IMG/VR virus record: IMGVR_UViG_2861079508_000001
Source of the DNA: a virus
Lineage: Duplodnaviria > Heunggongvirae > Uroviricota > Caudoviricetes
Direction: 5' to 3' (one strand)
Length of the DNA stretch: 64,000 nt
The notes below the pieces were generated by a model. It did no database searches and was not told the origin of the DNA. It saw nothing but the letters and a program-made list of their open reading frames with translations. Of the stretch, positions 1-64,000 are shown piece by piece (within the stretch, counting starts at the first letter, position 1; every line of letters begins with the position of its first letter). Both the position numbers and the translations under genes were made by a program.

Positions 1-367
1 TGTTACATAGGCTAATCCCAACGCCAGCTTTCGGATCTTTTAAGAGGAAACGACGGAAGACGTCCTGCCCATCGGCGCACATTGACGCCACGATAGACTC
101 AACAGCAACTATTGCTGCGTTCCCCGTCAGCTCGCGAGAGGCCAGCTTATTCAGTATATCAATGGCTTTTTCGTCACTTGGGACGGACTCACTAAGCGGC
201 TCTGCCACTTTGTATTTTTTTACCCCAAAACGGATGAAAGGGTTGAGCATCAATGAAACCATGCTTTGCTCGAAGTCATCCATGTTGGCCAATGCCTCTT
301 TTTTTGCATTGGTTCCCATAGCTTTCATTTCGTCCAGCTTATGCTTAAGTGCGATCAACTTTTTCAT
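1..367 (-). CDS. ATP-dependent DNA ligase, N-terminal ~122 codons only (gene runs off the window start)
   Basis: Minus-strand ORF from ATG at 365-367 (ATGA overlap with upstream stop) open to position 1; translation contains RELTGNAAI and DVFRRFLLKD...GVGIS, resembling the N-terminal region of T4-type ligases; KxDG adenylation motif would lie outside the window. Confidence 0.4.
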   Translation of the reverse strand, partial: MKKLIALKHKLDEMKAMGTNAKKEALANMDDFEQSMVSLMLNPFIRFGVKKYKVAEPLSESVPSDEKAIDILNKLASRELTGNAAIVAVESIVASMCADGQDVFRRFLLKDPKAGVGISLCN

Positions 368-834
368 TGTTGTTTTACCTCCATATGTTGATCGATTTGC
401 TCATGTGTTTCTTTTGTTGTTTCTTCAAGCAACGCCGCATACACGTCAGTGATCGCTGTTTGTGATGTGGTGCTCTTCTTAACCATGCTATTAATCGTTA
501 CACTGTCACGTTTTCGTTTTATAGTTCTGGCTTGTTTATTCCGTTCTTCAACCTCCTTAATGAGCGCGGTCATATCTTCGAAATACAGAGATTCTCCTTT
601 ACGAATCTCTTCAACCATCATTTTTAACGCCTTGCATTTGCCTGCTTTAATAGCGGTTGCGCACGACTGGAAAGAAGTTCGAGGAAGACGGTTTTCTTTG
701 AAGGCAAGAATGGTGTGCTGGCAAACGGAATAGCTGCAATATGTCGACTCACCGTTTATCTTTACTTCCTCACAACGAAGTGAATAACCGTTATTTCCTG
801 AAATAGAAGGGATTTTTGACAAATCAGCTTTCAC
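364..834 (-). CDS. hypothetical protein (Cys-rich N-terminus)
   Basis: 156-aa ORF in the same orientation as flanking replication genes; stop overlaps ligase start; no family recognised. Confidence 0.45.
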   Translation of the reverse strand: MKADLSKIPSISGNNGYSLRCEEVKINGESTYCSYSVCQHTILAFKENRLPRTSFQSCATAIKAGKCKALKMMVEEIRKGESLYFEDMTALIKEVEERNKQARTIKRKRDSVTINSMVKKSTTSQTAITDVYAALLEETTKETHEQIDQHMEVKQQ

Positions 835-900
835 AATTACCGCCAGAAATAATCTTGTGCTTACCTATCATTATTTGCGTAAAAACGACACACAGAGAGC

Positions 901-1677
901 TTACCAACTTCCCCAGCTAATCATCTTGCGCTGATCGCTTTCTAAGCGATAAGGGGCAAGAAGCTCTGTGACATGATTGGTGGCGTATGATTTAGCCTCT
1001 TGCTTAATCATCGGTAATTCGTTAGCAATCCTGACCATCTTCCCAGCAAATTCCGCCATTACGCCATCACAAGCCTTCCCCGCATCAACAACGATATGCA
1101 CAAGATCCAACTGGCTTTTGCACATATCCCAAAGAGACGCGTATTCACTCTCTCTGATTACATTTACGGCACTATTAGCCCCTTTATTAATCAAAACTTC
1201 CAACAGATTTTTCGGGGTAACGAAATCTGCTTTCAGAGATAATGTCTTTTCACCACTTATCGAACGCAAGTACTCTTCGTAGTTATTCTTCATCAAACCG
1301 CTGCTGCGCATTGCTAGAACTGCTTCTTGAATGGCCGCTTCAATAGTTTCGTCGTTTGAAAGACAAAAAACGGTATTTGTGTAGATCACTCTGCCATCAA
1401 GCCATGCTCCAACCTGCACTTTAAGACTGAGCGGGTTTTCTTTGCTAATAAAAACAACTAATGCAGAACGCCGTGCACAAGAAGGTTCGCCCCATACGTG
1501 TAACTCAACCTTCAGATAAGGCAACCCTGGTAGCGGGATCTCGTCCATACGAGCAGCGATATGATTCATTGCTGTATTGACGGCCTTTCCAATGATGTCT
1601 AGTCGACTGCCCTCGCTGATTTCTAAACCTGTTTTATCAATGATGTCACAGGCCAATTTCTGAATTTCGTCTTTCAT
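901..1677 (-). CDS. hypothetical protein
   Basis: 258-aa ORF; RBS-like AGGAG upstream of ATG; no recognisable motifs. Confidence 0.5.
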   Translation of the reverse strand: MKDEIQKLACDIIDKTGLEISEGSRLDIIGKAVNTAMNHIAARMDEIPLPGLPYLKVELHVWGEPSCARRSALVVFISKENPLSLKVQVGAWLDGRVIYTNTVFCLSNDETIEAAIQEAVLAMRSSGLMKNNYEEYLRSISGEKTLSLKADFVTPKNLLEVLINKGANSAVNVIRESEYASLWDMCKSQLDLVHIVVDAGKACDGVMAEFAGKMVRIANELPMIKQEAKSYATNHVTELLAPYRLESDQRKMISWGSW

Positions 1678-1718
1678 ACCAACTCCTAGCTAACAGATGA
1701 AAGTATTCTTACAAAAAA

Positions 1719-1744
1719 CTAAGTATGTATCTACTTATCATTTT
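1719..1744 (-). promoter_or_regulatory. motif 2 element (TACTTATCA family)
   Basis: CTAAGTATGTATCTACTTATCATTTT upstream of gene 901..1677. Confidence 0.45.
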
Positions 1745-1802
1745 AGGCGCAATAGTTCCCTATACGAAGATGCCGGGCTTATAGTCTGCCCGGCATTCAC
1801 CA

Positions 1803-2216
1803 TTAATGAGCTACAGCCTCACTGTTGCACATCTTTCTGTAGACCTGCTTATAACGCTGTAAGTCATGAGGATCATTAGGTGCCAACGACTTCGATAGGA
1901 TTTTGTATACCACCCCTTTCGAAAACATGCCCTTTGGCTTCATTTCGAGTTCAACAACATATGAGTGATAGCCCACGTATGCACCAAAGCCATTTTTGGC
2001 GTTCAATTCTCCGCACACAAAGCCTGTCACACTCCCATCGTCATGATCAGTCCTGACAAACTTATCTTTCCTAAACATCACCGACGTGGGATCTTTCATA
2101 TCATCCGCAATTGCTTGTTGGCCCAGAGCAATAGCCTTCTCGTCTGTAGGCTTACACCCCACTAAAGCAAACAAAGACAATAAAGCTCCTGTTAAAATCA
2201 GCTTATTTTTGCTCAT
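1803..2216 (-). CDS. putative lipoprotein
   Basis: N-terminal signal peptide with lipobox LVGC (MSKNKLILTGALLSLFALVGC). Confidence 0.55.
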   Translation of the reverse strand: MSKNKLILTGALLSLFALVGCKPTDEKAIALGQQAIADDMKDPTSVMFRKDKFVRTDHDDGSVTGFVCGELNAKNGFGAYVGYHSYVVELEMKPKGMFSKGVVYKILSKSLAPNDPHDLQRYKQVYRKMCNSEAVAH

Positions 2217-2449
2217 GTTGGCTTCCCTTTATTTATATTTATCGCAGGTATTAGTTAATCAAAACACGAGCAGTGCCACAATAATTAAATGGCGTACTAT
2301 TTCTTATGGTTATTAGTTTCCTAGTAACTTTACCGACCATAAACTAAATCAACAAAGCTGACATATTAACTAAATTTAAGTACCATTTTTCGCACACTTG
2401 ACACTTGCCGCGTCTAAACTGTTCATCCTATATCAACAGAACAAAAAAT

Positions 2450-3595
2450 ATGAAATACATAAAATCTTCATCGTTGCTGGCATTAACTTTGCTTTTTAGC
2501 TCTGGATTCGTTAACGCAGACAATAAACAAACGCTGATAGAAGCCGCTACCGCAGGGGATACCGCAGCACAAAGTGAGTTAGGGACAAATTATTTTGATG
2601 GTATCAATGGTTTTGATAAGGATGTAGTTGAGGCCAAGAAGTGGATTGATCTCGCTGCAGAAAAGGGAGACAAAGTAGCATATTATGCACTTGGGGTTAT
2701 GTACACATTTGGCGAGGGTGTAGATAAAGACTTAAATAAAGCAGTTGAGTACTACAAACTTGCGGGAGATGCTCGTGAAGGTAGAGCCTATAACAATCTT
2801 GGTGCTATTTATCAAAAGGGGATGCTTGGTAAAGTAGATCATGCGCTCGCCATTAAATACTTCAAACTAGCCTCTGATGCCGGGTATGTTAAAGCTAGCT
2901 ACCTTCTTGGTGCGTATTACCAATATGGTAAAGGTGTACAAAAGAGTTATAAAAAAGCTTTTACTTATTACAAAAAAGCGGCGGATCAAGGTAGTTCAGA
3001 TGGCATGTTCGCATTAGGCACCTTATACGATGACGGTTTAGGTGTTAAACGCAACGATGCCGAAGCAATTAAGTGGTATAAAAAAGCTGCTGAACTCGGA
3101 AACGCCGATGCCATGACAAATCTTGGCATTATGTATGAGTATGGTGAAGGGGTTAAAAAAGACTATAAAAAAGCAGCTGAGCTTTATCAGGCTGCTTGTG
3201 ATAAAGAAGATAAAAATGGCTGTGATTACATTGCAGAACTGAAAGAAAGCGGCAAATATCGAGCGCCGGCTTCCAAAGCCAAAACAAAATCCGCCACCCA
3301 GCGACTTATTGCTAAATCCATTGATAAGGGCGTTAACGCTACATTTACCTGGCAGGGTGATGATGCTACCTTCACCGCTAATGATGGCAAAGTTGACTGC
3401 ACCTTCCTGAAGGATTTTTCAGAGAAAGGAGGCAATCTGGCTACCTCGTTTGTTTGCACCGATAACGTTCAAATCATACTGAAGCAATTCAGAGATACCA
3501 AGAATGCCTACCTCGCGGTAATGACTGACAACTTCAACACAGAAGTTAAATCATTTTCGGTCAATGTGTACGTGACTAATACTGGTTCAAACTAA
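2450..3595 (+). CDS. secreted Sel1-like repeat (TPR-like) protein
   Basis: Start moved to internal ATG giving signal peptide MKYIKSSSLLALTLLFSSGFVNA; at least 6 tandem ~36-aa repeats with the Sel1 pattern (A..YY..A..QG...A...LG.MY..G.GV.KD...A..WYKKAA). Confidence 0.65.
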   Translation: MKYIKSSSLLALTLLFSSGFVNADNKQTLIEAATAGDTAAQSELGTNYFDGINGFDKDVVEAKKWIDLAAEKGDKVAYYALGVMYTFGEGVDKDLNKAVEYYKLAGDAREGRAYNNLGAIYQKGMLGKVDHALAIKYFKLASDAGYVKASYLLGAYYQYGKGVQKSYKKAFTYYKKAADQGSSDGMFALGTLYDDGLGVKRNDAEAIKWYKKAAELGNADAMTNLGIMYEYGEGVKKDYKKAAELYQAACDKEDKNGCDYIAELKESGKYRAPASKAKTKSATQRLIAKSIDKGVNATFTWQGDDATFTANDGKVDCTFLKDFSEKGGNLATSFVCTDNVQIILKQFRDTKNAYLAVMTDNFNTEVKSFSVNVYVTNTGSN

Positions 3596-4768
3596 TGCTG
3601 CTATGCCTTTTACCTTGCTTAAAAGTTCAAGCTGTCGTGAGTAAGGTTTTGCGCAATAGTAGGCTTTGATAATCTGCCCCGGGGTCGCATCGCCGGGGTC
3701 GAGTCCTTCCTCGCCCAAACATGCAATTTTCACATTAAGACCGATACTGGTCAGTCGCCTGGCTGCGGCCATAGTGTTTCGTATAGCTTGCTTTTCACTA
3801 TCCCACATCATGATCACATTACGTAATCCACGCGCCTTGAGCGTCAGGAACGCGCCCAACTGATCTTCTGCATCCTGAGTGGTGTTACCAGATAGATGCA
3901 TCCCGAACGTTCCTATTGGTTCCACGTAATCGCGTAATGTTTCTTCGTCAAAAATAGCTCGTTTGACCCCCATAACATCGAACGCCCCCTCACAGACAAC
4001 TACAGTCTGTTTGCCGACTGCATTGTGGCCGTTGTAGAGAAACTTACCTGAAGCTGGAAGCTGCATAGGAAAGAGGTAGCGGCGTTCTGCTGTACCGGTA
4101 ATGTCTCGTCCTTGAAATGTCTTCATTACCCCATCCAGATCGTAAACCGGTATCAGTATTCGCATATCGAAAATCTGTCCTTTAACCTGATCTGTATACG
4201 GATCTACATAAGCGTGCTTGCCTTCGACGCAGTATCGTAGGTCAAAATACTTTGCCATTTCAGGCGATATATTTCGTTCAACCAGATAGTCTGGAAGATG
4301 GCCATCTATAGGAAGATCGTAATGACGAGGGAGTGCAACTGGTCCCTCTAACTCGACTGTGCTTGCAAGCACTATCTCTTCTTTCTTTGGTGCCCACCCC
4401 TGGGAAAGAAGAGCGTTCTGCACATATTCCTCGAACTGTCGTCGTGATTTACCGCTGTAGTGCTTGAGGAAGACCAGCTTATTGAACTGAATCTCTTCGG
4501 GATGATCACCAGCGAAGCATTTACCGACGCCACTGGTCAGATTGAAATATACCTTCCAGTTGGAGCTGCCGCATACCGGACACTCCTTGATATTCACTTC
4601 ACGACCGCGAGTACTCACGCCTCCACGTCGATAAACGATACCTTCAGTATCCAACCATTGTTCAAAATCTAATTCGGTAATTAGCTCTTTCAGCTCGCTC
4701 ACGATAATTCCACTTTTAACAGGCAATATTGTGACCAACCTAAATGTTGATATAACATAAAGGCTCAT
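3587..4768 (-). CDS. DNA primase (zinc-ribbon + TOPRIM)
   Basis: CPVCGSS...C zinc-binding motif followed by TOPRIM-like VVVCEGAFD and MMWDSE acidic motifs; start uncertain (track start is GTG inside a hairpin; first ATG used here). Confidence 0.55.
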   Translation of the reverse strand: MSLYVISTFRLVTILPVKSGIIVSELKELITELDFEQWLDTEGIVYRRGGVSTRGREVNIKECPVCGSSNWKVYFNLTSGVGKCFAGDHPEEIQFNKLVFLKHYSGKSRRQFEEYVQNALLSQGWAPKKEEIVLASTVELEGPVALPRHYDLPIDGHLPDYLVERNISPEMAKYFDLRYCVEGKHAYVDPYTDQVKGQIFDMRILIPVYDLDGVMKTFQGRDITGTAERRYLFPMQLPASGKFLYNGHNAVGKQTVVVCEGAFDVMGVKRAIFDEETLRDYVEPIGTFGMHLSGNTTQDAEDQLGAFLTLKARGLRNVIMMWDSEKQAIRNTMAAARRLTSIGLNVKIACLGEEGLDPGDATPGQIIKAYYCAKPYSRQLELLSKVKGIAALV

Positions 4769-4849
4769 GTGTTTTTCTTTTGTGGTTTGGCAAAAGAAAA
4801 GTTGTTTCACCAATGAATCAAGCGTGGAGGTGTTCTCCACGCTTATTTT

Positions 4850-6190
4850 TTAGGTAACGTCTAAGATTCGCTCAATGAAGCGCATTTGTTCGAGGTTTTG
4901 TTTAACGCGAATGCTGATCCCTCCCTGCTGGTTACGCGAACCAGCAAAGTAGAGACGAGCCTCTCCTTTCGCTTCTTCTTCTTCGGTTTTGTTGATCGTT
5001 ATTACCAGGTCAGCAATACGTACTTTTTCGATGTTGTCGGCAGCGTGCATCATTGTGGCAACTTCTGACGCGCCACCTTCACGGTTTGTTTGCGACGCCG
5101 TGATACCAGCAACGTTATGCTTGTCATAAAGAGCACGTAAATCGGTGTAGATACTACGAATGTTGGCGCGATCATCACGAAGGTCATAACTGGCACGCAT
5201 CAAATCTGCGTAGTCGACAACAACCATGTCAGGCACCATGCCATTGGCTTTCATACTGTTAAGCATACGGTCCAGATCTGCCGGTGACATACTTCCTGAC
5301 GGACGCTCAACAACCCACAAACTACCAATCCCCTTCGTGGCTCCCAACTCTGCCAACTTGCGATGAACTTCATCGCGCCGTTCCACCAGCTTGGACATTT
5401 CCGTCTCCGACAATCTTGCATCAAAACGGTCGGACAAAATGGTGGTGTGAACCTCCAGCGAGAGATACAGAACATTGTAGCCAGCAAGCGTAGCGTTTAT
5501 GGAAAACTCACCCATTGCGGTCGATTTACCGGATTTAGCAAAACCCATGAAGAGCACCATTTCGCGCTTTGCCCAGCCTTTTTGGTACAGCAATCTATCA
5601 AGCAGAGGGAGTCCAGTTGTAATGCTGTTTGGCACATACTCCTCTGAAGCCTCATATTCACGCGCTTTCAATCGCTCACTTGCGGAGGTGTAGTAGTCAT
5701 AGATTCCGGTCGCTTCGTTCGAGCCTATCTGCTGAACCTTGGCCATGATTGCCATCGCCCCCTGAAAGTCGCCCTTCTCTTTCAGTTCAGCAGCTTTAAT
5801 CAGAGCATCATCAAACGCTACACTTTTTGCGAATGTGGATACCTGGTCAACCATGTACGAGGTATCAGACAATTTTTCTGCAAGGATGCGCTTAAACGCA
5901 GCAACAACATCCGGGAAGAGTTCCTCACGGATGGTCTTATCGCGTTTCGCACGCTTAAGCATATCCAGAATCGCAGATGAAGAAGGCGCGCTCTTGTACA
6001 TACGGTAATAGCCCGAAACCATATTAACCAATATGGCATTGGCCGCATTGGCAAATTGGCTAGGCACAACCAGATCTCCCGCACGAGTAAGAAACTCGTG
6101 ATCACGACAAAAATATGCCGTCAGTCTGTTCTGGAAATCTTCATCAAACTCTTCGGACAGCCCGCGTCCTGTATGGCAAAGTTCGGTCAT
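4850..6190 (-). CDS. DnaB-family replicative DNA helicase
   Basis: RecA-like core with Walker A GFAKSGKST and Walker B-like MVVVDYADLM; 446 aa; immediately upstream of primase. Confidence 0.75.
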   Translation of the reverse strand: MTELCHTGRGLSEEFDEDFQNRLTAYFCRDHEFLTRAGDLVVPSQFANAANAILVNMVSGYYRMYKSAPSSSAILDMLKRAKRDKTIREELFPDVVAAFKRILAEKLSDTSYMVDQVSTFAKSVAFDDALIKAAELKEKGDFQGAMAIMAKVQQIGSNEATGIYDYYTSASERLKAREYEASEEYVPNSITTGLPLLDRLLYQKGWAKREMVLFMGFAKSGKSTAMGEFSINATLAGYNVLYLSLEVHTTILSDRFDARLSETEMSKLVERRDEVHRKLAELGATKGIGSLWVVERPSGSMSPADLDRMLNSMKANGMVPDMVVVDYADLMRASYDLRDDRANIRSIYTDLRALYDKHNVAGITASQTNREGGASEVATMMHAADNIEKVRIADLVITINKTEEEEAKGEARLYFAGSRNQQGGISIRVKQNLEQMRFIERILDVT

Positions 6191-6209
6191 GTGCTTTCCT
6201 TTGTTTTTT

Positions 6210-6225
6210 AAACAAATTGTTTTCT
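6210..6225. promoter_or_regulatory. motif 1 operator-like palindrome (AAACAAATTGTTTTCT)
   Basis: In the 43-bp gap upstream of the helicase gene start. Confidence 0.5.
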
Positions 6226-6233
6226 AGTATTAG

Positions 6234-6983
6234 TTAATTAGATAGGGGATCAATAAACCGCCGTGCTTCTTCCAGTTCTTCTGGAAAGTGGGCGGAAATA
6301 AGGCGCTCTGGAACGATTTCCATTAGCCAGATAGCGGAGAAAATTGCGCGTATGCGCTTGCTGCGGGGGATGGTGCGTAAACGCTCCAGAATCCACTCAA
6401 AATAGCTTTCCTGGATCGGGTTGAACTGCATGTCTCCCATATGCTTAAAGCTAACTAGAGAGTCATCCAGACGGGTTGTTGCGCGTCTGGCTAATTTCTC
6501 TTCGAATATCTCAACCAGCTCTGGCTGCCATAAATGCTGTGGGCGCGGCAGCTTGTCCCACAGCCGTCGTGCAGCTGCGGAAAGAACGGTGGAGATAAAG
6601 TAGTCGTATGAGCAGCAATAGCGGTCAGCAAACTGGCGTGCTTTCCATAGAGACGTTTTATTGGCAGTCGACAACTCCTGATAAGGCAGGCGTTTTAACC
6701 CGGTGGTGAACGGAGCTGTTTCAAAGTGTTCGCGACCGTGCGTCAGCATGATATTTGAGTACTGACGTTTGTATGCCTCCGTAAAAAGACAGGTGGCCAT
6801 GAGAGGATGCATGTCGCGGTAATCAAACCACTTCGTCTCGAAGAGTTCAGCCTCGTCTTTACAGCGCGACAAACCAATGTTTTCAGCGACCCACTTGTCC
6901 ATAACAGCGGTATTCCACTCTGTCATGAAGTCGTACTGGTCGTTGTCGATGGTATCGAAAAAGATTTGGCTCATGTGGCTCAC
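6234..6983 (-). CDS. hypothetical protein
   Basis: 249-aa ORF; no family recognised; motif-2 element just upstream. Confidence 0.45.
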   Translation of the reverse strand: MSHMSQIFFDTIDNDQYDFMTEWNTAVMDKWVAENIGLSRCKDEAELFETKWFDYRDMHPLMATCLFTEAYKRQYSNIMLTHGREHFETAPFTTGLKRLPYQELSTANKTSLWKARQFADRYCCSYDYFISTVLSAAARRLWDKLPRPQHLWQPELVEIFEEKLARRATTRLDDSLVSFKHMGDMQFNPIQESYFEWILERLRTIPRSKRIRAIFSAIWLMEIVPERLISAHFPEELEEARRFIDPLSN

Positions 6984-6985
6984 CT

Positions 6986-7010
6986 GGTAGGTAGTTACTT
7001 ACTTATCACA
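6986..7010 (-). promoter_or_regulatory. motif 2 element
   Basis: GGTAGGTAGTTACTTACTTATCACA immediately upstream of gene 6234..6983. Confidence 0.45.
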
Positions 7011-7090
7011 ATGAGCGGATGATAGCGACTGGTGGCAGTTTTTGGAAGTGGAAACGGAAGGGAGTTGTTCTGGTGGTGTCTTTTAAAAGA

Positions 7091-7145
7091 CCTGCTTCCG
7101 TATATATTTAATAAGTTACTTATTATTTATATATACAGAAGCAGG
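7091..7145. repeat. 55-bp near-perfect palindrome, copy 1
   Basis: CCTGCTTCCGTATATATTTAATAAGTTACTTATTATTTATATATACAGAAGCAGG; identical copy at 41241-41295; centre AATAAGTTACTTATT is itself palindromic and motif-2-like. Confidence 0.6.
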
Positions 7146-7256
7146 CATAACTTGTCGTCTTAGACGCCCAGAAGCTCTACACTTTGAGCCTGTTAAATTG
7201 ATTAAAAACTTATGTGTAAAATAGAACGCATTAGTCAGTAGCAAAGAGATGCAATA

Positions 7257-8024
7257 ATGGACGATTTATCGGTATACGCGAGATCATTGGATAAGGCTAA
7301 ATACTATGTTTACTGTCTCTATGATACAGAAGACAAGATGAAAAGACCGTTTTACATAGGAAAAGGCAAATCGACTCGTTGTCTCGATCACATCAAGTAT
7401 CCCGATGACTCTCCCAAATCCATGCGGATCAAAGAACTTTTGGCTAATAAAAAATTAGGCATAGATATACTTCGTCATGGTATGGATGAAACCACAGCCA
7501 AACTTGTTGAGGCGACATGCATCGACCTTATGGGGGTCGGAGAGCTTACGAATAAGGTACGAGGAAGTGGTTCCATGATGGGCAGAATATCACTGGACGC
7601 CTACCATCACTTAGTGCTGCAAGAGGAAACTGAAATTGCTCCTGAGCACGCCGGTCTTGCCTTCCTGCTAAACAGCACCTACAAGTCAGGAATGTCCGCT
7701 CTGGCATTATATGAGGCTACGCGTGGCGTATGGGCAAAGGTTCCAAGAGACGAGAATCTCAAATATGCCTACGCTACATATGGTGGGCTGATAATGGAAG
7801 TTTATCAGATTGAATGCTGGGTCAAAGCCGGTTCTCAGCAGTACTTTACAAGGGATATAGCTCTTGGCCCCGACACAAAACGTTATGAATTTGTTGGCAG
7901 AATAGCCGATGAGCATATTAGAAAACTGTATGTAGGCAAATTAATCAAGAAGCCACCAAGCTACGGTAGCCCTTTTGTGAAGGTTGGGGTGGTTAGGACT
8001 GAACATAGTGTTAGCGCGGCATAA
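7257..8024 (+). CDS. GIY-YIG family nuclease (possible homing endonuclease)
   Basis: N-terminal VYCLYD-x9-YIGKG-x5-R...H matches the GIY-x(9-11)-YIG motif; gene is inverted relative to all neighbours and preceded by a large non-coding region. Confidence 0.5.
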   Translation: MDDLSVYARSLDKAKYYVYCLYDTEDKMKRPFYIGKGKSTRCLDHIKYPDDSPKSMRIKELLANKKLGIDILRHGMDETTAKLVEATCIDLMGVGELTNKVRGSGSMMGRISLDAYHHLVLQEETEIAPEHAGLAFLLNSTYKSGMSALALYEATRGVWAKVPRDENLKYAYATYGGLIMEVYQIECWVKAGSQQYFTRDIALGPDTKRYEFVGRIADEHIRKLYVGKLIKKPPSYGSPFVKVGVVRTEHSVSAA

Positions 8025-8076
8025 AGCTGACACTGTAGTTATGCATTGGCGCAATGTACGCGCCAATGCATGATTT

Positions 8077-8436
8077 TTAACCTTTCTTCATCAACTCTCG
8101 TTTGATTTCATCGGTACGCATCGTGACATCGGCAGCGGTGATCGCCTCATTCAATTTCACGATGTCCTCGATTTCCTGCGGTGACTTCTCTGCCAGATGG
8201 AAAATGGCTGCTCGAATCACGTCAGAACGAGTGAACTTCTCGAAGCGAGGGATGAACTTCATCATCTCCAGCAGTTCGAAGTATTCGTCCTCCAGTGACA
8301 TTGTGCGGCTTTTAATTTTCTCTTTGCCACGAGTCGGGCGTCCCTGTGGTCTGACTGGTTGGCGCAAAGGAGTTGTGTTCTTAGCCGGTGCATCAGGCTC
8401 TTTGCGCTTTGCTAGGTCACCCATTTTCATGGACAT
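8077..8436 (-). CDS. small partition partner protein (ParG/RHH-like), putative
   Basis: 119-aa protein with basic N-terminal tail and a C-terminal segment (FTRSDVIRAAIFHL) compatible with ribbon-helix-helix; directly downstream of ParA with start/stop overlap at 8436. Confidence 0.4.
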   Translation of the reverse strand: MSMKMGDLAKRKEPDAPAKNTTPLRQPVRPQGRPTRGKEKIKSRTMSLEDEYFELLEMMKFIPRFEKFTRSDVIRAAIFHLAEKSPQEIEDIVKLNEAITAADVTMRTDEIKRELMKKG

Positions 8437-9104
8437 TATTCTTCTTCCTCCAGACTCAACAGATAATCTACAAATTCTTCAAACTCGGCTTCCGCCTTTT
8501 TGTCGCGCTCGCTACCGGTCATTTCAAAGATAGAACGACCAGACTCTTCCGCATCATCATAGACGTTGCGGTTATATAGATTGACTGGCGCAGACTCGAT
8601 GCCAAACGTCTCAACAATCTCTTTAGCCGCCAGAATGCGAGACACTTGTGATGGCAAAGCCGGGCACTGGTTCATGACCGCGCGGACCTTCACTTTATCG
8701 TTTACATTACGAACATTGTCGATAATAGGATCGATGTCACGCAGAGATTTCAAATCACGACGCTTAGGACGAAGCGGGATAATGATAACGTCGGCCATCA
8801 GCATCGCTTGTCGCTGAATTTCGGAGTCAAAGCCACCAGCATCTACCACTACATACTCAGCTCTACCCTGAAGCGATTTTAGGTGCTTAATGATGTCATC
8901 CTGAACGTATGCAAAAGGAATCAGCTCAAGGTCTTCGTTCTGTCGACGGTCTTCACACCAGCTCGTTGTCGTGCGCTGAATATCTATATCGGTGATATAA
9001 ACCTTCTTCTTCTTTTTGACTTTCAGGCAAACGGCAATTTGCTGGGCAACGGTGGATTTGCCAGGCCCGCCCTTTGTGCCGCCAACCACAAAGATCTTGG
9101 TCAT
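8436..9104 (-). CDS. ParA/MinD-family partition ATPase
   Basis: Deviant Walker A GGTKGGPGKST at N-terminus; 222 aa. Confidence 0.7.
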   Translation of the reverse strand: MTKIFVVGGTKGGPGKSTVAQQIAVCLKVKKKKKVYITDIDIQRTTTSWCEDRRQNEDLELIPFAYVQDDIIKHLKSLQGRAEYVVVDAGGFDSEIQRQAMLMADVIIIPLRPKRRDLKSLRDIDPIIDNVRNVNDKVKVRAVMNQCPALPSQVSRILAAKEIVETFGIESAPVNLYNRNVYDDAEESGRSIFEMTGSERDKKAEAEFEEFVDYLLSLEEEE

Positions 9105-9138
9105 TGGAGAGTTCCCTTTGCGTATATAATTATCGTCT

Positions 9139-9155
9139 GAAACAACTTGTTTTCT
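9139..9155. promoter_or_regulatory. motif 1 operator-like palindrome (GAAACAACTTGTTTTCT)
   Basis: Upstream of parA, next to TATATAATTATCG. Confidence 0.5.
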
Positions 9156-9243
9156 TATATGTGATATAGCCTAAATGCCTACGGCTGTGGTGTAAAGGTT
9201 AAATGGTAGGTGCTGCCTTAGAATTTTTAGGCGAGAATCAATG

Positions 9244-9276
9244 GCTGTTAACAAAAAAGGCGACCAAAGTCGCCTG
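9244..9276 (-). terminator. rho-independent terminator after gene 9281..10033
   Basis: Minus-sense AGGCGAC-TTTG-GTCGCCT followed by TTTTTTGTT. Confidence 0.55.
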
Positions 9277-9280
9277 ATTT

Positions 9281-10033
9281 TTAATCTTTTAGGTATAAAC
9301 CTACTGGAGTTCTTGTTTTGCGGGAGATGATAAGTACGATAAATTTCTGAACGTTAACTTGCACTTTGTTTGGGAGCCAAGAGCTTAACTCTGCATCAAG
9401 CAACAATCCTCTGTTCCACGGCAAAAATCCGGTTTCTTTCCCCATCCCGTACTCGCCTAACACATCCTCGAACGTTTCTGTTTTGGCATTGTATATACGC
9501 ACATCGCCGGTTCGCATGAGAGGCCCTGCCCAGATCTTAGCACCAGGAATGGTTTGTGTATCGTCGCAGACTAAATGCTCATACCAATGAAGAAGAAAGA
9601 GATAGGTACGGTGACACAATCCTCGCTGACGACGCTCTCTGACAGTTTCGACACCGGCTACCTGGTAACATTCGATCTCATTACCGTCTTCAACAAAACT
9701 ATATTCACGCAGAGCTATCCTACCAGCGATCGTATTTTTGTTTTCGTCCAGAAGCCCGGACTGGAGCACCTCTTTGATAATCTCTTCTTCAGGGGCATCT
9801 TCATCCGCTCGATCTAAGATGAATTCGCTCAGGTCGCCTTGGTCGCGCGCACCTACAAGTTCCATAGAGACATACAGGCAAATGTCATCTTCTGGTTCAA
9901 TGATTTCAATTTCTGAGATTTTATAGAGGGAGGCTTCATTGATAAGAAAGCCAAAACGAACAACACGAGTCTCCCCTTTATGAGGAAACTCGCTTAGATC
10001 TTTTGAATATGCGCTATCTAGTGTAGGAGCCAT
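9281..10033 (-). CDS. hypothetical protein
   Basis: 250-aa ORF followed on the minus strand by a hairpin plus T-run. Confidence 0.45.
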   Translation of the reverse strand: MAPTLDSAYSKDLSEFPHKGETRVVRFGFLINEASLYKISEIEIIEPEDDICLYVSMELVGARDQGDLSEFILDRADEDAPEEEIIKEVLQSGLLDENKNTIAGRIALREYSFVEDGNEIECYQVAGVETVRERRQRGLCHRTYLFLLHWYEHLVCDDTQTIPGAKIWAGPLMRTGDVRIYNAKTETFEDVLGEYGMGKETGFLPWNRGLLLDAELSSWLPNKVQVNVQKFIVLIISRKTRTPVGLYLKD

Positions 10034-10401
10034 TTTGTAGCAGAATCATCAGCCTTAACCGTGCTGACAATGCTACCATGATTGCGTAAGAAGCGGCGAA
10101 TAGAATGTTCAATAACCTCCGAAAAAGCCTCGATAAAACGAGACAGCTCAGGGTACTGTTTAGCTGGCTTGACTACAAAACGAACACGACCATTCAGGTA
10201 AATTGCTTCAGCTAATGGCTTCACGCTTGCACCAGCGCGCTCAACATCGTCTTTGAAGGTAACGATGAAGCGTGAGTCTTCCGGTTCAATAGCGTCATTA
10301 TTGAGCTTACGTACTTCAAGCTTGTGCTGATTCAGCACATGAGTCTCGATAATACTCGTGCAATCGCGAATAGTTTGTATAGAACGTTTCTCGTTCAGCA
10401 T
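10018..10401 (-). CDS. hypothetical protein
   Basis: 127-aa ORF overlapping downstream gene start; no motifs recognised. Confidence 0.45.
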   Translation of the reverse strand: MLNEKRSIQTIRDCTSIIETHVLNQHKLEVRKLNNDAIEPEDSRFIVTFKDDVERAGASVKPLAEAIYLNGRVRFVVKPAKQYPELSRFIEAFSEVIEHSIRRFLRNHGSIVSTVKADDSATKWLLH

Positions 10402-10625
10402 GTGTCCACCTTAGCCGTTAACACAAGTGTCATTGCGGCACCCCTCTCGGGGTTGAAGGCTACGAGGATGCGTAGCCTGTATGTGCCCACTTACGTGGAT
10501 GCCTAATAAATCTACATCAAATTACTAAATGATTCAACATGAGCTTGAGTGAACAGGCGTGTATATGAGTGAAGATGCCATCTTTAGGATAAAAGGTAAA
10601 CTGAGACCACTCATCAATCATCGAC

Positions 10626-10862
10626 TCAGTTCAGGTGCCCCCACTCACACAGCCTTTCACCTATCGTATTGTGGATAAGCAACTGTCGCTCCGTTTCCTC
10701 AGTCATAAAATCCTCTCTACTCACATAAATAGGATTTGCAGCATCGCAGAATAGCACGCCTGGAGCCTGCGTCTTAATCACGCACCCATTTATCAAACAG
10801 CTCGCGATGAACACCAGAGGCATCTTTTTGCCGCACTTCATTAACCGTTTCATTTTTGACAT
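10626..10862 (-). CDS. candidate o-spanin (small outer-membrane lipoprotein), overlapped with i-spanin gene
   Basis: Internal start gives lipoprotein signal MSKMKRLMKCGKKMPLVFIAS|C (lipobox IASC); begins inside the upstream i-spanin ORF in another frame, as in Rz/Rz1-type pairs; start choice ambiguous. Confidence 0.3.
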   Translation of the reverse strand: MSKMKRLMKCGKKMPLVFIASCLINGCVIKTQAPGVLFCDAANPIYVSREDFMTEETERQLLIHNTIGERLCEWGHLN

Positions 10863-11025
10863 CCACTGTGCTTTGAAGTCGTTTTCTGTCTTCCTGTTTT
10901 GCCTTCTCTTCCATTGCTCGTCGCGCCGCATTTCCGCCCATCGTGTAAGCGCCGACAAGAACGAAAAGAACGGCAGCCAGCGTAATCAAAGCAACTTTTA
11001 GCTTTGTCATCAGGCTGCCTAGCAT
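10774..11025 (-). CDS. candidate i-spanin (N-terminal TM + periplasmic coiled coil)
   Basis: 83 aa with hydrophobic segment LKVALITLAAVLFVLVGAYT followed by charged helical region; located in lysis cluster. Confidence 0.45.
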   Translation of the reverse strand: MLGSLMTKLKVALITLAAVLFVLVGAYTMGGNAARRAMEEKAKQEDRKRLQSTVDVKNETVNEVRQKDASGVHRELFDKWVRD

Positions 11026-11026
11026 A

Positions 11027-11719
11027 TTAGACCATCCCTTTCTGGTGTTTTCTTACCTGCGACCAGGCAATGAATCCTGCCACAACAATAGTGGCAATAC
11101 CGAAGATGATGCGTACTGTATCCCCGCTAGAGATATGACCTTGTGCTTTATCCATAGCAGCGGAAACCTGCGGCATAACATCGGCAAGCTGCGCCAGACC
11201 AATACCTGCTGTGACAGTTGCGCCTGCGGTTTCTTTAGTTACAGGAACAGCCTTCACGGTTTTCACCGGCTTAACGACGCCGGCTCGACGCAGACCTTCC
11301 TCAATAACTTCTGCCGCATACCAGGTGTTCAGCGTTTTTAGTGGACCTCGACCATTCTCGTGGCGAATGATTGCCTCAACCAAAGGTCGAAGGATGTCGT
11401 AATCATGCAGATCGATGATCATGTCTGCGGTTACACCAACGGCTTTAGACACCTCATTAATGTAGGCGTCAGTGTTGTTTTCATTCGGCGGTGCCCAACG
11501 TTCAATAACTTCACGAATGGTATCGATACTTGAGCCGTCTTTTGCGCGACGTTTGTCGTGGTAGGTAATTAGAGTCACCGCCAGCGCACGAATCCCCCAA
11601 ACAGGGTCTTTAAACGTGCAAAAGCGCGGTTCGTCTGGATTCGCAACCAGACCTTGCCACGGTGATCCTTTATCAAGATTACCGGGGTTATTATTACGAA
11701 TGCCTCTCGGAGTCTTCAT
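11027..11719 (-). CDS. lysis-cluster protein with C-terminal membrane anchor (possible cell-wall hydrolase; family uncertain)
   Basis: Start set at second ATG preceded by AGGAGA; contains GIRNNNPGNL motif and C-terminal hydrophobic helix IIFGIATIVVAGFIAW; sits between holin-like and spanin-like genes. Confidence 0.4.
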   Translation of the reverse strand: MKTPRGIRNNNPGNLDKGSPWQGLVANPDEPRFCTFKDPVWGIRALAVTLITYHDKRRAKDGSSIDTIREVIERWAPPNENNTDAYINEVSKAVGVTADMIIDLHDYDILRPLVEAIIRHENGRGPLKTLNTWYAAEVIEEGLRRAGVVKPVKTVKAVPVTKETAGATVTAGIGLAQLADVMPQVSAAMDKAQGHISSGDTVRIIFGIATIVVAGFIAWSQVRKHQKGMV

Positions 11720-11732
11720 CCTTGATCTCCTG

Positions 11733-12068
11733 TTATTGCAGTCCATTTTTTACGCCATACGCGGCTAACCCCAAAAGCAGTGCAGTAATAATGAACGACG
11801 TTATTTTAGAAACAATGCCGCCAAAGAACCCACTGGAGATGGAATCTAACCGGTTAAGGAGTTTGTCCAGATTGGAGTGTTGAATACTATGTTGCGCCGG
11901 GGTCATATCACCAAAGTAGGTTTTCAGCTGATCATTGACCTCCTGGCCAATTTCTTCACGTAGCTCTTTACCTAATTTGCCAACAACCTCCCGAGCAACG
12001 ATCGCGGCAATACGCTCAACTTGCTCTGTTGTAACGCTCGCCATCTCGTTCGACATGTTTTCCTCCAT
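11733..12068 (-). CDS. holin-like small membrane protein
   Basis: 111 aa, C-terminal TM segment ITSFIITALLLGLAAYGV; first gene of lysis cluster. Confidence 0.4.
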   Translation of the reverse strand: MEENMSNEMASVTTEQVERIAAIVAREVVGKLGKELREEIGQEVNDQLKTYFGDMTPAQHSIQHSNLDKLLNRLDSISSGFFGGIVSKITSFIITALLLGLAAYGVKNGLQ

Positions 12069-12117
12069 GAAAAGTCAAATCGGGATGGCGGATTTATATC
12101 ACATTTCACCCTTTTAT

Positions 12118-12143
12118 TGTAGGTGTGTACCTACCTATCATTC
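12118..12143 (-). promoter_or_regulatory. motif 2 element
   Basis: GTGTACCTACCTATCATTC upstream of holin-like gene. Confidence 0.45.
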
Positions 12144-12371
12144 AGCATTGCAACGGACTGATGAGAAAGCACCTACTCCTACCCATCGCCAGTTATAGAT
12201 ACTACCCGCTTTGTATAAGGTATAGTCGTTCACTTTTTTAACAGCATATATGGGTATGACTGTCTCCTGTCCACCAATGATAGCCTCACCGTAACATATA
12301 GGTGTCGGCAATTTCTGGCAGCCAGTAAGAGAGAGAACAACAGCTATTATTAGAAATAATCTTTTCATCAT
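12138..12371 (-). CDS. small lipoprotein (candidate superinfection-exclusion/receptor-blocking lipoprotein)
   Basis: 77 aa with signal peptide and lipobox LTGC; located immediately downstream of tail-fibre-associated genes, the position occupied by Llp/Cor-type lipoproteins in other siphoviruses. Confidence 0.45.
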   Translation of the reverse strand: MMKRLFLIIAVVLSLTGCQKLPTPICYGEAIIGGQETVIPIYAVKKVNDYTLYKAGSIYNWRWVGVGAFSSVRCNAE

Positions 12372-12378
12372 TTACTCA

Positions 12379-12987
12379 TCAGTTATACAGATTTCTATTT
12401 ATTACCGGTACTCTGCCATTTACGCTAAAACTATGGCCGCCATTAAGTTGGTTTACGAATATCGAGCTAACAGTATTTCCATATGCCGCATATCCATAAA
12501 CCATTGTCATGGCTCCGCCCGGTACTGGAACAGCGAACACATTCGCATATGTTGGGATTATCGCTGGTGGGTAATCAAAAACATGCCCTCCAGAGCTGTT
12601 CCACTCCGTATTATTAAGAAAGGTAAATGAAAGTGGGATATTTGCCGTATTATAGATTTCCTCCCCTTGTGCATTGAAAAAACTCATGCCCCAAGTTTCT
12701 TTTTTGGCTATACCTTTCGAAAATACGTATATCGTGGCACTAGAGTCGCTACCCTGACCTCCGAAACTGTAAATCACCTGGTTGTTACGCACTATTCTGT
12801 TGGCTATTAATGAAACAGCTTTCGAATAGGCAACAAAAATCATCGGTGAACGATCTGGAGATATTTGGGTGTTAAACTCTGTCCCGCCGGACAAAGAAAC
12901 AACCTGCTTTCTCTGAAAAACGATAGGAGACAAAGAAGGAGACATCCAGACCTTCCCGTCAGATCGATATATCTTGCTTCCGTACAT
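12379..12987 (-). CDS. hypothetical tail-fibre-associated protein
   Basis: 202 aa; start overlaps stop of upstream gene (TAATG), suggesting co-translation with 12987..13241. Confidence 0.45.
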   Translation of the reverse strand: MYGSKIYRSDGKVWMSPSLSPIVFQRKQVVSLSGGTEFNTQISPDRSPMIFVAYSKAVSLIANRIVRNNQVIYSFGGQGSDSSATIYVFSKGIAKKETWGMSFFNAQGEEIYNTANIPLSFTFLNNTEWNSSGGHVFDYPPAIIPTYANVFAVPVPGGAMTMVYGYAAYGNTVSSIFVNQLNGGHSFSVNGRVPVINRNLYN

Positions 12988-13241
12988 TATTTTTGAAAAA
13001 CCAATATGTTTAAATTACCACTAGCTCCAGACCACGAAATGGTATTTCCAGAAACCGTAAGACTTGTGTATTTTCCATTGGTTACGTCCATTATGTAATA
13101 GTCGATTCCCAATCCCGCCTCAACCTCATATGTTCTACTTCCTGAACCAGAGGGAGTAAAATAATCGAGGTAATAAACAGGGGCCAACGCATCGACCATC
13201 TCCTGTCTTGATGGCGACCAAACCTGTGCACCATAGCTCAT
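12987..13241 (-). CDS. hypothetical tail-fibre-associated protein
   Basis: 84 aa; immediately downstream of long tail fibre gene. Confidence 0.4.
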   Translation of the reverse strand: MSYGAQVWSPSRQEMVDALAPVYYLDYFTPSGSGSRTYEVEAGLGIDYYIMDVTNGKYTSLTVSGNTISWSGASGNLNILVFQK

Positions 13242-13301
13242 AAATATATCCTTATACTTTTAAGCAGGGGCTGGTTTAGTTCCAGCCCCGATTGAAGTTG
13301 T

Positions 13302-16300
13302 TTATTCTTTAGGTGAATTTAACTTCGTTTCAAGCTCCTCAACCCTTTTGGTCAATTGCTGAATATGATGAATGAGTGGTACAACCAAACGCTCATACAT
13401 CACTCCTTCAGCGACCATACCATTTGAGGAAATATCTTCTGGAGAATCATTATTTGTTGGTTCACGCCAATGGACATATTGCGGGGCAATCTCACCAACC
13501 TCTTCAGCAATAAGGCCGTAATACCCCCAATCCTTTCGGTCACCTCGACAAATTGAACGATACCAAACAGGTCTTAATGACAAAAGTTCATCAGCATATC
13601 GATCTTGTAATGTTTCAATATCCTTTTTATAGCGCCTTGAAGAGGTTGAACGCCAAACTGTATTGATACCTGGGTTTGGATCAATGTACATATTGGCACC
13701 GCTAGTAGTTGTGCCAATATCCCATATAGCAAACCCTCCACTACCGCCTGATTTGACAACCAGTGTTTCAGCAATAATATCCAGGTTGCCACTATAGCCT
13801 GTCAGTGATGATCTGCTTGCATAGGAACTTAGAAGGTTTGTTACCTCTGTTTTCGTGTAAGCATTAAGGTTAGCCGCAGTCAAAGTTATATCGGCAGAGC
13901 CATCAAACGCCACACCAGCAATTTTCCTTGCTGTCTGCAATTTTGTGGCGGTTGCGGCATTACCAGTAGTGTTCTGATTACCAGTTGTATTCACACCAGG
14001 GATTGAATCCTTAGCGGTATATACCTGCGCCCACGCTGACCATGCCGCACCTGTGTTATCTCTTCGTGAGCGAATGAAAACTGGCGCATGTGCACCGCTC
14101 GTACCACTCCAGCCAATAAGCAACTCTCCCTCACCAGCAGCACTCGCACCTTTCATGTGCAATACGTTGCCATACATGGTCGGGTAGCTATTGTTGTACG
14201 CCTCGTACATTTGAATGCCAGCAGTGCCTTGAGTAGAGCCGCTTAACGCCGTAACTCGGCCACGAGATACCAATGTATTAATGTTGATATCGCCTGAGCC
14301 ATCAAACTTAACACCATTGATGTTTCTCGCTGTTTGCAACTTCGTAGCTGTTGAAGCATTACCGTTCAAACTACCATTTACGCCACCAGTCACATTTAGT
14401 CCATTACCAATTGATACAGCACCGCTGGTATTATTAATTGTAATAGGTCGCAAACCGTTCCATGAACCTAATGTGTCTCCTGATGCTGTTAGCATGAAAT
14501 ATGTGTTCGATCCATCATTACGGATAAAGAACCCAAAGCTACCGTAAGCAATGCGGAAACCATTTGCATATTTTGAAATGATCTCGCCAGAAGATGTCAA
14601 ACCTCCAGATAATGTACCACCGGTAAGAGGTAATGCACCGACATCAGAGGCTGTTGGTTTGTTTTTCGTGTTATATACTCTTCGCCATCCCGGAGAATAA
14701 TCTGTGCCATTAAATACATAGATAAACTCCGCATTAGTGAGAGCACCAGAGACACTCGTCGTTGTGGCCGTTGTTATACGGATCGTATAATTGTTTGAGC
14801 TACTACCGTTATTAAATACCTCTATAACAGCTCCTGCCAATGGAATAACGCCACAACCAGTTTCACTATTTGGTATGGTTGCACTATTGGCATAGGCCCA
14901 CGCACATCGAGCAATCCATGACTTTGTGTTAAATGCTCCATTATTTTGCAATAACGTCACTAACTGTGCTGTTGTTATTGCTCCGCCATTACTTCCTGTA
15001 GTTAACCAACCAGTAGGAGATGCCGGGCAACCTATATTTGCTGGCGACAAGGAAATATTTGCCGAGCCGTCAAACGACACCCCATTGATAGTACGCGCAG
15101 TCTGCAACTTCGTAGCAGTAGCCGCGTTGCCCGTTGTATTCTGATTACCAGTCGTATTAACACCTGGCAAATTAATATTCGCAGTACCATCAAAGCTCAC
15201 GCCGCCGATAGTTCTTGCCGTCTGAAGTTTTGTAGCAGTTGCAGCATTACCAGTGGTGTTCTGATTACCCGTAGTATTTACACCTGGAAGGTTGATATTT
15301 GCAGAACCGTCGAAACCAACTCCACCGATAGATCTTGCCGTCTGCAATTTCGTTGCTGTACTTGCATTACCATTTAATGTTCCGGTGATCCCACCAGTAA
15401 CAGACAACGGACCTGAAACTGTTCCTCCGGTTGTTGGCAGTGCTCCAATATCTAACGGCGTCGGTTTCTGATGTGTGCTATACATCGTATAAACAACACC
15501 ATCGGTAACGCTGGAAGGCTTACTAGCTGAATATGTTGGCGATGTATAAATAGAAACTGTCGCATTTGCAGTACAATCCCAATGGATATTTACACGAGTC
15601 GCATAATTGCCAATCTCAACGTAAATATCATATGTATCGCCGGATGTGTTGATCCAGGCGAAATTCGTTAATCCGACAGCTGTACGCTTCCACAAAGCAC
15701 CTGTAATCCCTTTGGGGTTTCCATTGCCTGCTCGTAGAACCAGTTCTGAAATGCCTGCCTGATGTGGGGAGCCGACGTTGTAACCAGCGCCACCAATCAA
15801 TGCGATGTAAACGATGGAACTCGCTTGTGGCATGGTAACCGTAGCCAGTTTGAACCACCCTGCCCCGCCAGAGAAAGACATCGTTACTGAATTTAAAGTA
15901 CCAATATCTTTCGGCGTTAATGTGATATCCGCAGTCAGTGCTTTACCGTTAACTTTTCGGTTAGATGGCACCCTGCTATTCGCATTGTCATTGGCTGCTT
16001 TAACTGCTTTTGGCGTTGCGGCCAGCGATTCACTGGTGCTGTCGACAGCACTGCTAAGTTTCACAACACCTTTAGTTGTAAGGCTTGCGTCTTCCATCGC
16101 AACTGCACCGGCAATCTCTTCAGCACGATCAGCAGCAGCTTCCGCACGGGTCGCAGCGGATTCAGCAGCAGTTTTGCTCTGAGATGCTGCCGTCGCACTG
16201 CCTGCCGCCTCTGTTGCTTTCGTGGATGCCGTCGTGGCGCTGCCCTTCGCTGCTGACGCCTGTCTGGTCGCCTCATCTTTTGAAGCAGACGCAGATGATG

Positions 16301-17459
16301 CCGATGACGCTGCCGAACTGGCGGACGATGCGGCTGCCGTTTTTGAGGATTCTGCACGGGTTTCCGACGCTTTCGCGTTCGTTTCGGATGTCTTCGCTGC
16401 GGAAGCAGACCTCGCTGCTGCGCTGGCCTGTTCAGTGGCTTCGCCAGCCTTCGTTGTGGCTGTTGAAGCAGACGATGCGGCACTTTCTGCCGATTTTCCG
16501 GCGGCTGTGGCACTGGCTGAGGCCTGCCCGGCACTTGTTGACGCGGCACTGGCAGACGACGCAGCCGCTGTTTTTGAGCCTGCTGCAGCCGAGGCGCTCT
16601 GTCCCGCTGCCGTTTCAGAAGACTTGGCGTTCGTCTCGGACGTTTTTGCCGCCTTCGCGGAATTTCCTGCCGCCGTTGCCGAGGAAGCTGCGCTACTGGC
16701 GCTCGAGGATGCGTTCGTTTCTGATGATTTCGCTGCCTCTTTTGAGGCCGCCGCATCCCGGGCTGAGGTGGCAGCTTCTGACGCTTTCGTGGTCGCGGTG
16801 GATGCAGAAGTGGCTGCTGATTGTTGTGACGCTGCGGCATTCGTTTCAGATTTTTTCGCAGCAGTTGCACTCGCACTTGCGGCACTTTGTGAGGATGCCG
16901 CAGCGGATGCACTTTGAGACGCTTGAGAGGCTTTTTCTCCAGCGGTATTGGCGCTTTCTGCTGCTGCGGCAGCACTGGCCGCCGCCTCACGAGCTTTGTC
17001 GCCAGCAGCATCAATCGCGTCAGTGTTATTTTTATACCACTCAACGTTTTCGTTGTGCTCGTTGACGATCTGCATTAGCGGCTTAACGGTTACTTCTGAA
17101 CCGTCTTCACGCTCGATTGTCACCTCATCCAGAGCAGTCAACCAACTGCGCATGGACTTGGAATCAGCCGACATACGCGACATTAGTGCTGTAAAGCGCG
17201 CGCTAAACTGTGTTAAGTCGCCTTCATAGGTCGTAATGATTCGGCACGGAACTTCAGACTGAGTTTCGCCGGTATAAGGTTCTGAGAGAACAATGTTCGT
17301 ATCACTGGTTACGCGCTTGATCTCATACAGCTTATTGTCGGGGCCAATGACGATCATCCCCGGCAACACACCATTAGCTGTTACGTTCCAGGCTGTCCCT
17401 GCCCCAACCAGAGTATTGCTGCCCTGTGTAAATGTGATAGTACCTTCCCTGTACCACAT
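13302..17459 (-). CDS. long tail fibre protein with C-terminal intramolecular chaperone (peptidase S74-type) domain
   Basis: 1385 aa; ~280-aa Ala/Ser/Thr-rich low-complexity region; tandem phage-fibre repeats (ASTATKLQTAR.IGGV.FDGSANINLPGVNTTGNQNTT x3-4); C-terminal YGLIAEEVGEIAPQYV-type chaperone motif. Confidence 0.75.
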   Translation of the reverse strand: MWYREGTITFTQGSNTLVGAGTAWNVTANGVLPGMIVIGPDNKLYEIKRVTSDTNIVLSEPYTGETQSEVPCRIITTYEGDLTQFSARFTALMSRMSADSKSMRSWLTALDEVTIEREDGSEVTVKPLMQIVNEHNENVEWYKNNTDAIDAAGDKAREAAASAAAAAESANTAGEKASQASQSASAAASSQSAASASATAAKKSETNAAASQQSAATSASTATTKASEAATSARDAAASKEAAKSSETNASSSASSAASSATAAGNSAKAAKTSETNAKSSETAAGQSASAAAGSKTAAASSASAASTSAGQASASATAAGKSAESAASSASTATTKAGEATEQASAAARSASAAKTSETNAKASETRAESSKTAAASSASSAASSASSASASKDEATRQASAAKGSATTASTKATEAAGSATAASQSKTAAESAATRAEAAADRAEEIAGAVAMEDASLTTKGVVKLSSAVDSTSESLAATPKAVKAANDNANSRVPSNRKVNGKALTADITLTPKDIGTLNSVTMSFSGGAGWFKLATVTMPQASSIVYIALIGGAGYNVGSPHQAGISELVLRAGNGNPKGITGALWKRTAVGLTNFAWINTSGDTYDIYVEIGNYATRVNIHWDCTANATVSIYTSPTYSASKPSSVTDGVVYTMYSTHQKPTPLDIGALPTTGGTVSGPLSVTGGITGTLNGNASTATKLQTARSIGGVGFDGSANINLPGVNTTGNQNTTGNAATATKLQTARTIGGVSFDGTANINLPGVNTTGNQNTTGNAATATKLQTARTINGVSFDGSANISLSPANIGCPASPTGWLTTGSNGGAITTAQLVTLLQNNGAFNTKSWIARCAWAYANSATIPNSETGCGVIPLAGAVIEVFNNGSSSNNYTIRITTATTTSVSGALTNAEFIYVFNGTDYSPGWRRVYNTKNKPTASDVGALPLTGGTLSGGLTSSGEIISKYANGFRIAYGSFGFFIRNDGSNTYFMLTASGDTLGSWNGLRPITINNTSGAVSIGNGLNVTGGVNGSLNGNASTATKLQTARNINGVKFDGSGDININTLVSRGRVTALSGSTQGTAGIQMYEAYNNSYPTMYGNVLHMKGASAAGEGELLIGWSGTSGAHAPVFIRSRRDNTGAAWSAWAQVYTAKDSIPGVNTTGNQNTTGNAATATKLQTARKIAGVAFDGSADITLTAANLNAYTKTEVTNLLSSYASRSSLTGYSGNLDIIAETLVVKSGGSGGFAIWDIGTTTSGANMYIDPNPGINTVWRSTSSRRYKKDIETLQDRYADELLSLRPVWYRSICRGDRKDWGYYGLIAEEVGEIAPQYVHWREPTNNDSPEDISSNGMVAEGVMYERLVVPLIHHIQQLTKRVEELETKLNSPKE
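15050..15420 (-). repeat. tandem ~110-bp coding repeats inside tail fibre gene
   Basis: Encode the repeated ATKLQTAR.IGGV.FDG fibre motif. Confidence 0.6.
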
Positions 17460-17501
17460 GTTGAATATGCTCCTTGATTTGGTGGGCTATCCTTGCCCAC
17501 C

Positions 17502-17529
17502 ATTAAGTATGTACCTACTTATTTTTACC
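17502..17529 (-). promoter_or_regulatory. motif 2 element
   Basis: ATTAAGTATGTACCTACTTATTTTTACC upstream of tail fibre gene. Confidence 0.45.
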
Positions 17530-17551
17530 GATATAAATATTTTTTTCTACA

Positions 17552-20500
17552 TTACAGAAGGCCAATTCTTACTCGTAGGACGTTGTTATCGTCATAAACG
17601 TCAATCCGCTGACCATTTATGACCAGTCGCCCATTACCCCCGCTATTACCGTTGATCTCAAGCGTTCCATTTTTGCCGAACCGCCATCCAGATCTACCGC
17701 TAACAAAATTGGTAGATTGCAGATCGCCTACTTTTGCATTGGTGATTGTGCCATCCTTGATATACGCACCATTCATATAGGCGATACTGTTTTCGATAAC
17801 AAATGGCGTGGTGATCTTCCCGTTAACAGAGTTGACCAAACCAAACCTGTCAGCCTGCACCAAAAACTGAGAAAGGCCAGTGGTGTCGATACCAAGCGCA
17901 ATACCAGCAACATACTTCTGCCCTCCGCTCGTTGAAGTTTCCATTTTCAACGTCCACGCGGTTGACACTTTTTTGTTGGTATCAGCAATAGCTGTTGCCT
18001 GCTGTTGAATTGTCGCGGTATTTCCATCCACCTCTGCTTTCAGAGTATCGATTCGCCCACTCAGAGCATTATCTGCCTGCGTTCTCGCTGTCGTTTCAGT
18101 TGTTACCGCCGCGGAAATGTTGGCTGCCGTTTGAGACTCTAAGTTTGTGATTTGAGTCGCCAATGCAGCATCTTGCTCTGTACGCGTTTTCGTTTCGGTT
18201 GCTACAGCCGCTTTAATATCCTCTTTGTATTGAGAGGTCAGCTTGGTGATCTGAGACGACAACGCCGAGTCAGCATCAGTTCGAGCCTGCGTTTCAACTG
18301 CAACGGCCGCACTAATATCTTTCGCTGTCTGTGCTTTTAAACTTGAAACCTCTTTTGTTAAAGCGGTATCACCATCAGCACGAGCCGTTGTTTCTCTGGC
18401 AAGAGATGCCTCGAGATCATTAGCTTTTGCTGTAAGAGACGAAATCTGAGTGGACAATGCACTATCGGCATCAGTCCTTGCCTTTGTCTCTACAGCAACC
18501 GCTGCGGCAATATCAGTTCCGGTTTGTGCTCGCAGGCTGTTAATTTCTCGTGAGAGCGCCTGGTCAGCACTTGCTCTGGCCTCCTGCTCCTGAGTGATGG
18601 CAGCGGATATATCACCGTCAACCTTTGACTGAAGCTGGTTTATTTGTTTGGCTAACGCAGAGTCCCCGCTTGCTCGGGCCTCCTGCTCACTACGTATTGC
18701 AGCAGAAATATCATCATCAACCTTTGCCTGAAGTTGGGTGATCTGGCTTGCCAGAGCCGAATCTTCCGTTGCTCGGGCTTCTTGCTCTTCCTTAATAGCT
18801 GCGACGATATCGTTGCTTACTTTCGACTCAAGCTGAGTGATCTGTGTCGTCAGAGCTTCATCGGCAGATGTGCGAGCCTCCTGCTCTGTACTAATCGCCG
18901 CGCTGATATCTCCTTCAAACTTAGATTGCAGCTGAGTGACACGCTTTGCCAACGCTTCATCGCCATCGGCACGAGCGGTGGACTCTTCCAGAATACTGGC
19001 CTTAATGTCTTCGCCAATTTCTACGCGAATTTCCTCAACCTTCGTGGCCATTGCAGACATATCATCAGCAAAGGTTTTCTGTGTTGTTGCGATCTTCGCG
19101 TTATTGACCATCTGCTTGTGCTGGTCTTCATCTTGACGAAGAGCTAGGTCAATATTTGTTTTGGCTAACGCCTCAATGTTCGTAGTCAGTTCTGCACTGG
19201 CACGATCGACCTCTGCAACCGTCTTTTTCATTTCTTCAACGGCAGCGGAGCTTTCCTCTACCGTTGACTGCAACACTTCCAGTTGTTTAGCGTTTGCAGC
19301 ATCGCCTTCAACACGAGCCTCGCTTTCCTTAGCAATAAGAGCCGCCGCTTCATCTCTTGCAGCCTTTATTGCCTCGACTGTATTAGCGAGAGCTTTATCG
19401 TGTTCAGATACGGTGTTTTCGATTTCAACAATTGCAGCATCAGTAGCATCAATTTTTTCAAACGCTTCATTGACCTTGTCGATCGTTGCCGAAACCTCAC
19501 CTTTAAGCTCGGTTTGTGCGTTCTCCAAAGCATCGCTACGCTCGTTGAATTTTATTTCAAAACCCGCGAGGTTATCGCTGAACTGCTTATCTAATTCAGC
19601 TATATCTTCCTTAACGTCGTTTACCGACCCCTCCAAAGATTCGACGCTCTGGTTGATATGCTCATTTAACTCGTCAACTGCTTCTTGAGAGGCTTTGCTG
19701 TTGATGTCCTCAAGCAGAGCCTGACCAAGCTCGGAAGATGTAATTTTGCCAGCCAGGAACGACAGTACATCGCGAGTTGTCGCCTCTGTACCCAAGTTTG
19801 AGTTCGGAGGGCTTAACATACCTCGCTTGTTCGATGCTCGAACCCAGTAATACCACGTTTCGCTATCCCCAAGACCAGCATGTGTAAAGGTGGTGCTTGC
19901 AGACTCTGCGATCAGTTTCGCCGTATCCAGATTGTTGGTCTGGGATGCGTAAACATTAATGTGATCAAGGTCTACCGAATCTGGATTAACCCAATTCAGT
20001 ATCACATTACGATAGTCTCCAACGGCCGTTAATGACGTTGGTGCATCCGGCGGTGTCATTGTGCCCAGCACCTGATAAACGGTACTGATAATTTCTGTTT
20101 TTTTACCGTTGAATGAAACCGCATACAGTTGGAAGTCGTAGCGTCCATTCTCCGCGACATTAACGATTTCGTATTGTTCTTCGGTTACACGCGCCGATTG
20201 CCAGTTCGATACATTGTTTTCATCAGAACGTCGCCAACTGATCCAATACTCTGGAGATTTCCCTTCCCATGTTGCAGTCAGTTTTACTGACAGGTTGCCC
20301 GGGCTTGAGAGGTAAGTCCCTTCAGTGATTTGCAAATTAGACGGCTTGGAGTAAGTCGGGTCCAATACCGTCGTATTCTGCGGGATAAGCGTTGCACCAT
20401 TGTCGATCGCCTCATATTTAGACGGATTGTTTTCAACAGCGGTGATGTCAAAGCTACCCGACGTTTCCCCCTGAGCGATGTTAACGATGCGAACGCGCAT

Positions 20501-22270
20501 AGGTTCGAGATCTGGTTCTGTAATTGTCCAGACACCGTTCAAAACAGGCGTTTCCGCTGACGACAGAGCTTTTGAAAACGTAACCTTTGTTATGTTTTCG
20601 CCAGTTTCAAGAACATCGCGCTCAACGATTTTGCCTTCCTGATTCAATATCCGAATAAAGCTGCCGCTTTTAGCTAACGACACAGGCGCATCGAGAGTGA
20701 TGCTGTTTTTGGTAAACTCCACAATTCGACCGGAGTTACGTTTACCTGCACGATATTTGTTCTGAATCAGAACGGTTTCACCGGGCATCAGAAATGAGGC
20801 GTCTAAGCCGGCAGTAAATGTAATTACATCCGACTCCATTCTGGCGGTATACAAAAGCCACAAACCAACTCGGTGAGCCTGGCCTCGGCTTGTACATCCA
20901 AATGCTACGACTTCTGTTTTACGCTCACCATAACGGCGCATTGCGTCCTGATCTTCAACGTACTCGATGTTTTGCTTATAACCGTCCTCCTTGTTGTTGT
21001 AGGTTACGAGCGCAACGGATGGGCGATCTTTACGCGCAGAACCTTTATAGGTAAACAGTCCATCTTTGACGTTGGAGTTGGTAAACATCATTACTGGATC
21101 TGATGGGCTATCCTGCATGATGTTAACCATGCCACCAGCCCAAAACACCATGCCGCGGAATGCACCGGCAATATCCTGAATTAATCGGTATGCGTCTTGT
21201 CGACTGGTGATCTGCGTATTGATTGCAAAGCGTTTCTCTTTACCCCCAAAGCCATCATCGACCTCTTCGTCACAATATCGACCAATCTGGTAGAGCTGGC
21301 CGAGGTCAATCATGGATTCCGACACAAATTGCCCAAGACCATACCGAGTATTGGTAAGCAAATCGTAGAGAATCCACGCAGGGTTTGAAGAAGACAACAG
21401 CTTAAAAGTACCGTCCCATACGCCGACATAAGTATTGGTGTATTCGTTGTCTCGGATTTTGATACCGCGCACCAAATACGAACGGGAAGGCATTGTGCTA
21501 CCAAACTGCTCTGAATTGACCTTCAAGCCAACAAGAGCAGAGTTAGGGTAGTTCATTGGCGTGTCGACAATCTCACCTATGGAATCAACCCATGTGTCGT
21601 TGTAGAGGTACTGGCTACTGTTATCATCTGTAAGACGAATCACCCTAACCTTGTATGCACGACCAGGCTTAGGTAGTTTCAGCTCATAGCTACGGTAATA
21701 CACGCCGGTTTTCTTTGCCGTTAGCGTGATATCAACGCTTTTCTCACCTTCTGCCACTACATCAGAAAATGTTGCGTCTCCGTTGGCGATCTGGAATTTG
21801 TACTTCACCGTAGTGCCATTTGTATCGCCAGAGCTTTTATCAACGCTACGTAAAGAGGGGAATTTCATGATGACACGAACGCGATCAGCTTCATCGTTAT
21901 CGATTGAAACCGTAACGTCGTGTGTTTTTTTAAGCTGAATATTTACGGACTTAGGCGTTTCGACAAAATCAAAACCAGCCATTGGCGTCTGGTCTTGTGA
22001 GCCGTCACGAAAATCCCATGTAATACCGCTGAAGTTGGAAGAGCCATCTTCATTCAAGATCGGTAAATCGTCGATGAAGATCGACTTTGCGCCATTTACC
22101 AGGCCACCGATAACCCCCTCGCCAAGAAGGTCGAGGATGGCTGCCATAGCACGAGAATTGACAGTATCATCAGCTTCAACCGGGGTACGGCTGGAGCTTT
22201 TACTTTTCTTGCCACCAGCACCGGCAATAAGAAGCGGTAATTTTTTCTTCTTGAACTGTTCCATGTCCAA
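17552..22270 (-). CDS. tail tip / host-specificity protein (lambda gpJ-like) with tandem coiled-coil repeat insertion
   Basis: 1572 aa; AFGCTSRGQAHRVGLWLL and KYVAGIALG...SQFLVQADRF match conserved gpJ blocks; ~12 tandem ~30-aa repeats (D.SAA...EQEARA..D.AL..QI..L..KV). Confidence 0.75.
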   Translation of the reverse strand: MDMEQFKKKKLPLLIAGAGGKKSKSSSRTPVEADDTVNSRAMAAILDLLGEGVIGGLVNGAKSIFIDDLPILNEDGSSNFSGITWDFRDGSQDQTPMAGFDFVETPKSVNIQLKKTHDVTVSIDNDEADRVRVIMKFPSLRSVDKSSGDTNGTTVKYKFQIANGDATFSDVVAEGEKSVDITLTAKKTGVYYRSYELKLPKPGRAYKVRVIRLTDDNSSQYLYNDTWVDSIGEIVDTPMNYPNSALVGLKVNSEQFGSTMPSRSYLVRGIKIRDNEYTNTYVGVWDGTFKLLSSSNPAWILYDLLTNTRYGLGQFVSESMIDLGQLYQIGRYCDEEVDDGFGGKEKRFAINTQITSRQDAYRLIQDIAGAFRGMVFWAGGMVNIMQDSPSDPVMMFTNSNVKDGLFTYKGSARKDRPSVALVTYNNKEDGYKQNIEYVEDQDAMRRYGERKTEVVAFGCTSRGQAHRVGLWLLYTARMESDVITFTAGLDASFLMPGETVLIQNKYRAGKRNSGRIVEFTKNSITLDAPVSLAKSGSFIRILNQEGKIVERDVLETGENITKVTFSKALSSAETPVLNGVWTITEPDLEPMRVRIVNIAQGETSGSFDITAVENNPSKYEAIDNGATLIPQNTTVLDPTYSKPSNLQITEGTYLSSPGNLSVKLTATWEGKSPEYWISWRRSDENNVSNWQSARVTEEQYEIVNVAENGRYDFQLYAVSFNGKKTEIISTVYQVLGTMTPPDAPTSLTAVGDYRNVILNWVNPDSVDLDHINVYASQTNNLDTAKLIAESASTTFTHAGLGDSETWYYWVRASNKRGMLSPPNSNLGTEATTRDVLSFLAGKITSSELGQALLEDINSKASQEAVDELNEHINQSVESLEGSVNDVKEDIAELDKQFSDNLAGFEIKFNERSDALENAQTELKGEVSATIDKVNEAFEKIDATDAAIVEIENTVSEHDKALANTVEAIKAARDEAAALIAKESEARVEGDAANAKQLEVLQSTVEESSAAVEEMKKTVAEVDRASAELTTNIEALAKTNIDLALRQDEDQHKQMVNNAKIATTQKTFADDMSAMATKVEEIRVEIGEDIKASILEESTARADGDEALAKRVTQLQSKFEGDISAAISTEQEARTSADEALTTQITQLESKVSNDIVAAIKEEQEARATEDSALASQITQLQAKVDDDISAAIRSEQEARASGDSALAKQINQLQSKVDGDISAAITQEQEARASADQALSREINSLRAQTGTDIAAAVAVETKARTDADSALSTQISSLTAKANDLEASLARETTARADGDTALTKEVSSLKAQTAKDISAAVAVETQARTDADSALSSQITKLTSQYKEDIKAAVATETKTRTEQDAALATQITNLESQTAANISAAVTTETTARTQADNALSGRIDTLKAEVDGNTATIQQQATAIADTNKKVSTAWTLKMETSTSGGQKYVAGIALGIDTTGLSQFLVQADRFGLVNSVNGKITTPFVIENSIAYMNGAYIKDGTITNAKVGDLQSTNFVSGRSGWRFGKNGTLEINGNSGGNGRLVINGQRIDVYDDNNVLRVRIGLL
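18000..18960 (-). repeat. tandem ~90-bp coding repeats inside gpJ-like gene
   Basis: Encode ~12 copies of a 30-aa coiled-coil unit. Confidence 0.6.
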
Positions 22271-22281
22271 AAAATCCTTGA

Positions 22282-22872
22282 TTACATAAGCTGGTCGATG
22301 GTGATAGAAGAACTCACGACCTGTGAGCCAACTAAAATTTCCTCGCCATAGATAAGCTGTACAGGGTTCCCCTGGTTTGTTGTGTTTTGAGGTCCATCAA
22401 AGTAATAAGAGTTCGAGTTATCCGCCTGCCTCACACTTTCGTTAGTGGCTTGCGGAGATATGATTTGCGCTATACCGCCCATCATCAGTGACAAACCGAG
22501 AGGCGCAAGAGCGGGCACCCATATCGAGGCAACCATTAATACTGCTCCAACAACCGTCTGAAACCATCCAAAAGCAGATCCACCACTTCCTCGCGGAACA
22601 GGGGTAATGCGGATTTTTGCAATATTGTCAGACTGCCCCATCATCTGATATTCACTCTCGTCCACAGACCACTTGTGGCCCTGTTTATTGGTGATCTGGA
22701 TGTGGTATCTGTCATAGGTTTTGATATTGCGCTTCATCCATGCTTTAAACCCAGGCTTGTTGGCCTCAATTAAATCCAGAGCCTGTTTTGTATTACGCAC
22801 CTTTAGATGCCAGTGGCGGCCAAAATGTTTGGCCATAGGGCCGCCAAGCTGCACATGAACTAACTCAGACAC
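22282..22872 (-). CDS. tail assembly protein (gpI-like)
   Basis: 196 aa with C-terminal hydrophobic region; position between K-like and J-like genes. Confidence 0.5.
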   Translation of the reverse strand: MSELVHVQLGGPMAKHFGRHWHLKVRNTKQALDLIEANKPGFKAWMKRNIKTYDRYHIQITNKQGHKWSVDESEYQMMGQSDNIAKIRITPVPRGSGGSAFGWFQTVVGAVLMVASIWVPALAPLGLSLMMGGIAQIISPQATNESVRQADNSNSYYFDGPQNTTNQGNPVQLIYGEEILVGSQVVSSSITIDQLM

Positions 22873-23684
22873 GTCTCATCTCCCTTGAGCAAGTCTCTGT
22901 GACGCAAGTGATGCGTCGTATGTTTCTGATACATTCCGCCGTAATAAGCACGACAACTTAGGCGGTCGATCTGGTGATGAAGAATCATTCCATCGCCGAT
23001 ATAAACCGCGCAGTGGTCAGGCATTTTCCCGTATTGGATAAAGAATACGTCCCCACGTTGAGGCTCTGTTCCGGGCGCAAGACGCACCAATCCCTCGTTA
23101 CGGTAGTTCTGATCGAGAATGTCGTTATCGCCGGTGTACCACGATGGAATATGCAGGTGTGCGTTCGGGTTTAGTTCGACGTTAAACTCACGCTTCAAAT
23201 AGTCCCGACACAACATCCAGCAATCAAATACGCCAAATACATACGGTCTGCCCAGGTATGGCATTTCGAAACCATCAGGTGTGATCACATTCATCTCGCT
23301 AAAATGGAAAGGGGCATCTCCCTCAACATTCTTGCGAATAGCCAGAATCATCCACGGAACTTCCGTCGCTTCGCAGCCTGCACGATCGGCATCAGATGCT
23401 TCTGCTGATTCATCAGTATGTGAATGCCAGATTGCGATAACATCACCCGCATCCTCTGCCGCCATAATGTCGTCAACGTGCATTACAAAAGTGTTCTGCG
23501 GGTTCTCCGAAACATTCCGCGCTTCCATAAAGCGATATTTGTCGCCATTAGTTCTAACCAGAAAGCCACACGCTTCATTAGGGTAGCGATTTATGGCGCA
23601 GAGATAGATTTGCTGCATAACGTCAGAGCCAAGCTCAGGGATTGCTTTATTACCCATACCGCGTAGCTCCAATAAATCCGCCAA
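22860..23684 (-). CDS. tail assembly protein (gpK-like; MPN/JAMM + NlpC/P60-like)
   Basis: JAMM motif HSHTDESAEASDAD (H-x-H-x7-S-x2-D) followed by Cys-containing C-terminal domain; gene order M-L-K-I-J. Confidence 0.65.
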   Translation of the reverse strand: MADLLELRGMGNKAIPELGSDVMQQIYLCAINRYPNEACGFLVRTNGDKYRFMEARNVSENPQNTFVMHVDDIMAAEDAGDVIAIWHSHTDESAEASDADRAGCEATEVPWMILAIRKNVEGDAPFHFSEMNVITPDGFEMPYLGRPYVFGVFDCWMLCRDYLKREFNVELNPNAHLHIPSWYTGDNDILDQNYRNEGLVRLAPGTEPQRGDVFFIQYGKMPDHCAVYIGDGMILHHQIDRLSCRAYYGGMYQKHTTHHLRHRDLLKGDETCLS

Positions 23685-24381
23685 AATGGATCACACCGTC
23701 GGCAAAATAATTCCGACGCGCATTACAGGCGTCATAACGTTTTGTGCAGTAATCCGCACCAGACATAGACGTCTGCTGGTTATTTTTGTCGAAATATGGA
23801 CCGGTATAGCCGCATTCTGGCCCTCGGTATTTCCACGGGCAGGTGTTTTTAATGATCTGACGATACGGCAGTTGCACCCCCATCAAATCGAACACACTGG
23901 ACAATTCAAACTCGACAACCTGATGAGTTTCGAGAGTTTTCTGTTCGATAAACCACATTTCATCCGGGAAATGTTGGTTTGGATCTGCTGTTGGGTTGCC
24001 GTCTTTAAAATTAACGGCATCGAGGAAGCGAGCCAGCGTCATCTTGCGAATAATGCGGCAGCCAACAAGATCGTCGTTCGCCTGAACTTCCGCAGAGACG
24101 GTTCCGGCAAAGTTCGATACCTGAATTTTTGGACGTGGCAACGTTCCCTGGCCCGTTTTGTCAAAGCCTGATGCTTTTATTGGCCACGGCTCGTATGTCA
24201 CTCCTTGCCAGACGACCGGTTGCATCAGTTCGTTTGTTCCGGCGTGGAAGAATAGCTTCCCCCCTGAAGTTGTGTTCGACATATCCAGTACGAACAACTC
24301 AATGAGTGCAGAGGGAGATAAGCTCTGAATATCAGCTTTAATTCCCATTGTTTCATCCTTGAAATAAGTAGGCGCTAACAT
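23650..24381 (-). CDS. minor tail protein (gpL-like)
   Basis: 243 aa; position and size in conserved tail-tip gene order; Cys cluster near C-terminus. Confidence 0.5.
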   Translation of the reverse strand: MLAPTYFKDETMGIKADIQSLSPSALIELFVLDMSNTTSGGKLFFHAGTNELMQPVVWQGVTYEPWPIKASGFDKTGQGTLPRPKIQVSNFAGTVSAEVQANDDLVGCRIIRKMTLARFLDAVNFKDGNPTADPNQHFPDEMWFIEQKTLETHQVVEFELSSVFDLMGVQLPYRQIIKNTCPWKYRGPECGYTGPYFDKNNQQTSMSGADYCTKRYDACNARRNYFADGVIHFGGFIGATRYG

Positions 24382-24398
24382 CCTGTCAGCGCCACAAT

Positions 24399-24424
24399 GA
24401 TAGTAAATCAGTACTTACTTATCC
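24399..24424 (-). promoter_or_regulatory. motif 2 element
   Basis: GATAGTAAATCAGTACTTACTTATCC upstream of gpL-like gene. Confidence 0.45.
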
Positions 24425-24430
24425 AGATGC

Positions 24431-24766
24431 TTAAGCCTCAAATACTTGTCTGAATGTAGCAGTTAAGACACAGTACCCCTGATATCGCTTGACCGTATGA
24501 CTGTCACATACAACTACAATCTGCTTGCCTCTTGGATTAACCCAATAGAACGATTCAACGCCTGATCGCTCAGTCAGGAAGTCATCGATTGCATTAATTT
24601 CGTTGTATGATCTGGTAAAGGTTAACGACCATTCTTCTTTAATACGATTAAGACCTTGAGCCTGTCGCTGCTCGTAGTCATCACCAAAATTAAGTACCGT
24701 TACATTCGGTTTTACGCTTTTTTCAGATTCGTAATCTGGATACCAATTAAACGTTTGTCTTTCCAT
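24431..24766 (-). CDS. minor tail protein (gpM-like)
   Basis: 111 aa; position directly downstream of tape measure gene. Confidence 0.45.
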   Translation of the reverse strand: MERQTFNWYPDYESEKSVKPNVTVLNFGDDYEQRQAQGLNRIKEEWSLTFTRSYNEINAIDDFLTERSGVESFYWVNPRGKQIVVVCDSHTVKRYQGYCVLTATFRQVFEA

Positions 24767-24808
24767 CTCACATCCTTGTGAGACTGCCCCGGTCGGGGCA
24801 GTCGATAG

Positions 24809-27800
24809 TTAGTTACGTTGAGTGTTTGGGTTGAGAGATCCGCCAGGGCGTTTCTCTTGAGCGATAGTCTCAAGCGCGATTGCTTTCATCCGTTGAGCGG
24901 CATTGTTCCATATGCTTTCTGTATCGCCGGATTCAGTTGTGCTACCGTCACTATGGACGTTGATCTCAATTGATACCGGAGAAAGAACATTTCCTCCTCC
25001 ACTCATACCATCGGTACTGAGCGTTACAGGGATTGTTCGACCATCAGGCAATGGAACATACGCCTCATTCATATCGCCTTCCCCAAACAACGCCAATTGA
25101 GGTGAGTTGGCGATACCGCCTTTCTGGTATGCCCGGAGCGGGATCACGCCGTCTTTTCCGAATATGCCACCATTTGCAAACTTCGGAATTGCAGGAATAC
25201 CATTCGTGCCATCGGCAGCAGAACTGGTCAGATTGTTGAACCCGGAAGTTGAGCCAGAAGAACCGGACATCAATCCATCGAATCCACCACCAGCCCATAC
25301 TGAAACCAAACCAGATGCAACTGTCGCGCCGAAATTCAACCACTTATTACCAGAGCCGGAAGCATTAGCTCCAAGCATTGCAAACGCGGCAGACAGAGCG
25401 CCGGTAACAGAGCTGAGGTTCTGCATCGAGAAGATGGAGTCCTTCACTGCTTTTGTCTCAGCATCTTTGGCTTCGGTGCTATCAAATAGCCCCGATACCC
25501 AGCTACCAATCGCATTTGTTGCTGTGCCAATTGCGCTGGTGGTCTGCTGTGTTGTTTGCCCCAATCCAGTTACCGAACTGGACGTCTCCTTCGTGGCTTC
25601 TCCTACCGACTTGTCGCCATTAACAGTGTTGCCCATTCGTACACCTTGATTGGCAACGGCAGAAGCAACTCCAGTGAGCAAATTGCCACTCTGTGAACTA
25701 CCAGCTGCGGTGGTTCCCATCCCCAACATGTTCATTAGAGGCAGCGTGATTTGCGACTTCACGACCATATTGGTGATATCTTTCAAAATGGACTGAGATA
25801 GGCTGGAGAAGCTCATCTTCCCGTTAATAACGAAATCAGTCAGGACATCAGTTAAGCCACTAAACAAATCAGTCCAGGTGCTTTCGATCTGCTCTGCCAA
25901 GTTTTCGTATTCCAGTGCCAACTTCTGCGTCGCAGTCCCCGTCTCTTTAATAAGCGCGGTATTGCCAGCAGCAATCAGTTGATTGATTTTCTTTGTATAA
26001 AGCGCCACAACTTTAGGATCAGACGCCTTATCACGAAGTTCTATCAACGCTTTGAGATTGCGGTTGTAGGTGTCTTCGAAATCGGCAACTTTCTCTTCGC
26101 GAGACGGCGTATAGCCAGCACTAATAATGGAATCCGCCTCCGGTGCCCAAGTGGAGATCATCTGCTCAACATTGCGGCGATTAAACATCTCACGATATTC
26201 AGGTGTCGCATTTTTGAGGTCTTCAAGACGTTTTTTCGCCTTGTCGATCATCTCTTGAGTGATGAACTCGTTAGGAACCGCATTAGCCAAATCTGTCAGC
26301 GATTTCGTTGTATCGCGAAGAGACTGATCAAACGATACCGTAGCCTTAGAGCTTTCACCCATTTGCCCCATAAGCTGATCGGCTTTGTCCAGAGCCTTCT
26401 GGTATCCGGCTGCCAGTTTCTGTTGCGCTGCCTGTTCCTTCTTGGCCGCACGCTGCGAGGCGTTAGCTGATCGTTGGGCTGCTTTCTCGGCAGCTGCTGC
26501 ATCCTGTTCACGAGCTTTAGTTAGTGCAGCAATGGCTGCGGCACGCTCTTCATCGCTCATTTTCTCCAGAGAGCTGGCGCTGGATGCTTTCTGCAAATTA
26601 AGCTGCGTCTTGAGTTGTTTAGGCCCAATAATCGGCTTACCTTCGAAGTCCATCATCGGAGTGCCGTCAGGCAAAGTACGCTGATAAGTCGCAGAATTCA
26701 TCTGGTTTCGCATATATTGCGCCAACGCCTTCTGAGCAGCTTTATCAGTTGTACCTAACCCAAGAACAGTCCCCTGGTTTGACATTACGCCCTTACCAGT
26801 TTTGGCCGCGTTATCTCTCTCGAACTCTGCCTGAGTAAGTTCCTGAGCAACGGCTTCCAAATGCTCCTGATAACCACGAATACTGCCTTGCAGTTTCTGG
26901 ATTTGCTCGGTATTGCCATCCTTTTTGGCTTTTTCAAGCTGATCATTAAGAGTCGCGATTTGCTTCTCGGTCGCATTCTTACGAGAAGAAAGTGAATCAA
27001 CCAGTTTTTGCGCAGGCTCCAGATAGCTTTTGTTTACCGTTTCACGTAACGGTGCCAATAGCTTGTTCTTTTCGTCATCTGAAAGTGAACCGTCATCATT
27101 GATTTTCTGGATCTTATCCAGAGCCTCCTGCCGGGCTTTCACGAATGTTGCCGCGAAAATCTGGTTTTCCGCTCGAATTTTCTCAATCTGAGATTCGGCA
27201 GCCTCTTTAGCCAAACGCTTTGCTACAGCGCCGTCACCAAGAGCTATCGTGCCGGTTATCTTTTGATACTCTTCCTGATTTTTTTTCAGGCGTGCTTCGA
27301 TGTCAGCCTTCGACTCTTTGTGAGTAATAACACCGGCAGAGTTAGATACGTAATTAACACCCTCACCAGTTTTTAATGCTCGTTGATCAGCAAGAATCTG
27401 CTTTTCGAGCTTTTCTGCGCGGTCGGCCATTTGTGCACGTTTGGCCGCCGTCATCGCCTCTGGTATTTTCCTAATCTCGTCAACGACCTTTGAAGTTTCG
27501 CTGCGGAGCATGGTCATGTACGTGATTAGGCCAGCAACAGCTACAGTGGCAACTGTAAATGCTGCCCCTATAGGGTTTGCTGCAATGAACGCCGTTAATC
27601 CAGCAAAAGCGCCTTTAAGCCCCGTAATCGCCCCACGGATGGCGAAAATAAGAGAGGGGATCGGAGCCAGCCCCATACGTGCCGCACGATTGAATCGGGT
27701 TACTGCTGTAGCGCCGAGGTTAAATGGAGTCTGTATGGCGGTCGCCATCGTGGCAAAGGTGCTAACCATCTGGCTGCCTGCGCCAACTACCCCCATGATC

Positions 27801-28547
27801 CCTGCTCGCATCAGTTTGAACGCAACCATCGCGGCCACGACCTTACCGAGATTAATTACCAGCTCTTGGTTCTTTGCTAACCATTGAGCAAGCTGACGCA
27901 ACCCATCAATTGCCGTCGTTAACCCCGAGCCTAAAGAATTGGCAAACGAAATCCCTTCGGCGCTATTCATGATTGAAGCCAGTTCTTTCATCCCCTTCGA
28001 TAGAGAATCCAGATATCCGGCCTGACCAACCCGATCAGCAAATAACGTGAATGACGTCTGAAGTTGCGCCAGCGCACCTGTGTAGGTTTGCATCATGTCT
28101 TTCGCTGCGTTCTCATTCTCCGCACGCAGACCAACAAACATCAGAGACAACGCCTGTTTTGCCTCAACCGTACCGCTGGCAACGGCTTTAGTCAGTTCCC
28201 CCATAGTGATGCCTGCGGCGTCTGCCATTGCCTGCATCGCGTTAGGAACGGCTTCACCTAATTGCTGACGTAGCTCTTCCATTGACACAACGCCCTTACC
28301 GGACATCTGCTGAACGGCCACAGCCGCACGTTTCAACAGCTCACTATCACCACCAAAACGAGCAACGGAGTCCACCAGCGCCTTCAGAGAACCATCGGTT
28401 GGATCTAAGCCAGCAGAACGAAACTTCACGAAGGAATCTGTTAACGCCTGCATCGCGAACGGCGCATTTTGCGCCATGTCTACGATGTACTTCATATCAT
28501 CAGCGGCAGCCTGGCCAGGGTTGGACTTCTCCTTATTCAACCCTCGA
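24809..28547 (-). pseudogene. tape measure protein, 3' portion (gene interrupted by IS insertion)
   Basis: Long mostly helical ORF (1243 aa from an internal TTG) downstream of chaperone genes; reading frame is continuous with the 29858..30714 fragment once the IS and one TSD copy are removed. Confidence 0.7.
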
Positions 28548-28601
28548 TGAACCGCCCCGGGAATCCTGGAGACTAAACTCCCTGAGAAAGAGGTAAACAG
28601 G

Positions 28602-28928
28602 ATGACTAAAAATACTCGTTTTTCCCCCGAAGTCCGTCAGAGGGCGATTCGTATGGTTCTGGAAAGTCAGGGCGAATATGACTCACAGTGGGCGGCAATT
28701 TGTTCCATTGCCCCAAAGATTGGCTGTACACCGGAGACTCTGCGTGTCTGGGTACGCCAGCATGAGCGGGATACCGGAGGCGGTGATGGCGGGCTCACCA
28801 CCGCTGAACGTCAGCGTCTGAAAGAGCTGGAACGTGAAAATCGTGAACTGCGCCGCAGTAACGATATCCTTCGCCAGGCTTCCGCTTATTTTGCGAAGGC
28901 GGAGTTCGACCGCCTCTGGAAAAAATGA
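28602..28928 (+). CDS. IS3-family transposase OrfA (HTH/leucine-zipper part)
   Basis: 108 aa [23 protein letters not shown]...; I recognise this as the IS629/IS3-group OrfA; ends at an A-run slippery site. Confidence 0.8.
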
Positions 28929-29815
28929 TGCCACTGCTGGATAAGCTGCGTGAGCAGTACGGGGTCGGACCGCTATGCAGCGAACTGCATATTGCCCCGT
29001 CAACGTATTACCACTGTCAGCAACAGCGACATCATCCGGATAAACGCAGTGCCCGTGCGCAGCGCGATGACTGGCTGAAGAAAGAGATACAGCGCGTATA
29101 CGATGAAAATCATCAGGTGTACGGTGTGCGTAAAGTCTGGCGTCAGTTGTTACGGGAAGGTATCAGAGTGGCCAGATGCACTGTGGCACGTCTCATGGCG
29201 GTTATGGGACTTGCCGGTGTTCTCCGGGGTAAAAAGGTCCGTACGACCATCAGCCGGAAAGCCGTTGCCGCAGGCGACCGCGTAAACCGTCAGTTCGTGG
29301 CAGAACGACCTGACCAGCTGTGGGTGGCTGATTTTACTTACGTCAGCACATGGCGGGGCTTCGTCTATGTGGCGTTCATCATTGATGTGTTTGCCGGATA
29401 CATCGTGGGGTGGCGGGTCTCATCGTCTATGGAAACGACATTCGTGCTGGATGCTCTGGAGCAGGCGTTATGGGCCCGTCAACCGTCCGGCACAGTCCAT
29501 CACAGTGATAAAGGTTCTCAGTATGTATCGCTGGCCTACACACAGCGGCTTAAGGAAGCCGGATTACTGGCATCAACAGGAAGTACTGGTGACTCGTATG
29601 ACAACGCGATGGCGGAGAGCATCAATGGCCTTTACAAAGCGGAGGTAATACACCGTAAGAGCTGGAAAAACCGGACAGAAGTGGAGCTGGCCACACTCAC
29701 GTGGGTGGACTGGTATAACAATCGACGATTGCTGGAAAGGCTGGGCCATATCCCACCGGCAGAAGCAGAAAAAGCTTATTATGCTTCCATCGGAAACGAT
29801 GATCTGGCAGCCTGA
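28925..29815 (+). CDS. IS3-family transposase OrfB (DDE catalytic part)
   Basis: 296 aa overlapping orfA in the -1 frame at AAAAAATGA; integrase-type DDE core (e.g. [16 protein letters not shown]). Confidence 0.8.
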
Positions 29816-29857
29816 GTTCACAGATAAAACACTCTCCAGGAAACCCGGGGCGGTTCA

Positions 29858-30714
29858 CGAAGCATCACCCGCATACGTTCCATTTCGGCCGCAGCTTCAA
29901 CAATAGGCTTCTGCCACCCAAACATGATGTCAGTAACCGTTCTGGCTGCATCTCCGATCTCGCCAAGCAGGAAAATGTTGCCACGAAGGCCAGAGAACAT
30001 ACCTCCTTCGTTACTTTTACCGCTATGGCCAGAAGCGCCGCTACGCCGCCCGCTACCACCATCGCCACTTCCAGATGTACGAACGCGTACCGGCTTGCTA
30101 ATCAGTTGCTGACGTCCGATAACTTCGTCCATCTGCTCACGAACCTTTTTCAGTCCCTCGGCAGCCTGACTCGTTGTGACACCCCAATTACTGAGTCGCT
30201 TCGTCGTGGTATTAAGGCGCGTATTCATGCCACTCACGGACGCAGAGGCTTCTTTGACCTCCGTACCAAAGCGGCTTGCGCTTTTGCTTGCATAGGTCGC
30301 CCAATCAGAGAAATCATTTAGCTCTGATTGCACTTTACGTAATGACGCGGTGAGTTTATCTACTGAAGAAGTTGTCGTATCGACGCGCTCAATCAGGGCT
30401 TTAAGACCAGAATTGAGGCTGGTGATGTTGCCACGCATTTTACGCGTAGCATCTGAAGCAAGCTCAAAACCGGCAGCTACATCCTGTAGTTTATCTGCTG
30501 TAGAATCGAGCTTGCTTTCCAGAACGCCAATGATACGGGCGACCGAACCCAAAGAGCGTTCAAAGGTTTGGATTTTTTGAGCAGGCTTTGTTACCTGCTC
30601 ACCAAATCGAGTAAGCAGTTTCCCCGCACGATCGATTGACGCTGTAAACTGTTTGTCTTCCAGCGACAGGATAAACTCTACGTTTTGTGACATTCCCTTG
30701 TCATCCTCTGCCAA
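29858..30714 (-). pseudogene. tape measure protein, 5' portion (truncated by IS; last 13 codons of ORF are IS-derived)
   Basis: ORF 29818..30714 reads from TMP start into the IS right end; codon 285 ends in the CGA target duplication. Confidence 0.7.
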
Positions 30715-30970
30715 ATATTTGCATCAGTTGCTCTTTGGCGTCAGGGTCTGCCTTATCCTGGCTTGGATCGTAGACTTTATCTGTTACGACTGGTCTTCCA
30801 ATCCTGAGTTGCAAACCCTCCATGAACGCCTTCACAGCCTCGCCATCCGCCTGGGACGCACGAGCGACTTGTAAGTTGCGGACATCCTCTTCCGCACGCA
30901 GACGGTCTATATTGCGACTGAGCATCCAGAACATCGTGAGAGGAACGTTCAGTAGCTCTAATGGCGACAC
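30701..30970 (-). CDS. possible tail assembly chaperone (gpT-like frame)
   Basis: 89-aa ORF between G-like gene and TMP; may be expressed by frameshift from upstream gene as in lambda G/GT; not verified. Confidence 0.3.
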   Translation of the reverse strand: MSPLELLNVPLTMFWMLSRNIDRLRAEEDVRNLQVARASQADGEAVKAFMEGLQLRIGRPVVTDKVYDPSQDKADPDAKEQLMQIFGRG

Positions 30971-31050
30971 GGCGTAGTGAGCAACTACACGACTGAAATA
31001 GAATCCGAGATCTATTGAGACGGTCCTTGTCCCGGATTCATCGCGGGAAA

Positions 31051-31368
31051 TTACTTTGCCCCTTCGCCAGCCGCTTTTTCGTTTTCTTCATCAATCACTT
31101 CCATAGCGAAGGTGAAGATCTGCTGGAGTTGCGGAACAGTCAGTTTTTCAAGAACTTCATCAGGCACTGAAGGGATAACCTTACGAACCAGATCTGCATA
31201 AGCTGTCACTTGCTCAACAGGAGACATGTTCATGAGATCTTTGCCTTCCATCTGCTTGATGGAAACGAACAAACCTACCGTCATTTCAACGATGGGATAT
31301 TCCTGACCGCCAAATTTGATGCTTTTCTTCGGAGGCAGAATGGAATCGAGATCGAGTAATTTGGTCAT
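31051..31368 (-). CDS. tail assembly chaperone (gpG-like)
   Basis: 105-aa acidic protein immediately downstream of major tail protein gene. Confidence 0.45.
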   Translation of the reverse strand: MTKLLDLDSILPPKKSIKFGGQEYPIVEMTVGLFVSIKQMEGKDLMNMSPVEQVTAYADLVRKVIPSVPDEVLEKLTVPQLQQIFTFAMEVIDEENEKAAGEGAK

Positions 31369-31423
31369 TGGTTTAAATCCTTTTAAAAGAGAGGCTCATC
31401 CTGAGCCTCTGCTTAGTTACTGA

Positions 31424-32170
31424 TTAATCTGCGGAGTTAATCGTTACTGACTTAGTAGCCTTCTTAGAACCGCTATTGCTGGTGAAGGAGATGTTTGCAG
31501 TACCCTGCGCCACACCGCGCACAAGACCCGTTTGATCTACCGTGGCCTTTTCCTGGTCTTCGGATTCCCAAACACCGGTTTTGTCTGCGGCATCAGCTGG
31601 AGTGATTTCGGCTGTCAGTTGCACAGTTTCTCCAGCTTTTACGGTTGGAGATTCCGGTTTGATCGACACGGTTTTTACCGGTTTAGGGCCGCTCATTCTT
31701 CCCAGAACGCCTTCGTCATCAGGGTACGCACTGAACTGAACAGAGAACACACGAACATCATCAGACTGGTAAGTCATGGTGAAGTTACCTGCGGTCGCAG
31801 CTTTCGGGATGGTCAGAACGTAGTCGGTAGTGTCCTGCGGAGTCAGAACCAGCTCTTTGGCTACGTCGATCAGGTTGACACCCTGTGCGGAAGTGATGGT
31901 CACAGCGTTGTCGTCTTCGTTCAGAGTAGACCCCGGCATCAGATCGACCATATTTTTCAACACAGACTCGGCCAGCGGCGCAGTAATGGTAATGTTACGA
32001 CCCTGCACCAGCTCGGACATAATTGTCTGCCCGTGCTGGTCGACAGTGACTTTCAGCGTTTCAGTGGCTACTTCAACCTGAACACCACCTTTGGTGTAAC
32101 CCAAATCCACACCACCAAACGACACCTTACAGGCACCAAGTTTGATGTTTTTTACATGGGTATTAGACAT
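31424..32170 (-). CDS. major tail protein with C-terminal Ig-like (Big_2) domain
   Basis: Start set at ATG preceded by AAGGAG; C-terminal segment VKAGETVQLTAEITPADAADKTGVWESEDQEKATVDQTGLVRGVAQGTANISFTS matches Big_2 pattern. Confidence 0.6.
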   Translation of the reverse strand: MSNTHVKNIKLGACKVSFGGVDLGYTKGGVQVEVATETLKVTVDQHGQTIMSELVQGRNITITAPLAESVLKNMVDLMPGSTLNEDDNAVTITSAQGVNLIDVAKELVLTPQDTTDYVLTIPKAATAGNFTMTYQSDDVRVFSVQFSAYPDDEGVLGRMSGPKPVKTVSIKPESPTVKAGETVQLTAEITPADAADKTGVWESEDQEKATVDQTGLVRGVAQGTANISFTSNSGSKKATKSVTINSAD

Positions 32171-32206
32171 TGATGGAAAACTCCTTTTTCCGTTAATTCT
32201 ACGCAT

Positions 32207-32234
32207 TCATTGCGCTAATAGTAAGTATATACTT
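32207..32234 (-). promoter_or_regulatory. motif 2 element (contains perfect palindrome GTAAGTATATACTTAC)
   Basis: Upstream of major tail protein gene. Confidence 0.45.
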
Positions 32235-32244
32235 ACCGATTAAC

Positions 32245-32601
32245 TTAATTCAATAAATAGCCAGCAAATTCAACAGGAATGCCTGCTTCTATTAATGCTC
32301 CATCATTTTTGGGATAAATGATTGGCATCGCAATCGGTCGTACCAGTCGAAAATAAACACCACCAGATTCCGTTTCCTCTACTGGAAACATCTCAATGAT
32401 TTTATTGGCTTTCTCAACCGTCGTAGTAATTGACGAACCACGCACAATGATTGTGAATGATTCGTGATAAAAGCCCTGTAGCTCATGATCGATGCTGATA
32501 CCGGTATTTGGGTTAATAAGCAGGACGCCAGATTTCACATTGGCAGGCAAGTAGTGACAGAAAATGTCAGTCCCGACCGTGCCAATCTTTGCCTTCTGCA
32601 T
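32245..32601 (-). CDS. hypothetical head-tail joining / tail completion protein
   Basis: Start trimmed to internal ATG to avoid 120-nt overlap with upstream gene; position between head and tail genes. Confidence 0.35.
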   Translation of the reverse strand: MQKAKIGTVGTDIFCHYLPANVKSGVLLINPNTGISIDHELQGFYHESFTIIVRGSSITTTVEKANKIIEMFPVEETESGGVYFRLVRPIAMPIIYPKNDGALIEAGIPVEFAGYLLN

Positions 32602-32629
32602 CAAACTTGCAAACGCTTCAATAAACACA

Positions 32630-33103
32630 TTAACCTCTCGTAAATCCGGCTTTTCTGGCAGCCTCAAGAATCGCTTCTGAGAACTGCTTCTCGCTAATTT
32701 CCACCGCTCTTTCCAGAAAGTGTGGCCCAACACGGGGTTTAACACCGGCAATTGGTGGGTTTGTCACGTTCTTCATTCGAGAAAGATAACCGAGTCGGTA
32801 TTTACCCAGCTCCATGTACTTAGCATAGTCACCTACTTCTACGCCCGGATGCCCCTGACGTGGTTTTGCTCCAGACACAGAAAGCTCAATACGCAGCCCT
32901 GAATAACCTTCTTTAATCACCCTGGCAAAGATGGCTGTCTCCAGAGATCCGGTTTCCAGCGGGGCCATTGCACGGCTGAGGCGCTCAACCAAACGCGCCA
33001 GCTTTTCCATGTCCCGAATAAGATATCGCTTAAATGCTTTCTGGCTGTTGTTGAGTCTATTCCCCGCACGTTTGAACTGATGCGCATCGTATTTCAGACC
33101 CAT
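32630..33103 (-). CDS. hypothetical head-tail joining protein
   Basis: 157 aa; position in morphogenesis operon. Confidence 0.4.
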   Translation of the reverse strand: MGLKYDAHQFKRAGNRLNNSQKAFKRYLIRDMEKLARLVERLSRAMAPLETGSLETAIFARVIKEGYSGLRIELSVSGAKPRQGHPGVEVGDYAKYMELGKYRLGYLSRMKNVTNPPIAGVKPRVGPHFLERAVEISEKQFSEAILEAARKAGFTRG

Positions 33104-33534
33104 ATATTCGCCCCTACTTCAAGATGCCCAGGTCTTCCTCGTAGCCCCCAGCGGCGATGAACACTGGACACCTTTAATTTTTGACCTTCAAGGATCAGTA
33201 CATCATCAAGTTGTACAGCCGCTTCTAAAGGGACAACTAACACAGCATCAAACAGCTCCAGACTCGCCTTACCACGACTACCAGAGCTATCAGCACGAAC
33301 TGACGATTTCTCATTACTCTGTTCGAACTTAACCACGCCGACATTCGTCTTCCTGACGAATTGTAATTGCGCCTCACCGTAAACGTTCTTTGCGCCAAAG
33401 CGGTAGATCGCAATTTCTGTTTGCCATGAAATATTCATGCTCTCTCCCTGTTGTTGTCGGTCGCTCTCATTACTGGCCAAAAAACCTTTCGACCAAAAGT
33501 AAATAATGCGACTGGCGTTACGCACGGCGAACAA
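33094..33534 (-). CDS. hypothetical head-tail joining protein
   Basis: 146 aa; overlapping start/stop with neighbours. Confidence 0.4.
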   Translation of the reverse strand: MFAVRNASRIIYFWSKGFLASNESDRQQQGESMNISWQTEIAIYRFGAKNVYGEAQLQFVRKTNVGVVKFEQSNEKSSVRADSSGSRGKASLELFDAVLVVPLEAAVQLDDVLILEGQKLKVSSVHRRWGLRGRPGHLEVGANIWV

Positions 33535-34351
33535 TCATACGGTTGTTGATGTAACTGACCAGCAAGCGCCAGGTACTACGAGCCACATGCACGTTTGCAG
33601 CTTTACCGGTACGGTACATGTTGGTTGTTTCACCGATGGACTCTGACAAAATGCCATCCTCTCGTGCTGCGGCTACATCATTGCCATTTGCGATCTCACA
33701 CGCTTCGTTGACAACGGCAAGCATCAACGCTTCTTTGAAGTAGTCAGGGAACTCTTCAAACTTCTCCTGCGTCATCTTTTCCCAATCGACTAAATCATGC
33801 CGGTACGCTCCATCTGCTTCCCACGGAATGTCATACACATTCAGCATATTTTGAGGGCGATCGTATCGGTCAAAGTCGATACGTAGAATTTTGCGGATTG
33901 AGAACGGTAAAGTTTTAATTCGTCTGGTAGCCTCAATGAGACGCTTGCGCATTAAGCCTTCACCATCCGACAGCAAAGTGTCCCCATTCAGCATATCGAT
34001 CGCCTGCATTTGAGCATCAGCGACAGTTGCAAACGACTGTTCTGGTATCGACAGTTCAAAACTATTCAGCAGAACATACATTTGCCGCTCTTCATGCGTC
34101 AGACCCGATGCAACAGCCTTCACAATGACGTACCGCAGATCTCGCTCTTTCTCAGAGAGCTGGTTATATTCAGCCGACACGACAACCGGAATCGACATTT
34201 GACCGCTGGTAATTTCTAGCGGCTCGCCATCAACGAGAATAGCCCCGGTGCTGTCCTTTACTGTGTAGGTGGCAGATTCGATATCCAGCACGTTGAAGGC
34301 AAATGAAAGAGAAACAGCTTCACCGCTACGATACGAGTCGATCTGCGCCAT
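33518..34351 (-). CDS. hypothetical morphogenesis protein
   Basis: 277 aa; within operon, ATGA-type overlap with upstream gene. Confidence 0.4.
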   Translation of the reverse strand: MAQIDSYRSGEAVSLSFAFNVLDIESATYTVKDSTGAILVDGEPLEITSGQMSIPVVVSAEYNQLSEKERDLRYVIVKAVASGLTHEERQMYVLLNSFELSIPEQSFATVADAQMQAIDMLNGDTLLSDGEGLMRKRLIEATRRIKTLPFSIRKILRIDFDRYDRPQNMLNVYDIPWEADGAYRHDLVDWEKMTQEKFEEFPDYFKEALMLAVVNEACEIANGNDVAAAREDGILSESIGETTNMYRTGKAANVHVARSTWRLLVSYINNRMIVRRA

Positions 34352-34785
34352 TACTCACCGCCTTGTGCTTTCAGGATGCCGTCAATCATTTCGACAATTC
34401 CTTTCGCTTTGACACCAACCTGATTACCAATAACTCGTAGACCGGCAATACCTTCGTTGTCTGCAATTGACTCCAGCTCTTCTCGTGTGAAAGTCTGGAT
34501 CTGTTTGGCCGGTTCATCTGGTGTCCCACGTTTCATTGGCACAATGTCAGGCGCTGCTGGCTCGGTAATCAGGTCTGCTGTCAATTCACCACGATCACTG
34601 TATGCGGCAGACGGAGAAACATTTTTGCCCTCTACTGTTGACGCTCGCATTGAAGCACAAATCCTCTGCTGATCGATAAAAGGCAACTCCGCTACGGATA
34701 CCCCGTTCTCGAACTGAACGCCACACAGCATTCCCGAATAACCGGAAAATTGCGGTTCTAATAAAACAATTTTTGCTGGTTTCAT
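34351..34785 (-). CDS. hypothetical morphogenesis protein
   Basis: 144 aa; downstream of decoration-like gene. Confidence 0.4.
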   Translation of the reverse strand: MKPAKIVLLEPQFSGYSGMLCGVQFENGVSVAELPFIDQQRICASMRASTVEGKNVSPSAAYSDRGELTADLITEPAAPDIVPMKRGTPDEPAKQIQTFTREELESIADNEGIAGLRVIGNQVGVKAKGIVEMIDGILKAQGGE

Positions 34786-34829
34786 AACGCTTTCTCTCCA
34801 CTTGGGCGGCGAAAGCCGCCCAATATCGG

Positions 34830-35750
34830 TTATTCCTGTGCGGCAGTAACTTCTACAGTTGCTGTCGCTTTGTGGCTACCATCTTGGGTAGTAACCTCGA
34901 TTGTGGCAGTACCAGCCGCAACACCAGTTACAACACCGGTTTCGCTGTCAACCGTTGCAAACTCGGTATTTTTGGATTCCCAAGTAACGGTTTTATTTGT
35001 GGCTCCTGCCGGCTCGACATTTGCTGTCAGCTGAACAGTTTTGTTTGCCTCAACGGTTGTGCTATTTGGGTCGATTTCGACGCCGGTAACAGCCACAACA
35101 GGCGCAGTTACTTCCACCGTTGCAGTTGCCTTTTTGCTGCCATCTTGGGAAACGATCTCAATCGTCGCAGTGCCAACTTCTACACCAGTAACGTTCCCGC
35201 TCTGGTCTACCGTTGCCTTATCTTCATTTTTGGAAGACCAGGTAACAGCCTTATTCGTCGCATTTGACGGCTGAACATTCGCTTTCAGACTGACTGATTT
35301 CCCTTTCTCAACAGACGTTGATTCTGGCGTTACCGTTACGGATTGAACGGCTACCGGATTTACGGTGACTTCCACTGAAGCGGAAAGCTGGGTTTCCTGA
35401 TCAGTTGCAGTAATTTTTACTTTGCCTGGTGCTACGCCAGTTACTAATCCAGTGCCGTTAACGGTTGCAATTTGGTCATTGGCTGACTTCCAGGTGAATG
35501 AACTGGCACTCTTACCCATACTAATACCTGCACTAAGTTGAACAGTTTTCCCAACCAAAACTGACGGTGAAGCCGGGGTTATGTTTACGGATTGGGAGAG
35601 GGGAACCGCCTGCAAACAAGCAGATAGCTGACTTTGTTGCCGCTCGGTTAAAGGTTCATCGGAGATAGAATTGGTAAATCCGGCACGGCACATATGCCCC
35701 GTAAAATCCGAAAATGCCTCTTCCGTAATCTTCATCTTTTGTTCTGGCAT
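34830..35750 (-). CDS. Ig-like (Big_2) repeat protein, probable head decoration protein
   Basis: Three tandem Big_2-like repeats (e.g. VTWSSKNEDKATVDQSGNVTGVEVGTATIEIVSQDGSKKATATVEV); immediately after capsid gene and its terminator. Confidence 0.5.
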   Translation of the reverse strand: MPEQKMKITEEAFSDFTGHMCRAGFTNSISDEPLTERQQSQLSACLQAVPLSQSVNITPASPSVLVGKTVQLSAGISMGKSASSFTWKSANDQIATVNGTGLVTGVAPGKVKITATDQETQLSASVEVTVNPVAVQSVTVTPESTSVEKGKSVSLKANVQPSNATNKAVTWSSKNEDKATVDQSGNVTGVEVGTATIEIVSQDGSKKATATVEVTAPVVAVTGVEIDPNSTTVEANKTVQLTANVEPAGATNKTVTWESKNTEFATVDSETGVVTGVAAGTATIEVTTQDGSHKATATVEVTAAQE

Positions 35751-35763
35751 TTCTCGCTCCTAC

Positions 35764-35794
35764 AAAAAGGGTGGGCGTATAGCCCACCCTTTAA
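35764..35794 (-). terminator. rho-independent terminator between capsid and decoration genes
   Basis: Minus-sense GGGTGGGC-TATAC-GCCCACCC followed by TTTTTGT, 13 nt before the next RBS. Confidence 0.65.
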
Positions 35795-35820
35795 CATAGA
35801 TAACTACTTATCTACTACAC
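35795..35820 (-). promoter_or_regulatory. motif 2 element
   Basis: CATAGATAACTACTTATCTACTACAC between capsid stop codon and terminator hairpin. Confidence 0.45.
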
Positions 35821-35823
35821 TGA

Positions 35824-36699
35824 TTAAATTTTTACATTGGTCAGTGCAGCGATAGCCTTATCGTGCTTATTCGCCAGAGAGCAGTACCACTTCACACGGG
35901 TACGTACTGCGTCTTTGTTCTGTACAGTACCAATGTTTTCAACAACGATACCTGCGTTATCGCCGCCATACAGACCAGTAACGCCGTTCTCTTCTGACAG
36001 ATGCAAGCAGTAGATGCTTGCTTTGCCAGAATCAGTCGGGATGAAGTCGTTGATGATGAACGGAACACCGTTATGACACAGCATCGGACGACCGAAGTTC
36101 TCCATCATGATTTCAGACGGACCTACGTTTACTGTACGCAGCAGCGCACGGTAAGCACGAAGGTGCTCTGAACGCATCATGATGCAGTCAGCACCAAGAT
36201 CTTTCACCGCATCGACCAGTTCGTCGAACATAGAGAAAGTCATAGATGCACCGGCGATATCGATCTTCTGATCTGCGTGCATCAGGCGTGGAATGCCGTC
36301 AAACGCTTTGTTGTTGGTGCTGGAGTCACCCAAAATCAGATTGCGACGGAACGCACGAGCCAGACCTTTAACTTTCTGACGAACCTGAATAGCCAACTGG
36401 TTATTGGTGTCGGCCATAGTGGTTGCCAGGAATTTATCAACGTCTACGTCACCAGCCAGAATACGCAGTTTCGCAACGCATTCTTCGAAGGTTGCTGCAC
36501 CTTCCGGGATGGTGTCGTTAACGTCGATGAAGGTAGCCTCACTCAGCGTTTTTTCACGGTTGTACAGATATGCCTTTGAAGTAATTTTCATAAAAGGCAG
36601 GATGGCAAACAGGTCATCGCGATCGATGATGGTTTCAATCACGCCCTGTTCAAGTTCGTTGTTAGACAGCTTTTCAGCTTCTTCACGCAGTAATGGCAT
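35824..36699 (-). CDS. major capsid protein (putative)
   Basis: 291 aa following scaffold-like gene and followed by a strong terminator; assignment by order, not by motif. Confidence 0.5.
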   Translation of the reverse strand: MPLLREEAEKLSNNELEQGVIETIIDRDDLFAILPFMKITSKAYLYNREKTLSEATFIDVNDTIPEGAATFEECVAKLRILAGDVDVDKFLATTMADTNNQLAIQVRQKVKGLARAFRRNLILGDSSTNNKAFDGIPRLMHADQKIDIAGASMTFSMFDELVDAVKDLGADCIMMRSEHLRAYRALLRTVNVGPSEIMMENFGRPMLCHNGVPFIINDFIPTDSGKASIYCLHLSEENGVTGLYGGDNAGIVVENIGTVQNKDAVRTRVKWYCSLANKHDKAIAALTNVKI

Positions 36700-36724
36700 C
36701 TATCAATTCCCTTTGATTTAGATG

Positions 36725-37612
36725 TTACTTAAGTCCAATTTTCCCCAGACCGGAGGCCAACTTATCCATAGTCGACTTGTTCTTCGGTTGGGATATTGTG
36801 TAGGTCGATTTGGAATGTGAGCCTACACCCTGCTTGGCTTCGCTACGCATCAATGCGTCAGCTTCCGGATCTGCCCGCACAATGCGTTCAATCGCGGATT
36901 CAAACGGCAACGGCTTACCTTCACCGTCAACCAGAACAGCTCGTTCTTTATGACCTGCCGGTTTGTCATAACCCACTACGCTACCGTCTTCACCCACTTC
37001 AAAATGAGAACCGTAGATCACGCGGGCTTTTGCCGGAGTCATCAGAACTTTGTCACGTAGGAAGAGAGAGTTACTGAAGGAAGCGCCCACGGTCATCTCG
37101 ACTAATTGAGATTTCAGTGATGCGTTTTCACTTTCCAGTGCTGCATAACGTTCGTCACGCTGTGCCAGCTCTGCCTGGTGTGCTTCGATCATCTGTTTTT
37201 TAACAGCATCGAACTCACCACGACGCTCCAGTTCAGCTTGCTCCGCCTCACGACGTGCGTTTTCTGCGGCCTGTTCAGCTTCTAAAAGCTGGCGAGCACG
37301 CGCCGGGTCGATTTCACCGTACTGAGCAAGCTGATCGGCCAATGTGCGCTCTTTCTCTTTGCGCTTCATGTTCTCTTTCAGCAGTTCAGCACCAGCTTTC
37401 TTGGTTTTGCGAAGTTCGGCCAGTAACTCTTCATGAGTCATGCCAGCGTATTCGTCATCACCCTTCGGCTGCTCTTTTTGTTCACCCTGCTTGTCAGGAT
37501 CTTGTGTACTCTGCTCATTATCAGCAGCTACACCGCCAGCGCCCCCACGCTCATGCGCTTCAGCAACATCCATCAGACCACGACGGGCCAAAAGCATTTG
37601 CCACAGTTTCAT
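36725..37612 (-). CDS. scaffolding protein (putative)
   Basis: 295 aa, highly charged Glu/Ala/Arg-rich helical sequence between portal and capsid genes. Confidence 0.45.
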   Translation of the reverse strand: MKLWQMLLARRGLMDVAEAHERGGAGGVAADNEQSTQDPDKQGEQKEQPKGDDEYAGMTHEELLAELRKTKKAGAELLKENMKRKEKERTLADQLAQYGEIDPARARQLLEAEQAAENARREAEQAELERRGEFDAVKKQMIEAHQAELAQRDERYAALESENASLKSQLVEMTVGASFSNSLFLRDKVLMTPAKARVIYGSHFEVGEDGSVVGYDKPAGHKERAVLVDGEGKPLPFESAIERIVRADPEADALMRSEAKQGVGSHSKSTYTISQPKNKSTMDKLASGLGKIGLK

Positions 37613-37633
37613 AAAAATTCCCTTTGTTACTTA

Positions 37634-39208
37634 TCACTCGTTCTCTTGAGTAGATGAGTCCCCATTCCCTCGGGGTTGATCTTGCCCGCTTTCTTGGGCT
37701 GCACCACGATCATAAGTAAGTACTGACTTATTTTCAAGGGTATTTAGATCATTTTTTGGCGGAAAATTCAAGAGATCTTTATCAAATTCCTTTTTCATCG
37801 CCTCAGTAATGTTCGGGAAAATCTTCTCAATAAGCATTTCCATCTGGTGACGACGTACAGAGTCCGGTGCCTGAAGTAATGACAGTTTCTCGGCAACAGA
37901 AAATTCATCTGTAAGGCCACGAATATCGAAACTTTCTGGATACGCAATTAAAGAGTGGTCTTCGTCCAGATCTACCCCCATCCATTTCGCAACCAGTAGC
38001 ATGATTTGGCGTTCAGCCCTTTCCAGACGCTCTGCTTTTGTGACAAGCAAGCTATTTACACGCTGGAAGTCATACATTTTTGCGGCACCAGATGAGTTAT
38101 CAATTCCCTGTGCGTTGTCCTGCTTCGTTCGCTCACCAGCGACACCAACTGAATGGTAGATTTCGTTAATCACCGTCTTAATCGTAGTGATGATCATCTG
38201 AGCTTGTTTCGGGTCTGGTGACAAATAAAACGGCTGGTTTCCACCTTCAGAATCGTAGGTGAAGACTCGCTTTGTGCCCATTTCAAGCACTTTAGTGTGG
38301 TTTTCATCACCAGGTAAAAGCGACTGTACTGGTATAGCCAACTGGCTAAATGTCTGATCCTGAATAATGGCATCAAGGTTTGACAGATAGTTTGCAACCG
38401 CACGATCAAGATAAGCGATATCATCGATCAACGATGGGCTGAAATACGGTGATTCACTTTCTCCAATACAATCAACAGGAAACACAGGAACTACGCTGAG
38501 ATTATGCTCACCGCTATCCTCTAAAATAACTTTTGCCTGACGGCGACCTGCTCCACCAGCGCCCTTCTTCACTTCCTCACGGAACAGATACCACTCGTTT
38601 TGTGTCCACAGACGATAACGTTGGTATTCCTGACCTGTAGAAGTAAAAGGATCTGCGTCATCACGAGCGACTTCCACAATTAACGCCCACAACATATTCC
38701 CGTCGTCGTCCCATGCCACATCCAGCATTTGCTGAGGTGAAATCCAGTAGGCGTAGGCGCGAGCATCTTTCTTTTTCTCGTCAGCTACTGACTCAACATC
38801 ACCACTCATCGTGCTATCGACAACAACCCATATGCGACCGTAAATAGACGACTGCAAATCAATAGCGGCCATAAATGAGTCAATAGAGGCATTCTGGCGA
38901 GTCGCACGTTTCCAGAAATTGCGGATCTGCTCTGGTGCCTCTTCGATATTTCTATGAATGTCTTCTTTAAAGAGATATTTGTTGATGAGGTTTACCACCT
39001 CACGAGTGTGGTTGAAGCGATAAGCACGCTCAACTCGCTCCTTAAACTCCTGATCTCCCTCTTTAAAGTAACGAAAGATATTGTCTGTAAACCAACCACG
39101 CCCGCCAGCGTAAGTGCTGGCGAGGAAGTCCCAATGTTCTTTTTTCTTTTCGTATTCCGGGTGGCGTCGCGCCACCAGATCCTTAATTTGTTTGTCGTTC
39201 AATTCCAT
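37634..39208 (-). CDS. portal protein
   Basis: 524 aa directly downstream of terminase large subunit; acidic C-terminus. Confidence 0.6.
   Translation of the reverse strand: MELNDKQIKDLVARRHPEYEKKKEHWDFLASTYAGGRGWFTDNIFRYFKEGDQEFKERVERAYRFNHTREVVNLINKYLFKEDIHRNIEEAPEQIRNFWKRATRQNASIDSFMAAIDLQSSIYGRIWVVVDSTMSGDVESVADEKKKDARAYAYWISPQQMLDVAWDDDGNMLWALIVEVARDDADPFTSTGQEYQRYRLWTQNEWYLFREEVKKGAGGAGRRQAKVILEDSGEHNLSVVPVFPVDCIGESESPYFSPSLIDDIAYLDRAVANYLSNLDAIIQDQTFSQLAIPVQSLLPGDENHTKVLEMGTKRVFTYDSEGGNQPFYLSPDPKQAQMIITTIKTVINEIYHSVGVAGERTKQDNAQGIDNSSGAAKMYDFQRVNSLLVTKAERLERAERQIMLLVAKWMGVDLDEDHSLIAYPESFDIRGLTDEFSVAEKLSLLQAPDSVRRHQMEMLIEKIFPNITEAMKKEFDKDLLNFPPKNDLNTLENKSVLTYDRGAAQESGQDQPRGNGDSSTQENE
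37711..37735 (-). promoter_or_regulatory. motif 2 element (inside 3' end of portal ORF)
   Basis: CATAAGTAAGTACTGACTTATTTTC upstream of scaffold gene. Confidence 0.4.
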
Positions 39209-39220
39209 TTGAATAACCTT

Positions 39221-39242
39221 AGATAATTACCTACCTATCGAG
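39221..39242 (-). promoter_or_regulatory. motif 2 element
   Basis: AGATAATTACCTACCTATCGAG between terminase and portal genes. Confidence 0.4.
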
Positions 39243-40491
39243 AACCACCAAGAATAACACGGTTTTTGACTGGATACCTACGATGTACTGGATAGCCCAA
39301 TGCGTCTGCACTATGCTCAATGCCACCTGTCTTATCCATATCTCGTGTTCCAGGCTTGTAGATGACTTTTTCCAGTGAATCAATCAAATGCTTGCACTTC
39401 GGATCGATATACAACCGGATATCTCCAGATGCGGTCATCAGCATTCGGTTAACAGCATTAACACGATCCGCAATTGGCGGGTGCTTTTTCGAATAATCGA
39501 CACGTAAGAATCCCTTCTCTTTGAATATGTCGACGTCAGACTCCCCGCGAGCATGTTGGCGATAAGCACCTGCCGGATCTGGAAATACCGTTATCTGTGA
39601 TTTCCAGCGCCAGAAGCGTCTCTCAAGCTCATCACAAACCTCTGCCGTGTTAGAGGAAAAGAGCACCAATTCATCAATTGCCCATAGCTCACCATTTGGC
39701 TGAGGTTGCAAAATTACTGAAGACATCGGGTCAATGTTGAAGTCCTGCCCTACCCATATAGGCAACCGAGGGTTGAACTGAAGCGGTTTTACATGCACGT
39801 TACGATCGAACGGGTAGTAAACGCGCCCGGACATGTTCTCAAAGCTCGCCAGGTACTCCTGAGCGAACGATTTCGGGTCCATATCGTTCTTAGCAGCTTC
39901 AATTTCCGCCGTAGGCACAAACGGAGAATCGGCAGTTACAAACTGCCAGCTCTTCCACTGTCCCTTTCTTTGCAGCTCTACGTTCTGGCCTATAGTCCAC
40001 AGTTTGTGAAATTCCGAGAAACCTTTTGGCGTACCAATGATAAGTGCACCGCCGCGTGTCGATGAAAGAGTAGGTCGTAACACCTTGTACCAGGTGTCAG
40101 CCTTCATATCCTGAAATTCATCAAGCACTACAAAATGCAACGCTACGCCGCGCAGAGTGTCAGGCTTATCAGCACCTTTGAGGGCGATCTCCGAACCGTT
40201 CTTCAACACGATTGTCATCGTGGTGTCGTTCTTTTTCCTAACCCACTTACGAGGCAGAACTTCCTGTAGATCGTCCCACAAAATCTGGCGAGCCATCTGG
40301 TAAGTAGGAGCGACATACCAGACCCTTTGCTTTTTTTCCTTTGCCGCCGCACGAATAATAGTGGAGATCGACAACCGGGATTTTCCCCAGCGTCGACCAG
40401 CACAAACAACTTTAAATCGATGCGGAGACTGGAAGACTTTCATCTGTCCAGAATGCAGTTGCACAAGACTGAGCGAGGACGGGATTGCCAT
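39235..40491 (-). CDS. terminase large subunit
   Basis: Walker A VVCAGRRWGKS and Walker B FVVLDEFQD in N-terminal ATPase domain; C-terminal nuclease-like half. Confidence 0.8.
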   Translation of the reverse strand: MAIPSSLSLVQLHSGQMKVFQSPHRFKVVCAGRRWGKSRLSISTIIRAAAKEKKQRVWYVAPTYQMARQILWDDLQEVLPRKWVRKKNDTTMTIVLKNGSEIALKGADKPDTLRGVALHFVVLDEFQDMKADTWYKVLRPTLSSTRGGALIIGTPKGFSEFHKLWTIGQNVELQRKGQWKSWQFVTADSPFVPTAEIEAAKNDMDPKSFAQEYLASFENMSGRVYYPFDRNVHVKPLQFNPRLPIWVGQDFNIDPMSSVILQPQPNGELWAIDELVLFSSNTAEVCDELERRFWRWKSQITVFPDPAGAYRQHARGESDVDIFKEKGFLRVDYSKKHPPIADRVNAVNRMLMTASGDIRLYIDPKCKHLIDSLEKVIYKPGTRDMDKTGGIEHSADALGYPVHRRYPVKNRVILGGSR

Positions 40492-41123
40492 TATTCGTCC
40501 TCCCCTTCACTTCCATCATCTGTCGCATCAAATTCGCTTAGAGCTTCTTCTTCCAACGTCTCAAGCAATTCGTCATCGATGATTTCAGGCTCGTCGTCTT
40601 CCTGACGTAATTTCGCCACCTGGGAAGGCGTAAGCTCACCAAATACCAGGTTCGGAATTTCTTCCTCGTCATTTTCCGCATGATCCATGCCCAATGCTTT
40701 GGACGAAACTTCAAAGCATTTTGCAAGGGTATTACTGGCTCTCTGTAAGCTCTTGAGAGAATCCTCAATCGCCCCTAAAGGCTTACCCTCACGTTTGGCC
40801 GTAGTGACTTCGACCATCACCATCTGCCCCAACGCATACGCCCAGCCGTCATAACGTGTACGACGTTCTTCTATCTTTTCCGCACGGGCTTTAGCGCGAA
40901 GCTCTGCGTCAGATTTAAGAGACTCACGAACCATCTTCCCAACAGAGTCCGCGCCTTTCTCTAATCCTCGCTTTTTGAAATGTCTGGAGAGTGTTTCACG
41001 ACGAATGCCGTACTCTTCCTCCAGCTTTGAGAGTGTATATTCGCCTGACGTCCATTTGGCTTCAGCTTCGGCCCACTCCGCTGGTGTCAGGCGAGTTTTT
41101 ACCTCGTCTTTTTCGACCGTCAT
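40491..41123 (-). CDS. terminase small subunit (putative)
   Basis: 210 aa with N-terminal HTH-like YTLSKLEEEYGIRRETLSRHFKKRG and acidic C-terminal tail; stop overlaps TerL start. Confidence 0.5.
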   Translation of the reverse strand: MTVEKDEVKTRLTPAEWAEAEAKWTSGEYTLSKLEEEYGIRRETLSRHFKKRGLEKGADSVGKMVRESLKSDAELRAKARAEKIEERRTRYDGWAYALGQMVMVEVTTAKREGKPLGAIEDSLKSLQRASNTLAKCFEVSSKALGMDHAENDEEEIPNLVFGELTPSQVAKLRQEDDEPEIIDDELLETLEEEALSEFDATDDGSEGEDE

Positions 41124-41163
41124 AGATCCCTCTAAAACACACAGAGCGCGTCCATGCGCTCTA

Positions 41164-41204
41164 AAACAACTTGTTTACTGCATTTTCTAACCAACTTGTT
41201 TTCT
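41164..41204. promoter_or_regulatory. two motif 1 copies (AAACAACTTGTTTA; CCAACTTGTTTTCT)
   Basis: In the intergenic region upstream of the small terminase gene and downstream of the wHTH gene. Confidence 0.45.
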
Positions 41205-41240
41205 GGGTTGTTTAATTAGGTCTGGGCATGTCTTATTAAG

Positions 41241-41295
41241 CCTGCTTCCGTATATATTTAATAAGTTACTTATTATTTATATATACAGAAGCAGG
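41241..41295. repeat. 55-bp near-perfect palindrome, copy 2
   Basis: Identical to 7091-7145; lies in the non-coding region just upstream of the small terminase gene. Confidence 0.6.
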
Positions 41296-41319
41296 TCTTT
41301 AAATAAGCTCCCAGACCGA

Positions 41320-41586
41320 TTACATCACCAGTAACTTCGCTTTGGCTCGACCTAAAGTGGTTAACCCAAGAGTTCGGCGGTGATAGCGATTGTCACTGCG
41401 TTGGCGCGTATGCCCTTTCTCCACAAGCCCCTTTTTTATCAGAGCGCGAATTGAGAACTGGATACTTTGCTTGGTTGTCTTGTACGGCAAAACTTCAAGC
41501 AATTCGTCCAGATCAAGTAGATAACCTCGCTCATAACCGAGATTGAGCGTTTTGATGATGTCCTTTTGTTTATCGGTTAACGTCAT
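41320..41586 (-). CDS. small winged-helix DNA-binding protein
   Basis: 88 aa; wHTH-like segment (QSIQFSIRALIKKGLVEK); adjacent to two operator-like motif-1 copies. Confidence 0.4.
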   Translation of the reverse strand: MTLTDKQKDIIKTLNLGYERGYLLDLDELLEVLPYKTTKQSIQFSIRALIKKGLVEKGHTRQRSDNRYHRRTLGLTTLGRAKAKLLVM

Positions 41587-41595
41587 GGCAAATCC

Positions 41596-42486
41596 TTATG
41601 CCGGTAAAGCAATTTCTAACGGTTTATCCAAAGGTTGTTTGTCGAATGCCAGCAGTGGCAGCGTGTCAGGCAGTCGACGACCAAAGTCAGGGTTTCGATA
41701 CACCCCATACAACGGAGACGTAAAGCTCAGGTTGTGAATGTCCTTGAGCAACTTCACAATGCAGGCCTCGTCCACCAGACTGTCGGCAATGTCCTGAATC
41801 GTCGTGCCACGATTCCGCCCAGCTTTTGCCAGGGAACTGTTCTTGTGGTAGTCCGCCACCAGATCACGCAGTGCACGGCGACGACGAGACTCGCTCATTG
41901 CGAACAACTCTTTGACGATCGCCTCGTTATCACCCGGGTCGGAACGGAAATGGCGCTGGAATACACGCAGTGCACTTTCATAGCTCTTCGGTCGCTCAGG
42001 GCGGATGAACTTAAACCCTGCTTTCATGGCGAAGGGATTGTATTTGCTCATCGAGGACTGGATCTCAATGATTGGCCGGTCATGCATCCTGCTAACCAGG
42101 TTAATCATTCGATAAGAGACGCCTACGCCACGATACTGAGTATCCACAACTGAGCGACTGATCACCGCAAAGTTGTTATTCACGTACCGACCCCAGTACT
42201 GGTTAGCCACGGTGGTATTAGTGGTTGGTTTCAACTTAGGAAACATGCGGTGGCGAGGTGCCAACAGTAGTTTCGGGTAAGCCATAACCACGACGCCCAC
42301 CAGACGGTCATCAAGTTCGCAGCGATAGTAAGTTGGCGCGAAAGGTTTGCCGTCTGTTTTGTAGTGAAGCGACTTAAGAGCGTGCCAGTCCTCTACAGTT
42401 CCCTTTGTAACAGTCATTCGCTCCAGAAAGTCCAGATGACGCGGAAACTCTTCAGGGCGGTAGCGTTTAATGATGATGTCCGTCAT
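41596..42486 (-). CDS. GNAT-like acyltransferase-fold protein (function unknown)
   Basis: Segment VVDTQYRGVGVSYRMINLV...NPFAMKAGFKF resembles GNAT acetyl-CoA binding motifs A/B; 296 aa with long extensions; 4-bp overlap with upstream gene. Confidence 0.4.
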   Translation of the reverse strand: MTDIIIKRYRPEEFPRHLDFLERMTVTKGTVEDWHALKSLHYKTDGKPFAPTYYRCELDDRLVGVVVMAYPKLLLAPRHRMFPKLKPTTNTTVANQYWGRYVNNNFAVISRSVVDTQYRGVGVSYRMINLVSRMHDRPIIEIQSSMSKYNPFAMKAGFKFIRPERPKSYESALRVFQRHFRSDPGDNEAIVKELFAMSESRRRRALRDLVADYHKNSSLAKAGRNRGTTIQDIADSLVDEACIVKLLKDIHNLSFTSPLYGVYRNPDFGRRLPDTLPLLAFDKQPLDKPLEIALPA

Positions 42487-43148
42487 GAATGGACCTCATC
42501 GTGACTACCATTGTGATATTCCACCTTCACGCGTTCTTTGTAGTGCTTGGTGATCTGCATATCCGGGCGCAGCGCGTTCTTCAGGTCTTCGTGAGTCGTC
42601 GCCACCATTACCGTCGCACCAACCTTTCGAGCGGCACGCTGGAGGTTAGACGCCACAACCTGAGCGGTTACACGGTCGAGAACAGCGCCGAACTCGTCAG
42701 CAGCCCACACTTTAGCGCCTGACTCAATCAGTTTGGCAATCTTGAGACGATATTTCTGGCCGTCTGACATTTCAGAAGGCTTGCGAACAAACAGATATGC
42801 ATCGTTCAGACCAGCCATAGATAACAACCCAAGCGCATCACTGGTCGTTTTGCCCAACTGATCGATGACGTTAACCTCATTATCGAAGGTAAAATCATCG
42901 ATGGAGGCTACAGACAGCCCTTCATCCTTCATCTGTCGTTGCAACTCGCGCAGCACAACGGATTTGCCGGAACCGGATTGGCCGGTGATGTACACCACAT
43001 CGCCCTGCTTCACTTCCAGCTCCAGATTGTCGTAAAGCGTCCACTCTTTTTCGTCCAGGCCAAGCCCGAACGACTCAGCGATTTCCAACGTGCGCGTGGT
43101 TTTATTTACGCGTGTCTGAAACGATACGTTGATGATGTATTTGCTCAT
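42483..43148 (-). CDS. soluble ABC-type ATPase
   Basis: Walker A GQSGSGKS, ABC signature MSDGQKYRL, Walker B VWAADEF, H-loop TTHED; no transmembrane domain. Confidence 0.6.
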   Translation of the reverse strand: MSKYIINVSFQTRVNKTTRTLEIAESFGLGLDEKEWTLYDNLELEVKQGDVVYITGQSGSGKSVVLRELQRQMKDEGLSVASIDDFTFDNEVNVIDQLGKTTSDALGLLSMAGLNDAYLFVRKPSEMSDGQKYRLKIAKLIESGAKVWAADEFGAVLDRVTAQVVASNLQRAARKVGATVMVATTHEDLKNALRPDMQITKHYKERVKVEYHNGSHDEVHS

Positions 43149-43813
43149 GCAGCCATCTCCCCGGAAGAGATCTTCTCCGCATATGCCACAAATGCGTCTA
43201 CCCCGCTTTCTCCCGTCATTTCTTCCATGTGGGCAAGCAAATCACCAACAACAATGGCAGAGCCAGCAGGGAGCGTTTTAAAGCCCAATACGTCGACAAC
43301 ACGTACTTCTTCCGCTGCAACTTCACGACTGATCTCGGTGTGTTCATCCTTCTGTCGTTTAGTTTCTTCGCCAAGATCGATAACTAGCGAGTCGGTGTCC
43401 ATTTCTTCTGTCATACTGCCAACGAGAACATTCAACTCACGCTCTTCAAAGCCGAAAACCTCGATATCGTCCAGAACAAGCGACTCAAGCTCTTTCTGTA
43501 GCTTAATTGCATCGTAATCAATGCTGGCAAGTCGGTTATCTTCAAGGCGCTTCGCACGAACCTCGTCATCACTGAGATCATCGCGAACAATAACCGGTAC
43601 GCGCTCAAGTCCAGCAAAAATTGCAGCCTCACGGCGGCCGTGGCCAGTAATAATTACGTCGTTCTTATCGACCGTAATTGGCTGGTCAAATCCGCGCTTT
43701 TTAATGGCTGCGGCTAGATCTCGGATCTGCTGTTCATCATGCTTTTTGGCATTCATCTCATAGGGAATAAGATCTGCCGGGTCGCGATATACGATTTCAA
43801 ACTTTTTGGTCAT
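43145..43813 (-). CDS. ParB-like nuclease-domain protein
   Basis: ITGHGRREAA motif (ParB/Srx box); start set at ATG overlapping upstream stop (TAATG). Confidence 0.55.
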   Translation of the reverse strand: MTKKFEIVYRDPADLIPYEMNAKKHDEQQIRDLAAAIKKRGFDQPITVDKNDVIITGHGRREAAIFAGLERVPVIVRDDLSDDEVRAKRLEDNRLASIDYDAIKLQKELESLVLDDIEVFGFEERELNVLVGSMTEEMDTDSLVIDLGEETKRQKDEHTEISREVAAEEVRVVDVLGFKTLPAGSAIVVGDLLAHMEEMTGESGVDAFVAYAEKISSGEMAA

Positions 43814-44493
43814 TACATACGCTCCTTGTAGTAGTCGACCAGCCACACCAGAGCCTCACCAGCGTTCTCCATTTCATTACCGGTGTTAATAGCCTGCTCT
43901 TTGATGATGTTTTTTATGGTTTCTGCAACACGATCTGACGCATCGAAAGTTACTTTGAAGCGCATGGTCTGATGTTCCGCACCCACACGTTCGGTTTTCT
44001 CTCGTTTGTCGGTATCGACAGGCTCATCACTACCACGAGACAACGCCTCCAGTGCTTCAAGGTCGATTGCCGCCTCTTTTGCTAAAACCATCGAGATTTC
44101 GTCGTCATACGGGGCGATTTCAGACAGTTGATAGTCAAGTTCTGACTGAATTTCTTCAATGAAGCGTTGCAATGCGATTTGGTCGTCTTCACCGTATCGC
44201 TCGTTGTCCACCAGTGACATCTGTTTAGCTACGACATCGCTAATTTTGCCCACAGAAAGCACCGGAACCGTTGAAATTCCTTGCTCAATAGCAGCACGCC
44301 AGCGATGTTCGCCGCCGAGGATTTCAAAAAATCCATCTTCAAGTTCACGAGCCAAAATTGGCTTAAAAAAGCCCAATTTTTCGATAGAACCTTTCAGTTT
44401 TTCAAAATTCTGCGCACCAACCGAATTGGTGTTCCAGGTATTCGGGCGAAGGTTGGCAACATCAACCTGCAAAATCGTGATTTTTACATCCAT
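43813..44493 (-). CDS. ParB-like nuclease-domain protein
   Basis: LRPNTWNTN and ILGGEHRWRAA motifs (ParB N-terminal domain boxes); start set at first ATG. Confidence 0.6.
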   Translation of the reverse strand: MDVKITILQVDVANLRPNTWNTNSVGAQNFEKLKGSIEKLGFFKPILARELEDGFFEILGGEHRWRAAIEQGISTVPVLSVGKISDVVAKQMSLVDNERYGEDDQIALQRFIEEIQSELDYQLSEIAPYDDEISMVLAKEAAIDLEALEALSRGSDEPVDTDKREKTERVGAEHQTMRFKVTFDASDRVAETIKNIIKEQAINTGNEMENAGEALVWLVDYYKERM

Positions 44494-44507
44494 TTTATTG
44501 CTACAAT

Positions 44508-44536
44508 ACACTAAGTAACCACTTACTTATTATAAT
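44508..44536. promoter_or_regulatory. motif 2 element in divergent intergenic region
   Basis: ACACTAAGTAACCACTTACTTATTATAAT between ParB-like gene start and helicase gene. Confidence 0.45.
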
Positions 44537-44575
44537 AGCCAAATAACATACAAAAGGCACTAAGGAAAGAGGTTT

Positions 44576-46135
44576 ATGACTGTTCGGATTGTATCTAACG
44601 CAGTAAATGCGCTTATTTCTGGCGCAGATGACAAGGTAAAGCAACTGGTGCAGCAAATGTTGAGCTACGAAGTCGAGACTGGCGACTGGAAGGGCACAAG
44701 CACGATGTTCAACTGGAGTAAAAACTCGTTCCCTGCTGGCTTTGCCAAGCCTGTAGCGGCGAACTTGAACAAGGCGGGCATCAAATGTGTTCATATCCGC
44801 AAAGACAAAGCCCCGGCGCTTGGTAAACCAAATCCGGCGGTTAACCCATTCCCATACAATCCTGATTATGCGTATCAGGATCAGACTGTGGAAACACTGG
44901 TTCGAGAGGGAATGATGATTGCGCAGATCGCTACTGGTGGCGGGAAATCTAACGTTGCCTGCAAAGCAGCTGCACGTATCGGTCGAATGACATTATTTTT
45001 AACAACCCGCTCTGTTCTGATGTTTCAAATGGCCGAAAACTTCCAGAGATCCATCGACTACCGCGCCGAAAATGGCGAACCGTGGTTAAAAGACCAAAAG
45101 GTTGGAGTCATTGGCTCGGGTGAGTTCCAGGTATCACGACATATCAACGTCGCTACAGTTCAAACTCTTGCAAGTTTCCTCGAAGAACCACCACGCGATG
45201 CAACACCAGATAAGAAAAGCTACCACCTCAAACGTCGGGAGTTGGTGAAACGCTTCCTTTCAAGTGTCTCTCTTCTTATTCTGGAAGAGGCGCATGAGTC
45301 TTCAGGCTCAAATTTCTATGACATCGCCAGATTATGTGTGAACGCAGACTATCGTCTGGCGCTTACAGCCACGCCGTTCATGAAGGATTCGACGGAAGCC
45401 AACATGCGCCTGATGGCGGTGGCCGGGCGAATTGAAATTAAAGTCACAGAAAAGTACCTGATTGATCGAGGCATTCTGGCAAAGCCGTACTTCCTTTATC
45501 ATAAAGTTGCCTACAAGCCAGACGAGGCCAGAATCAAGGCCGAACTTGCCAACAAACACCTCAATTTTAGAGTTGGTATGAGCACCGCCTACCAAAAGGC
45601 TTATCAGTTGGGGATCGTGTATAATTTGGGACGTAACGAGGCCATTGTTCGCGAAGCATTGCTCTATAAGCAACATTCTCTCAATTGTATGACTCTGGTT
45701 CGTCTTAAACGCCACGGGCAAATCCTGATGGAAATGATGAAAGAGTCCGGCCTTAGAGTTGACTTCATCTATGGGGAATCTAACCAGGCGACAAGGCAAG
45801 CAAAGCTGAACAGTTTAGCGTCTGGAGAAATAGATGTTTTAATAGGCTCGACTATTCTGGATGTCGGTGTTGATGTGCCAAGCGTTGGTGCGGTCATTCT
45901 TGCTGGTGGTGGGAAAGCAGAAGTTGAAATGAGGCAGCGTGTCGGTCGTGGCTTACGAGCCAAAAAAAATCAGGCAAACGTGTGTTTTATCACTGATTTC
46001 ATTGACATTAGCAACAAATACCTGTTGTCTCACTCTTATGAGCGAAAACACATCATCGACACCACACCTGGCTTTGCAGAAGGTGTATTGCCTATTGATG
46101 GAGCATTCGATTTTGGAGTTCTGAAACGAGATTAG
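44576..46135 (+). CDS. superfamily-2 DNA/RNA helicase
   Basis: Motif I ATGGGKS, motif II LEEAHE, motif III LTATP, motif VI QRVGRGLR; 519 aa; RBS AAGGAAAGAGG upstream. Confidence 0.7.
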   Translation: MTVRIVSNAVNALISGADDKVKQLVQQMLSYEVETGDWKGTSTMFNWSKNSFPAGFAKPVAANLNKAGIKCVHIRKDKAPALGKPNPAVNPFPYNPDYAYQDQTVETLVREGMMIAQIATGGGKSNVACKAAARIGRMTLFLTTRSVLMFQMAENFQRSIDYRAENGEPWLKDQKVGVIGSGEFQVSRHINVATVQTLASFLEEPPRDATPDKKSYHLKRRELVKRFLSSVSLLILEEAHESSGSNFYDIARLCVNADYRLALTATPFMKDSTEANMRLMAVAGRIEIKVTEKYLIDRGILAKPYFLYHKVAYKPDEARIKAELANKHLNFRVGMSTAYQKAYQLGIVYNLGRNEAIVREALLYKQHSLNCMTLVRLKRHGQILMEMMKESGLRVDFIYGESNQATRQAKLNSLASGEIDVLIGSTILDVGVDVPSVGAVILAGGGKAEVEMRQRVGRGLRAKKNQANVCFITDFIDISNKYLLSHSYERKHIIDTTPGFAEGVLPIDGAFDFGVLKRD

Positions 46136-46137
46136 TT

Positions 46138-46416
46138 ATGAGCGAAAAGAAAACAACTTATTGTCAGGTAGCATTGTCTGATAAGGCCAATGACAAACTT
46201 GGAAAGTTTCAAGTGAAACTAAAAGAAAAAAATATCAAAATGTCTAAGGCTGAAGTCATAAATACCATTCTGGAACAATTGACAATGGCCGACTTTGACA
46301 AGGTTATATCTTCTGTCGGGGCTTCCGCTAAGACTCGTGAGAAAATCATGCGTATCTATGAGAACTCTAATATGACAAAGGAAGATCTCGAAACGCTATT
46401 AAGCAGATTAAAATAA
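46138..46416 (+). CDS. hypothetical small protein
   Basis: 92 aa starting 3 nt after helicase stop; charged helical; possible DNA-binding. Confidence 0.4.
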   Translation: MSEKKTTYCQVALSDKANDKLGKFQVKLKEKNIKMSKAEVINTILEQLTMADFDKVISSVGASAKTREKIMRIYENSNMTKEDLETLLSRLK

Positions 46417-46484
46417 TCACGCTATCAATTAGGGAGACAAAGATGAAGTCTCCCATACTGTTCACTTTCTGTTCTAAAACTATC

Positions 46485-46907
46485 ATGAAATACTCGCTTC
46501 TCCCTCTACTAACGTTACCAGTGTTGATGCTTACCGCGTGCCAATCACGCCCAATATCAATCCATGACGCCAAACCAGCACCGCAGGCCAAAGTGTTCAA
46601 GTATCAAAGCGCAGCGCCAGCTACGTTGGTGGTAATGAGAGACACAGGTTTTGTAGGAGCTGGATGTGATGCTTCCATTTTCATCAACGGCGAAACTGTC
46701 GCAAAACTGGCTACAGGCGAAAAAGCGACTTTCCATTTAAATGCCGGAGAATTAATTGTGGGTGCATCTCTTGAAGGTGCAGGTTTATGTGCTCTAAACC
46801 CCGCTCGTCAAGAGCGAGAAACGACTCTGAAGAATGGAGACACAAAAGCGTTCAGGGTGTTCACCAGCAATTCTGGTGACATCGACATTCTGCCAACAAC
46901 TCTGTGA
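46485..46907 (+). CDS. putative lipoprotein
   Basis: Internal start gives signal peptide MKYSLLPLLTLPVLMLTAC with lipobox LTAC. Confidence 0.5.
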   Translation: MKYSLLPLLTLPVLMLTACQSRPISIHDAKPAPQAKVFKYQSAAPATLVVMRDTGFVGAGCDASIFINGETVAKLATGEKATFHLNAGELIVGASLEGAGLCALNPARQERETTLKNGDTKAFRVFTSNSGDIDILPTTL

Positions 46908-46911
46908 TGAC

Positions 46912-47436
46912 ATGACAACCAAAGATATTACCTACGGTATCCAAGCTGAACTCTGGCCGCGAGATTACACTAACGTTGAAAAACTACTGATGTTCTGGCG
47001 CAGAGAACAAATTCCTGTAAGGGTCACTCTCGAAGATGGCCAGGCGTTTTGCATGTACGTTTATGGCCTCATGCCATCTCGTAACAAAGTTGACCTTTGC
47101 CCAGCCCCTTTTGACAAAGAAAATCGTATAAGGCTCCCACTTGAACGCATTAGTACAATTGAATCAGGTGTGGTTGACAGTATCGCTCACGATTTCAAAG
47201 GTCGACTAACAGTTCACCCTGATTATGTCGATAATCGGCCATCACGCCGCGATTTTTTTGCAATTTGCAACCAAGCCTACAAAGCAAACAAATCTATAAG
47301 GGTGTACATGGCGGATGGCCGTGAAATTGAGGGGGTGTCAGCAGGCGCAGATGCTTGTCAGGTTACACTACGTGTCGAGAACGGTAGAAAAATAGTTGTT
47401 TTGTTCGATTGGGTTGAACGAATTTTGCCTTTTTGA
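46912..47436 (+). CDS. hypothetical protein
   Basis: Start trimmed to first ATG after upstream stop; ~175 aa. Confidence 0.4.
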   Translation: MTTKDITYGIQAELWPRDYTNVEKLLMFWRREQIPVRVTLEDGQAFCMYVYGLMPSRNKVDLCPAPFDKENRIRLPLERISTIESGVVDSIAHDFKGRLTVHPDYVDNRPSRRDFFAICNQAYKANKSIRVYMADGREIEGVSAGADACQVTLRVENGRKIVVLFDWVERILPF

Positions 47437-47439
47437 GTT

Positions 47440-47748
47440 ATGAAATCGATATTGTTACCACCATTATTTTTACTTTGCTCAGTTACGGCAAATGCAATGG
47501 ACTATAAGCCTGTCATTCAGTCGCTGATGAATGACGTGTGCTCAACGTCTCAGAATGTATCAGTTTGCATGTATCAATTTTCGGCAGCCGTAAAAGCAGG
47601 AAAAGCGATAGGTGAGAATGTGGAACTGTGTAAGAAAGTGGCAAATGAAGAAAGGGCAATGTTGGATTGCGAATCTAGCGAGTCATCGGCACAGTTCGTT
47701 GATGCGCTATTTGACACCAATCGTAAGGCTGTAGAGTCTGTTCAATAA
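47440..47748 (+). CDS. small secreted Cys-containing protein
   Basis: Signal peptide MKSILLPPLFLLCSVTANA; 4 further Cys; followed by hairpin terminator. Confidence 0.5.
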   Translation: MKSILLPPLFLLCSVTANAMDYKPVIQSLMNDVCSTSQNVSVCMYQFSAAVKAGKAIGENVELCKKVANEERAMLDCESSESSAQFVDALFDTNRKAVESVQ

Positions 47749-47760
47749 ATCTATAAGGTT

Positions 47761-47790
47761 AATAACCGGCTAAGTCCGGTTATTATTTTT
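47761..47790 (+). terminator. rho-independent terminator after gene 47440..47748
   Basis: AATAACCGG-CTAAGT-CCGGTTATT followed by ATTTTT. Confidence 0.55.
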
Positions 47791-48030
47791 CACATCACTT
47801 CTTTATATCTACAAATCAAATAACCTAAATATATATAAGGTCTAAAGCCGCAATCGATTATTTATTTAGGGAACACCTTCGACGATCTCGCTTTTATTTC
47901 TAGGACTTTCATCCCTGCAAAAAATTTTAAAAAACACTTGCAATCTATTTTCGCGTATCGATAATTGAGCTCGTCGAAAGCGAAGACGCTAACGACAATA
48001 AATTTTAAATTTACATAAGGAAAAATTATC

Positions 48031-48681
48031 ATGGCTAACATTATCATTTCTAAAAAATCCATCATTGAAGCTGCTTCCATTGTATCCGATGAACTGCGCG
48101 AAAAAGCAGATCTGGCAACTCAAACATATAACGAACATTATAAAAATGGTACGCACACTAAAGCAGACAAAGCAAATATGCAAGCTGCGACCACTAAACT
48201 TGCTTACTTCATCAACAACGTCGTAAACGCAGTAGAAGACGAAAAATTATGCTCTGTTTTCTACTATGCGATTAAAGCAAGCAAACAAGCGCCAGAAGTA
48301 TTTTTCCGTGATGCAATGACTAATAGTTATTCTCTGGAAAAACTGGTTTATCTGGTTAAATCAATTAAATCTGGTAAATGCGTTTATTCCATCGCTGATA
48401 TGTCAGGATCTCGTGTATTCGCTTTAATCGATATGATTAACGACGAGATCGACACGTTCACCAATGGCGCTGTTTTCGATTTAATGAATGAAGCTAAAAA
48501 AGCGTGCGAAATTAAATTGGACGCTGGCTATACTCAAGCCAACCAGTTGATCAATCTTTGCGAACGTCTTGGACTTGTTGAGAAAGTCAAAGGAATGGGA
48601 AGCGCAAAAGCTGGTACACAGCAATATCGCTTTATCAAGAATGATTTCTACAATTATTTAGCTGATGCTTTTAAAGCGTAA
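48031..48681 (+). CDS. hypothetical protein
   Basis: 216 aa; preceded by TTGCAA-N16-GATAAT promoter-like sequence and followed by GCGCCCACTATGGGCGC hairpin. Confidence 0.5.
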   Translation: MANIIISKKSIIEAASIVSDELREKADLATQTYNEHYKNGTHTKADKANMQAATTKLAYFINNVVNAVEDEKLCSVFYYAIKASKQAPEVFFRDAMTNSYSLEKLVYLVKSIKSGKCVYSIADMSGSRVFALIDMINDEIDTFTNGAVFDLMNEAKKACEIKLDAGYTQANQLINLCERLGLVEKVKGMGSAKAGTQQYRFIKNDFYNYLADAFKA

Positions 48682-48692
48682 TTAATGGAATC

Positions 48693-48713
48693 AAGCGCCC
48701 ACTATGGGCGCTT
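48693..48713 (+). terminator. hairpin terminator (GCGCCCACTATGGGCGC) after gene 48031..48681
   Basis: Same hairpin reused at 49192-49217; short T-run. Confidence 0.45.
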
Positions 48714-48731
48714 TAAAGGAGCTTTAAAAAA

Positions 48732-48935
48732 ATGGTCAGCTATGACAAGATCCGCGCAAAGTATCGCGCAAAGTATCGCGCTTATAAACTGGAATTAATC
48801 GATGATTTGATCGCGCAACGCGACCAATTAAATTTTACGTTTTCTGATTTGCTTAACAGCAAGCGAGATTGCAAGCGCAAACGTGAATACTTACGTTTAA
48901 GCGCATTAATCGGAAAACTTCAAAATTCTATTTAA
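48732..48935 (+). CDS. hypothetical small basic protein
   Basis: 67 aa; contains direct DNA repeat CGCGCAAAGTAT x2 near its 5' end. Confidence 0.35.
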   Translation: MVSYDKIRAKYRAKYRAYKLELIDDLIAQRDQLNFTFSDLLNSKRDCKRKREYLRLSALIGKLQNSI

Positions 48936-48956
48936 TTTTTTTTAAGGAGCTTAATC

Positions 48957-49187
48957 ATGTTTGTTCTTATCGCTGGCGTTAACGTCCATAATGAATATTA
49001 TGTTAATCGCATCGCTGGGATCGCTGGTTACGCTGGGCGCGCAGTCGAGCTTATAGATGAAACGACGCGCAAAATTGACTTATTGAGCGACCAGGAGCGA
49101 AAAAAAGCAGACGTGAACGACGCTGATATATTTTTAATGTTAAAAGCGTTTGTAGAAATGGGATTTAAAATCAGTTTACACAAATAA
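48957..49187 (+). CDS. hypothetical small protein
   Basis: 76 aa; RBS AAGGAG upstream; strong terminator downstream. Confidence 0.4.
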   Translation: MFVLIAGVNVHNEYYVNRIAGIAGYAGRAVELIDETTRKIDLLSDQERKKADVNDADIFLMLKAFVEMGFKISLHK

Positions 49188-49191
49188 AATC

Positions 49192-49217
49192 GAGCGCCCA
49201 CTATGGGCGCTTTTTTT
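49192..49217 (+). terminator. rho-independent terminator after gene 48957..49187
   Basis: GCGCCCACTATGGGCGC followed by TTTTTTT. Confidence 0.65.
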
Positions 49218-49238
49218 CGTTTCCAATACACCTACCAT

Positions 49239-49266
49239 AACGCGCCATCATTGGCGCGTTTTTATT
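49239..49266 (+). terminator. second tandem terminator
   Basis: ACGCGCCA-TCAT-TGGCGCGT followed by TTTTTATT. Confidence 0.55.
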
Positions 49267-49659
49267 GTCTTTAACTCACTCCAACAACATAAAAATAAGC
49301 GCCAAAATAACGCCATAGACGCGCTTTTATATCCTTACCAGTACATGCCCATTACTTAACACATTAACGCGCTTAAAACGCATTATATTGCGCTATAGAG
49401 TATGGTTAATCATTGGCTTTTAGTCTTGCTATGTGATCCGCGTTTATTTGTCGGTGCGGATCGGCATTTTGTTTTGTTCTGTATCCGCTCGCGTATTATG
49501 TGCGCGTAATTTTTCACATAATCACACCACTTAATCACGTATGTGATTATGCTACGAAAGAAATCTGGATGTCTCAGGCGACGAAAGTCATCATAATTTC
49601 CCCCGCTCACCTGTCCGACAACCGCTGGTTGGATTCCACCAGCTTCCCGATGTTTTTTC

Positions 49660-49800
49660 TACACAAAGGCGAATGCAGCCGTTTCCCGAAAAAATCCTGG
49701 CCGTTCCCCGTCGGCTCATGAATACGTTCCTCGCCGTTTCTGAAAATTTCCCTGCGGCAGCTGGTGGCTATAGAGAAAGGGCCGTTTCTGGCCCTCTTCT
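49660..49800 (+). repeat. iteron-like direct repeat array A (unit ~CCGTTTCCCGAAAA)
   Basis: At least 4 degenerate copies (AGCCGTTTCCCGAAAAAA, GCCGTTCCCCG, CGCCGTTTCTGAAAATTTCCC, GCCGTTTCTGG) in a region without convincing ORFs. Confidence 0.5.
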
Positions 49801-49803
49801 CAG

Positions 49804-50286
49804 TTACACGCCATCAAGGATGTGGATGCGGTTGCTTGCGTATACATTCAGCATAAAGTTAGCGCAAAACAGTTTCCATGTATCAACGCCAGCGGTATAC
49901 GTAATGTTTTTGCATTTAATTGCATTGTTGGCGATCCGCATCCCCTGCGATACTGCTTCATCGTCGGAAAATTTGAACGACGATTGAGTTTTAATCCAGA
50001 CAGAAATCTGCGTAGCGAACTCAATCAGCTTGGACTGGCAGAATCGCCCGGAGCGCACCGGAAGGACGAACGTTCCGAATCCAGAATTTACCACATATGC
50101 TTTCTCAAATACCCGCGAGTAACGACGATTGCCAATGATGTCGCGTGCAATAATGCATTTTTCTTGTGCTGACAGTTCTACCGTCTCATTGTCGCGCCAT
50201 GCACCAAGTACTCGTTTTTCAATGTCAGAGAACGTTACAGCGATATTGCCATGTGCGGGTGCGTTTACAGTAGCGATAAAATTCAT
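49804..50286 (-). CDS. hypothetical protein
   Basis: 160 aa; own promoter with motif-1 operator between GATAAT and RBS. Confidence 0.45.
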   Translation of the reverse strand: MNFIATVNAPAHGNIAVTFSDIEKRVLGAWRDNETVELSAQEKCIIARDIIGNRRYSRVFEKAYVVNSGFGTFVLPVRSGRFCQSKLIEFATQISVWIKTQSSFKFSDDEAVSQGMRIANNAIKCKNITYTAGVDTWKLFCANFMLNVYASNRIHILDGV

Positions 50287-50307
50287 GATTAATTCCTTAT
50301 CGTAAAT

Positions 50308-50322
50308 AACAAATTGTTTTCT
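50308..50322. promoter_or_regulatory. motif 1 operator-like palindrome
   Basis: Minus-sense layout GATAAT - 8 nt - AGAAAACAATTTGTT - RBS - ATG of gene 49804..50286. Confidence 0.55.
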
Positions 50323-50636
50323 TGTTGGTGTTAATTATCGTTGTACGAATAAGGCGTCAAAGTGGAAAGTTGCGGTAGCCGGACGGGAACAGGTGGGTTT
50401 GTCGGTTGCCTGGAGGTAAGAGGTTGGTGTTATTAGCCTGAGGGAAACAGGATGGTCATTTAAGACCACCAATGCTGGTGGCCTTAATAATTATCGCCCG
50501 ATTACGCTAAGGATCTTTTCCTCAACTGATTTGTTGTTGCGACTAAACTGCCTTGCGTATCTGATGACAGAAGAGGCGTTTTGCTTTCTGACCATCTCGG
50601 CTCTTTCCTTCAGGCGTTTCTTGAAATCGCCCATAT

Positions 50637-51011
50637 TTACCACCAGGCGCAGAAGGTCAGTCTGTTATTGTGAAAGTCGTGGTTCTTAATCAGATCTTCC
50701 ACAAGCTCTTTCAACTGCCCCACATCATGCCAGTAACCTTCGTCGTACTCCTGACTGCCGAAGAAAAAACCTTCCCGAGTAGGCAAGTACTCTTCGCAAT
50801 TGCTTTCGTTTATGTGCATCAAATGAGCTTTCAGAAGACAAATGTCATTCATCGTTAATTCTAAAAGCTCACAATTTTCGACTTCACCTACGTTGCGCTC
50901 CATCCACCCAACGAGCGCATTGAACTTACGGAAGTAAGCAACCTGCTTTCTGGATGCCTCGTTATTCAGATCGTTTTTAGGCTGTGTCTCGATATAGATA
51001 TCAAGTCCCAT
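50637..51011 (-). CDS. hypothetical acidic protein
   Basis: Start set at ATG preceded by GGAA; highly acidic; motif-1 variant upstream. Confidence 0.45.
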   Translation of the reverse strand: MGLDIYIETQPKNDLNNEASRKQVAYFRKFNALVGWMERNVGEVENCELLELTMNDICLLKAHLMHINESNCEEYLPTREGFFFGSQEYDEGYWHDVGQLKELVEDLIKNHDFHNNRLTFCAWW

Positions 51012-51067
51012 GATGGTTTCCTTATTAACTTGCTTCAGTAAAATCATTTTCACAAATCAGATAAGGC

Positions 51068-51083
51068 AGAAAACAAATTGTTA
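51068..51083. promoter_or_regulatory. motif 1 variant (AGAAAACAAATTGTTA)
   Basis: Upstream of gene 50637..51011. Confidence 0.45.
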
Positions 51084-51095
51084 TCTGGCTTAATA

Positions 51096-51120
51096 AAATG
51101 GCGCGGTTTACGCGCCATTT
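51096..51120 (-). terminator. rho-independent terminator after amber-interrupted gene
   Basis: Minus-sense AAATGGCGCG-TAAA-CCGCGCCATTT followed by TATT. Confidence 0.6.
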
Positions 51121-51128
51121 AAAGAGGA

Positions 51129-51524
51129 TTAAGCGAATACGCTTTCAGGGATTAAGGTGTCGGCAGGAATGCCAGAGGTAATGCGCAGGCCGTACTGACC
51201 AATCCAGGTAGTGTTGGTATTCAGGCTGGAGGCGAATACGGTGTTAACCATATTCATCATGGTTTCAAACACCTCTTCATCAACCTAGCGGAAGTAGTTC
51301 TCGATTTTCAGCAGCAGCGGGTCAGTTGCATCGAGAATGGACTGGTATTGAGTCGCGTACTCGCCGCCGGAGGCATCACCTTTACGCACGATCGTACTGG
51401 CCTGGACTTCGGCACCAGTTTCGGTGTTGTACGTAACAACGGTAATTTTTGCCACATTCTTACCTTCGGCGGTTTCAGAGGCATAGTAAACATCAACTGT
51501 CAGTTTTTCGCGTTTAACGGTCAT
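51129..51524 (-). pseudogene. hypothetical gene interrupted by in-frame amber (TAG) codon at 51285-51287
   Basis: 79-codon ORF ends at TAG but the same frame continues for 52 protein-like codons to TAA at 51129-51131, which is immediately followed by a hairpin+T-run terminator. Confidence 0.5.
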
Positions 51525-51562
51525 TTCACTCTCCGTAGTGTATTGGTTATTTTTATATTCTA

Positions 51563-51587
51563 TAATCGTAAGTATTTACTTACAATA
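51563..51587 (-). promoter_or_regulatory. motif 2 element
   Basis: AATCGTAAGTATTTACTTACAATAC upstream of amber-interrupted gene. Confidence 0.4.
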
Positions 51588-51649
51588 CAAAAAGCCCCGT
51601 AAGGATGGCGGGGCTGTCGTACTGTCGACTAATTGCCACTTGCACATTA

Positions 51650-51961
51650 TCAGGCTATTGCCATCACTGATGCTCTCTGAATTTCTTGCTGGGCCACGCG
51701 GTTAACTTCCATCAAGGCCAGTTCGAGCTGATGTTCCGGCCACATTCTTTGAAACGCCATCCAGCCTTTTCCACGCTGGCGACGAACATTCATTACATAA
51801 CGAGTAAAGGTGTTTTTATCGAAAGACACCGCTGTTTCACGGAACAGACGAATAGAGGTTCCATTGGCAACGATGTCCAGCAAAGTTAATTGAGCAACCA
51901 GCGCAGGCTTCTCTTTTCTCTTCTGGTCTTTGTCCAGACCAAGAACCAATGATTTTTTCAT
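51650..51961 (-). CDS. hypothetical basic protein
   Basis: Start set at internal ATG (MKKSLVLGLD...) because the motif-1 operator overlaps the longer ORF. Confidence 0.45.
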   Translation of the reverse strand: MKKSLVLGLDKDQKRKEKPALVAQLTLLDIVANGTSIRLFRETAVSFDKNTFTRYVMNVRRQRGKGWMAFQRMWPEHQLELALMEVNRVAQQEIQRASVMAIA

Positions 51962-51972
51962 CACAACTCCGT

Positions 51973-51988
51973 AAACAACTTGTTTTCT
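51973..51988. promoter_or_regulatory. motif 1 operator-like palindrome
   Basis: Between TATTATTTA (-10-like) and ATG of gene 51650..51961. Confidence 0.55.
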
Positions 51989-52115
51989 CAATGGCGTAAA
52001 TAATACCAATAAGAAAACGGCTACAAAGCATAATGATCAGGTGCATGAGCGATATGCAGGTTCTTCCCTGCGGCTACAGATTAAGTTAAGCCAGCAATGC
52101 TGGCTTTGGTTGGGA

Positions 52116-52445
52116 TTACGCGAATACCTCAAGAAACTCCTGAACGTCCCAATGCTGGACGAGGTGAAGATAGACCTTAGAAATCACGTCATTTTCGCTA
52201 TCGCATGTGAAGTAGTACTTCTGGCTGCGGTTGTATGTGTCCACACAAAATTCGCTCATATCCATAAAGTCAGCATCATCACCCAGGTCGCTAATCATCA
52301 AAGCAGGTGCATCATCACGAGTCATCAGCTCCAGCACCCATCTTGAATTAATCAGAGTGGAAGACCAACCTTCCAGCTCATAAAACTGGTCAAACTCTTT
52401 TTGAGTCAATTTCTTAATTTGGTTGATGTCGATATTTGCAAACAT
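52116..52445 (-). CDS. hypothetical small acidic protein (candidate DNA-mimic/anti-restriction-like)
   Basis: Start at ATG preceded by AAGGA; ~110 aa with many Asp/Glu; GATAAT + motif-1 operator upstream. Confidence 0.45.
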   Translation of the reverse strand: MFANIDINQIKKLTQKEFDQFYELEGWSSTLINSRWVLELMTRDDAPALMISDLGDDADFMDMSEFCVDTYNRSQKYYFTCDSENDVISKVYLHLVQHWDVQEFLEVFA

Positions 52446-52458
52446 AAAGCAATCCTTA

Positions 52459-52474
52459 AACAAGATGTTTTCTT
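52459..52474. promoter_or_regulatory. motif 1 variant (AGAAAACATCTTGTTT)
   Basis: Between GATAAT and RBS AAGGA of gene 52116..52445. Confidence 0.5.
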
Positions 52475-52789
52475 AATGGTGTTATTATCGCAATAACGCA
52501 CAGGCGAAAAAGGATTTTATTCCGGTGAATGTGGTTTTGGCAGTGAGTTTTCAGGTTCAGTACAGAGTACACTTTTTACATTATTCTGATTTAGTGGCCG
52601 AAGATGGCTGGTGGGCAGAATAATCATCTCCCCGAAAACCTACTGAAATCGATTGTGACCCGTTGGCTGTCTGGCACAATTACGCTGTAACTGGGCATTC
52701 AGAGGGAATCCAGCGGTAAGTAGGTTCGCCTTCACGTGAGCGCCTCTCTTCTTCCCGCACATTACAGGTGGGTAGCCGCAACTCTCCCT

Positions 52790-52950
52790 CTCGCTATGCC
52801 GGTACGCCGCCGTTCCTGAACCGGCATCGAGCCTTTTCCCGAAATCCACACAGGCAACTCGACCGTTTCCCTGAAAACCTCCAGCCGTTCCCCGAAGGCA
52901 ACCCAGCCGTTTCTGTAGCGGGATGCAACCTTTTCCCTGTATGGACCGAA
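52790..52950 (+). repeat. iteron-like direct repeat array B (same unit family)
   Basis: ~6 tandem ~22-bp units (CCGTTCCTGAACC, CCTTTTCCCGAAATCC, CCGTTTCCCTGAAAACC, CCGTTCCCCGAAGGC, CCGTTTCTGTAGC, CCTTTTCCCTGTATGG). Confidence 0.5.
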
Positions 52951-53049
52951 GGCTGACCGTAGGGGTGTTACGGGGGATAAAATCAGGAGTTGAATAAATA
53001 CGAAAAAGGAGGCGACACCCCTCCTTCCCTCCCCACTTATACATACCTG

Positions 53050-53900
53050 GCTTCTTCGCTATACATGTTGTGTTTTATCTGTCTCAACCTCTCTATAGGC
53101 GTTAATGCTCACTCCTTCCAGAATGTTCTATACGGCAACTATTTCTGTTGGTGAATTGGGTGTGTTGTTCTCTCTGTCGGTGTATGTGGTTTCGTTCGTT
53201 TTGCGGTGGTTCTTCTATGGGGTGTTCTCGTCGTTTTGGTGATTGTTCTTCTCCGTGTATGGAGTAATGGCAGGTGGGCGATTCCTTTCGTTGTTGTGTT
53301 TGAGTTGTTTGTCTGGAGTGTGTGAAAGGCTTTTGCAGTTATTCGTGTATTGGGTAATGGCATTTCCCGTGATTGTTGTGTTTCGTGTCTTTTGGGATTG
53401 AGAGAAACCTTGCGGTTACAGGCTTCGTTGGGGTTTCAGTGATTCTGGTGTTCTTCGCTGTTTGGGGAATGGCGTGTCGTGGGTATCGCGCGTATGAATG
53501 TTTTCGGATTGCCTGTGAAAGTTAGGTTGGTTGTCCGGTAGCCTGGGGAGAAGAGGTGGGTCTTTTCGGTAGCCTGCCATAAAGAGGTTGGTTGTTTTTG
53601 GAAATGGCATTTGTGTTATTTAGTTGTTTTGTTATGCCTGAAAATAAGTTGTTTATATGGTTGTGTAACGCAACGGGAGCGATTTTGAGCGTGTGTTTTT
53701 GTTGGTAGTGTGTTGGGTCGTCTGTGGTGAAAATTGGACGCTGTGGCGCTGTCTGCTGCGTAGAGTTACGGGTATAAGCAGTGATGTGTGAAAACGTCAA
53801 TTTTTTAGACCAAATCGGGTGAAAGCGTTGATGTTTCGTTGATCTGTTATTCAGTTGTTTTCTTGATTGTATAAACAACTATAACTTATTGATATTTAAG
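53050..53900 (+). repeat. GT-skewed non-coding region with periodic GGnTAATGGCA-type repeats
   Basis: Plus strand almost exclusively G/T-rich; recurring TGGAGTAATGGCAGG, TTGGGTAATGGCATTT, GGGGAATGGCGTG, TGGAAATGGCATTTG at ~85-130-bp spacing; also CGGTAGCCTGGGGAGAAGAGGTGGGT duplicated and related to 50400-50430. Confidence 0.5.
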
Positions 53901-54009
53901 GATGTGATTGCGGGTATGGAAGAAGAGTAGTGGCGATCAACGGATTCTTATAGAAAAGAATCAAATTGTGACCGCCATTATCAACTGATTGATTTGTTTA
54001 CTTGTGTAG

Positions 54010-54408
54010 TCAGTTCTCGAAATGAATAGGGTCAACGTAATGCCGCTCACCGCTTTTACCATTACACAGCACTGTAACTTTCGCCTTTTCACTCCAGGCT
54101 GAGTATAGAAAGTTCCCATCAGGTTGAACATGGTAACGAGAGAAGTAAACATCGCCGACTGAGGCGTCGAACATGTTCCTATCTTTTTCACTTTGGGCAA
54201 GCGAGATGGATATCACCGAATTCCCATTTGGGGAAACGATTTTAAATTTATTCCCTATATCCATAACAATATTGTAACCAGGTAATTGCTTGTGTGTTTC
54301 CGGATCTATTTTCATGCATCGTGGGTACACGATAGTGTTAGGCTCTTCAACTGGCGTGGCATTAGCAGAAAGCACAAAAAATATTAGTGCCAATGGTGCA
54401 TATTTCAT
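54010..54408 (-). CDS. secreted protein of unknown function
   Basis: Signal peptide MKYAPLALIFFVLSANA; 132 aa. Confidence 0.5.
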   Translation of the reverse strand: MKYAPLALIFFVLSANATPVEEPNTIVYPRCMKIDPETHKQLPGYNIVMDIGNKFKIVSPNGNSVISISLAQSEKDRNMFDASVGDVYFSRYHVQPDGNFLYSAWSEKAKVTVLCNGKSGERHYVDPIHFEN

Positions 54409-54702
54409 TTATCCCTCACAATTTCCAATTTTCCAGACCATCGTCTATTTCAGCGTCAGGGTGGAATTGTACCGCATCAAATCCTACATCGAGCACCTTT
54501 CGAATGTTCTTGATGGTTTGCTATGTGACACCGTAATCACGCAGCTTTTCTTCCCTCCCCTGACTCCCCCATACTCCGTTTCTGTACCCAATTGAGTCCG
54601 AGATTGTATGGTGCTCGAAACAGATATTTGGTAGACACTCAGAGTCATGCTGTGTAACGAGGGTAGGGCTACTAACTGTCGTCTTATACAATTTGGTGAG
54701 TT

Positions 54703-54951
54703 TCAGCATTTTACCACCCCGTTCGGAAACAACTCATTCGCCGTAGTTGATATAACCTCCCAATTAACGCCGACATCAGCGTTATGGCATTGTCTGATTT
54801 TTTGCATCACCTGTACGCATTGTTCATCAGTGAGATCTGTCCTTACTTCAGCAATATCTTCTTTGTGCCACATAACCATGAGTAAGGGTTCGTCTTCTGG
54901 ATAGTTTTTCAGTTTCTCGATGATTTCTTTTGCTGTTCCAAACATCTTCAT
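54703..54951 (-). CDS. hypothetical small protein
   Basis: 82 aa; RBS GGAG; two motif-1 copies bracketing a GATAAT upstream, abutting the metG terminator. Confidence 0.5.
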   Translation of the reverse strand: MKMFGTAKEIIEKLKNYPEDEPLLMVMWHKEDIAEVRTDLTDEQCVQVMQKIRQCHNADVGVNWEVISTTANELFPNGVVKC

Positions 54952-54956
54952 CTCCT

Positions 54957-55021
54957 AAACAATTTGTTTTCTTATATGACTTATTATCTCAATCAACAAA
55001 AGGTAGAAAACAAATTGTTTT
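54957..55021. promoter_or_regulatory. promoter region with two motif 1 copies bracketing GATAAT
   Basis: AAACAATTTGTTTTCT (54957-54972) and AGAAAACAAATTGTTTT (55005-55021) upstream of gene 54703..54951; ~35 bp from metG terminator. Confidence 0.55.
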
Positions 55022-55058
55022 AGAGTTTGTTAAAGTCAGAAGGGGTTGTGTCTATATG

Positions 55059-55085
55059 AAAATGCCCGGCGTGTTGCCGGGCATT
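55059..55085 (-). terminator. metG rho-independent terminator
   Basis: Minus-sense AATGCCCGGC-AACAC-GCCGGGCATTTT directly after metG stop. Confidence 0.7.
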
Positions 55086-55104
55086 GCGAAGAGAGGTTGT
55101 TTAA

Positions 55105-57138
55105 TTACTTAACCTGGTGGCCAGGTTTAGCACCAGCATCCGGGCTTAACAGGAAGATATCTTTCCCGCCGGGGCCAGCAGCCATCACCATGCCTTCAGA
55201 GATACCGAAGCGCATTTTACGTGGTGCCAGGTTAGCCACCATAATGGTGTGACGACCAATCAGTGCCTGTGGATCTGGATAAGCGGAACGGATGCCTGAG
55301 AAGACATTACGCTTTTCACCACCGAGATCCAGCGTCAGGCGAAGCAGTTTGTCAGAACCTTCTACAAACTCTGCGTTTTCAATCAGCGCCACGCGCAGGT
55401 CAACTTTGGCGAAGTCGTCAAAGGTGATAGTTTCCTGAATCGGGTCGTCAGCCAGTGGGCCAGTTACCGGTGCGGCTGTGGCTTTCACTTCTTCTTTGGA
55501 TGCTTCCACCAGTGCTTCAACCTGCTTCATATCGATGCGGTTATACAGTGCCTTGAACGGATTCACTTTATGGCCCAGCAGCGGTTGCTGGATACCATCC
55601 CAGGTCAGTTCTGTATTCAGGAATGCTTCTGCACGTTCAGTCAGTTTCGGCAGTACCGGTTTCAGGTACGTCATCAGCACGCGGAACAGGTTAATGCCCA
55701 TAGAGCAAATCGCCTGCAGATCGGCATCGCGTCCTTCCTGCTTTGCCACCACCCACGGAGCCTGTTCATCAACATAGCGGTTAGCCAGGTCAGCCAGTGC
55801 CATGATTTCACGGATAGCTTTGCCAAATTCGCGGCTTTCCCATGCTTCGCCAATCACTTCAGCGGCATCAGTAAAGGTTTTGTACAGTTGCGGGTCAGCC
55901 AGTTCGCTTGCCAGCACGCCGTCAAAACGCTTGTTGATAAAGCCTGCATTACGGGAGGCCAGGTTAACCACTTTGTTAACGATATCGGCATTCACACGCT
56001 GAACGAAATCTTCCAGGTTGAGATCGATATCATCAATGCGCGAAGAGAGTTTCGCAGTGTAGTAGTAACGCAGGCTGTCGGCGTCAAAATGATTCAGCCA
56101 GGTGCTGGCTTTAATAAAGGTGCCGCGAGACTTGGACATCTTCGCGCCGTTCACCGTCACATAGCCGTGAACAAACAGGTTGGTCGGCTTGCGGAAGTTG
56201 CTGCCTTCCAGCATGGCAGGCCAGAACAGGCTGTGGAAGTAAACGATATCTTTGCCGATGAAGTGGTACAGCTCGGCGGTGGAGTCTTTCTTCCAGTATT
56301 CGTCGAAGCTGGTAGTGTCGCCGCGTTTGTCGCACAGATTCTTGAAGGAACCCATGTAGCCAATCGGCGCGTCCAGCCAGACGTAGAAGTATTTGCCCGG
56401 TGCGTTCGGAATTTCAAAACCGAAGTAAGGTGCGTCACGGGAGATATCCCACTGTTGCAGGCCAGATTCAAACCACTCCTGCATTTTGTTTGCCACCTGC
56501 TCCTGCAACGCACCGCTGCGGGTCCATGCCTGCAACATTTCGCTGAAAGAAGGCAGATCAAAGAAGAAGTGTTCGGAATCACGCATTACCGGTGTAGCGC
56601 CAGAAACCACTGATTTCGGCTCGATCAGTTCCGTCGGGCTGTATGTCGCGCCGCAGACTTCACAGTTATCGCCGTATTGATCCGGCGCTTTACATTTCGG
56701 GCATGTGCCTTTTACAAAACGGTCCGGCAGGAACATGCCTTTTTCCGGGTCGTACAGCTGAGAGATGGTGCGGTTTTTAATAAAACCGTTCTCTTTCAGG
56801 CGAGTATAGATAAGCTCGGACAACTGACGGTTCTCTTCGCTGTGCGTCGAGTGATAGTTGTCATAGCTGATGTTAAAGCCTGCGAAATCAGTCTGATGTT
56901 CCTGACTCATTTCGCCAATCATCTGTTCCGGTGTGATACCAAGCTGCTGTGCTTTCAGCATGATTGGCGTACCGTGGGCATCGTCGGCACAGATGAAATT
57001 AACCTCGTGGCCGCGCATTCGCTGGTAACGAACCCAGACATCAGCCTGGATGTGCTCCAGCATATGGCCGAGGTGGATTGAGCCGTTAGCGTACGGCAGC
57101 GCGCACGTCACCAGAATTTTCTTCGCGACTTGGGTCAT
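55105..57138 (-). CDS. metG: methionine--tRNA ligase
   Basis: 677-aa product from the ATG at 57136-57138 (track ORF is 43 codons longer from an upstream alternative start); HLGH and KMSKS class-I motifs; sequence I recognise as Escherichia-type MetG. Confidence 0.95.
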
Positions 57139-57295
57139 AGTAGGCATTACTTCTTTGTAGTGAAAAGGGGCTTGATAGTAACAAAATGGCCTTATGTCTG
57201 CCATGTGATAACAGCATTTCTCATAAATGATTAAATGTCGTAGCTGGAGTACACTACAAGGCGACAATTGCGCAAATTAAAATAAAGGAGACGGG

Positions 57296-58396
57296 ATGAG
57301 CGAGTCCAAATCGCCGGATGCCCTGAGAGCAATGGTAGCCGGTACGCTGGCTAATTTTCAGCACCCAACCCTGAAACACAACCTGACTACGCTTAAAGCG
57401 TTACACCATGTTGCGTTGATGGATGACACACTGCATGTCGAACTAATCATGCCTTTCGTGTGGAATAAGCCTTTTGAAGACCTGAAAGAGCAATGTAGTG
57501 GTGATCTGCTCCGTATCACTGGCGCAAAGGCTATTGACTGGAAGCTGTCGTACAACATTGCCACGCTTAAGCGCGTCAAAAACCAACCAGGCATTAATGG
57601 CGTTAAGAACATTATCGCCGTCAGCTCAGGCAAGGGCGGCGTGGGTAAATCCTCCACGGCGGTAAACCTGGCACTGGCGTTGGCTGCTGAAGGTGCGAAA
57701 GTTGGTATTTTGGATGCCGATATCTATGGTCCATCAATTCCAACCATGCTGGGCGCGGAAAACCAACGTCCAACCTCACCGGACGGTACTCACATGGCAC
57801 CTATCATGTCTCATGGCCTGGCAACCAACTCTATTGGTTATCTGGTCACCGACGACAATGCAATGGTGTGGCGTGGACCGATGGCCAGCAAGGCGCTGAT
57901 GCAGATGTTGCAGGAAACACTGTGGCCTGATCTGGACTATCTCGTTCTCGATATGCCACCGGGCACTGGTGATATTCAATTGACGCTGGCGCAGAACATT
58001 CCTGTAACTGGTGCGGTTGTGGTAACTACGCCGCAAGACATCGCGCTGATCGATGCGAAGAAAGGCATTGTGATGTTCGAAAAAGTCGAAGTGCCGGTAC
58101 TGGGTATCGTTGAAAACATGAGTGTGCATATTTGCAGTAACTGCGGTCATCACGAGCCAATTTTTGGCACCGGTGGCGCACAGAAACTGGCCGAGAAATA
58201 CAACACGCAGTTGTTAGGCCAAATGCCACTTCATATCTCTCTTCGTGAAGATCTGGATAACGGAACACCAACCGTTATTAGTCGTCCAGATAGTGAATTT
58301 ACGGCTATTTATCGTGACCTCGCAGATCGCGTTGCTGCCCAAATGTATTGGCAAGGTGAAGTAATACCTGGCGAAATCGCATTCCGCGCAGTGTGA
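57296..58396 (+). CDS. apbC: iron-sulfur cluster carrier ATPase ApbC/Mrp
   Basis: P-loop [10 protein letters not shown], CxxC (CSNCGH); divergent from metG as in the Escherichia chromosome. Confidence 0.95.
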
Positions 58397-58583
58397 TAAA
58401 AAGGTGGTGCTTTTGCCGTTACGCACCACCCCGTCAGTAGCTGAACAGGAGGGACAGCTGATAGAAACAGAAGCCACTGGAGCACCTCAAAAACACCATC
58501 ATACACTAAATCAGTAAGTTGGCAGCATCACCGAGCGCCAGCGGCGAACATATGAGCTTCGGAAATACTAGACATTCTTAACT

Positions 58584-58642
58584 CCGTTGTTTTCTAGTTG
58601 TGGTTATTTTCACAAATAAGAAAAGATAGAAAACAATTTATT
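58584..58642. promoter_or_regulatory. motif 1 half-sites (TTGTTTTCT ... AGAAAACAA) separated by ~32 bp
   Basis: Downstream of apbC; no obvious gene served; possibly degenerate. Confidence 0.3.
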
Positions 58643-58694
58643 TAAGGCCACAACTTATGGCCTTTATTTATTCATGCCGAAGGATTTGTAGCGT

Positions 58695-59075
58695 CTAATT
58701 GCCGGATAAAATGGGGTGAGGTGCTTGCCAGTAGGCTCCACCGTTCCATGTGAACCCCATGCGAATAAGAGTGTTTATTGCGGCTTTGGTAGACTCCGAT
58801 TCGACACTGGCTTTACGAAACTCTTGAACCTCTTTCGCCAACTTGTATGTAATTGTGCAGGGGACGATTGCAGCCCAGCCTTTCTCATGACTGTTAATGA
58901 CCATCTGGATGTGACCATCCAGAATAGGTTGATTAGGCATGTTATTGAAAATGTCTGCCTGTTTTTGAATGTGAAGAAAAAGCCTTGCCAGCGCCATTTG
59001 CTCACTACGAGACAAGGGATTATCAAGAGGGCTTTTTGCAAAAGCTGCTATACGCTGTGCATCAATGCCAAACAT
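58695..59075 (-). CDS. hypothetical protein
   Basis: 126 aa; start overlaps stop of upstream 234-aa gene. Confidence 0.45.
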   Translation of the reverse strand: MFGIDAQRIAAFAKSPLDNPLSRSEQMALARLFLHIQKQADIFNNMPNQPILDGHIQMVINSHEKGWAAIVPCTITYKLAKEVQEFRKASVESESTKAAINTLIRMGFTWNGGAYWQAPHPILSGN

Positions 59076-59779
59076 CAGCGCACCTCACCATCTTTATGGC
59101 TGGAGTTAACTTCCGTCATTAAATGTCTGACGTAATCGACAAGAGAGCCGCCTGGTGGAATCTGGCATTCCTCAACTAACTGGAAGTAGATATCCGCTGC
59201 ATTACGTGTATTGCTACCCGCGCATATTCTTTCTTCCCGAAGTGCATGAAGCTCGTTGATCAAACGGTCACACTCTCCGTTACGCTGATCCACAACGGCC
59301 TCAAGCTCTGCGACGCGTTCACCTGGCGTCTTACCTTCTTTGCGTTGGATGGTAACGACGAAATCGCCAATTGCAGGGACGTTGTAATCCAGCTCAAGGT
59401 AGTTTTTGGCACCGCTGCGGACGAACTCACCCGCGAACATGGTGGCGAACATCGCAGAGGCCACTTCTCCGTTGAAAAGTGACTCCAGATCTAACGGAGT
59501 CCCGGCAGCAAGAGCCTCTTTTGCTGTATCCATTGCATCCATGAACCGATCAAACTCACTAGCGCGCTTTTCCAGGTCTTTCCATTGCTCGCTCCAACGT
59601 TTGGCAACGAAGTCTATGAATGTTTTCGCGGATTCATCAAAATTCCCCTCAAACTTAACGATGCCTTTATCAATAATGATCTGGCCTACCGCATCCTCTG
59701 CATAACCTTTCAATGTAAACTTGAAAGGAAAATCGGAATGGCCTGTGACGTTAAAATGCTCTAACTGGAGGTTGCTCAT
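59075..59779 (-). CDS. hypothetical protein
   Basis: 234 aa; motif-2 element upstream. Confidence 0.45.
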   Translation of the reverse strand: MSNLQLEHFNVTGHSDFPFKFTLKGYAEDAVGQIIIDKGIVKFEGNFDESAKTFIDFVAKRWSEQWKDLEKRASEFDRFMDAMDTAKEALAAGTPLDLESLFNGEVASAMFATMFAGEFVRSGAKNYLELDYNVPAIGDFVVTIQRKEGKTPGERVAELEAVVDQRNGECDRLINELHALREERICAGSNTRNAADIYFQLVEECQIPPGGSLVDYVRHLMTEVNSSHKDGEVR

Positions 59780-59820
59780 GTGTTTTTCTCTTATCGTTTA
59801 GTAACTACATTCTTACATAA

Positions 59821-59849
59821 ATTAAGTAAGCATTTACCTATCATTTAAC
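59821..59849 (-). promoter_or_regulatory. motif 2 element
   Basis: ATTAAGTAAGCATTTACCTATCATTTAAC upstream of gene 59075..59779. Confidence 0.4.
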
Positions 59850-61526
59850 GCGTTTGAAAACGTATACGCTGACTGTGATCCCTGTGTCTTCAAACTCGTT
59901 GGTAAACGACTTCCCTCTGGCATAAACGTAATTATCCATCGTCATCCAGTCCAGTATTGGCGCAGTGCCCGGCAATACTGCTACAAGACGCCCGCCGACT
60001 TTCAGATGCCCCAGCGCAGCCAGCGTGTGCTCTCTATGACGACCAAGCGAGTACGGCGGGTTCATAACGATTTTGTCGAACTGATAACCTGCGTTGTCCT
60101 CAGACCACTTTATGAAGTCGCAGCAAATCGTGTTCGTATACCCTTTTCCACGCAGGATATCAGCGAAGAGAGGTGCGATTTCTATGCAGGTAACATCTTC
60201 CAGATCGGCGTCAATATAGGCCAGAAGATCCCCACGTCCGGCTTGAGGCTCCAACAGCTTCTCACCAGGCTTCAATTCAGTGGCTCTTGCAACGTACTCA
60301 GCAATCAAGCGTGGGGTAGGGTAGAACTGGTGTGATTTTGTATCCGGTATTAAACCGGTAGCCACAATCGTATTTAGCGTATGGCCGATGTCATACGGGA
60401 ACTGCCAGTGCTTTTTCTCCTGCACGCCGCCAATGAAGCTCAGTGTGCGCTCAAGCTCTTCCACCTGCGACTTCTGGAGAGCTGAATCAGAGAAGTACCA
60501 TACACCTTTGTCTTTGCTCAATCGCCCGTCACGAAGCGCAGTGCGAACCGGCACGGAGATCGTCTTCTGGATTAAACCGAACTGCTTTGGTGCCCGTGTT
60601 TTTGGCGCAGTTCGGCATGGCGCGGGGATTGCAGCAGGCATACTGTAAGCCAGCACCTCATTCAACTTCCAGGCCACGTCAGGATGTATTTCAAAGTGAA
60701 CGTTGCCGTTCTTGAACATCTTCACGCGCATCAGATTTCCATCGACGTTCATCCAGTCACCGGTCTGGCAGTCGTTTGCCCGATACGCAGCTGATAGCAC
60801 CTCAGCAGTGCGGTTGATGGTAATAAATTCTTTGTGCGCGAAGAAATGAAGCAAGACACGCAGATCGTCGATGTAGTCCTCTTTGCGATAGTTCACGCTA
60901 ACGCTGTCCCGCCAGAAATCAGAAATGCAGTCAGCGATTATCAGCCGCTCGCTGAAACCATTTGTCTTATTTGTCTTGTGCACAGGACTCAGCGCCTTAA
61001 ACAAGCCATACACGCGCTCAGAGAGATATTTGTGCCTGTCATTCAGCAAATTAAGCATCGTGGGTATGACCGTTTCTGCTTTGAACTCCGGTACACCAAC
61101 GAACTCTTTAACCTTCATCTGGTAGCCGGTTCTGTCAGTTTTGATGACTTCCTGTTTGCCCTCTATAAACTGCTCGCGCCACTCATCTCGACGGGAAGCT
61201 GGCATGATCAGCAAAACGTTAGTCATGTCCGTGACCTTCCTCCAGTACTCGGCCCAAATATTCTGTTTCACCCATTCCAGATCGACTTTATCCAACCAAC
61301 CTCGATTTAAACGCGAGCGATCTTCATCTGGTCGATGGTTTAGTTTCAGCAGGCGATTAATCATGTTGTGGCGTTCGTCGCCATAAACGAAGTTGTGAAC
61401 CTGATACATGAAGGCGATCTCTTTCTCGCACTCGGCCACAATTTCGTGGATAACGTTCATTTCCTGACGATAATCGATAGCAGTGTTTGAGCTGGCATCG
61501 TCGATGATGGAAAGGGCTGTATTCAT
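59841..61526 (-). CDS. N6-adenine DNA methyltransferase with large N-terminal domain of unknown function (no adjacent restriction gene seen)
   Basis: C-terminal region has FYPTP...LEPQAGRGDLL (SAM-binding motif I region) and IVMNPPY (motif IV NPPY); 561 aa. Confidence 0.65.
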   Translation of the reverse strand: MNTALSIIDDASSNTAIDYRQEMNVIHEIVAECEKEIAFMYQVHNFVYGDERHNMINRLLKLNHRPDEDRSRLNRGWLDKVDLEWVKQNIWAEYWRKVTDMTNVLLIMPASRRDEWREQFIEGKQEVIKTDRTGYQMKVKEFVGVPEFKAETVIPTMLNLLNDRHKYLSERVYGLFKALSPVHKTNKTNGFSERLIIADCISDFWRDSVSVNYRKEDYIDDLRVLLHFFAHKEFITINRTAEVLSAAYRANDCQTGDWMNVDGNLMRVKMFKNGNVHFEIHPDVAWKLNEVLAYSMPAAIPAPCRTAPKTRAPKQFGLIQKTISVPVRTALRDGRLSKDKGVWYFSDSALQKSQVEELERTLSFIGGVQEKKHWQFPYDIGHTLNTIVATGLIPDTKSHQFYPTPRLIAEYVARATELKPGEKLLEPQAGRGDLLAYIDADLEDVTCIEIAPLFADILRGKGYTNTICCDFIKWSEDNAGYQFDKIVMNPPYSLGRHREHTLAALGHLKVGGRLVAVLPGTAPILDWMTMDNYVYARGKSFTNEFEDTGITVSVYVFKRVK

Positions 61527-61538
61527 AATTACACCATT

Positions 61539-61554
61539 AAATAATTTGTTTTCT
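61539..61554. promoter_or_regulatory. motif 1 operator-like palindrome
   Basis: Upstream of methyltransferase gene, followed by GGTGTAATTATCG as at 50323-50340. Confidence 0.55.
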
Positions 61555-61667
61555 GATTGGTGTAATTATCGCAAACTTGAAAAGGCATAAAAGCTGCATT
61601 CATAGGCGTTACAGCAGATTTAAGGCGTAAAAATGGGGGCTGTCGCCCCCTGTCGACTGGTGCTGTA

Positions 61668-62234
61668 TTAGAGTGCGTATTGCGTTTTGTGCGGCTGCTT
61701 ATTCAAGTCATGGCGATGCGTGAGCTCCCGCATCATGTCTTCAAGGCGACTCTTTGTGTCGTCGAGCTGGTCGGCCATTGCACCTAAAAGCTGGCGAACG
61801 GCCATCGGATCGTCGCTGTTTAGTGATGGCATTTTAGAACCTGCTTTAGAAGACATAAGGTTGATTGCAGACATCAACATCGTTAGAGAGGATTTAAGCC
61901 CGGCAATTTCACGATCTTTGCTGGCAATAATCGTCTCACTTTTGTTACCGTCATCAGTTTCTTGAGTCTCGCTCACCATATCCAAAGTCGCTTGCAACTT
62001 ATCAGCTCTCTCTTTTTCAGCAAGGTAATGAACACCGAAATGGTGTGCCAAAGCTACAATCTGAGTTGGCTCTTCAAAGGTGGAATTAAAATTAAGTATT
62101 GTAAACAGTCTCTCAAATATGGAAACGTCTTCTATTCCTCGAAGAATGGCTAACATTTTGACCAGTTCATTAGCATCCATTTCTTCGAATAAGGCGTTTT
62201 GTTCATCAGCTATCGCTTTGCATTTCTTGCACAT
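61668..62234 (-). CDS. hypothetical protein
   Basis: 188 aa; N-terminal CxxC; motif-1 operator upstream. Confidence 0.45.
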   Translation of the reverse strand: MCKKCKAIADEQNALFEEMDANELVKMLAILRGIEDVSIFERLFTILNFNSTFEEPTQIVALAHHFGVHYLAEKERADKLQATLDMVSETQETDDGNKSETIIASKDREIAGLKSSLTMLMSAINLMSSKAGSKMPSLNSDDPMAVRQLLGAMADQLDDTKSRLEDMMRELTHRHDLNKQPHKTQYAL

Positions 62235-62252
62235 GTGTTTTTCCTAATGCTT

Positions 62253-62268
62253 AAACAAGTTGTTTTCT
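62253..62268. promoter_or_regulatory. motif 1 operator-like palindrome (AAACAAGTTGTTTTCT)
   Basis: Upstream of gene 61668..62234. Confidence 0.55.
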
Positions 62269-62531
62269 TATTGTCTTTATTGTGATGTGGCATAAAAGGG
62301 GAGCAAGCTAAACGTAAAGGTGCAAACTCTCTATTTCGGTCAACGAAACACAAGGGCCATTTGGCCCTTGTCATTAACACTTTGCTTTACGAACTAACGG
62401 ATAAGCGAAGTAGATCGCCAAACCAATGAGGACGCCATCAGAAATGACAGACATCATCTTTCCCGTAAAATCCACCAACACCGCCATCACCAGAAGAGCA
62501 ATGACGATCACAAGCCGGAATCTCTCAAGCA

Positions 62532-62957
62532 TTAGAGATAAGCATCCAGTGACAACTGAAGCGCCTGGGCGATCTTTTTCAGTGCCTGCTCTTCTTGTTC
62601 ACCAATGCCGTCCTGATCGGCAATATCAAGGCACAGACACAGAACATCGACCGCCTCTGGAGTACCCGCAATATCAGACAGCTCACGAATAGCCTGTGCA
62701 TTAGCAGAACGAGGGGACGCTTCGTAACGAGCACGGATATTGGCGCTCATTTGGGCAATTTCACCAGCAAACGGAGAAAACGCAGGCAGAGCTGCAATTG
62801 TCTTCTCAAGAATGGCAATTTCTTTTGCGTCACATGTGCCGTCGGCATAGGAGATCATGTACGCGCCCCACACGGTGGCCTCAACCGCATCACGGTTCTC
62901 CATTTTTTTGACTTCGATAACAGCTTTACGAGTTTTCTTTTTGAAGAAACCTAACAT
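62532..62957 (-). CDS. TerB-like domain protein (tentative)
   Basis: 141 aa helical protein with pattern reminiscent of TerB/DjlA-N domains (ISYADG...EIAILEK...DIADQDG...EEQALKKIA); family call from pattern only. Confidence 0.35.
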   Translation of the reverse strand: MLGFFKKKTRKAVIEVKKMENRDAVEATVWGAYMISYADGTCDAKEIAILEKTIAALPAFSPFAGEIAQMSANIRARYEASPRSANAQAIRELSDIAGTPEAVDVLCLCLDIADQDGIGEQEEQALKKIAQALQLSLDAYL

Positions 62958-62980
62958 GTGCTTTCCTTTTATTATTTGTC

Positions 62981-62997
62981 AAAACAAGTTGTTTTCT
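62981..62997. promoter_or_regulatory. motif 1 operator-like palindrome (AAAACAAGTTGTTTTCT)
   Basis: Upstream of TerB-like gene. Confidence 0.55.
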
Positions 62998-63050
62998 AAT
63001 TACATAAATTGCTTACGCAGAGATGGTCAATGCATATGCACTAACAGCCG

Positions 63051-63239
63051 TCAGAAATAACCAAGTACCGAACCAACTGGAAAAACAAAAATCCCAACTA
63101 CACGAGCCAAGGTCATGCCAGCCTGAAACTGGAGATCGCCAGAGCAAACAAGTTTTATAATGTTCGATACCCAACCGGCGGCCATAAGGGCAAGAATTGC
63201 CAGCCAAATTTTTCCAAAGTGATTTGAAAACCAGTTCAT
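63051..63239 (-). CDS. small membrane protein
   Basis: 62 aa with two hydrophobic helices. Confidence 0.4.
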   Translation of the reverse strand: MNWFSNHFGKIWLAILALMAAGWVSNIIKLVCSGDLQFQAGMTLARVVGIFVFPVGSVLGYF

Positions 63240-63248
63240 ACAACCGCC

Positions 63249-63743
63249 TTAGTCACAGCATGATCCTGAGTAACTGGATGAACTTGAGGTATCGCATCCA
63301 CCGCCATCCCATCCAGAGTGACAGGACGCTCCACTGGAGTGGTGGTAATTGTCGTCGACGAAGGTGTGGTGATGGATGAATCCGGCATCAAAAGGCTCTG
63401 ACCGGCTGGAACGGCTACCGTCGCCAGTGAAACTATAATGAGAACGTAGGCCATTGGTTTCAGCCTCTTTCTTTGAAAATTTTCCATTCGAACTGTCCTT
63501 GTTGTTTTTCTCCTTCACTAAAGGCCGTGCATTTTTCGCTTCGCGTGAAGAACCAGAGGCAACAATCGCCCCCACGTTCGCAACAACTGACGCTTGATTA
63601 TCTAAACGTTCATTCAGCAACCGAACGGTAGTCTCTAGTTCATCAAGGCGTGACATAACACGACCGCTAAATAATTCGGCCAAAATTTGACGTAAAGAAC
63701 GAGGACGTTTAGTTACAGAAGTGAAATAGGTTTGACGTGCCAT
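63249..63743 (-). CDS. hypothetical protein (Ser/Gly/Cys-rich C-terminus)
   Basis: 164 aa; stop overlaps next gene start. Confidence 0.4.
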   Translation of the reverse strand: MARQTYFTSVTKRPRSLRQILAELFSGRVMSRLDELETTVRLLNERLDNQASVVANVGAIVASGSSREAKNARPLVKEKNNKDSSNGKFSKKEAETNGLRSHYSFTGDGSRSSRSEPFDAGFIHHHTFVDDNYHHSSGASCHSGWDGGGCDTSSSSSYSGSCCD

Positions 63744-63871
63744 GTGGACTCCATCCAGTGTCAGAAAGAGTTGCGGCTGGCGATTGCCAGCCGCCTTTCT
63801 CGTTCCATCCTGGAACTGTGTCTTACCGACACATTGTCATCCTGACGCCGATAAGATACATGATTTAAAAT

Positions 63872-63900
63872 GATAGGTAAAAACTTACTTACTATTTATT
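63872..63900 (-). promoter_or_regulatory. motif 2 element
   Basis: GATAGGTAAAAACTTACTTACTATTTATT upstream of gene 63249..63743. Confidence 0.4.
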
Positions 63901-64000
63901 ATAAACAAAACCAATATCTTTCTTGTGAGGCATATCTGCTGCTGAAAAAGCTGCGATCTTCGCGAGTCGATCACATATTTCATTTTCACGATGCCCGGCG

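Follow-up and report, generated by a model that had tools for sequence, protein, structure and literature searches.

Two ParB-like proteins, an ABC ATPase and a GNAT-fold protein encoded beside the terminase of SSU5-type phage-plasmids: a candidate DNA-modifying machine acting before packaging

What might five minus-strand genes, packed tightly upstream of the terminase genes of an SSU5-type E. coli phage-plasmid, whose current annotations read “partition proteins”, “ABC transporter” and “hypothetical”, be doing together? The stretch of DNA analyzed here (64,000 nucleotides in full, hereafter “the window”) belongs to such a phage-plasmid, and the original prediction, made from its sequence alone, had taken these genes for one coupled unit. 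Their common orientation and the start/stop overlaps it described were confirmed, and, as such overlaps imply translational coupling, the module genes are shown to be co-translated. From upstream to downstream, the features of the locus are:

44576..46135, plus strand: divergent upstream neighbor, UvsW/XPB-like SF2 helicase (PF04851, PF00270, PF00271)
44494..44575, minus strand: control region shared with the divergent helicase gene (TATAAT element, then palindrome AAGTAACCACTTACTT at 44513-44528)
43813..44493, minus strand: ParB1, ParB/Srx N-terminal domain with GEHRWRA box
43145..43813, minus strand: ParB2, ParB/Srx N-terminal domain with GHGRREA box
42483..43148, minus strand: soluble ABC ATPase of the transporter-NBD type (PF00005)
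41596..42486, minus strand: GNAT-fold acyltransferase-like protein, 296 aa (fold from structure prediction)
41320..41586, minus strand: small basic protein, probably a winged-helix DNA binder (phrog_900)
41219..41317, no strand: imperfect palindrome of ~100 nt with an AT-rich center, between module and terS (53-nt core at 41242-41294)
41164..41201, no strand: pair of operator-like 13-bp palindromes (AAACAANTTGTTT) close upstream of terS (from the motif count in the window)
40491..41123, minus strand: terS-like gene (phrog_867; terminase small subunit in the annotation of phage Cyrano)
39235..40491, minus strand: terL (PF03237 and PF17289)

The ABC protein (PF00005, E 5.8e-13) carries a complete cassette in its sequence (GQSGSGKS, SDGQ, VWAADE and THED, i.e., Walker A, Q-loop/signature, Walker B and H-loop), the positions of which are invariant in its fused relatives, and, just as had been predicted, it is without a transporter partner, no membrane-protein gene being present in the operon. 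The “ABC transporter” name given to it in PHROG and GenBank was rejected, since there is no permease and its relatives are fused to GNAT domains; the module is not a transporter. In phmmer it matches archaeal and planctomycete ABC-GNAT fusions over their ABC halves (E 1e-61 to 1e-41), shares with them the N-terminal motif FxT..T.R...AESFGLG.DE and, judged by homology, is the N-terminal half of this fusion family. The C-terminal half is, by the same kind of comparison, the 296-aa protein, which matches the ABC-GNAT fusions at E 1e-17 to 1e-11; a search by profile also brought up the fusions. No sequence match for this protein was found in Pfam, NCBIfam, PADLOC or PDB, and its GNAT fold (residues 1 to ~165, followed by a helical C-terminal domain, the whole being basic with a pI of ~10) was revealed only by structure prediction, which bears out the earlier suspicion that it is GNAT-like, as does its conserved acyl-CoA pyrophosphate-binding motif A (R/Q-x-x-G-x-G/A; R119 and G122 invariant, position 124 being S, A or G), seen as R..G.G in the fusions. 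The motif B region is conserved too (N150/A153/A156-G157-F158), and an acyl-transfer activity is predicted for the protein. The family goes by the name [quoted passage not shown] (COG2401/MK0520-type, in JGI and the Cyrano annotation), a link to COG2401 that rests on source names together with direct homology to the fused proteins; the window proteins represent its two halves, in identical order and with the diagnostic motifs, but are split into two overlapping genes within an operon that also holds two ParBs and a winged-helix (wHTH) gene.

Both ParB1 and ParB2 score above the PF02195 cut-off (ParB1 at E 3.2e-13) and have the CTP-binding GxxRxxA box intact, so that the N-terminal ParB/Srx fold and the nucleotide-binding box are shared with the ParB-CTPase family (ParABS ParB/Spo0J, KorB, Noc, PadC); unlike members of that family, however, neither has a detectable HTH or centromere-binding domain (by sequence, and for ParB2 by its structural model), the C-terminal half is acidic, and no parA is adjacent. 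The alignment of ParB1 (which matches phrog_723 over its full length, E 1e-78) with Spo0J is convincing only to about residue 105, the acidic, helical C-terminal half has a pI of 4.28 (4.55 for the entire protein), and in ParB2 acidic helices likewise follow the N-terminal domain. Because both proteins are strongly acidic and show no HTH or DNA-binding domain, the idea of them loading on DNA is weak. The ParB2 model superposes on PadC, KorB and Spo0J (KorB and PadC being the best structural matches), and, by analogy with PadC, the module ParBs may be protein adaptors rather than DNA clamps. ParB2 is also homologous to the N-terminal module (~150 residues) of phage ParB-DNA methyltransferase fusions (E 1e-31 and 3e-17; phrog_498, PADLOC MTase_II PDLC03229), and to the ParB part of ParB-ABC-GNAT fusions. 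The small basic protein (pI 10.1) matches phrog_900 at E 2e-44, its wHTH-family matches being weak; in relatives the GNAT gene invariably has a gene of 78-113 codons after it, a position kept in loci L002-L004, phage nickie and RHEph10.

As for how far the module extends, PLSDB has it in 771 plasmids, Klebsiella, Yersinia, Salmonella and Enterobacter records included, and in 718 of these no less than 80% of the 3.2-kb stretch is present without a break; among 5,426 complete E. coli genomes, 247 (4.6%) carry it, always on plasmids. A first IMG/VR scan returned near-identical SSU5-like loci only. The order helicase (divergent), ParB, ParB, ABC, GNAT, small gene, palindrome, terS, terL, portal is kept in relatives at 30-60% protein identity, among them Ectothiorhodospira, marine and metagenomic relatives, Pseudomonas phage nickie and Rhizobium phage RHEph10, with the SF2 helicase in the same position in all distant relatives and the hosts of the family ranging from archaea to Enterobacteria. 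The search for the set as a unit, proposed with the original prediction, thus found it conserved as one, both in PLSDB and in distant relatives. The ABC protein is 55-59% identical in the latter, comparable to TerL, and evolves at the TerL rate, the ParBs and the wHTH protein keeping pace with TerS. The module has the behavior of core genes passed on vertically, which, along with the existence of PHROG families and a COG-style name, speaks against the flavor of a defence or anti-defence island that it had been given. PADLOC-DB 2.0 matched no defence system (generic P-loop hits to mad3/mad8, PtuA and BrxD for the ABC protein, the ParB part of MTase_II for the ParBs, nothing for the GNAT protein), so a known defence system was rejected for want of anything specific, and the earlier statement that no catalogued one fits still stands. 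The module is probably neither a partition nor a defence system.

It had also been held that these families do not normally travel together, which their relatives in other viruses contradict. The commonest distant relatives are ABC-GNAT fusions of ~450-500 aa, and there are ParB-Zn ribbon-ABC-GNAT triple fusions whose order is identical to that of the window genes, a single ORF encoding ABC-GNAT-UDG-exonuclease-PolA (L193), PolB-ABC-GNAT proteins, one DnaA-like-ABC-GNAT protein, and one fusion with a C-terminal TFIIB-like DNA-binding repeat; DnaE adjoins ABC-GNAT in L172, and the PolA, PolB and DnaA-like fusions lie without a terminase nearby. Fusions of ParB to ABC-GNAT, of ABC to GNAT, and of ABC-GNAT to PolA or PolB indicate that the module proteins form one DNA-linked machine. 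A ParB gene, alone or with ABC and GNAT, recurs directly upstream of terL in many viral lineages: the samples of 35 loci (seeded on a ParB motif) and 80 IMG/VR loci being phylogenetically clustered (76 of the 80 in one cluster at 60% identity, single linkage), so that locus counts are not independent events, the gene after ParB was ABC(+GNAT) in 21 of the 35, a C5 DNA methylase in seven, a fused N6/N4 DNA methylase in five and radical-SAM-like in one, TerL was recognized no more than six genes downstream in 23, and in one large IMG/VR clade TerL was directly upstream of the ABC-GNAT fusion in 44 of 79 loci. In L252 TerL and portal come straight after a ParB-ABC-GNAT gene, and in several loci (L275 and L270 among them) ParB-ABC abuts TerL with no separate terS-sized gene. 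A genome-contig scan with the fusion alignment, keyed on Walker A, gave 80 loci, most of them with unrelated ABC proteins (L087-L095 were useful), and the mini-GNAT of L258 matched PF13718 at E 0.007 only. In many IMG/VR contigs the ABC-GNAT stop codon is the very end of the sequence; as evidence of genome termini this was discounted, as provirus trimming at gene boundaries could give the same pattern.

Between the module and terS sits a conserved palindrome that the original prediction had missed. An identical second copy of its 53-nt core stands at 7092-7144, the GenBank entries for SSU5 and Cyrano, both linear, start and finish inside the ~100-nt element, and palindromes of 80-140 nt occupy the equivalent position in L002, L003, L004 and RHEph10, making it a candidate cos/pac site or protein-loading site. 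An intrinsic terminator was rejected, no T-tract following the 53-nt palindrome, and a ParB-like nuclease for cos cutting (cf. the HNH proteins of HK97-like phages) was set aside, evidence of a nuclease motif being absent and TerL having its own RNaseH-like nuclease domain (a weak PF17289 match).

The reading we prefer, tentatively and as something short of probable, is that of a ParB-coupled, ATP-driven acyltransferase which, after replication and before packaging, modifies phage DNA or else a target bound to DNA; its chemistry and target we infer. The module would be one multi-subunit, nucleotide-driven enzyme acting on phage DNA at the replication-to-packaging transition and made up of ParB1 and ParB2 as NTP-binding adaptors with acidic tails, the ABC ATPase, an acyl-CoA-dependent GNAT-fold transferase and a basic winged-helix protein. 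ATPase and GNAT would form its catalytic core, brought to phage DNA near the packaging site by the ParB domains together with the small wHTH protein and perhaps also the palindrome next to the module; the GNAT would then transfer an acyl group to DNA bases (by Mom-like or TmcA-like logic) or, less likely, to a DNA-bound target, leaving the capsid-bound DNA marked or protected. A narrower version, which we consider doubtful, is ATP-dependent base acylation (e.g., acetylation) by the ABC-ATPase/GNAT pair, delivered by the ParB/Srx and winged-helix proteins to a palindromic site beside cos/pac so that only capsid-destined DNA is marked, by an enzyme family that is terminase-coupled or polymerase-fused in bacterial and archaeal viruses. 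Counted in favor of DNA modification were the coupling, the conservation as a unit, the fusions and their DNA-linked partners, the basic GNAT and wHTH proteins, the interchangeable partner slot and the match of ParB2 to methyltransferase fusions.

Several known systems offer parallels. In phage ParB-DNA methyltransferases, which are commonly encoded beside terminase genes, a ParB_N domain either is fused to an N6/N4 or C5 DNA methylase or forms a pair with one; the module shares with them the slot directly upstream of terS/terL, the logic of a ParB domain attached to a DNA-acting enzyme, and a ParB gene homologous to the methylase-associated ones, but it has an ABC ATPase and a GNAT in place of a methyltransferase domain, two ParB paralogues and the extra wHTH gene. 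On the reading we prefer, the ABC-GNAT pair would be the functional counterpart of the methyltransferases that partner a similar ParB gene upstream of terL elsewhere. Mom of phage Mu, a GNAT-fold enzyme making N6-carbamoylmethyl-adenine in DNA, resembles the window GNAT in fold (PDB 8bv8; the preference over ordinary GNATs is marginal), whereas no sequence-family relationship is detectable and Mom acts without an ABC ATPase or ParB partner. TmcA/NAT10, an ATPase-coupled GNAT acetylating cytidine N4 in RNA, likewise joins a P-loop NTPase to a GNAT acting on a nucleic-acid base and needs NTP hydrolysis, although its ATPase is helicase-like, its substrate is RNA, and homology is shown only at the GNAT fold. 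DndB, DpdB and IbrB (the last with the PAPS-reductase-like IbrA) are ParB-like proteins accompanying DNA-modification enzymes, that is, ParB/Srx-domain proteins encoded beside a DNA-altering enzyme and working with it; their enzymes and chemistry differ, however, and the models matched the module only by generic P-loop/helicase hits.

Against DNA modification stand the marginal preference for Mom in the fold search, the routine sequencing of SSU5-type genomes without comment, and the fact that most GNATs acetylate proteins or small molecules; anti-restriction modification genes are usually patchy, and the strict core-like conservation seen here (ABC close to TerL) is rather what one expects of morphogenesis or packaging genes that are essential. 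The main alternative, rather unlikely, is that the complex assists the terminase and leaves the DNA unmodified, ATP hydrolysis driving its assembly or turnover: its task might be to recognize the cos/pac palindrome or remodel it, to remove or acetylate polyamines, nucleoid-associated proteins or subunits of terminase or portal, or to couple replication intermediates to packaging. The invariant site directly upstream of the palindrome and terS/terL across the SSU5-like clade, the TerL-abutting arrangements described above, and an ABC protein evolving like TerL with ParBs and wHTH evolving like TerS (which fits core catalytic and specificity subunits of a single process) all agree with it, but a packaging-only role leaves the polymerase and DnaA-like fusions without a nearby terminase unexplained, DNA methyltransferases fill the equivalent ParB slot in other viruses, the window already has a terS-like gene, and no terminase system is known to need an acetyltransferase. 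Of the functions listed in the original prediction, DNA modification and a packaging-associated role are thus the ones that comparative evidence favors, not defence or anti-defence. That the GNAT acetylates a host protein (such as a defence effector) or a small-molecule signal for host takeover, with ParB and ABC as regulators or adaptors, is improbable; proteins and small molecules are indeed common GNAT targets, there are known anti-CRISPRs among phage GNATs (AcrVA5 acetylates Cas12a), and the module is not under the AAACAANTTGTTT operators flanking many other window promoters, so its schedule could differ from that of the structural genes, yet PADLOC gave no hits, vertical core inheritance in a fixed position is unlike typical anti-defence islands, the fusion partners are DNA polymerases and DNA-binding domains, and hosts from archaea to Enterobacteria share no common defence targets.

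Highly improbable, too, is plasmid-prophage maintenance or silencing, with the ParBs in segregation or in KorB-like long-range repression, even though the current annotation treats them as partition proteins and Pfeifer et al. 2021 (PMC7969092) called the two ParB genes of related Acinetobacter phage-plasmids partition genes. The ParB_N domain with its intact box, the resemblance of ParB2 to KorB and PadC, and the multi-copy palindromes of the genome would suit it, but an HTH is not detectable in either ParB, and a ParA gene lies at 8436-9104, 34 kb from the module, with its own small downstream gene (119 aa), the two being read as a type Ib ParA/ParG-like pair; the earlier view that the ParBs are not the plasmid's partition proteins therefore holds. 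The module is, moreover, always beside the terminase and never beside parA, it is kept in nickie-like, Stenotrophomonas and Xanthomonas phages in which the window's ParA type was not found (tblastn E<=1e-3, covering this ParA type only), and elsewhere among viruses the ParB domain forms part of ABC-GNAT or methyltransferase fusions. Least probable is that ABC-GNAT acylates a free nucleotide or modified-base precursor before polymerization: it is fused or adjacent to replicative polymerases, and L002 and L003 have genes for dCMP deaminase and radical-SAM proteins close to the module, but no hypermodification-type hydroxymethylase/kinase set was seen beside the module, and the ParB/terminase association and replacement by DNA methyltransferases point to action at the level of the polymer.

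Full-text literature searches found no characterization of the module or of COG2401, and no report that phages of the SSU5-like, nickie-like or RHEph10-like kinds modify their DNA. The comparative evidence yields a testable hypothesis, that of a ParB-targeted, ABC-ATPase-driven GNAT working on DNA between replication and packaging. Should the module modify DNA, phage genomes would be protected by a chemistry that is new, and ParB/Srx domains would have a role not seen before; should it be a terminase accessory, it would be a new component class in the packaging machinery of a large viral clade; and either way, the orphan ABC-ATPase-acetyltransferase family of archaea and their viruses gains a function-bearing context. 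SSU5-type phage-plasmids, for their part, are carriers of resistance genes and have been considered for use in phage therapy.

Regarding control, the AAGTAACCACTTACTT palindrome pattern in the region shared with the helicase gene is expected by chance 0.02 times, and no AAACAANTTGTTT operator was found within 44494..44575. The latter motif has 15 sites in the window against 0.5 expected, and its two copies upstream of terS suggest, from their placement, that terS and the downstream genes may be a separately regulated transcription unit.

The five minus-strand genes of the module and their neighbours are arranged in the window as follows:

44576..46135, SF2 helicase gene, divergent from the module
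44493..43813, minus strand, ParB1, 226 aa
43813..43145, minus strand, ParB2, 222 aa
43148..42483, minus strand, ABC ATPase, 221 aa, ATGA overlap with ParB2
42486..41596, minus strand, GNAT-fold protein, 296 aa, ATGA overlap with the ABC gene
41586..41320, minus strand, small protein, 88 aa
41123..40491, terS-like gene, downstream of the module
40491..39235, terL, after the terS-like gene
39208..37634, portal gene, after terL

The stop codon of ParB1 and the ATG of ParB2 have one base in common (TAATG), a 9-nt gap containing a Shine-Dalgarno-like AAGGA lies ahead of the 88-aa gene, and 196 non-coding nt separate this gene from the terS-like gene; every structural detail of the packed five-gene arrangement that the original prediction had described was borne out by these coordinates and overlaps.

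Each of the five module proteins belongs, over its full length, to a PHROG family (723, 930, 293, 886 and 900). Both ParB1 and ParB2 score above the Pfam ParB_N threshold, and both are acidic (pI ~4.5). The alignment of ParB1 with Spo0J is convincing only to approximately residue 105. The AlphaFold model of ParB2 (pLDDT 82), on which PadC, KorB, sulfiredoxin and pNOB8 ParB-N superpose, has its structural match limited to the first ~100 residues, the rest being acidic helices in which comparison of the model with known structures revealed no HTH. The ABC protein is a complete cassette of the transporter-NBD type, for which no permease gene is present. The 296-aa protein is basic (pI 9.8), its GNAT motif A (R119-x-x-G122-x-S/A/G) being invariant in 31 homologues, down to 41% identity, in which a motif B-like NPFAxKAGF stretch is conserved as well, and among its structural matches Mu Mom is one of the best and the first of the viral ones, by small margins. 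The 88-aa protein, likewise basic (pI 10.1), shows weak winged-helix matches.

The 3.2-kb stretch harbouring the module has 99.3% identity with Escherichia phage Cyrano and 85% with Salmonella phage SSU5, and is matched by 771 plasmids in PLSDB (718 of them with at least 80% of the stretch in one piece), the hosts of which include Klebsiella, Escherichia, Enterobacter, Yersinia and Salmonella; it is also present, plasmid-borne every time, in 247 of the 5,426 complete E. coli genomes. The window is, therefore, an SSU5-type phage-plasmid. Distant relatives (three contigs, one of Ectothiorhodospira, one metagenomic of 3.3 Mb and one marine, as well as Pseudomonas phage nickie and Rhizobium phage RHEph10) retain the order of a divergent helicase gene, ParB, ParB, ABC, 0–3 small inserts, GNAT, small gene and a gap, after which terS-like, terL, portal, DUF6651 and capsid genes follow. 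Their identities to the window are 55–59% for ABC, 56–62% for TerL, 48–55% for the portal protein, 40–47% for GNAT, 29–43% for ParB1/ParB2 and 28–35% for TerS, which, together with the retained gene order, implies that the module behaves as a vertically inherited core set and not as a mobile accessory island. Given the occasional small inserts, it is the gene order that is obligatory, and not the translational coupling.

Insertions seem to be tolerated at the ABC/GNAT junction: small variable genes, including those of Phage_gp49_66, RyR-domain and DUF2829 proteins, occupy it in most relatives (SSU5, L169 3812-4066; nickie, L170 5646-5981; RHEph10; and the three contigs just mentioned, L002, L003, 7705-7995, and L004) and are absent in the window. 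A few kb past the divergent helicase gene, a dCMP deaminase gene is found in L002 (1108-1569) and L003 (2695-3183), accompanied in L002 by a radical-SAM gene, possibly representing a nucleotide-metabolism context relevant to DNA modification.

A profile search with the 296-aa family against 1.84 billion representative proteins returned 885 relatives, the commonest distant ones being ~450–500 aa long and consisting of an N-terminal ABC cassette and a C-terminal GNAT-like domain, i.e., in the order of the two overlapping genes of the window. The window ABC protein shares a distinctive N-terminal motif with these fusions, and matches the ABC half of those from Bathyarchaeia, Nitrososphaeria and Planctomycetota with E-values of 1e-61 to 1e-41. 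Four representatives (P0199, P0218, P0221 and P0224) are triple fusions of ParB, a Zn-ribbon-like CPxC motif, ABC and GNAT, reproducing the ParB2-ABC-GNAT order of the window, and, judging by these sequences, the ParB, ABC and GNAT proteins are predicted to be one machine. JGI and the phage Cyrano annotation name the family [quoted passage not shown]; our literature search found no published work on this ABC-GNAT fusion family.

Several fusions link the machine to DNA. A single 1,300-codon ORF (L193:2989-6891, IMG/VR contig 3300009529_001106) reads from an ABC ATPase and GNAT through a uracil-DNA-glycosylase-superfamily domain to a 3'-5' exonuclease and a family A DNA polymerase; PolB-ABC-GNAT is the architecture of two representative proteins, one carries a DnaA-like N-terminal domain, and another is closed by a TFIIB-like DNA-binding repeat. 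In locus L172, the fusion gene is flanked by a RecJ-like gene and DnaE. The ABC cassette of one representative (P0162) is interrupted by an intein with a LAGLIDADG domain.

Proximity to the terminase recurs as well, with TerL (PF03237) lying directly upstream of the ABC-GNAT fusion in 44 of 79 loci, which are from one large IMG/VR clade (76 of 80 loci in one cluster at 60% identity, single linkage), and with the fusion gene of a Nitrososphaeria provirus standing beside portal, capsid and TerL genes. A second IMG/VR scan, seeded with the ParB-subfamily motif only, yielded 35 loci, which were classified by the gene after ParB:

21 loci, ABC (in 16 of these a GNAT, short or fused, was recognised)
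7 loci, C5 DNA methylase (PF00145)
5 loci, N6/N4 DNA methylase (PF01555) fused to ParB itself
1 locus, radical-SAM-like
1 locus, no class given

In 23 of the 35, TerL was recognised on the same strand, no more than six genes downstream, usually with the portal gene next, and in L252 a 666-aa ParB-ABC-GNAT protein is directly followed by TerL and portal genes. In addition, phage ParB-methyltransferases have an N-terminal module to which the window ParB2 is homologous (phrog_498, E 1e-31; PADLOC MTase_II, E 3e-17). These counts and this homology place ABC-GNAT in the same slot as DNA-modifying enzymes within a recurrent ParB-X-terminase arrangement. ABC-GNAT is the last gene in ~30 of the 80 IMG/VR contigs (L174-L251), 21 of which end exactly at its stop codon, and in 8 of the other 35 loci no more than 120 nt separate the contig start from the ParB/ABC gene; either true genome termini between ABC-GNAT and ParB or provirus trimming at gene boundaries would produce such ends.

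The palindromic and repeated elements of the window are these:

41219-41317, imperfect palindrome of ~100 nt with an AT-rich centre, in the non-coding stretch separating the small gene from terS
41242-41294 and 7092-7144, 53-nt imperfect palindrome core CTGCTTCTGTATATATAAATAATAAGTAACTTATTAAATATATACGGAAGCAG, identical, same orientation, 34 kb apart
44513-44533, 41266-41276 and 7116-7126, minus strand, 11-mer ATAATAAGTAA, in the ParB1 upstream region and the centres of both 53-nt palindromes
6210, 9140, 41164, 41189, 50307, 51071, 51973, 52458, 53642, 54957, 55008, 58631, 61539, 62253 and 62982, sites of the 13-bp palindrome AAACAANTTGTTT

Palindromes of 80–140 nt occupy the same place in L002, L003, L004 and RHEph10 (only a short one in nickie), and the linear sequences of SSU5 and Cyrano in GenBank start and end inside the palindrome (window junction ~41257/41258), which is compatible with, yet no proof of, a cos or pac site there. 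The 53-nt core, present in several copies in related phages, lies once between the module and terS and, in its second copy, is flanked by a 249-aa ORF on one side and a GIY-YIG-like ORF on the other, not far from the DnaB-like and ParA (replication/partition) genes; due to this duplication it may be a protein-binding rather than a cleavage site, and it could serve as an origin, cos or protein-loading site. The ORF adjoining the second copy (7257-8024, plus strand, 255 aa) has an N-terminal GIY-YIG-like motif (YVYCLYD...PFYIGKGK...R..H) discernible by eye, and may be a homing-endonuclease-like gene. The 11-mer, which has exactly three occurrences (7 sites with one mismatch versus 0.9 expected), overlaps ParB1's own upstream palindrome, AAGTAACCACTTACTT, and may be a shared protein-binding half-site or promoter element. 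The 15 AAACAANTTGTTT sites (up to one mismatch; 0.5 expected) are mostly promoter-like, a short distance ahead of genes such as parA, the DnaB-like gene and terS, with two between the ~100-nt palindrome and terS, and look like operators of a global repressor of the phage-plasmid, in a logic comparable to that of P1 C1 or RK2 KorA/KorB. None of the 15 lies ahead of ParB1, which suggests that the module is regulated separately from terS and the structural genes.

The module is a co-translated, conserved and fusion-validated ParB-ABC-GNAT unit, which is associated with polymerases and terminases, and whose position can be taken by DNA methylases. As to its function, we infer, at somewhat below even confidence, a ParB-coupled, ATP-driven acyl-CoA transferase working on phage DNA between replication and packaging. 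Covalent DNA modification would be the most probable action of the ABC-GNAT unit, with targeting presumably provided by the ParB domains, the wHTH protein and possibly the palindrome. Precedents make this plausible: Mu Mom is a GNAT-fold DNA modifier, TmcA/NAT10 an NTPase-coupled GNAT acting on a nucleic-acid base, and DndB, DpdB and IbrB are ParB-like proteins working with enzymes that modify DNA. The weakest points of the DNA-acylation reading are the acidic ParBs devoid of an HTH, the core-like conservation, atypical of anti-restriction, and the modification itself, the literature search having brought up no report of modified virion DNA in SSU5-type phages.

A terminase or packaging accessory, which would account for the genomic position and the evolutionary rates, is the main rival, though an unlikely one, as it leaves the polymerase fusions and the methylase equivalence unexplained. 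The conservation pattern does not fit an anti-defence or host-protein acetylase, so that this role is improbable in spite of agreeing with GNAT habits. Partition, for which the two ParB genes were mentioned by Pfeifer et al. 2021 (PMC7969092) and which, with KorB-like silencing, is the present annotation, is quite improbable, as ParA is encoded separately, the ParBs lack an HTH and fusions with enzymes occur; a minor alternative of very low probability is a nucleotide-pool enzyme.

Hundreds of records already carry annotations of these genes, so that they are not new as such, and the literature search found no account of the module as a functional unit or of the ParB-ABC-GNAT/terminase association. 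It belongs to a known kind, that of ParB-coupled enzyme modules acting on DNA next to phage terminases, with the methyltransferase here replaced by an ABC-ATPase/GNAT pair of presumed acylating chemistry. Clinically relevant phage-plasmids often carry the module, and the hypothesis is sharply testable; if true, it would add either a novel kind of DNA modification or a novel component of packaging.

A near-identical phage-plasmid, pSJC33-2 (NZ_CP080257.1; L006 33811-37102), carries full-length metG (methionine-tRNA ligase) and apbC, host-type housekeeping genes, ~10–14 kb from the module.

Follow-up and report, generated by a model that had tools for sequence, protein, structure and literature searches.

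Only two members of the FljA family, Salmonella FljA and FljA-z66, have been characterized, and both act on fliC mRNA; the plasmid pBSSB2, carrying fljA-z66, turned motile E. coli non-motile. In the canonical Salmonella locus a flagellin gene is followed by fljA, and among canonical loci hin is found in both orientations; the hin-fljB-fljA system combines an alternative flagellin gene, directly upstream of fljA and co-transcribed with it, with an adjacent serine invertase (hin/pinR) and an invertible promoter segment. Phage T4 encodes the small gene UvsW.1 directly downstream of its helicase UvsW, and FinO of F-like plasmids is a plasmid-encoded RNA-binding regulator with an antisense RNA partner. 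Here we compare these systems with a block of five genes in a 64,000-nucleotide stretch of viral DNA (the window).

The window comes from an SSU5/pHCM2/pMT1-type phage-plasmid of E. coli, a member of a well-known family. It shares 98.8% identity with Escherichia phage CMS-2020a and 79% with SSU5, and its gene order matches that of SSU5, Cyrano, pMT1 and Klebsiella plasmids. Such elements abound in clinical E. coli, Klebsiella, Salmonella Typhi and Yersinia pestis. The greater part of the block is unremarkable (99% identity to deposited phage-plasmids), and its helicase, its lipoprotein and a protein labeled ‘repressor of phase-1 flagellin’ are already annotated in public records; we found no experiment in the literature on any of the five genes in any SSU5-type element. 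Our reading, to which we assign a probability of about 60%, is that phage-plasmids of this type conserve the block as a backbone operon, expressed in the lysogen and with two cargo slots inside it, and that this operon encodes a recombination helicase and an RNA-binding translational repressor, whose activities and targets we infer. It draws on results established directly, namely the structure of the genes, their homologies and predicted folds, their distribution and synteny, the pattern of allele exchange, and the fact that a lysogen transcribes the orthologous block.

The overall layout given in a preliminary description of this DNA was recovered in full: five close-packed plus-strand genes (44576–47748) diverge from a minus-strand ParB/terminase operon and end at a terminator. 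That description named four of the five genes; the one that it omitted, a 174-residue homologue of FljA, is the most informative of the block. The genes are separated by gaps of 2, 26–68, 4 and 3 nt, and are followed by a strong, conserved intrinsic terminator (47760–47795, plus strand; 10-bp stem, 6-nt loop and T-run, with the stem and T-run placed at 47760–47785). The terminator is kept directly 3′ of the FljA-like gene in 12 related loci; the most divergent locus (L011) has another stem sequence at the same position. The minus-strand neighbors encode two ParB_N proteins and an ABC-type ATPase, with the large terminase gene (39235–40491) ~4 kb upstream. Between the minus-strand ParB-like gene and the helicase gene lies a divergent intergenic region of 64 bp (44512–44575), which holds a perfect TATAAT (44531–44536) that reads as a putative promoter element; a Shine-Dalgarno sequence, AAGGAAAGAGG, precedes the helicase ATG, and a further promoter-like match is predicted at 44483–44512. 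Bearing in mind that PHROG families were found for all five genes (E 1e-46 to 1e-100), and that dN/dS among relatives is low in the three genes tested (0.01–0.25 for the helicase, 92-aa and FljA-like genes; pairs with unsaturated dS), the five are real genes and not chance ORFs.

Evidence for expression in the lysogen was derived from the sibling element Cyrano/pLF82. In LF82, CYRAN_118, _117, _115 and _114 stand at log2(fpkm+5) values of 7–10 in growing and intracellular bacteria, and the flanking CYRAN_119 and CYRAN_113 at 2.3–5.7; CYRAN_117, the orthologue of the 92-aa gene, is transcribed 12-fold above background. Transcription of a block between silent late genes in the lysogen is a moron-like pattern, in keeping with the moron-like character that had been read from the layout. 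Such transcription is predicted equally by a moron or defense interpretation.

The first gene (44576–46135, plus strand) encodes a UvsW/XPB-like SF2 helicase of 519 residues, a backbone gene of SSU5-type phage-plasmids. The SF2 motifs previously quoted for it are present: motif I (ATGGGKS, residues 119–125), motif II (EEAH, 237–240), motif III (TAT, 264–266) and motif VI (QRVGRGLR, 454–461); in an alignment of 31 sequences these motifs, the second of which is of the DExH type, fall in invariant or near-invariant columns. Its Pfam matches are ResIII, DEAD and Helicase_C, and its structure model (pLDDT 90) has two RecA-like lobes. Pfam did not detect UvsW_N (PF21241) directly in the helicase of this element; the domain scores above cut-off in full-length homologues that are 48–51% identical, which bears out an alternative raised earlier, that of a UvsW-like recombination helicase.

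T4 UvsW shares with this protein the SF2 core and the DExH-type motif II, and UvsW_N occurs in full-length homologues that are ~50% identical; a small ORF lies immediately 3′ of the helicase gene here too. On the other hand, the two helicases are 16–18% identical in structural alignment, and the gene described here adjoins ParB-like and terminase genes and not a T4-type replication cluster. With XPB/Rad25, the archaeal and eukaryotic repair and transcription helicases, the match is confined to the pair of RecA-like lobes, and these helicases work in another biological setting. By analogy with T4 UvsW, the helicase would probably remodel branched DNA (forks, R-loops or recombination intermediates) while the element replicates or recombines.

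It would also work with, or be regulated by, the small protein encoded directly behind it. The gene for this 92-residue protein (46138–46416, plus strand; phrog_1466, E 5e-46) starts 2 nt past the helicase stop codon and lies behind the helicase gene in all loci compared, with an ORF of similar size in distant relatives; it evolves fast, and its dN/dS is 0.04–0.08. Our searches returned no PDB or Pfam relative of the 92-aa protein, and this want of a match among PDB chains sets it apart in the comparison with T4.

The helicase is 91–99% conserved and fixed in position across the family. Furthermore, the helicase gene and the small ORF, divergent from a ParB-ParB-ABC-ATPase-...-terminase series, occupy the same place in every relative examined, and the pair recurs in Acinetobacter, in a Methylomicrobium MAG and in a 99-kb metagenomic contig, where DHFR or HD-domain genes come after it. 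The helicase and the 92-aa gene belong to the backbone. To have called the block as a whole an accessory island is at odds with the conserved position of these two genes in all relatives examined, which comes close to the finding that the preliminary description itself set against its proposal, namely helicase orthologues placed consistently within the replication modules of relatives and an island that gives no phenotype.

The FljA-family protein of 174 residues is encoded at 46912–47436 (plus strand; phrog_1444, E 2e-100), from a start 4 nt past the lipoprotein stop codon. A mechanically called ORF of 200 aa from 46834 was rejected because it overlaps the lipoprotein gene and homologues begin at the equivalent of 46912. 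The protein matches PF03614 (Flag1_repress) with 281.7 bits against a cut-off of 24, over profile positions 1–170 of 170, and is 36% identical over 171 residues (E 1e-37) to Salmonella FljA, which NCBI names phase 1 flagellin gene repressor FljA. It thus belongs over its full length to the same Pfam family as Salmonella FljA and FljA-z66 of pBSSB1 (174 versus 179 aa). The most conserved motifs, DI[ST]YG..AE[VI]WPRDY, PSRRD[FY]F.IC and FDWV.RI, are common to it and FljA; shared invariant motifs occur at the N-terminus and in both halves, and the RNA-binding fold is presumably the same.

In our structure model that fold consists of two tandem Hfq/Sm-like domains, each a helix and then a strongly bent, five-stranded antiparallel sheet as in the Hfq/Sm chaperones. 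The match to Pfam Hfq is weak (19.1 bits, below the cut-off of 27); a Providencia relative that NCBI names RNA chaperone Hfq scores 26.1 bits against that cut-off. The protein differs from Hfq in this sub-threshold sequence match, in an extra conserved N-terminal motif, modeled with low confidence, and in having two Sm-like domains per chain, so that a ring would need three chains, not six. Our literature search found no published FljA structure, and the tandem Hfq-like model would supply a concrete structural basis for RNA binding by FljA proteins. Both the model and the analogy with Salmonella FljA, which acts on the fliC leader, suggest that the FljA-like protein probably binds RNA and represses translation. 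FinO offers a looser analogy, being likewise a small RNA-binding protein that a mobile element encodes for itself and that governs the translation of one particular mRNA; it has a FinO/ProQ domain and not an Sm domain, and its fold is unrelated.

The FljA-like gene is present in 830 plasmid records, compared with ~822 for the helicase (at least 60% identity; compared per genus), the respective counts being 341 and 346 in Klebsiella, 228 and 227 in Escherichia, 92 each in Enterobacter and 62 each in Yersinia. The gene is near-universal in enterobacterial members of the family, and divergent clusters borne by Klebsiella likewise retain it. Between E. coli, Salmonella and Klebsiella alleles its dN/dS is 0.08–0.11, with no relaxation in the Klebsiella allele. 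Nearly all such elements carry a stand-alone, lysogen-transcribed homologue of FljA, in a family whose only known activity is translational repression of flagellin.

What does this protein act upon? The action of FljA and FljA-z66 on fliC mRNA, together with the effect of the fljA-z66 plasmid in E. coli, makes host fliC a serious candidate. One alternative to our reading is accordingly a lysogenic conversion of motility, whereby the FljA-like protein, as a true moron, would bind the leader of host fliC mRNA and shut off flagellin, lowering cost, the adsorption of flagellotropic phages or detection by TLR5; if so, these plasmids would modulate the motility and flagellin exposure of pathogens. 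We consider this possible but doubtful. It agrees with the full-length homology and common motifs, with the ability of FljA-type proteins to act across species (as pBSSB2 fljA-z66 does in E. coli), with the flagella of most host genera (Escherichia, Salmonella, Enterobacter, Citrobacter and Cronobacter), with lysogen transcription of the Cyrano orthologue, which rises 8–15-fold outside overnight LB, and with the flanking cargo slots and their envelope genes. Yet the gene is intact in the 341 Klebsiella records, is kept in the divergent Klebsiella-borne clusters and has a dN/dS of 0.08 in both the E. coli–Klebsiella and the E. coli–Salmonella comparison; Klebsiella pneumoniae is classically non-flagellate. 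LF82, the carrier of Cyrano, transcribes the orthologue, yet its flagella have documented roles, having been reported to contribute to adhesion and invasion. Also counting against silencing, S. Typhi CT18 carries pHCM2 and its serovar is typed H:d.

The surroundings of the gene differ from those of Salmonella fljA. Its upstream neighbor is the lipoprotein gene and not a flagellin gene, tblastn of E. coli FliC gave no significant match within the 64-kb window, and the ten genes around the locus contain no Resolvase or other recombinase domain; both the upstream flagellin gene and the nearby invertase of the hin-fljB-fljA system are thus missing here, and there is no partner flagellin gene on whose account fliC would have to be silenced. 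Against our own reading, a search for a candidate cognate RNA found none: nothing in the window is like the fliC leader, and the sequence 3′ of the gene does not vary in step with the allele. Unlike Salmonella fljA, the FljA-like gene is core to a phage-plasmid family that includes members in non-flagellate hosts, and it exists as many deeply diverged alleles exchanged by recombination. We hypothesize that the protein would act on RNAs of the element itself or on other RNAs unrelated to flagella, which we find likelier than a role confined to host flagellin; cross-repression of fliC may nevertheless occur in hosts that have flagella.

The exchange of alleles is seen in three Klebsiella plasmids, in which the helicase genes differ by a dS of 0.003–0.011, but the FljA-like genes by a dN of 0.18–0.30 and a dS from 0.7 to saturated. 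In the two pairs with a clean blastn break, the divergent tract comprises only cargo slot 1 and the FljA-like ORF, and homology between the swapped alleles resumes at or just before the terminator. Near-identical backbones thus swap old FljA-like alleles, every allele being subject to purifying selection. The family as a whole is tiny (30 representatives among 1.84 billion proteins), and all of its full-length clusters with checkable context, except canonical FljA, lie on contigs of ~105–112 kb or in phage-plasmid gene context. In a neighbor-joining tree, the rooting of which is not fixed, canonical FljA falls between phage-plasmid-borne clades (split in 173 of 200 bootstraps). We offer tentatively the wider proposal that the FljA family are primarily tandem-Sm (double-Hfq) RNA-binding regulators by which phage-plasmids control their own or other non-flagellar transcripts, with the alleles serving as specificity cassettes (for example in hetero-immunity or competition between co-resident elements) and Salmonella FljA being a side branch that was domesticated for use in the hin-fljB switch. 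In favor of this proposal are the tree position, the small size of the family, most of whose full-length clusters lie on the ~105–112-kb contigs, and the retention of the gene under purifying selection in non-flagellate Klebsiella. Were the targets the element's own RNAs, the protein would represent a novel type of phage-plasmid regulator and hint at the source of Salmonella's phase-variation repressor.

Two genes of the block are variable. Cargo slot 1, before the FljA-like gene, holds a gene for an outer-membrane-type lipoprotein (46443–46907, plus strand; phrog_890 ‘lipoprotein’, E 9e-52), which is 140 aa long from the conserved start at 46485; an in-frame ATG with a Shine-Dalgarno sequence lies upstream at 46443. 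From its sequence we read a signal peptide, MKYSLLPLLTLPVLMLTAC, and a lipobox L-T-A-C (MKYSLLPLLTLPVLM-L-T-A-C) that satisfies the pattern [LVI][ASTVI][GAS]C, with Gln at +2; in the SSU5 orthologue the equivalent MK is the start and the lipobox reads I-T-A-C. Slot 2, after the FljA-like gene, holds a gene for a predicted secreted (periplasmic) 4-Cys protein of 102 aa (47440–47748, plus strand; phrog_9536, E 6e-55). This gene is an insertion that separates the FljA-like stop codon from the conserved terminator of the family; in its product an A-N-A signal-peptidase site follows residue 19, and the mature part contains four Cys. The lipoprotein gene is absent from Cyrano and Klebsiella loci, where other genes occupy slot 1, and the 4-Cys gene is absent from the 13 related loci compared.

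That these two genes are variable cargo, as had been supposed, is upheld by their occurrence in 420 and 258 plasmid records, respectively, against ~830 for the core genes. Both would be exchangeable cargo that possibly acts at the cell surface. It is conceivable, though we would not rate it as likely, that the cargo genes are the only morons, modifying or masking the envelope (for example as a receptor block against superinfection), and that the rest is backbone. Small lipoproteins that block receptors are known from temperate phages (T5 Llp and phi80/N15 Cor, for example), and the idea fits the patchy spread, the export signals on both proteins, the unrelated genes that fill the slots in relatives (including another membrane lipoprotein in Cyrano) and the transcription of the slot-1 occupant, CYRAN_115, in the Cyrano lysogen. 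Against it, we found no similarity to characterized exclusion proteins, PADLOC and Pfam being silent save for a weak, sub-threshold match of the lipoprotein to DUF2846. In addition, the lipoprotein gene lies 4 nt from the FljA-like gene in this element, SSU5 and pMT1, and this tight coupling means that a functional link between the two is also possible.

The earlier proposal that all five genes form a joint accessory island for defense or exclusion, the helicase serving as an anti-phage motor and the envelope proteins blocking superinfection, is very improbable: lysogen expression, two variable envelope-targeted genes and partial PADLOC matches speak for it, but the helicase is syntenic as far as Acinetobacter and Methylomicrobium, adjoining nucleotide-metabolism genes, the helicase and small gene are fixed in every relative examined, the FljA-like gene is near-universal, and the components do not co-vary as a unit, the lipoprotein and 4-Cys genes being gained and lost independently. 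In the defense-system profile scan (PADLOC-DB v2, 2023, which misses newer systems) no known defense system came up; the other four genes gave nothing or noise (E>0.005), and no PbeB-D-like or other system partners were present; the helicase matched positions 253–635 of the 672 of PbeA (E 7e-23) and type IV restriction helicases, through the generic SF2 core alone. In the backbone operon that we prefer, variable cargo is limited to the lipoprotein and 4-Cys genes. As a separate observation, one Klebsiella plasmid carries the 4-Cys protein under the annotation ‘putative periplasmic protein’.

The five plus-strand genes at 44576-47748 form a lysogen-transcribed operon that belongs to the conserved backbone and holds two cargo slots; it comprises a UvsW/XPB-like helicase and its small obligatory partner, an FljA-family protein that is predicted to be a tandem-Sm RNA-binding repressor, and two envelope genes that can be exchanged. 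Region 44400-47900 matches Escherichia phage CMS-2020a along its entire length at 98.8% identity, and Salmonella phage SSU5 at ~79%; the Escherichia phages Cyrano and PhiR41_1 match only its first 57%, at 96-97%. Gene order is the same in annotated SSU5, Cyrano, Yersinia pestis pMT1 and several Klebsiella plasmids. Judged by this identity and common gene order, the window is an SSU5/pHCM2/pMT1-type phage-plasmid of E. coli, and the block itself is largely annotated already in public records.

The helicase gene (44576-46135, +) opens the block, and the gene for a 92-aa protein (46138-46416, +) starts 2 nt past its stop codon. Cargo slot 1, the position before the FljA-like gene, holds a lipoprotein gene (46485-46907, +) whose conserved start gives MKYSLLPLLTLPVLMLTAC, with the lipobox L-T-A-C; a further ATG in the same frame, with a good Shine-Dalgarno sequence, is present upstream at 46443, and the SSU5 orthologue begins at the equivalent MK. 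The FljA-like gene (174 aa; 46912-47436, +) starts 4 nt past the lipoprotein stop, a junction that is the same (about 4-5 nt) in SSU5. Slot 2, after the FljA-like gene, is occupied by a gene for a 102-aa protein (47440-47748, +) with an A-N-A signal-peptidase site and four cysteines in its mature part; this 4-Cys gene starts 3 nt past the FljA-like gene, inserted between the latter’s stop codon and a conserved terminator (47760-47785, +; 10-bp stem plus T-run). The terminator is kept 3′ of the FljA-like gene in twelve related loci; in the most divergent locus a different stem sequence occupies the same position. Thus the five plus-strand genes and terminator, diverging from minus-strand genes, are confirmed as first described; only the fourth, the FljA-like gene, had been left without a name.

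The minus-strand neighbours encode two ParB_N proteins, an ABC-type ATPase and a 296-aa protein (41596-42486, -) whose orthologue in Cyrano bears the annotation ‘MK0520 protein, ABC-type ATPase fused to a predicted acetyltransferase domain’. This ParB_N-ParB_N-ABC-ATPase-296-aa module (41596-44511, -) lies between the helicase and the large terminase (39235-40491, -), and is kept even in the Acinetobacter and Methylomicrobium relatives. It gives partial PADLOC matches (mad3/mad8, ParB-fused methyltransferases), and could serve packaging, partition or DNA modification. Two Methylomicrobium-type relatives carry a Tad2-like (PF11195) gene in the module, beside the helicase (L017, 4437-4727; L018, 4437-4760); in relatives of this type the large terminase-region gene holds an intein with a LAGLIDADG endonuclease.

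The helicase matches Pfam ResIII, DEAD and Helicase_C, together with phrog_16 (‘DNA helicase’, E 2e-93), and all of the motifs previously quoted for it (I; II, EEAH; III, TAT; VI, QRVGRGLR) are present in invariant or near-invariant alignment columns. Among solved structures, its sequence is closest to that of archaeal XPB (E 2e-12); T4 UvsW matches at E 5e-08. Pfam does not detect UvsW_N directly in the window’s helicase itself; full-length homologues at 48-51% identity contain it at 34.2 and 27.9 bits, above the cut-off of 25.3, which supports the UvsW-like helicase that was offered as a secondary suggestion in the preliminary description. Across enterobacterial loci the protein is 91-99% identical; about 822 plasmid records contain it at an identity of at least 60%, and 153 Acinetobacter plasmids have it at 42%. 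In an Acinetobacter plasmid, a Methylomicrobium MAG and a 99-kb metagenomic contig, one strand carries ParB-ParB-ABC-ATPase-...-terminase and the other carries the helicase and a ~100-aa ORF, beyond which lie DHFR or HD-phosphohydrolase genes. The same arrangement in such distinct relatives argues against the helicase being an accessory gene, as had been proposed, and comes close to the observation that the preliminary description had itself named as contrary evidence.

The 92-aa protein always directly follows the helicase; it evolves fast (35-86% identity) and is under purifying selection (dN/dS 0.04-0.08). It has no relative in Pfam, and none in PDB by phmmer (E<=10) or profile search; no UvsW.1-like relative was therefore detected. 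A ribbon-helix-helix pattern was picked out by eye, and hhalign aligned the protein in register with a CopG sequence at only 2% probability; in view of this value and the empty PDB searches we do not claim that fold.

Evidence for expression comes from Cyrano, which is plasmid pLF82 of the adherent-invasive E. coli strain LF82 (both records are 108,379 bp), and whose helicase and FljA-like protein are 99% and 78% identical to those of the window. Table S1 of PMC9928086 lists log2(fpkm+5) values for overnight LB and for B1, B6, MB1 and MB6, which we read from their labels as macrophage-medium cultures and bacteria inside macrophages. In overnight LB and in the other four conditions, respectively, the values are 5.0-5.9 and 7.2-8.4 for the helicase (CYRAN_118), 6.3-7.2 and 8.6-9.9 for the small protein (CYRAN_117), 4.7-5.0 and 7.9-9.4 for the lipoprotein in slot 1 (CYRAN_115, -), and 4.2 and 6.9-8.1 for the FljA-like gene (CYRAN_114), as against 2.3 and 3.1-5.2 for the flanking ParB gene (CYRAN_119) and 2.3-2.8 and 2.8-5.7 for the flanking downstream gene (CYRAN_113; PMC9928086). 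These levels, relative to those of the flanks, indicate that the block is transcribed during lysogeny. CYRAN_117, at 12-fold above background, is among the morons listed by the authors (PMC9928086).

The FljA-like protein matches the whole of Pfam profile PF03614 (Flag1_repress) at 281.7 bits, and shares 36% identity (E 1e-37) with the protein given the NCBI name ‘phase 1 flagellin gene repressor FljA’; its best-conserved motifs, all shared with FljA, are DI[ST]YG..AE[VI]WPRDY, PSRRD[FY]F.IC and FDWV.RI. According to secondary citations, FljA binds the fliC 5′ leader and represses fliC post-transcriptionally. A sequence search of PDB yielded no FljA structure. The Pfam Hfq signal is weak, at 19.1 bits in the FljA-like protein and 26.1 bits in a relative from Providencia listed at NCBI as ‘RNA chaperone Hfq’. 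The putative domain duplication is visible only in the predicted model, without sequence support; an internal repeat between the two halves of the protein was not significant. A tandem Sm/Hfq-like RNA-binding protein, as modelled, would fit the mode of fliC repression reported for FljA, and is predicted to assemble as a trimer with a ring of six Sm domains. The deposited SSU5 orthologue, SSU5_121, is annotated as 148 aa with its start at position 5957 of the SSU5 locus; the conserved N-terminus MTNITDITYG... begins upstream at 5877 (gene span 5877-6403), so from its sequence this annotation appears to be short by 26 codons.

Relatives of this protein are few: when 1.84 billion representative proteins were searched exhaustively with a profile, only 30 came up at E <= 0.001. 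Except for the canonical Salmonella cluster, full-length clusters with checkable context lie on ~104-112 kb contigs (Klebsiella, Xenorhabdus, Providencia) or behind a helicase and a small ORF. The gene is found in 830 PLSDB records, and tracks the helicase nearly one to one when counts are compared by genus rather than record by record (FljA-like versus helicase: Klebsiella, 341 and 346; Escherichia, 228 and 227; Enterobacter, 92 and 92; Yersinia, 62 and 62; Cronobacter, 10 and 10). Canonical fljA stands in the order hin, flagellin fljB, fljA; the 64-kb window contains no flagellin gene, and no recombinase domain was found among the ten genes around the block. No phage-plasmid remnants were found beside Salmonella fljA. 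In an unrooted neighbour-joining tree, canonical FljA falls between phage-plasmid-borne clades (the relevant split has a bootstrap of 173/200).

The FljA-like gene also evolves far faster than its neighbours: its identity among loci is 55-83%, against 82-99% for the helicase and 84-97% for the downstream 216-aa gene in the same comparison. Among three Klebsiella plasmids, helicase dS is 0.003-0.011 whereas FljA-like dN is 0.18-0.30 and dS runs from 0.7 to saturation; between the window and Cyrano, dS is 0.08 for the helicase and 1.36 for the FljA-like gene. In blastn comparisons (Klebsiella loci L009 versus L012 and L009 versus L013, and window versus Cyrano), the divergent tract comprises slot 1 and the FljA-like ORF, plus slot 2 if occupied; beyond it, identity returns to about 90-95% at the conserved terminator. 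Wherever it is measurable, FljA-like dN/dS is 0.08-0.25, and the E. coli-Klebsiella value (0.08) is no more relaxed than that for E. coli-Salmonella (0.08). One pair in a divergent Klebsiella lineage has 13 non-synonymous and 8 synonymous FljA-like changes, clustered in the predicted second Sm-like domain, with almost no changes in the flanking genes.

What, then, might this protein regulate? We consider it somewhat more probable that it acts on RNAs of the element itself, or on other RNAs, than on host fliC; the case for this preference is that the FljA-like gene is retained under purifying selection in non-flagellate hosts, that its alleles are exchanged in a cassette-like manner, and that LF82, which transcribes the orthologue, is reported to have flagellar function (a review describes a contribution of flagella to its adhesion and invasion). 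Host fliC is, on these same three counts, a doubtful main target, even though a plasmid carrying fljA-z66 turned motile E. coli non-motile, which indicates that FljA-type proteins can act across species. No cognate RNA was found by a fliC-leader search of the window, which returned only chance 9-12-mers, or by a downstream co-variation test; an Rfam scan of 44000-49500 at E<=1 gave no meaningful match. A cognate operator 3′ of the gene (terminator, promoter or next leader) was rejected: these sequences do not co-vary with the FljA-like allele, and homology resumes at the terminator, at 91-95% identity, in two clean-break Klebsiella pairs. The FljA homologue is a modestly interesting lead that is directly testable.

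The lipoprotein gene (phrog_890; sub-threshold DUF2846) and the secreted 4-Cys gene (phrog_9536) are the block’s only genuinely accessory genes, being found in 420 and 258 plasmid records, respectively, against about 830 for core genes. In relatives, slot 1 holds unrelated genes, sometimes on the opposite strand, or is empty; slot 2 is usually empty. Their localisation signals suggest that both products may have a cell-surface role, such as receptor masking. Except possibly for these two genes, the proposal of a defence or exclusion island is unsupported: the PADLOC profile scan found no system, matching only the helicase’s SF2 core (PbeA, E 7e-23, model positions 253-635 of 672; type IV restriction helicases) with no partner proteins and nothing or noise in the other four genes, and we reject a defence reading because these are generic helicase-core matches.

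Past the terminator, and ahead of the promoter that comes next, lies a strongly conserved non-coding block at 47826-47915 (AATATATATAAGG...TTATTTATTTAGGnAACACCTTCGA...TTTATTTCTAnGACTTT), which is kept in 12/12 loci, the most divergent included; its minus strand could encode a 16-residue peptide in the window, with a start codon that is not conserved. The conserved 216-aa gene that follows (48031-48681, phrog_1513) has an upstream promoter-like sequence, TTGCAA-16-GATAAT, at 47938-47965, and a leader of ~65 nt (47966-48030) that opens with a conserved two-step hairpin at 47973-47996 (GUCG-AA-AGCG-AAGA-CGCU-AA-CGAC). Across relatives the outer stem changes from A-U to G-C and the inner stem from G-C to A-U; in the most divergent lineage this position is taken by another hairpin. 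The conserved hairpin, one candidate among the element’s transcripts for a target of the FljA-like protein, does not co-vary with the FljA-like allele, and may function as an RNA element or as a palindromic operator.

Elsewhere in the window, positions 53000-54000 comprise ~1 kb with no convincing ORF, an extreme strand bias (GC skew +0.31, AT skew -0.34) and several degenerate direct repeats of 17-37 nt, with no tandem array; the stretch might serve as an origin or an iteron-like region, or be transcribed into a long non-coding RNA. Positions 16001-17000 (GC rising abruptly to 0.595, AT skew -0.34, only a short 21-nt repeat) lie inside a 1385-aa minus-strand ORF (13302-17459) and may encode a tail-protein domain of distinct composition. 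Finally, 55105-58396 carries metG (a full methionyl-tRNA synthetase, minus strand) and a divergent apbC/mrp gene, which are neighbours on the E. coli chromosome too, at a host-like GC of 0.51 versus about 0.45 around them. Both are annotated in Cyrano, PhiR41_1 and many E. coli plasmids of the same type but are absent from the matching SSU5 annotation, a pattern that suggests host genes captured in one particular lineage.

Follow-up and report, generated by a model that had tools for sequence, protein, structure and literature searches.

T4-type phages carry PeSL (promoter-early stem-loop) cassettes, each of which combines a strong sigma-70-like early promoter with a stem-loop terminator, and which occur in many copies scattered over hyperplastic regions (Arbiol et al. 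2010, PMC2839356; PMC4122927). The morons of lambdoid phages likewise come with their own promoter and terminator, deviate in GC content, and stay expressed while the prophage is repressed (Cumby, Davidson and Maxwell 2012, PMC3594210). The locus considered here shares features with both. It lies in a window (the whole 64,000-nt stretch of viral DNA that was analyzed) whose best DNA matches are SSU5-type phage-plasmids, and the window itself is a phage-plasmid of the SSU5/pHCM2/pMT1 type; 763 PLSDB plasmids carry DNA similar to the block. A first-pass annotation had taken the genes at 48031–49187 for a separately acquired mosaic block. The explanation that we favor, with moderate confidence, is that of a conserved, self-contained unit: a putative winged-helix gene with probable high output in the lytic phase, repressed in the lysogen, and followed by small ORFs that can be swapped.

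Composition and synteny of the AT-rich segment

GC profiling bears out the earlier description of segment 47800–49300 as AT-rich and compositionally distinct. Its GC content is 37.5%, against a mean of 46.9% for the window (SD 0.031); just 0.16% of 1.5-kb intervals are as low, and the lowest-GC 1-kb intervals of the whole 64 kb all fall within 47.2–48.6 kb. The segment houses the gene for a 216-aa protein (48031–48681, plus strand; PHROG 1513, E 6e-140), whose GC3 of 0.352 is the lowest among the 75 ORFs of the window and whose GC is lowered at all three codon positions. This low GC travels with the gene: it is 38–42% in every relative whatever the backbone, including 0.414 in an element of 0.53 GC, and the flanking genes in relatives span a GC3 of 0.40–0.74.

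The place of the gene is just as steady. In SSU5, Yersinia pestis pMT1, Cyrano, PhiR41_1, and plasmids of Klebsiella, Enterobacter, and Cronobacter, it follows the genes for a UvsW-like helicase and a FljA-like regulator and precedes a convergent 160-aa gene, and the order of two ParB_N genes, helicase, and 216-like gene is kept even around very distant homologs. The unit of one relative, L118, is inverted and has a different hairpin. Synonymous sites of the gene are saturated (pS 0.55–0.78) and dN/dS is 0.04–0.19, which amounts to strong purifying selection. The Fop of the ORF, computed with an E. coli optimal-codon list, is 0.632, the sixth of the 75 ORFs and only ~1.7 SD above the window mean; by the same measure the major head gene scores 0.746, the scaffold 0.644, and the tail 0.655.

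Constant position, steady GC, purifying selection, and capsid-like codon usage together argue that the 216-aa gene is an old core gene rather than an acquired island, and that its low GC is an old, maintained property and not a trace of recent import. Acquisition of the block as a whole therefore fails for this gene, because its position is shared by all relatives examined, an outcome that the first-pass annotation had itself named as speaking against separate acquisition. For the 67-aa and 76-aa ORFs downstream a mosaic reading holds: these are gained, lost, doubled, and combined among relatives. On this comparison of sequences, the mosaicism of the region is real but finer-scaled, residing in the small ORFs behind the 216-aa gene.

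The likeness to morons divides along the same line. The GC of the segment differs from that of its neighbors (0.375 versus 0.469), a promoter of its own and three hairpin terminators are predicted, and, set against some relatives, the small ORFs count as “more DNA.” Unlike a moron, the 216-aa gene is no addition, since every relative has it, and in the lysogen its unit is silent. Low GC, an own promoter, and an own terminator are thus insufficient grounds for calling a moron or a recent acquisition.

Control region, expression, and the 216-aa protein

The left edge of the unit is the intrinsic terminator of the upstream operon (helicase, FljA-like, and 102-aa genes among its members) at 47760–47785 on the plus strand, a 10-bp stem plus T-run (−12.6 kcal/mol, z −3.7) that is conserved in relatives. 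There follows a noncoding element, A-B-C (47831–47909), composed of three similar direct repeats spaced 31–32 nt: block A, TATATAAGG (47832–47840); block B, ATTTATTTAGGGAACACCTTC (47860–47880); and block C, TTTATTTCTAGGACTTT (47893–47909). A-B-C occurs once in the 64-kb window. Every relative has it, even the very distant ones; its blocks do not change, the spacers between them do, and its length is constant. We dropped a reading of A-B-C as an sRNA, since RNAalifold gave neither structure nor covariation; the lack of RNA structure suggests a DNA site instead. A search of Rfam over 45000–52000 (E ≤ 1) returned only a chance snoRNA match. A-B-C may, judging from its placement, belong with the helicase operon, because L118 has the gene unit in the opposite orientation to it and in another relative, L127, it lies ~320 nt upstream of the 216-aa-type gene. 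The segment 47750–48030 also contains a palindrome, TATCGATA.

Directly 5′ of the −35 element is an A/T tract, AAAAAATTTTAAAAAAC (47919–47935, plus strand), read from the sequence and A/T-rich in all relatives, which we infer to be UP-element-like. The promoter that had been proposed, TTGCAA-N16-GATAAT, is indeed present at 47938–47965 on the plus strand (TTGCAA at 47938–47943, 16 nt, GATAAT at 47960–47965) and is a predicted sigma-70-type promoter that scores 9/12 in a consensus scan. As a bare consensus match it does not rise above chance (12 sites versus 10.4 expected in 5 kb); CTTG at the −35 and ATAAT at the −10 are positionally conserved in relatives down to 49% protein identity. The predicted mRNA 5′ end may carry a small stem-loop, GTCG AA AGCG AAGA CGCT AA CGAC (47973–47996, plus strand), of weak energy, for which RNAalifold gives 7 pairs, 2 of them compensatory; more distant relatives have, as judged by eye, different hairpins at the equivalent place.

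The promoter had also been described as unlike those of the rest of the window, and the distribution of AGAAAACAAnTTGTTTTCT agrees. This sequence, which at a guess is probably the motif-1/2 of the first-pass annotation, has 13 copies in the window versus 0.04 expected, and none within 47405–50303, which takes in the promoter and regulatory region of the unit. The nearest matches are a weak one with 3 mismatches at 47386–47404, inside the FljA-like gene, and another at 50304.

Expression can be followed in Cyrano, a 91%-identical lysogen in LF82 with published RNA-seq (PMC9928086, S1 Table). In this one strain and one study, the homologs of the unit, CYRAN_113 and CYRAN_112, score 5.9 and 5.0 against a floor of 4.99 and are not among the 13 Cyrano morons; the operon directly upstream is expressed, with scores of 46 for the helicase, 114 for CYRAN_117, and 18 for the FljA-like gene (PMC9928086). 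By these published data, the equivalent of the promoter at 47938–47965 is inactive in the Cyrano lysogen. After 6 h in macrophages there is a mild rise, to ~43 fpkm upstream of the first hairpin (HP1, described below) and ~19, or ~2-fold lower, downstream of it (PMC9928086). H-NS-type silencing, which acts on AT-rich DNA, or posttranscriptional decay could also account for the silence in the lysogen. A literature search for pHCM2 transcriptomes found nothing useful, and the transcriptomes that were located all come from a lysogen.

The 216-aa protein belongs to a family of only 23 clusters, as recovered by an exhaustive HMM search of 1.84 billion representatives, and the family is confined to SSU5-type elements. 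Searches of Pfam, NCBIfam, PADLOC, and PDB sequences with the 216-, 67-, 76-, 102-, and 160-aa proteins yielded nothing above threshold. The confident AF2 model of the 216-aa protein (pLDDT 81.5, pTM 0.71) comprises a helical N-terminal hairpin, a conserved helical core, and a putative C-terminal winged helix, the last formed by H145–158, H168–179, E183–186, and E198–201. Foldseek against the PDB and BFVD gave weak, local winged-helix matches only, over ~90 residues (~40% of the protein) at a probability of ~1.0 and a best E of ~0.03, to domains of MukF, Orc1/Cdc6, ArsR/HlyU, TubR, and MarR; sub-threshold Pfam matches were likewise to winged-helix families. On the strength of the model, the 216-aa protein is probably DNA-binding.

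The juxtaposition of such a protein with A-B-C invites an alternative in which the segment is a lytic replication origin, with A-B-C as iteron-like sites, the A/T tract as unwinding element, and the winged-helix protein as an initiator used only in the lytic phase, beside a UvsW-like helicase. Direct repeats at helical-turn spacing, an A/T tract, and an adjacent winged-helix gene do recall iteron origins of the plasmid Rep or lambda O type; the deep conservation of A-B-C, its apparent nature as a DNA site, and its situation at the AT-richest spot of the window would all fit, as would the constant linkage to helicase and ParB_N genes, the silence of the unit in the plasmid (lysogenic) state, and weak winged-helix fold matches to Orc1/Cdc6, RTP, and phage replication proteins. 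Nevertheless, the likeness stops at resemblance. Neither by sequence (Pfam, NCBIfam, PDB) nor by full fold does the 216-aa protein match an initiator family, and it has one winged helix where Rep_3-type initiators have two. A search for DnaA boxes near the locus found none, the repeats number only three, and the L118 inversion and the ~320-nt distance in L127 show that the geometry of element and gene is not fixed. We therefore regard an origin as unlikely, albeit the best placed of the alternatives to the conserved lytic unit that we favor.

Hairpins, terminators, and the exchange of small ORFs

Downstream of the 216-aa gene, the same hairpin is used twice, just as the first-pass annotation had noticed: the 17-nt GCGCCCACTATGGGCGC lies at 48695–48711 and 49194–49210, and these are the only copies in the window even with 3 mismatches allowed (0.09 expected). 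Each is embedded in a 31-nt direct repeat whose copies share 90% identity (48684–48714 and 49183–49213), and they fold into 8–9-bp stems of −15.5 and −16.9 kcal/mol. The first copy (HP1, 48695–48711, plus strand) lies 14 nt past the stop codon of the 216-aa gene and has an equivalent at the same position across all relatives. It has 3 T only, after which comes TTTAAAGGAGC, the Shine-Dalgarno that serves the next ORF; with this sequence behind it and without a full T-run, HP1 is probably a partial terminator or attenuator. The second copy (HP2, 49194–49217, plus strand) ends in a 7-T run and is predicted to be a full intrinsic terminator, possibly a bidirectional one, with GCGC-TTTTTTCGTTTC conserved in all relatives. 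The third terminator that had been proposed was found at 49239–49260 plus a T-run; this T3 (AACGCGCCATCATTGGCGCGTT plus T-run, 49239–49265, plus strand; −15.7 kcal/mol) forms the right edge of the unit and a sharp recombination boundary. As read from their sequences, HP2 and T3 have the GC-rich stem-loop and ensuing U-tract of rho-independent terminators, which HP1 matches in part.

Some operons contain attenuating terminators placed before tandem full terminators. The present arrangement looks similar, with a hairpin lacking a full U-tract between proximal and distal genes and predicted strong terminators at the end; it would make proximal expression far exceed distal expression, and the ~2-fold drop in reads past HP1 in Cyrano is a hint of attenuation.

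Hairpin offsets are the same in every relative, with internal copies preceding a Shine-Dalgarno and the last copy preceding TTTTTTCGTTTC. Because the IMG/VR loci had been chosen by exact 17-mer, which is a source of bias, the hairpin test was repeated on loci found by protein identity alone, and these have the same offsets. Nearly all copies have exactly the same 7-bp stem, GCGCCCA/TGGGCGC, with only 3 loop bases varying or flipping; the first copies have diverged in L016, L021/L115, L050, and L118. IMG/VR contigs of 100–110 kb hold one hairpin stretch each, bar one adjacent split pair, and a 17-mer scan of IMG/VR produced ~10 matches with no 216-aa or 160-aa homolog nearby, close to a rough chance estimate.

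Two small ORFs occupy the space between the hairpins. The first, of family F1 (48732–48935, plus strand; PHROG 6145, E 5.5e-46), encodes a basic, helical protein of 67 aa and contains the direct repeat that had been flagged: CGCGCAAAGTAT stands in tandem at 48753–48764 and 48765–48776, and the doubled stretch (48753–48776) encodes RAKYRAKYRA. Since most relatives have an imperfect CGCGCGGAATAT-CGCGCAAAGTAT encoding RAEYRAKYRAY, the perfect doubling is a lineage-specific change in a coding repeat. F1 co-diverges with the 216-aa gene (pS 0.61–0.73, with dN/dS 0.03–0.07 in those comparisons) and is missing from Cyrano-type relatives. It is joined to the second ORF by TTTTTTTTAAGGAGCTTAATC (48936–48956, plus strand), which repeats the T-run plus Shine-Dalgarno segment found after HP1 (48712–48730); a comparison of architectures places no hairpin between F1 and F2 in this lineage.

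The second ORF, of family F2 (76 aa; 48957–49187, plus strand; PHROG 1585), has a different history. Its pS is 0.02–0.28 between backbones whose 216-aa genes stand at 0.55–0.65, its nucleotide identity reaches 93–95%, and F2 with its terminators is 93–97% identical between backbones whose 216-aa genes are 76–88% identical, which marks the cassette and its terminators, on sequence comparison, as recently exchanged between backbones. The dN/dS of F2 is 0.1–0.6, and an AF2 model of its product (pLDDT 55) was too poor for a fold search. A 5.2-Mb contig with an F2 homolog holds another copy of an SSU5-type element, in which a FljA-like gene lies upstream and no 216-aa gene is called. Relatives show, with H for hairpin, the architectures none, F1, F2, F1+F2, F2+F2, and H-H-H, cassettes and bare 44-nt hairpin units being arrayed between hairpin copies; L037 and L088 have two paralogous F2 copies with a hairpin after each. 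Identity between Cyrano and L005/L010 falls from ~1.0 to ~0.5–0.6 directly after T3, and when mapped finely, the recent F2 exchange begins at a left breakpoint within the 216-aa gene and ends at a right breakpoint at T3. These positions rule out the hairpins as the breakpoints of that exchange, and the hairpin is not the sole junction, because the left breakpoint lies away from HP1.

The parallel with PeSLs can now be drawn. In both, small ORFs without assigned function lie between short conserved repeats that contain a terminator stem-loop, and insertions, deletions, and replacements of small ORFs occur at the repeats, here always bounded by a hairpin or linker repeat. Unlike a PeSL, the repeat here consists of a hairpin plus a T-run/Shine-Dalgarno linker, with no promoter between the ORFs, and there are two copies in 64 kb, at one locus behind one conserved gene. 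Because the repeat lacks a promoter and is confined to that locus, the cassettes would share the promoter of the 216-aa gene. The sequences point to terminator-framed cassette shuffling outside T4-type phages.

More ambitious readings of the same anatomy are conceivable. The AT-rich segment could be a control center for lytic replication or another DNA transaction, in which the winged-helix protein recognizes A-B-C and the A/T tract, and the hairpin serves as a second specific site and as a docking point that captures accessory genes behind a very strong lytic promoter; we treat this as speculative and rather improbable. Doubtful as well, and a little more so, is an early host-takeover or anti-defense locus, a strong first-wave unit combining a conserved protein with small ORFs of fast turnover, all directed against functions or defenses of the host. 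The high-output design, the silence in lysogeny, and the confinement of the protein families to SSU5-type elements would suit such a role, as would small ORFs that are variable, duplicated, and laterally exchanged, with the higher dN/dS of F2; the 216-aa protein, however, is conserved to a degree unlike typical arms-race genes, the PADLOC search with five proteins found no defense or anti-defense match, and PHROG gives no function.

A further proposal, to which we give little credence, makes the 17-nt hairpin a sequence-specific site beyond a mere terminator, either a protein-binding palindrome or a dedicated site of cassette recombination. Its stem has stayed identical in nearly all copies despite saturated synonymous sites in the adjacent gene, cassettes and bare hairpin units are arrayed between its copies, and the motif is confined to the locus. 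Yet the breakpoints of the recent exchange lie elsewhere, no hairpin separates F1 from F2 in the window, several first copies have diverged, and no recombinase is linked to the hairpin; concerted evolution of nearby copies, with frequent exchange among co-resident elements, could maintain the identity of the stem. Nor is the hairpin like an integron attC site, for it is a 17-nt perfect stem, no integrase adjoins the locus in the annotations, and breakpoints are not site-specific.

A lytic-phase unit and its wider meaning

Very improbable, finally, is a foreign island or moron, recently inserted and expressed from the prophage for the benefit of the host: the lowest GC of the window, an own promoter-like site and terminators, the lack of the window-wide promoter/operator motif AGAAAACAAnTTGTTTTCT, and small ORFs that truly are variable additions speak for it, but synteny, which extends to remote homologs, refutes it for the 216-aa gene, whose low GC persists through saturated divergence and even in a backbone of 53% GC and whose codon usage is well adapted, and the homologs in the lysogen sit at the detection floor, outside the 13 Cyrano morons.

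In the conserved, self-contained unit that we favor, the sigma-70-type promoter behind the A/T tract would drive the 216-aa protein with its C-terminal winged helix. The unit is seemingly built for high output, with capsid-like codons, a good Shine-Dalgarno, a possible 5′ stem-loop, three consecutive terminators, and a promoter that may be strong. Combined with silence in the lysogen, this design would assign the unit to the lytic, probably early, program, a timing that we infer. HP1, a GC clamp without a full T-run, would probably pass part of the transcripts into one or two accessory ORFs, before HP2 with its T-run, and then T3, bring transcription to a halt. F1 and F2 are the mobile part: related phage-plasmids acquire, lose, double, and trade them through ordinary recombination, with junctions at the repeated hairpin, at the likewise repeated T-run/Shine-Dalgarno linker, in the 3′ half of the 216-aa gene, which is conserved, and where T3 ends the unit.

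Phage-plasmids of the SSU5/pHCM2/pMT1 type occur widely in Escherichia, Klebsiella, Salmonella, Enterobacter, and Yersinia pestis, and their lytic/lysogenic control and lytic replication appear to have been little studied. What looked like a foreign island is now a defined, conserved unit with testable parts: a tightly repressed promoter, a putative winged-helix family confined to the group, an ancient three-repeat element, and a hairpin that frames exchangeable small genes. Should the unit prove to be a lytic origin with its initiator, or a lytic switch, it would offer a handle on the induction of elements that carry resistance genes; should it be neither, it would still be a tidy case of terminator-framed cassette shuffling outside T4-type phages.

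Composition and position of the 216-aa gene

The segment at 47800-49300 is compositionally distinct (37.5% GC, against 46.9% for the window), and 47.2-48.6 kb contains all of the lowest-GC 1-kb windows of the 64 kb. The first-pass annotation had read the genes at 48031..49187 as a separately acquired mosaic block, a description that fails for the AT-rich gene itself (48031..48681, plus strand, 216 aa): it occupies the same place in all relatives examined, and is core, not imported. Gene order is constant in SSU5, pMT1, Cyrano, PhiR41_1 and six plasmids of five genera, running from a UvsW-like helicase through small ORFs and a FljA-like regulator (PF03614) to the 216-aa gene, small ORF(s) and a convergent 160-aa gene. 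Even the remote homologues recovered by exhaustive profile search come after two ParB_N matches and a helicase.

GC content of the gene is 38-42% (GC3 0.34-0.47) in every relative, with GC3 of neighbors reaching 0.5-0.74, and is still 41% inside an element of 53% GC; the AT shift is present at all three codon positions. Comparison with the SSU5, Klebsiella and Cronobacter copies gave saturated pS (0.55-0.78) and dN/dS of 0.04-0.19. By a list of optimal E. coli codons, its optimal-codon fraction (0.632) ranks 6th of 75 ORFs, in the company of major head (0.746), scaffold (0.644) and tail (0.655) genes. Stable GC across relatives, saturated synonymous sites and optimal codons together argue that the low GC is ancient and has been kept up in a gene adapted for expression.

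In DNA comparisons, the block and its flanking sequence resemble SSU5-type phage-plasmids: Escherichia phage CMS-2020a (97.5% identity), PhiR41_1 (94%), Cyrano, the plasmid-prophage of E. coli LF82 (91%), and Salmonella phage SSU5 (82%). Block-like DNA is found in 763 PLSDB plasmids, at query coverage of at least 80% in only 192, from Klebsiella, Escherichia, Enterobacter, Yersinia pestis (pMT1), Salmonella, Citrobacter and Cronobacter.

Exchangeable small ORFs and a conserved hairpin

Behind the gene, the mosaic description does hold: the small ORFs vary, and one family has been exchanged. Two real families exist, F1 (67/64 aa; 48732..48935 in the window), whose divergence parallels that of the 216-aa gene, and F2 (76/75 aa; 48957..49187), which is much younger by divergence. 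Relatives present them as hairpin-F1-hairpin, hairpin-F2-hairpin, hairpin-F2-hairpin-F2-hairpin, a hairpin alone, or a run of two or three bare hairpin/T-run units repeating every 44 nt; the window has hairpin-F1-F2-hairpin, with no hairpin between F1 and F2 and a T-run/Shine-Dalgarno linker, TTT(T)AAGGAGCTT, repeated on either side of F1. F2, the second hairpin and the third terminator share 93-97% identity with backbones that match the 216-aa gene at only 76-88%. Fine mapping of Cyrano against two such backbones placed a sharp right breakpoint at the 3' edge of the third terminator, whereas the left one falls inside the 216-aa gene, in its 3' half, and does not coincide with the first hairpin. 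The mosaic is thus explained by ordinary homologous and short-homology recombination, and the indels by the repeated hairpin and linker, so that no dedicated site-specific system has to be invoked. This cassette behavior is like the PeSL shuffling of T4-type phages (PMC2839356), but the repeat here is not a PeSL, because it lacks a promoter and is limited to one locus. The doubled CGCGCAAAGTAT at 48753-48776 lies within the 67-aa ORF and encodes RAKYRAKYRA; because most relatives carry CGCGCGGAATAT-CGCGCAAAGTAT instead, the perfect doubling is just a local change in a coding repeat.

A 102-aa ORF (47440-47748; PHROG 9536) with a signal-peptide-like N-terminus lies between the FljA-like gene and the upstream terminator. 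Annotations of Cronobacter pGK1025B_1 and locus L123 show a 99-aa ORF in a comparable position, and those of PhiR41_1, SSU5 and Cyrano show none; similarity to PhiR41_1 DNA begins exactly at 47750. The 102-aa ORF looks like another variable small gene.

The reused hairpin, GCGCCCACTATGGGCGC, has only two copies in the window, at 48695-48711 and 49194-49210 (0.09 expected). Each is embedded in a 31-nt direct repeat; TTTAAAGGAGC follows the first copy and seven T the second. Both copies and the third terminator (49239-49260) give stable folds. All 11 loci of the first comparison have a hairpin 12-14 nt past the 216-aa stop codon; Cronobacter pGK1025B_1, without a small ORF, carries the T-run on its single hairpin, and all the others have a second copy with TTTTTTCGTTTC after the last small ORF. 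A 17-mer scan of IMG/VR returned 104 stretches, about 90 adjoining a 216-aa homologue, at one per contig except for one adjacent split pair. Since these loci were motif-selected, the test was repeated on six found by protein identity (53-74%), and five had the same stem. The exception, locus L118/L119 (216-aa homologue 63% identical), carries a different hairpin (GAGCGCCAGAAATGGCGCTC), and its whole promoter-gene-terminator unit is inverted relative to the helicase and the upstream repeats.

In many relatives (L001, L007, L010, L116, L123 and many IMG/VR loci) the loop ACTAT is swapped, at either copy, for its exact reverse complement ATAGT on the same stem; these flips look like recurrent small inversions. 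The remaining variants differ in the three central loop bases only. The A...T closing pair is kept throughout, so what is conserved is the 7-bp stem GCGCCCA/TGGGCGC, while the 3-nt loop is free to vary. Such stem identity needs constraint or homogenization, because neutral sites nearby are saturated.

Putative regulatory sequences in and around the unit

The TTGCAA-16-GATAAT promoter is present and, while unremarkable as a bare consensus match, keeps its position and sequence in relatives down to 49% protein identity. The first proposal that the unit differs from the rest of the window in promoter type is also supported: a motif scan of the window did not find the recurrent AGAAAACAAnTTGTTTTCT there. 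This palindrome has 13 copies in the window (6207, 9137, 41161, 46148, 47386, 50304, 51068, 51970, 54954, 55005, 61536, 62250 and 62979; 0.04 expected), mainly intergenic and often followed by a conserved promoter-like stretch, and probably serves most of the element's transcription units as operator or promoter. A small stem-loop (47973-47996), located where the 216-aa mRNA is predicted to start, has two compensatory pairs among relatives, and distant relatives have other hairpins in the same place; it could be an mRNA stabilizer or regulator site.

The interval from the upstream terminator (47760-47785) to the promoter holds A-B-C (47831-47909), direct repeats TATATAAGG, TATTTAGGGAAC and TATTTCTAGGAC about 31-32 nt apart, forming three invariant blocks with variable spacers and a fixed total length. 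It occurs once in the window and in all relatives, even elements of 33% and 53% GC, and in L118 remains on the helicase side though the gene unit is inverted; it is an ancient conserved non-coding element. Neither RNA structure nor covariation was detected in it, which suggests an array of sites bound by protein at the level of DNA. Combined with the A/T tract and the winged-helix gene, it resembles an iteron-type origin, although no initiator homology was found for the 216-aa protein and no DnaA box near the locus.

The FljA-like gene (46834-47436; PF03614, E 2.5e-84) also gives a weak match of the Hfq type. FljA proteins prevent translation of fliC mRNA (PMC2652032). Lysogen expression is seen for the Cyrano homologue, with a rise of about 15-fold in macrophages. 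TATAAGG occurs four times within 47127-47834. The target of this protein could be host flagellin or the neighboring unit.

Downstream, a 600-nt stretch without genes (49270-49800) separates convergent genes and could be an sRNA or regulatory site. Within it are a motif that distant relatives also keep, GCGCTTAnAAyGC...GCGTTTTA (about 49368-49400), a good promoter-like site on the minus strand, TTAACC-16-TATAAT (49409-49382), and additional hairpins. Relatives match it patchily (96% identity to L060 over 49271-49400 versus 57% to L005). Elsewhere, a 55-nt near-palindrome, CCTGCTTCCGTATATATTTAATAAGTTACTTATTATTTATATATACAGAAGCAGG, occurs in two 100% identical copies 34 kb apart (7091-7145 and 41241-41295), flanking a stretch that includes head and tail genes (31-37 kb).

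The encoded protein and its expression

The 216-aa protein belongs to PHROG 1513 (unknown function) and had no match in Pfam, NCBIfam, PADLOC or PDB sequence searches. A confident AF2 model (pLDDT 81.5, pTM 0.71) begins with a long helical hairpin, continues through a conserved core of helices and ends in a winged helix-turn-helix. Foldseek matches were winged-helix domains only (MukF, Orc1/Cdc6, ArsR/HlyU, TubR, MarR and RTP; about 90 residues, best E 0.03). We infer that the protein represents a new family and probably binds DNA.

RNA-seq of Cyrano-carrying LF82 by Misson et al. (PMC9928086) bears on when the unit is used. Their S1 Table scores CYRAN_113 (216 aa) at 5.9 and CYRAN_112 (76 aa) at 5.0, with a floor of 4.99 and a Cyrano median of 9.8; the operon directly upstream is expressed (helicase 46, CYRAN_117 114, FljA-like 18). 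After 6 h in macrophages, CYRAN_113 and CYRAN_112 reach only about 43 and 19 fpkm (PMC9928086), and both lie outside the set of 13 Cyrano morons. With these homologues at the floor, the constitutive-looking promoter is therefore off in the lysogen, where we take it to be repressed and to belong to the lytic programme. The repressor could be the neighboring FljA-like protein, one of the phage repressors, or H-NS, given the AT-richness of this DNA. The unit departs from a moron (PMC3594210) on two of four criteria: its main gene is no addition, and it is without lysogen expression. A 699-aa gene at 55105-57204, called methionyl-tRNA synthetase in the Cyrano and PhiR41_1 annotations, has an optimal-codon fraction among the highest in the window (0.677). 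The lysogen score of its Cyrano homologue, CYRAN_100, is only about 16.

The unit would matter more if it turned out to act as lytic origin or lytic switch in this widespread phage-plasmid group.
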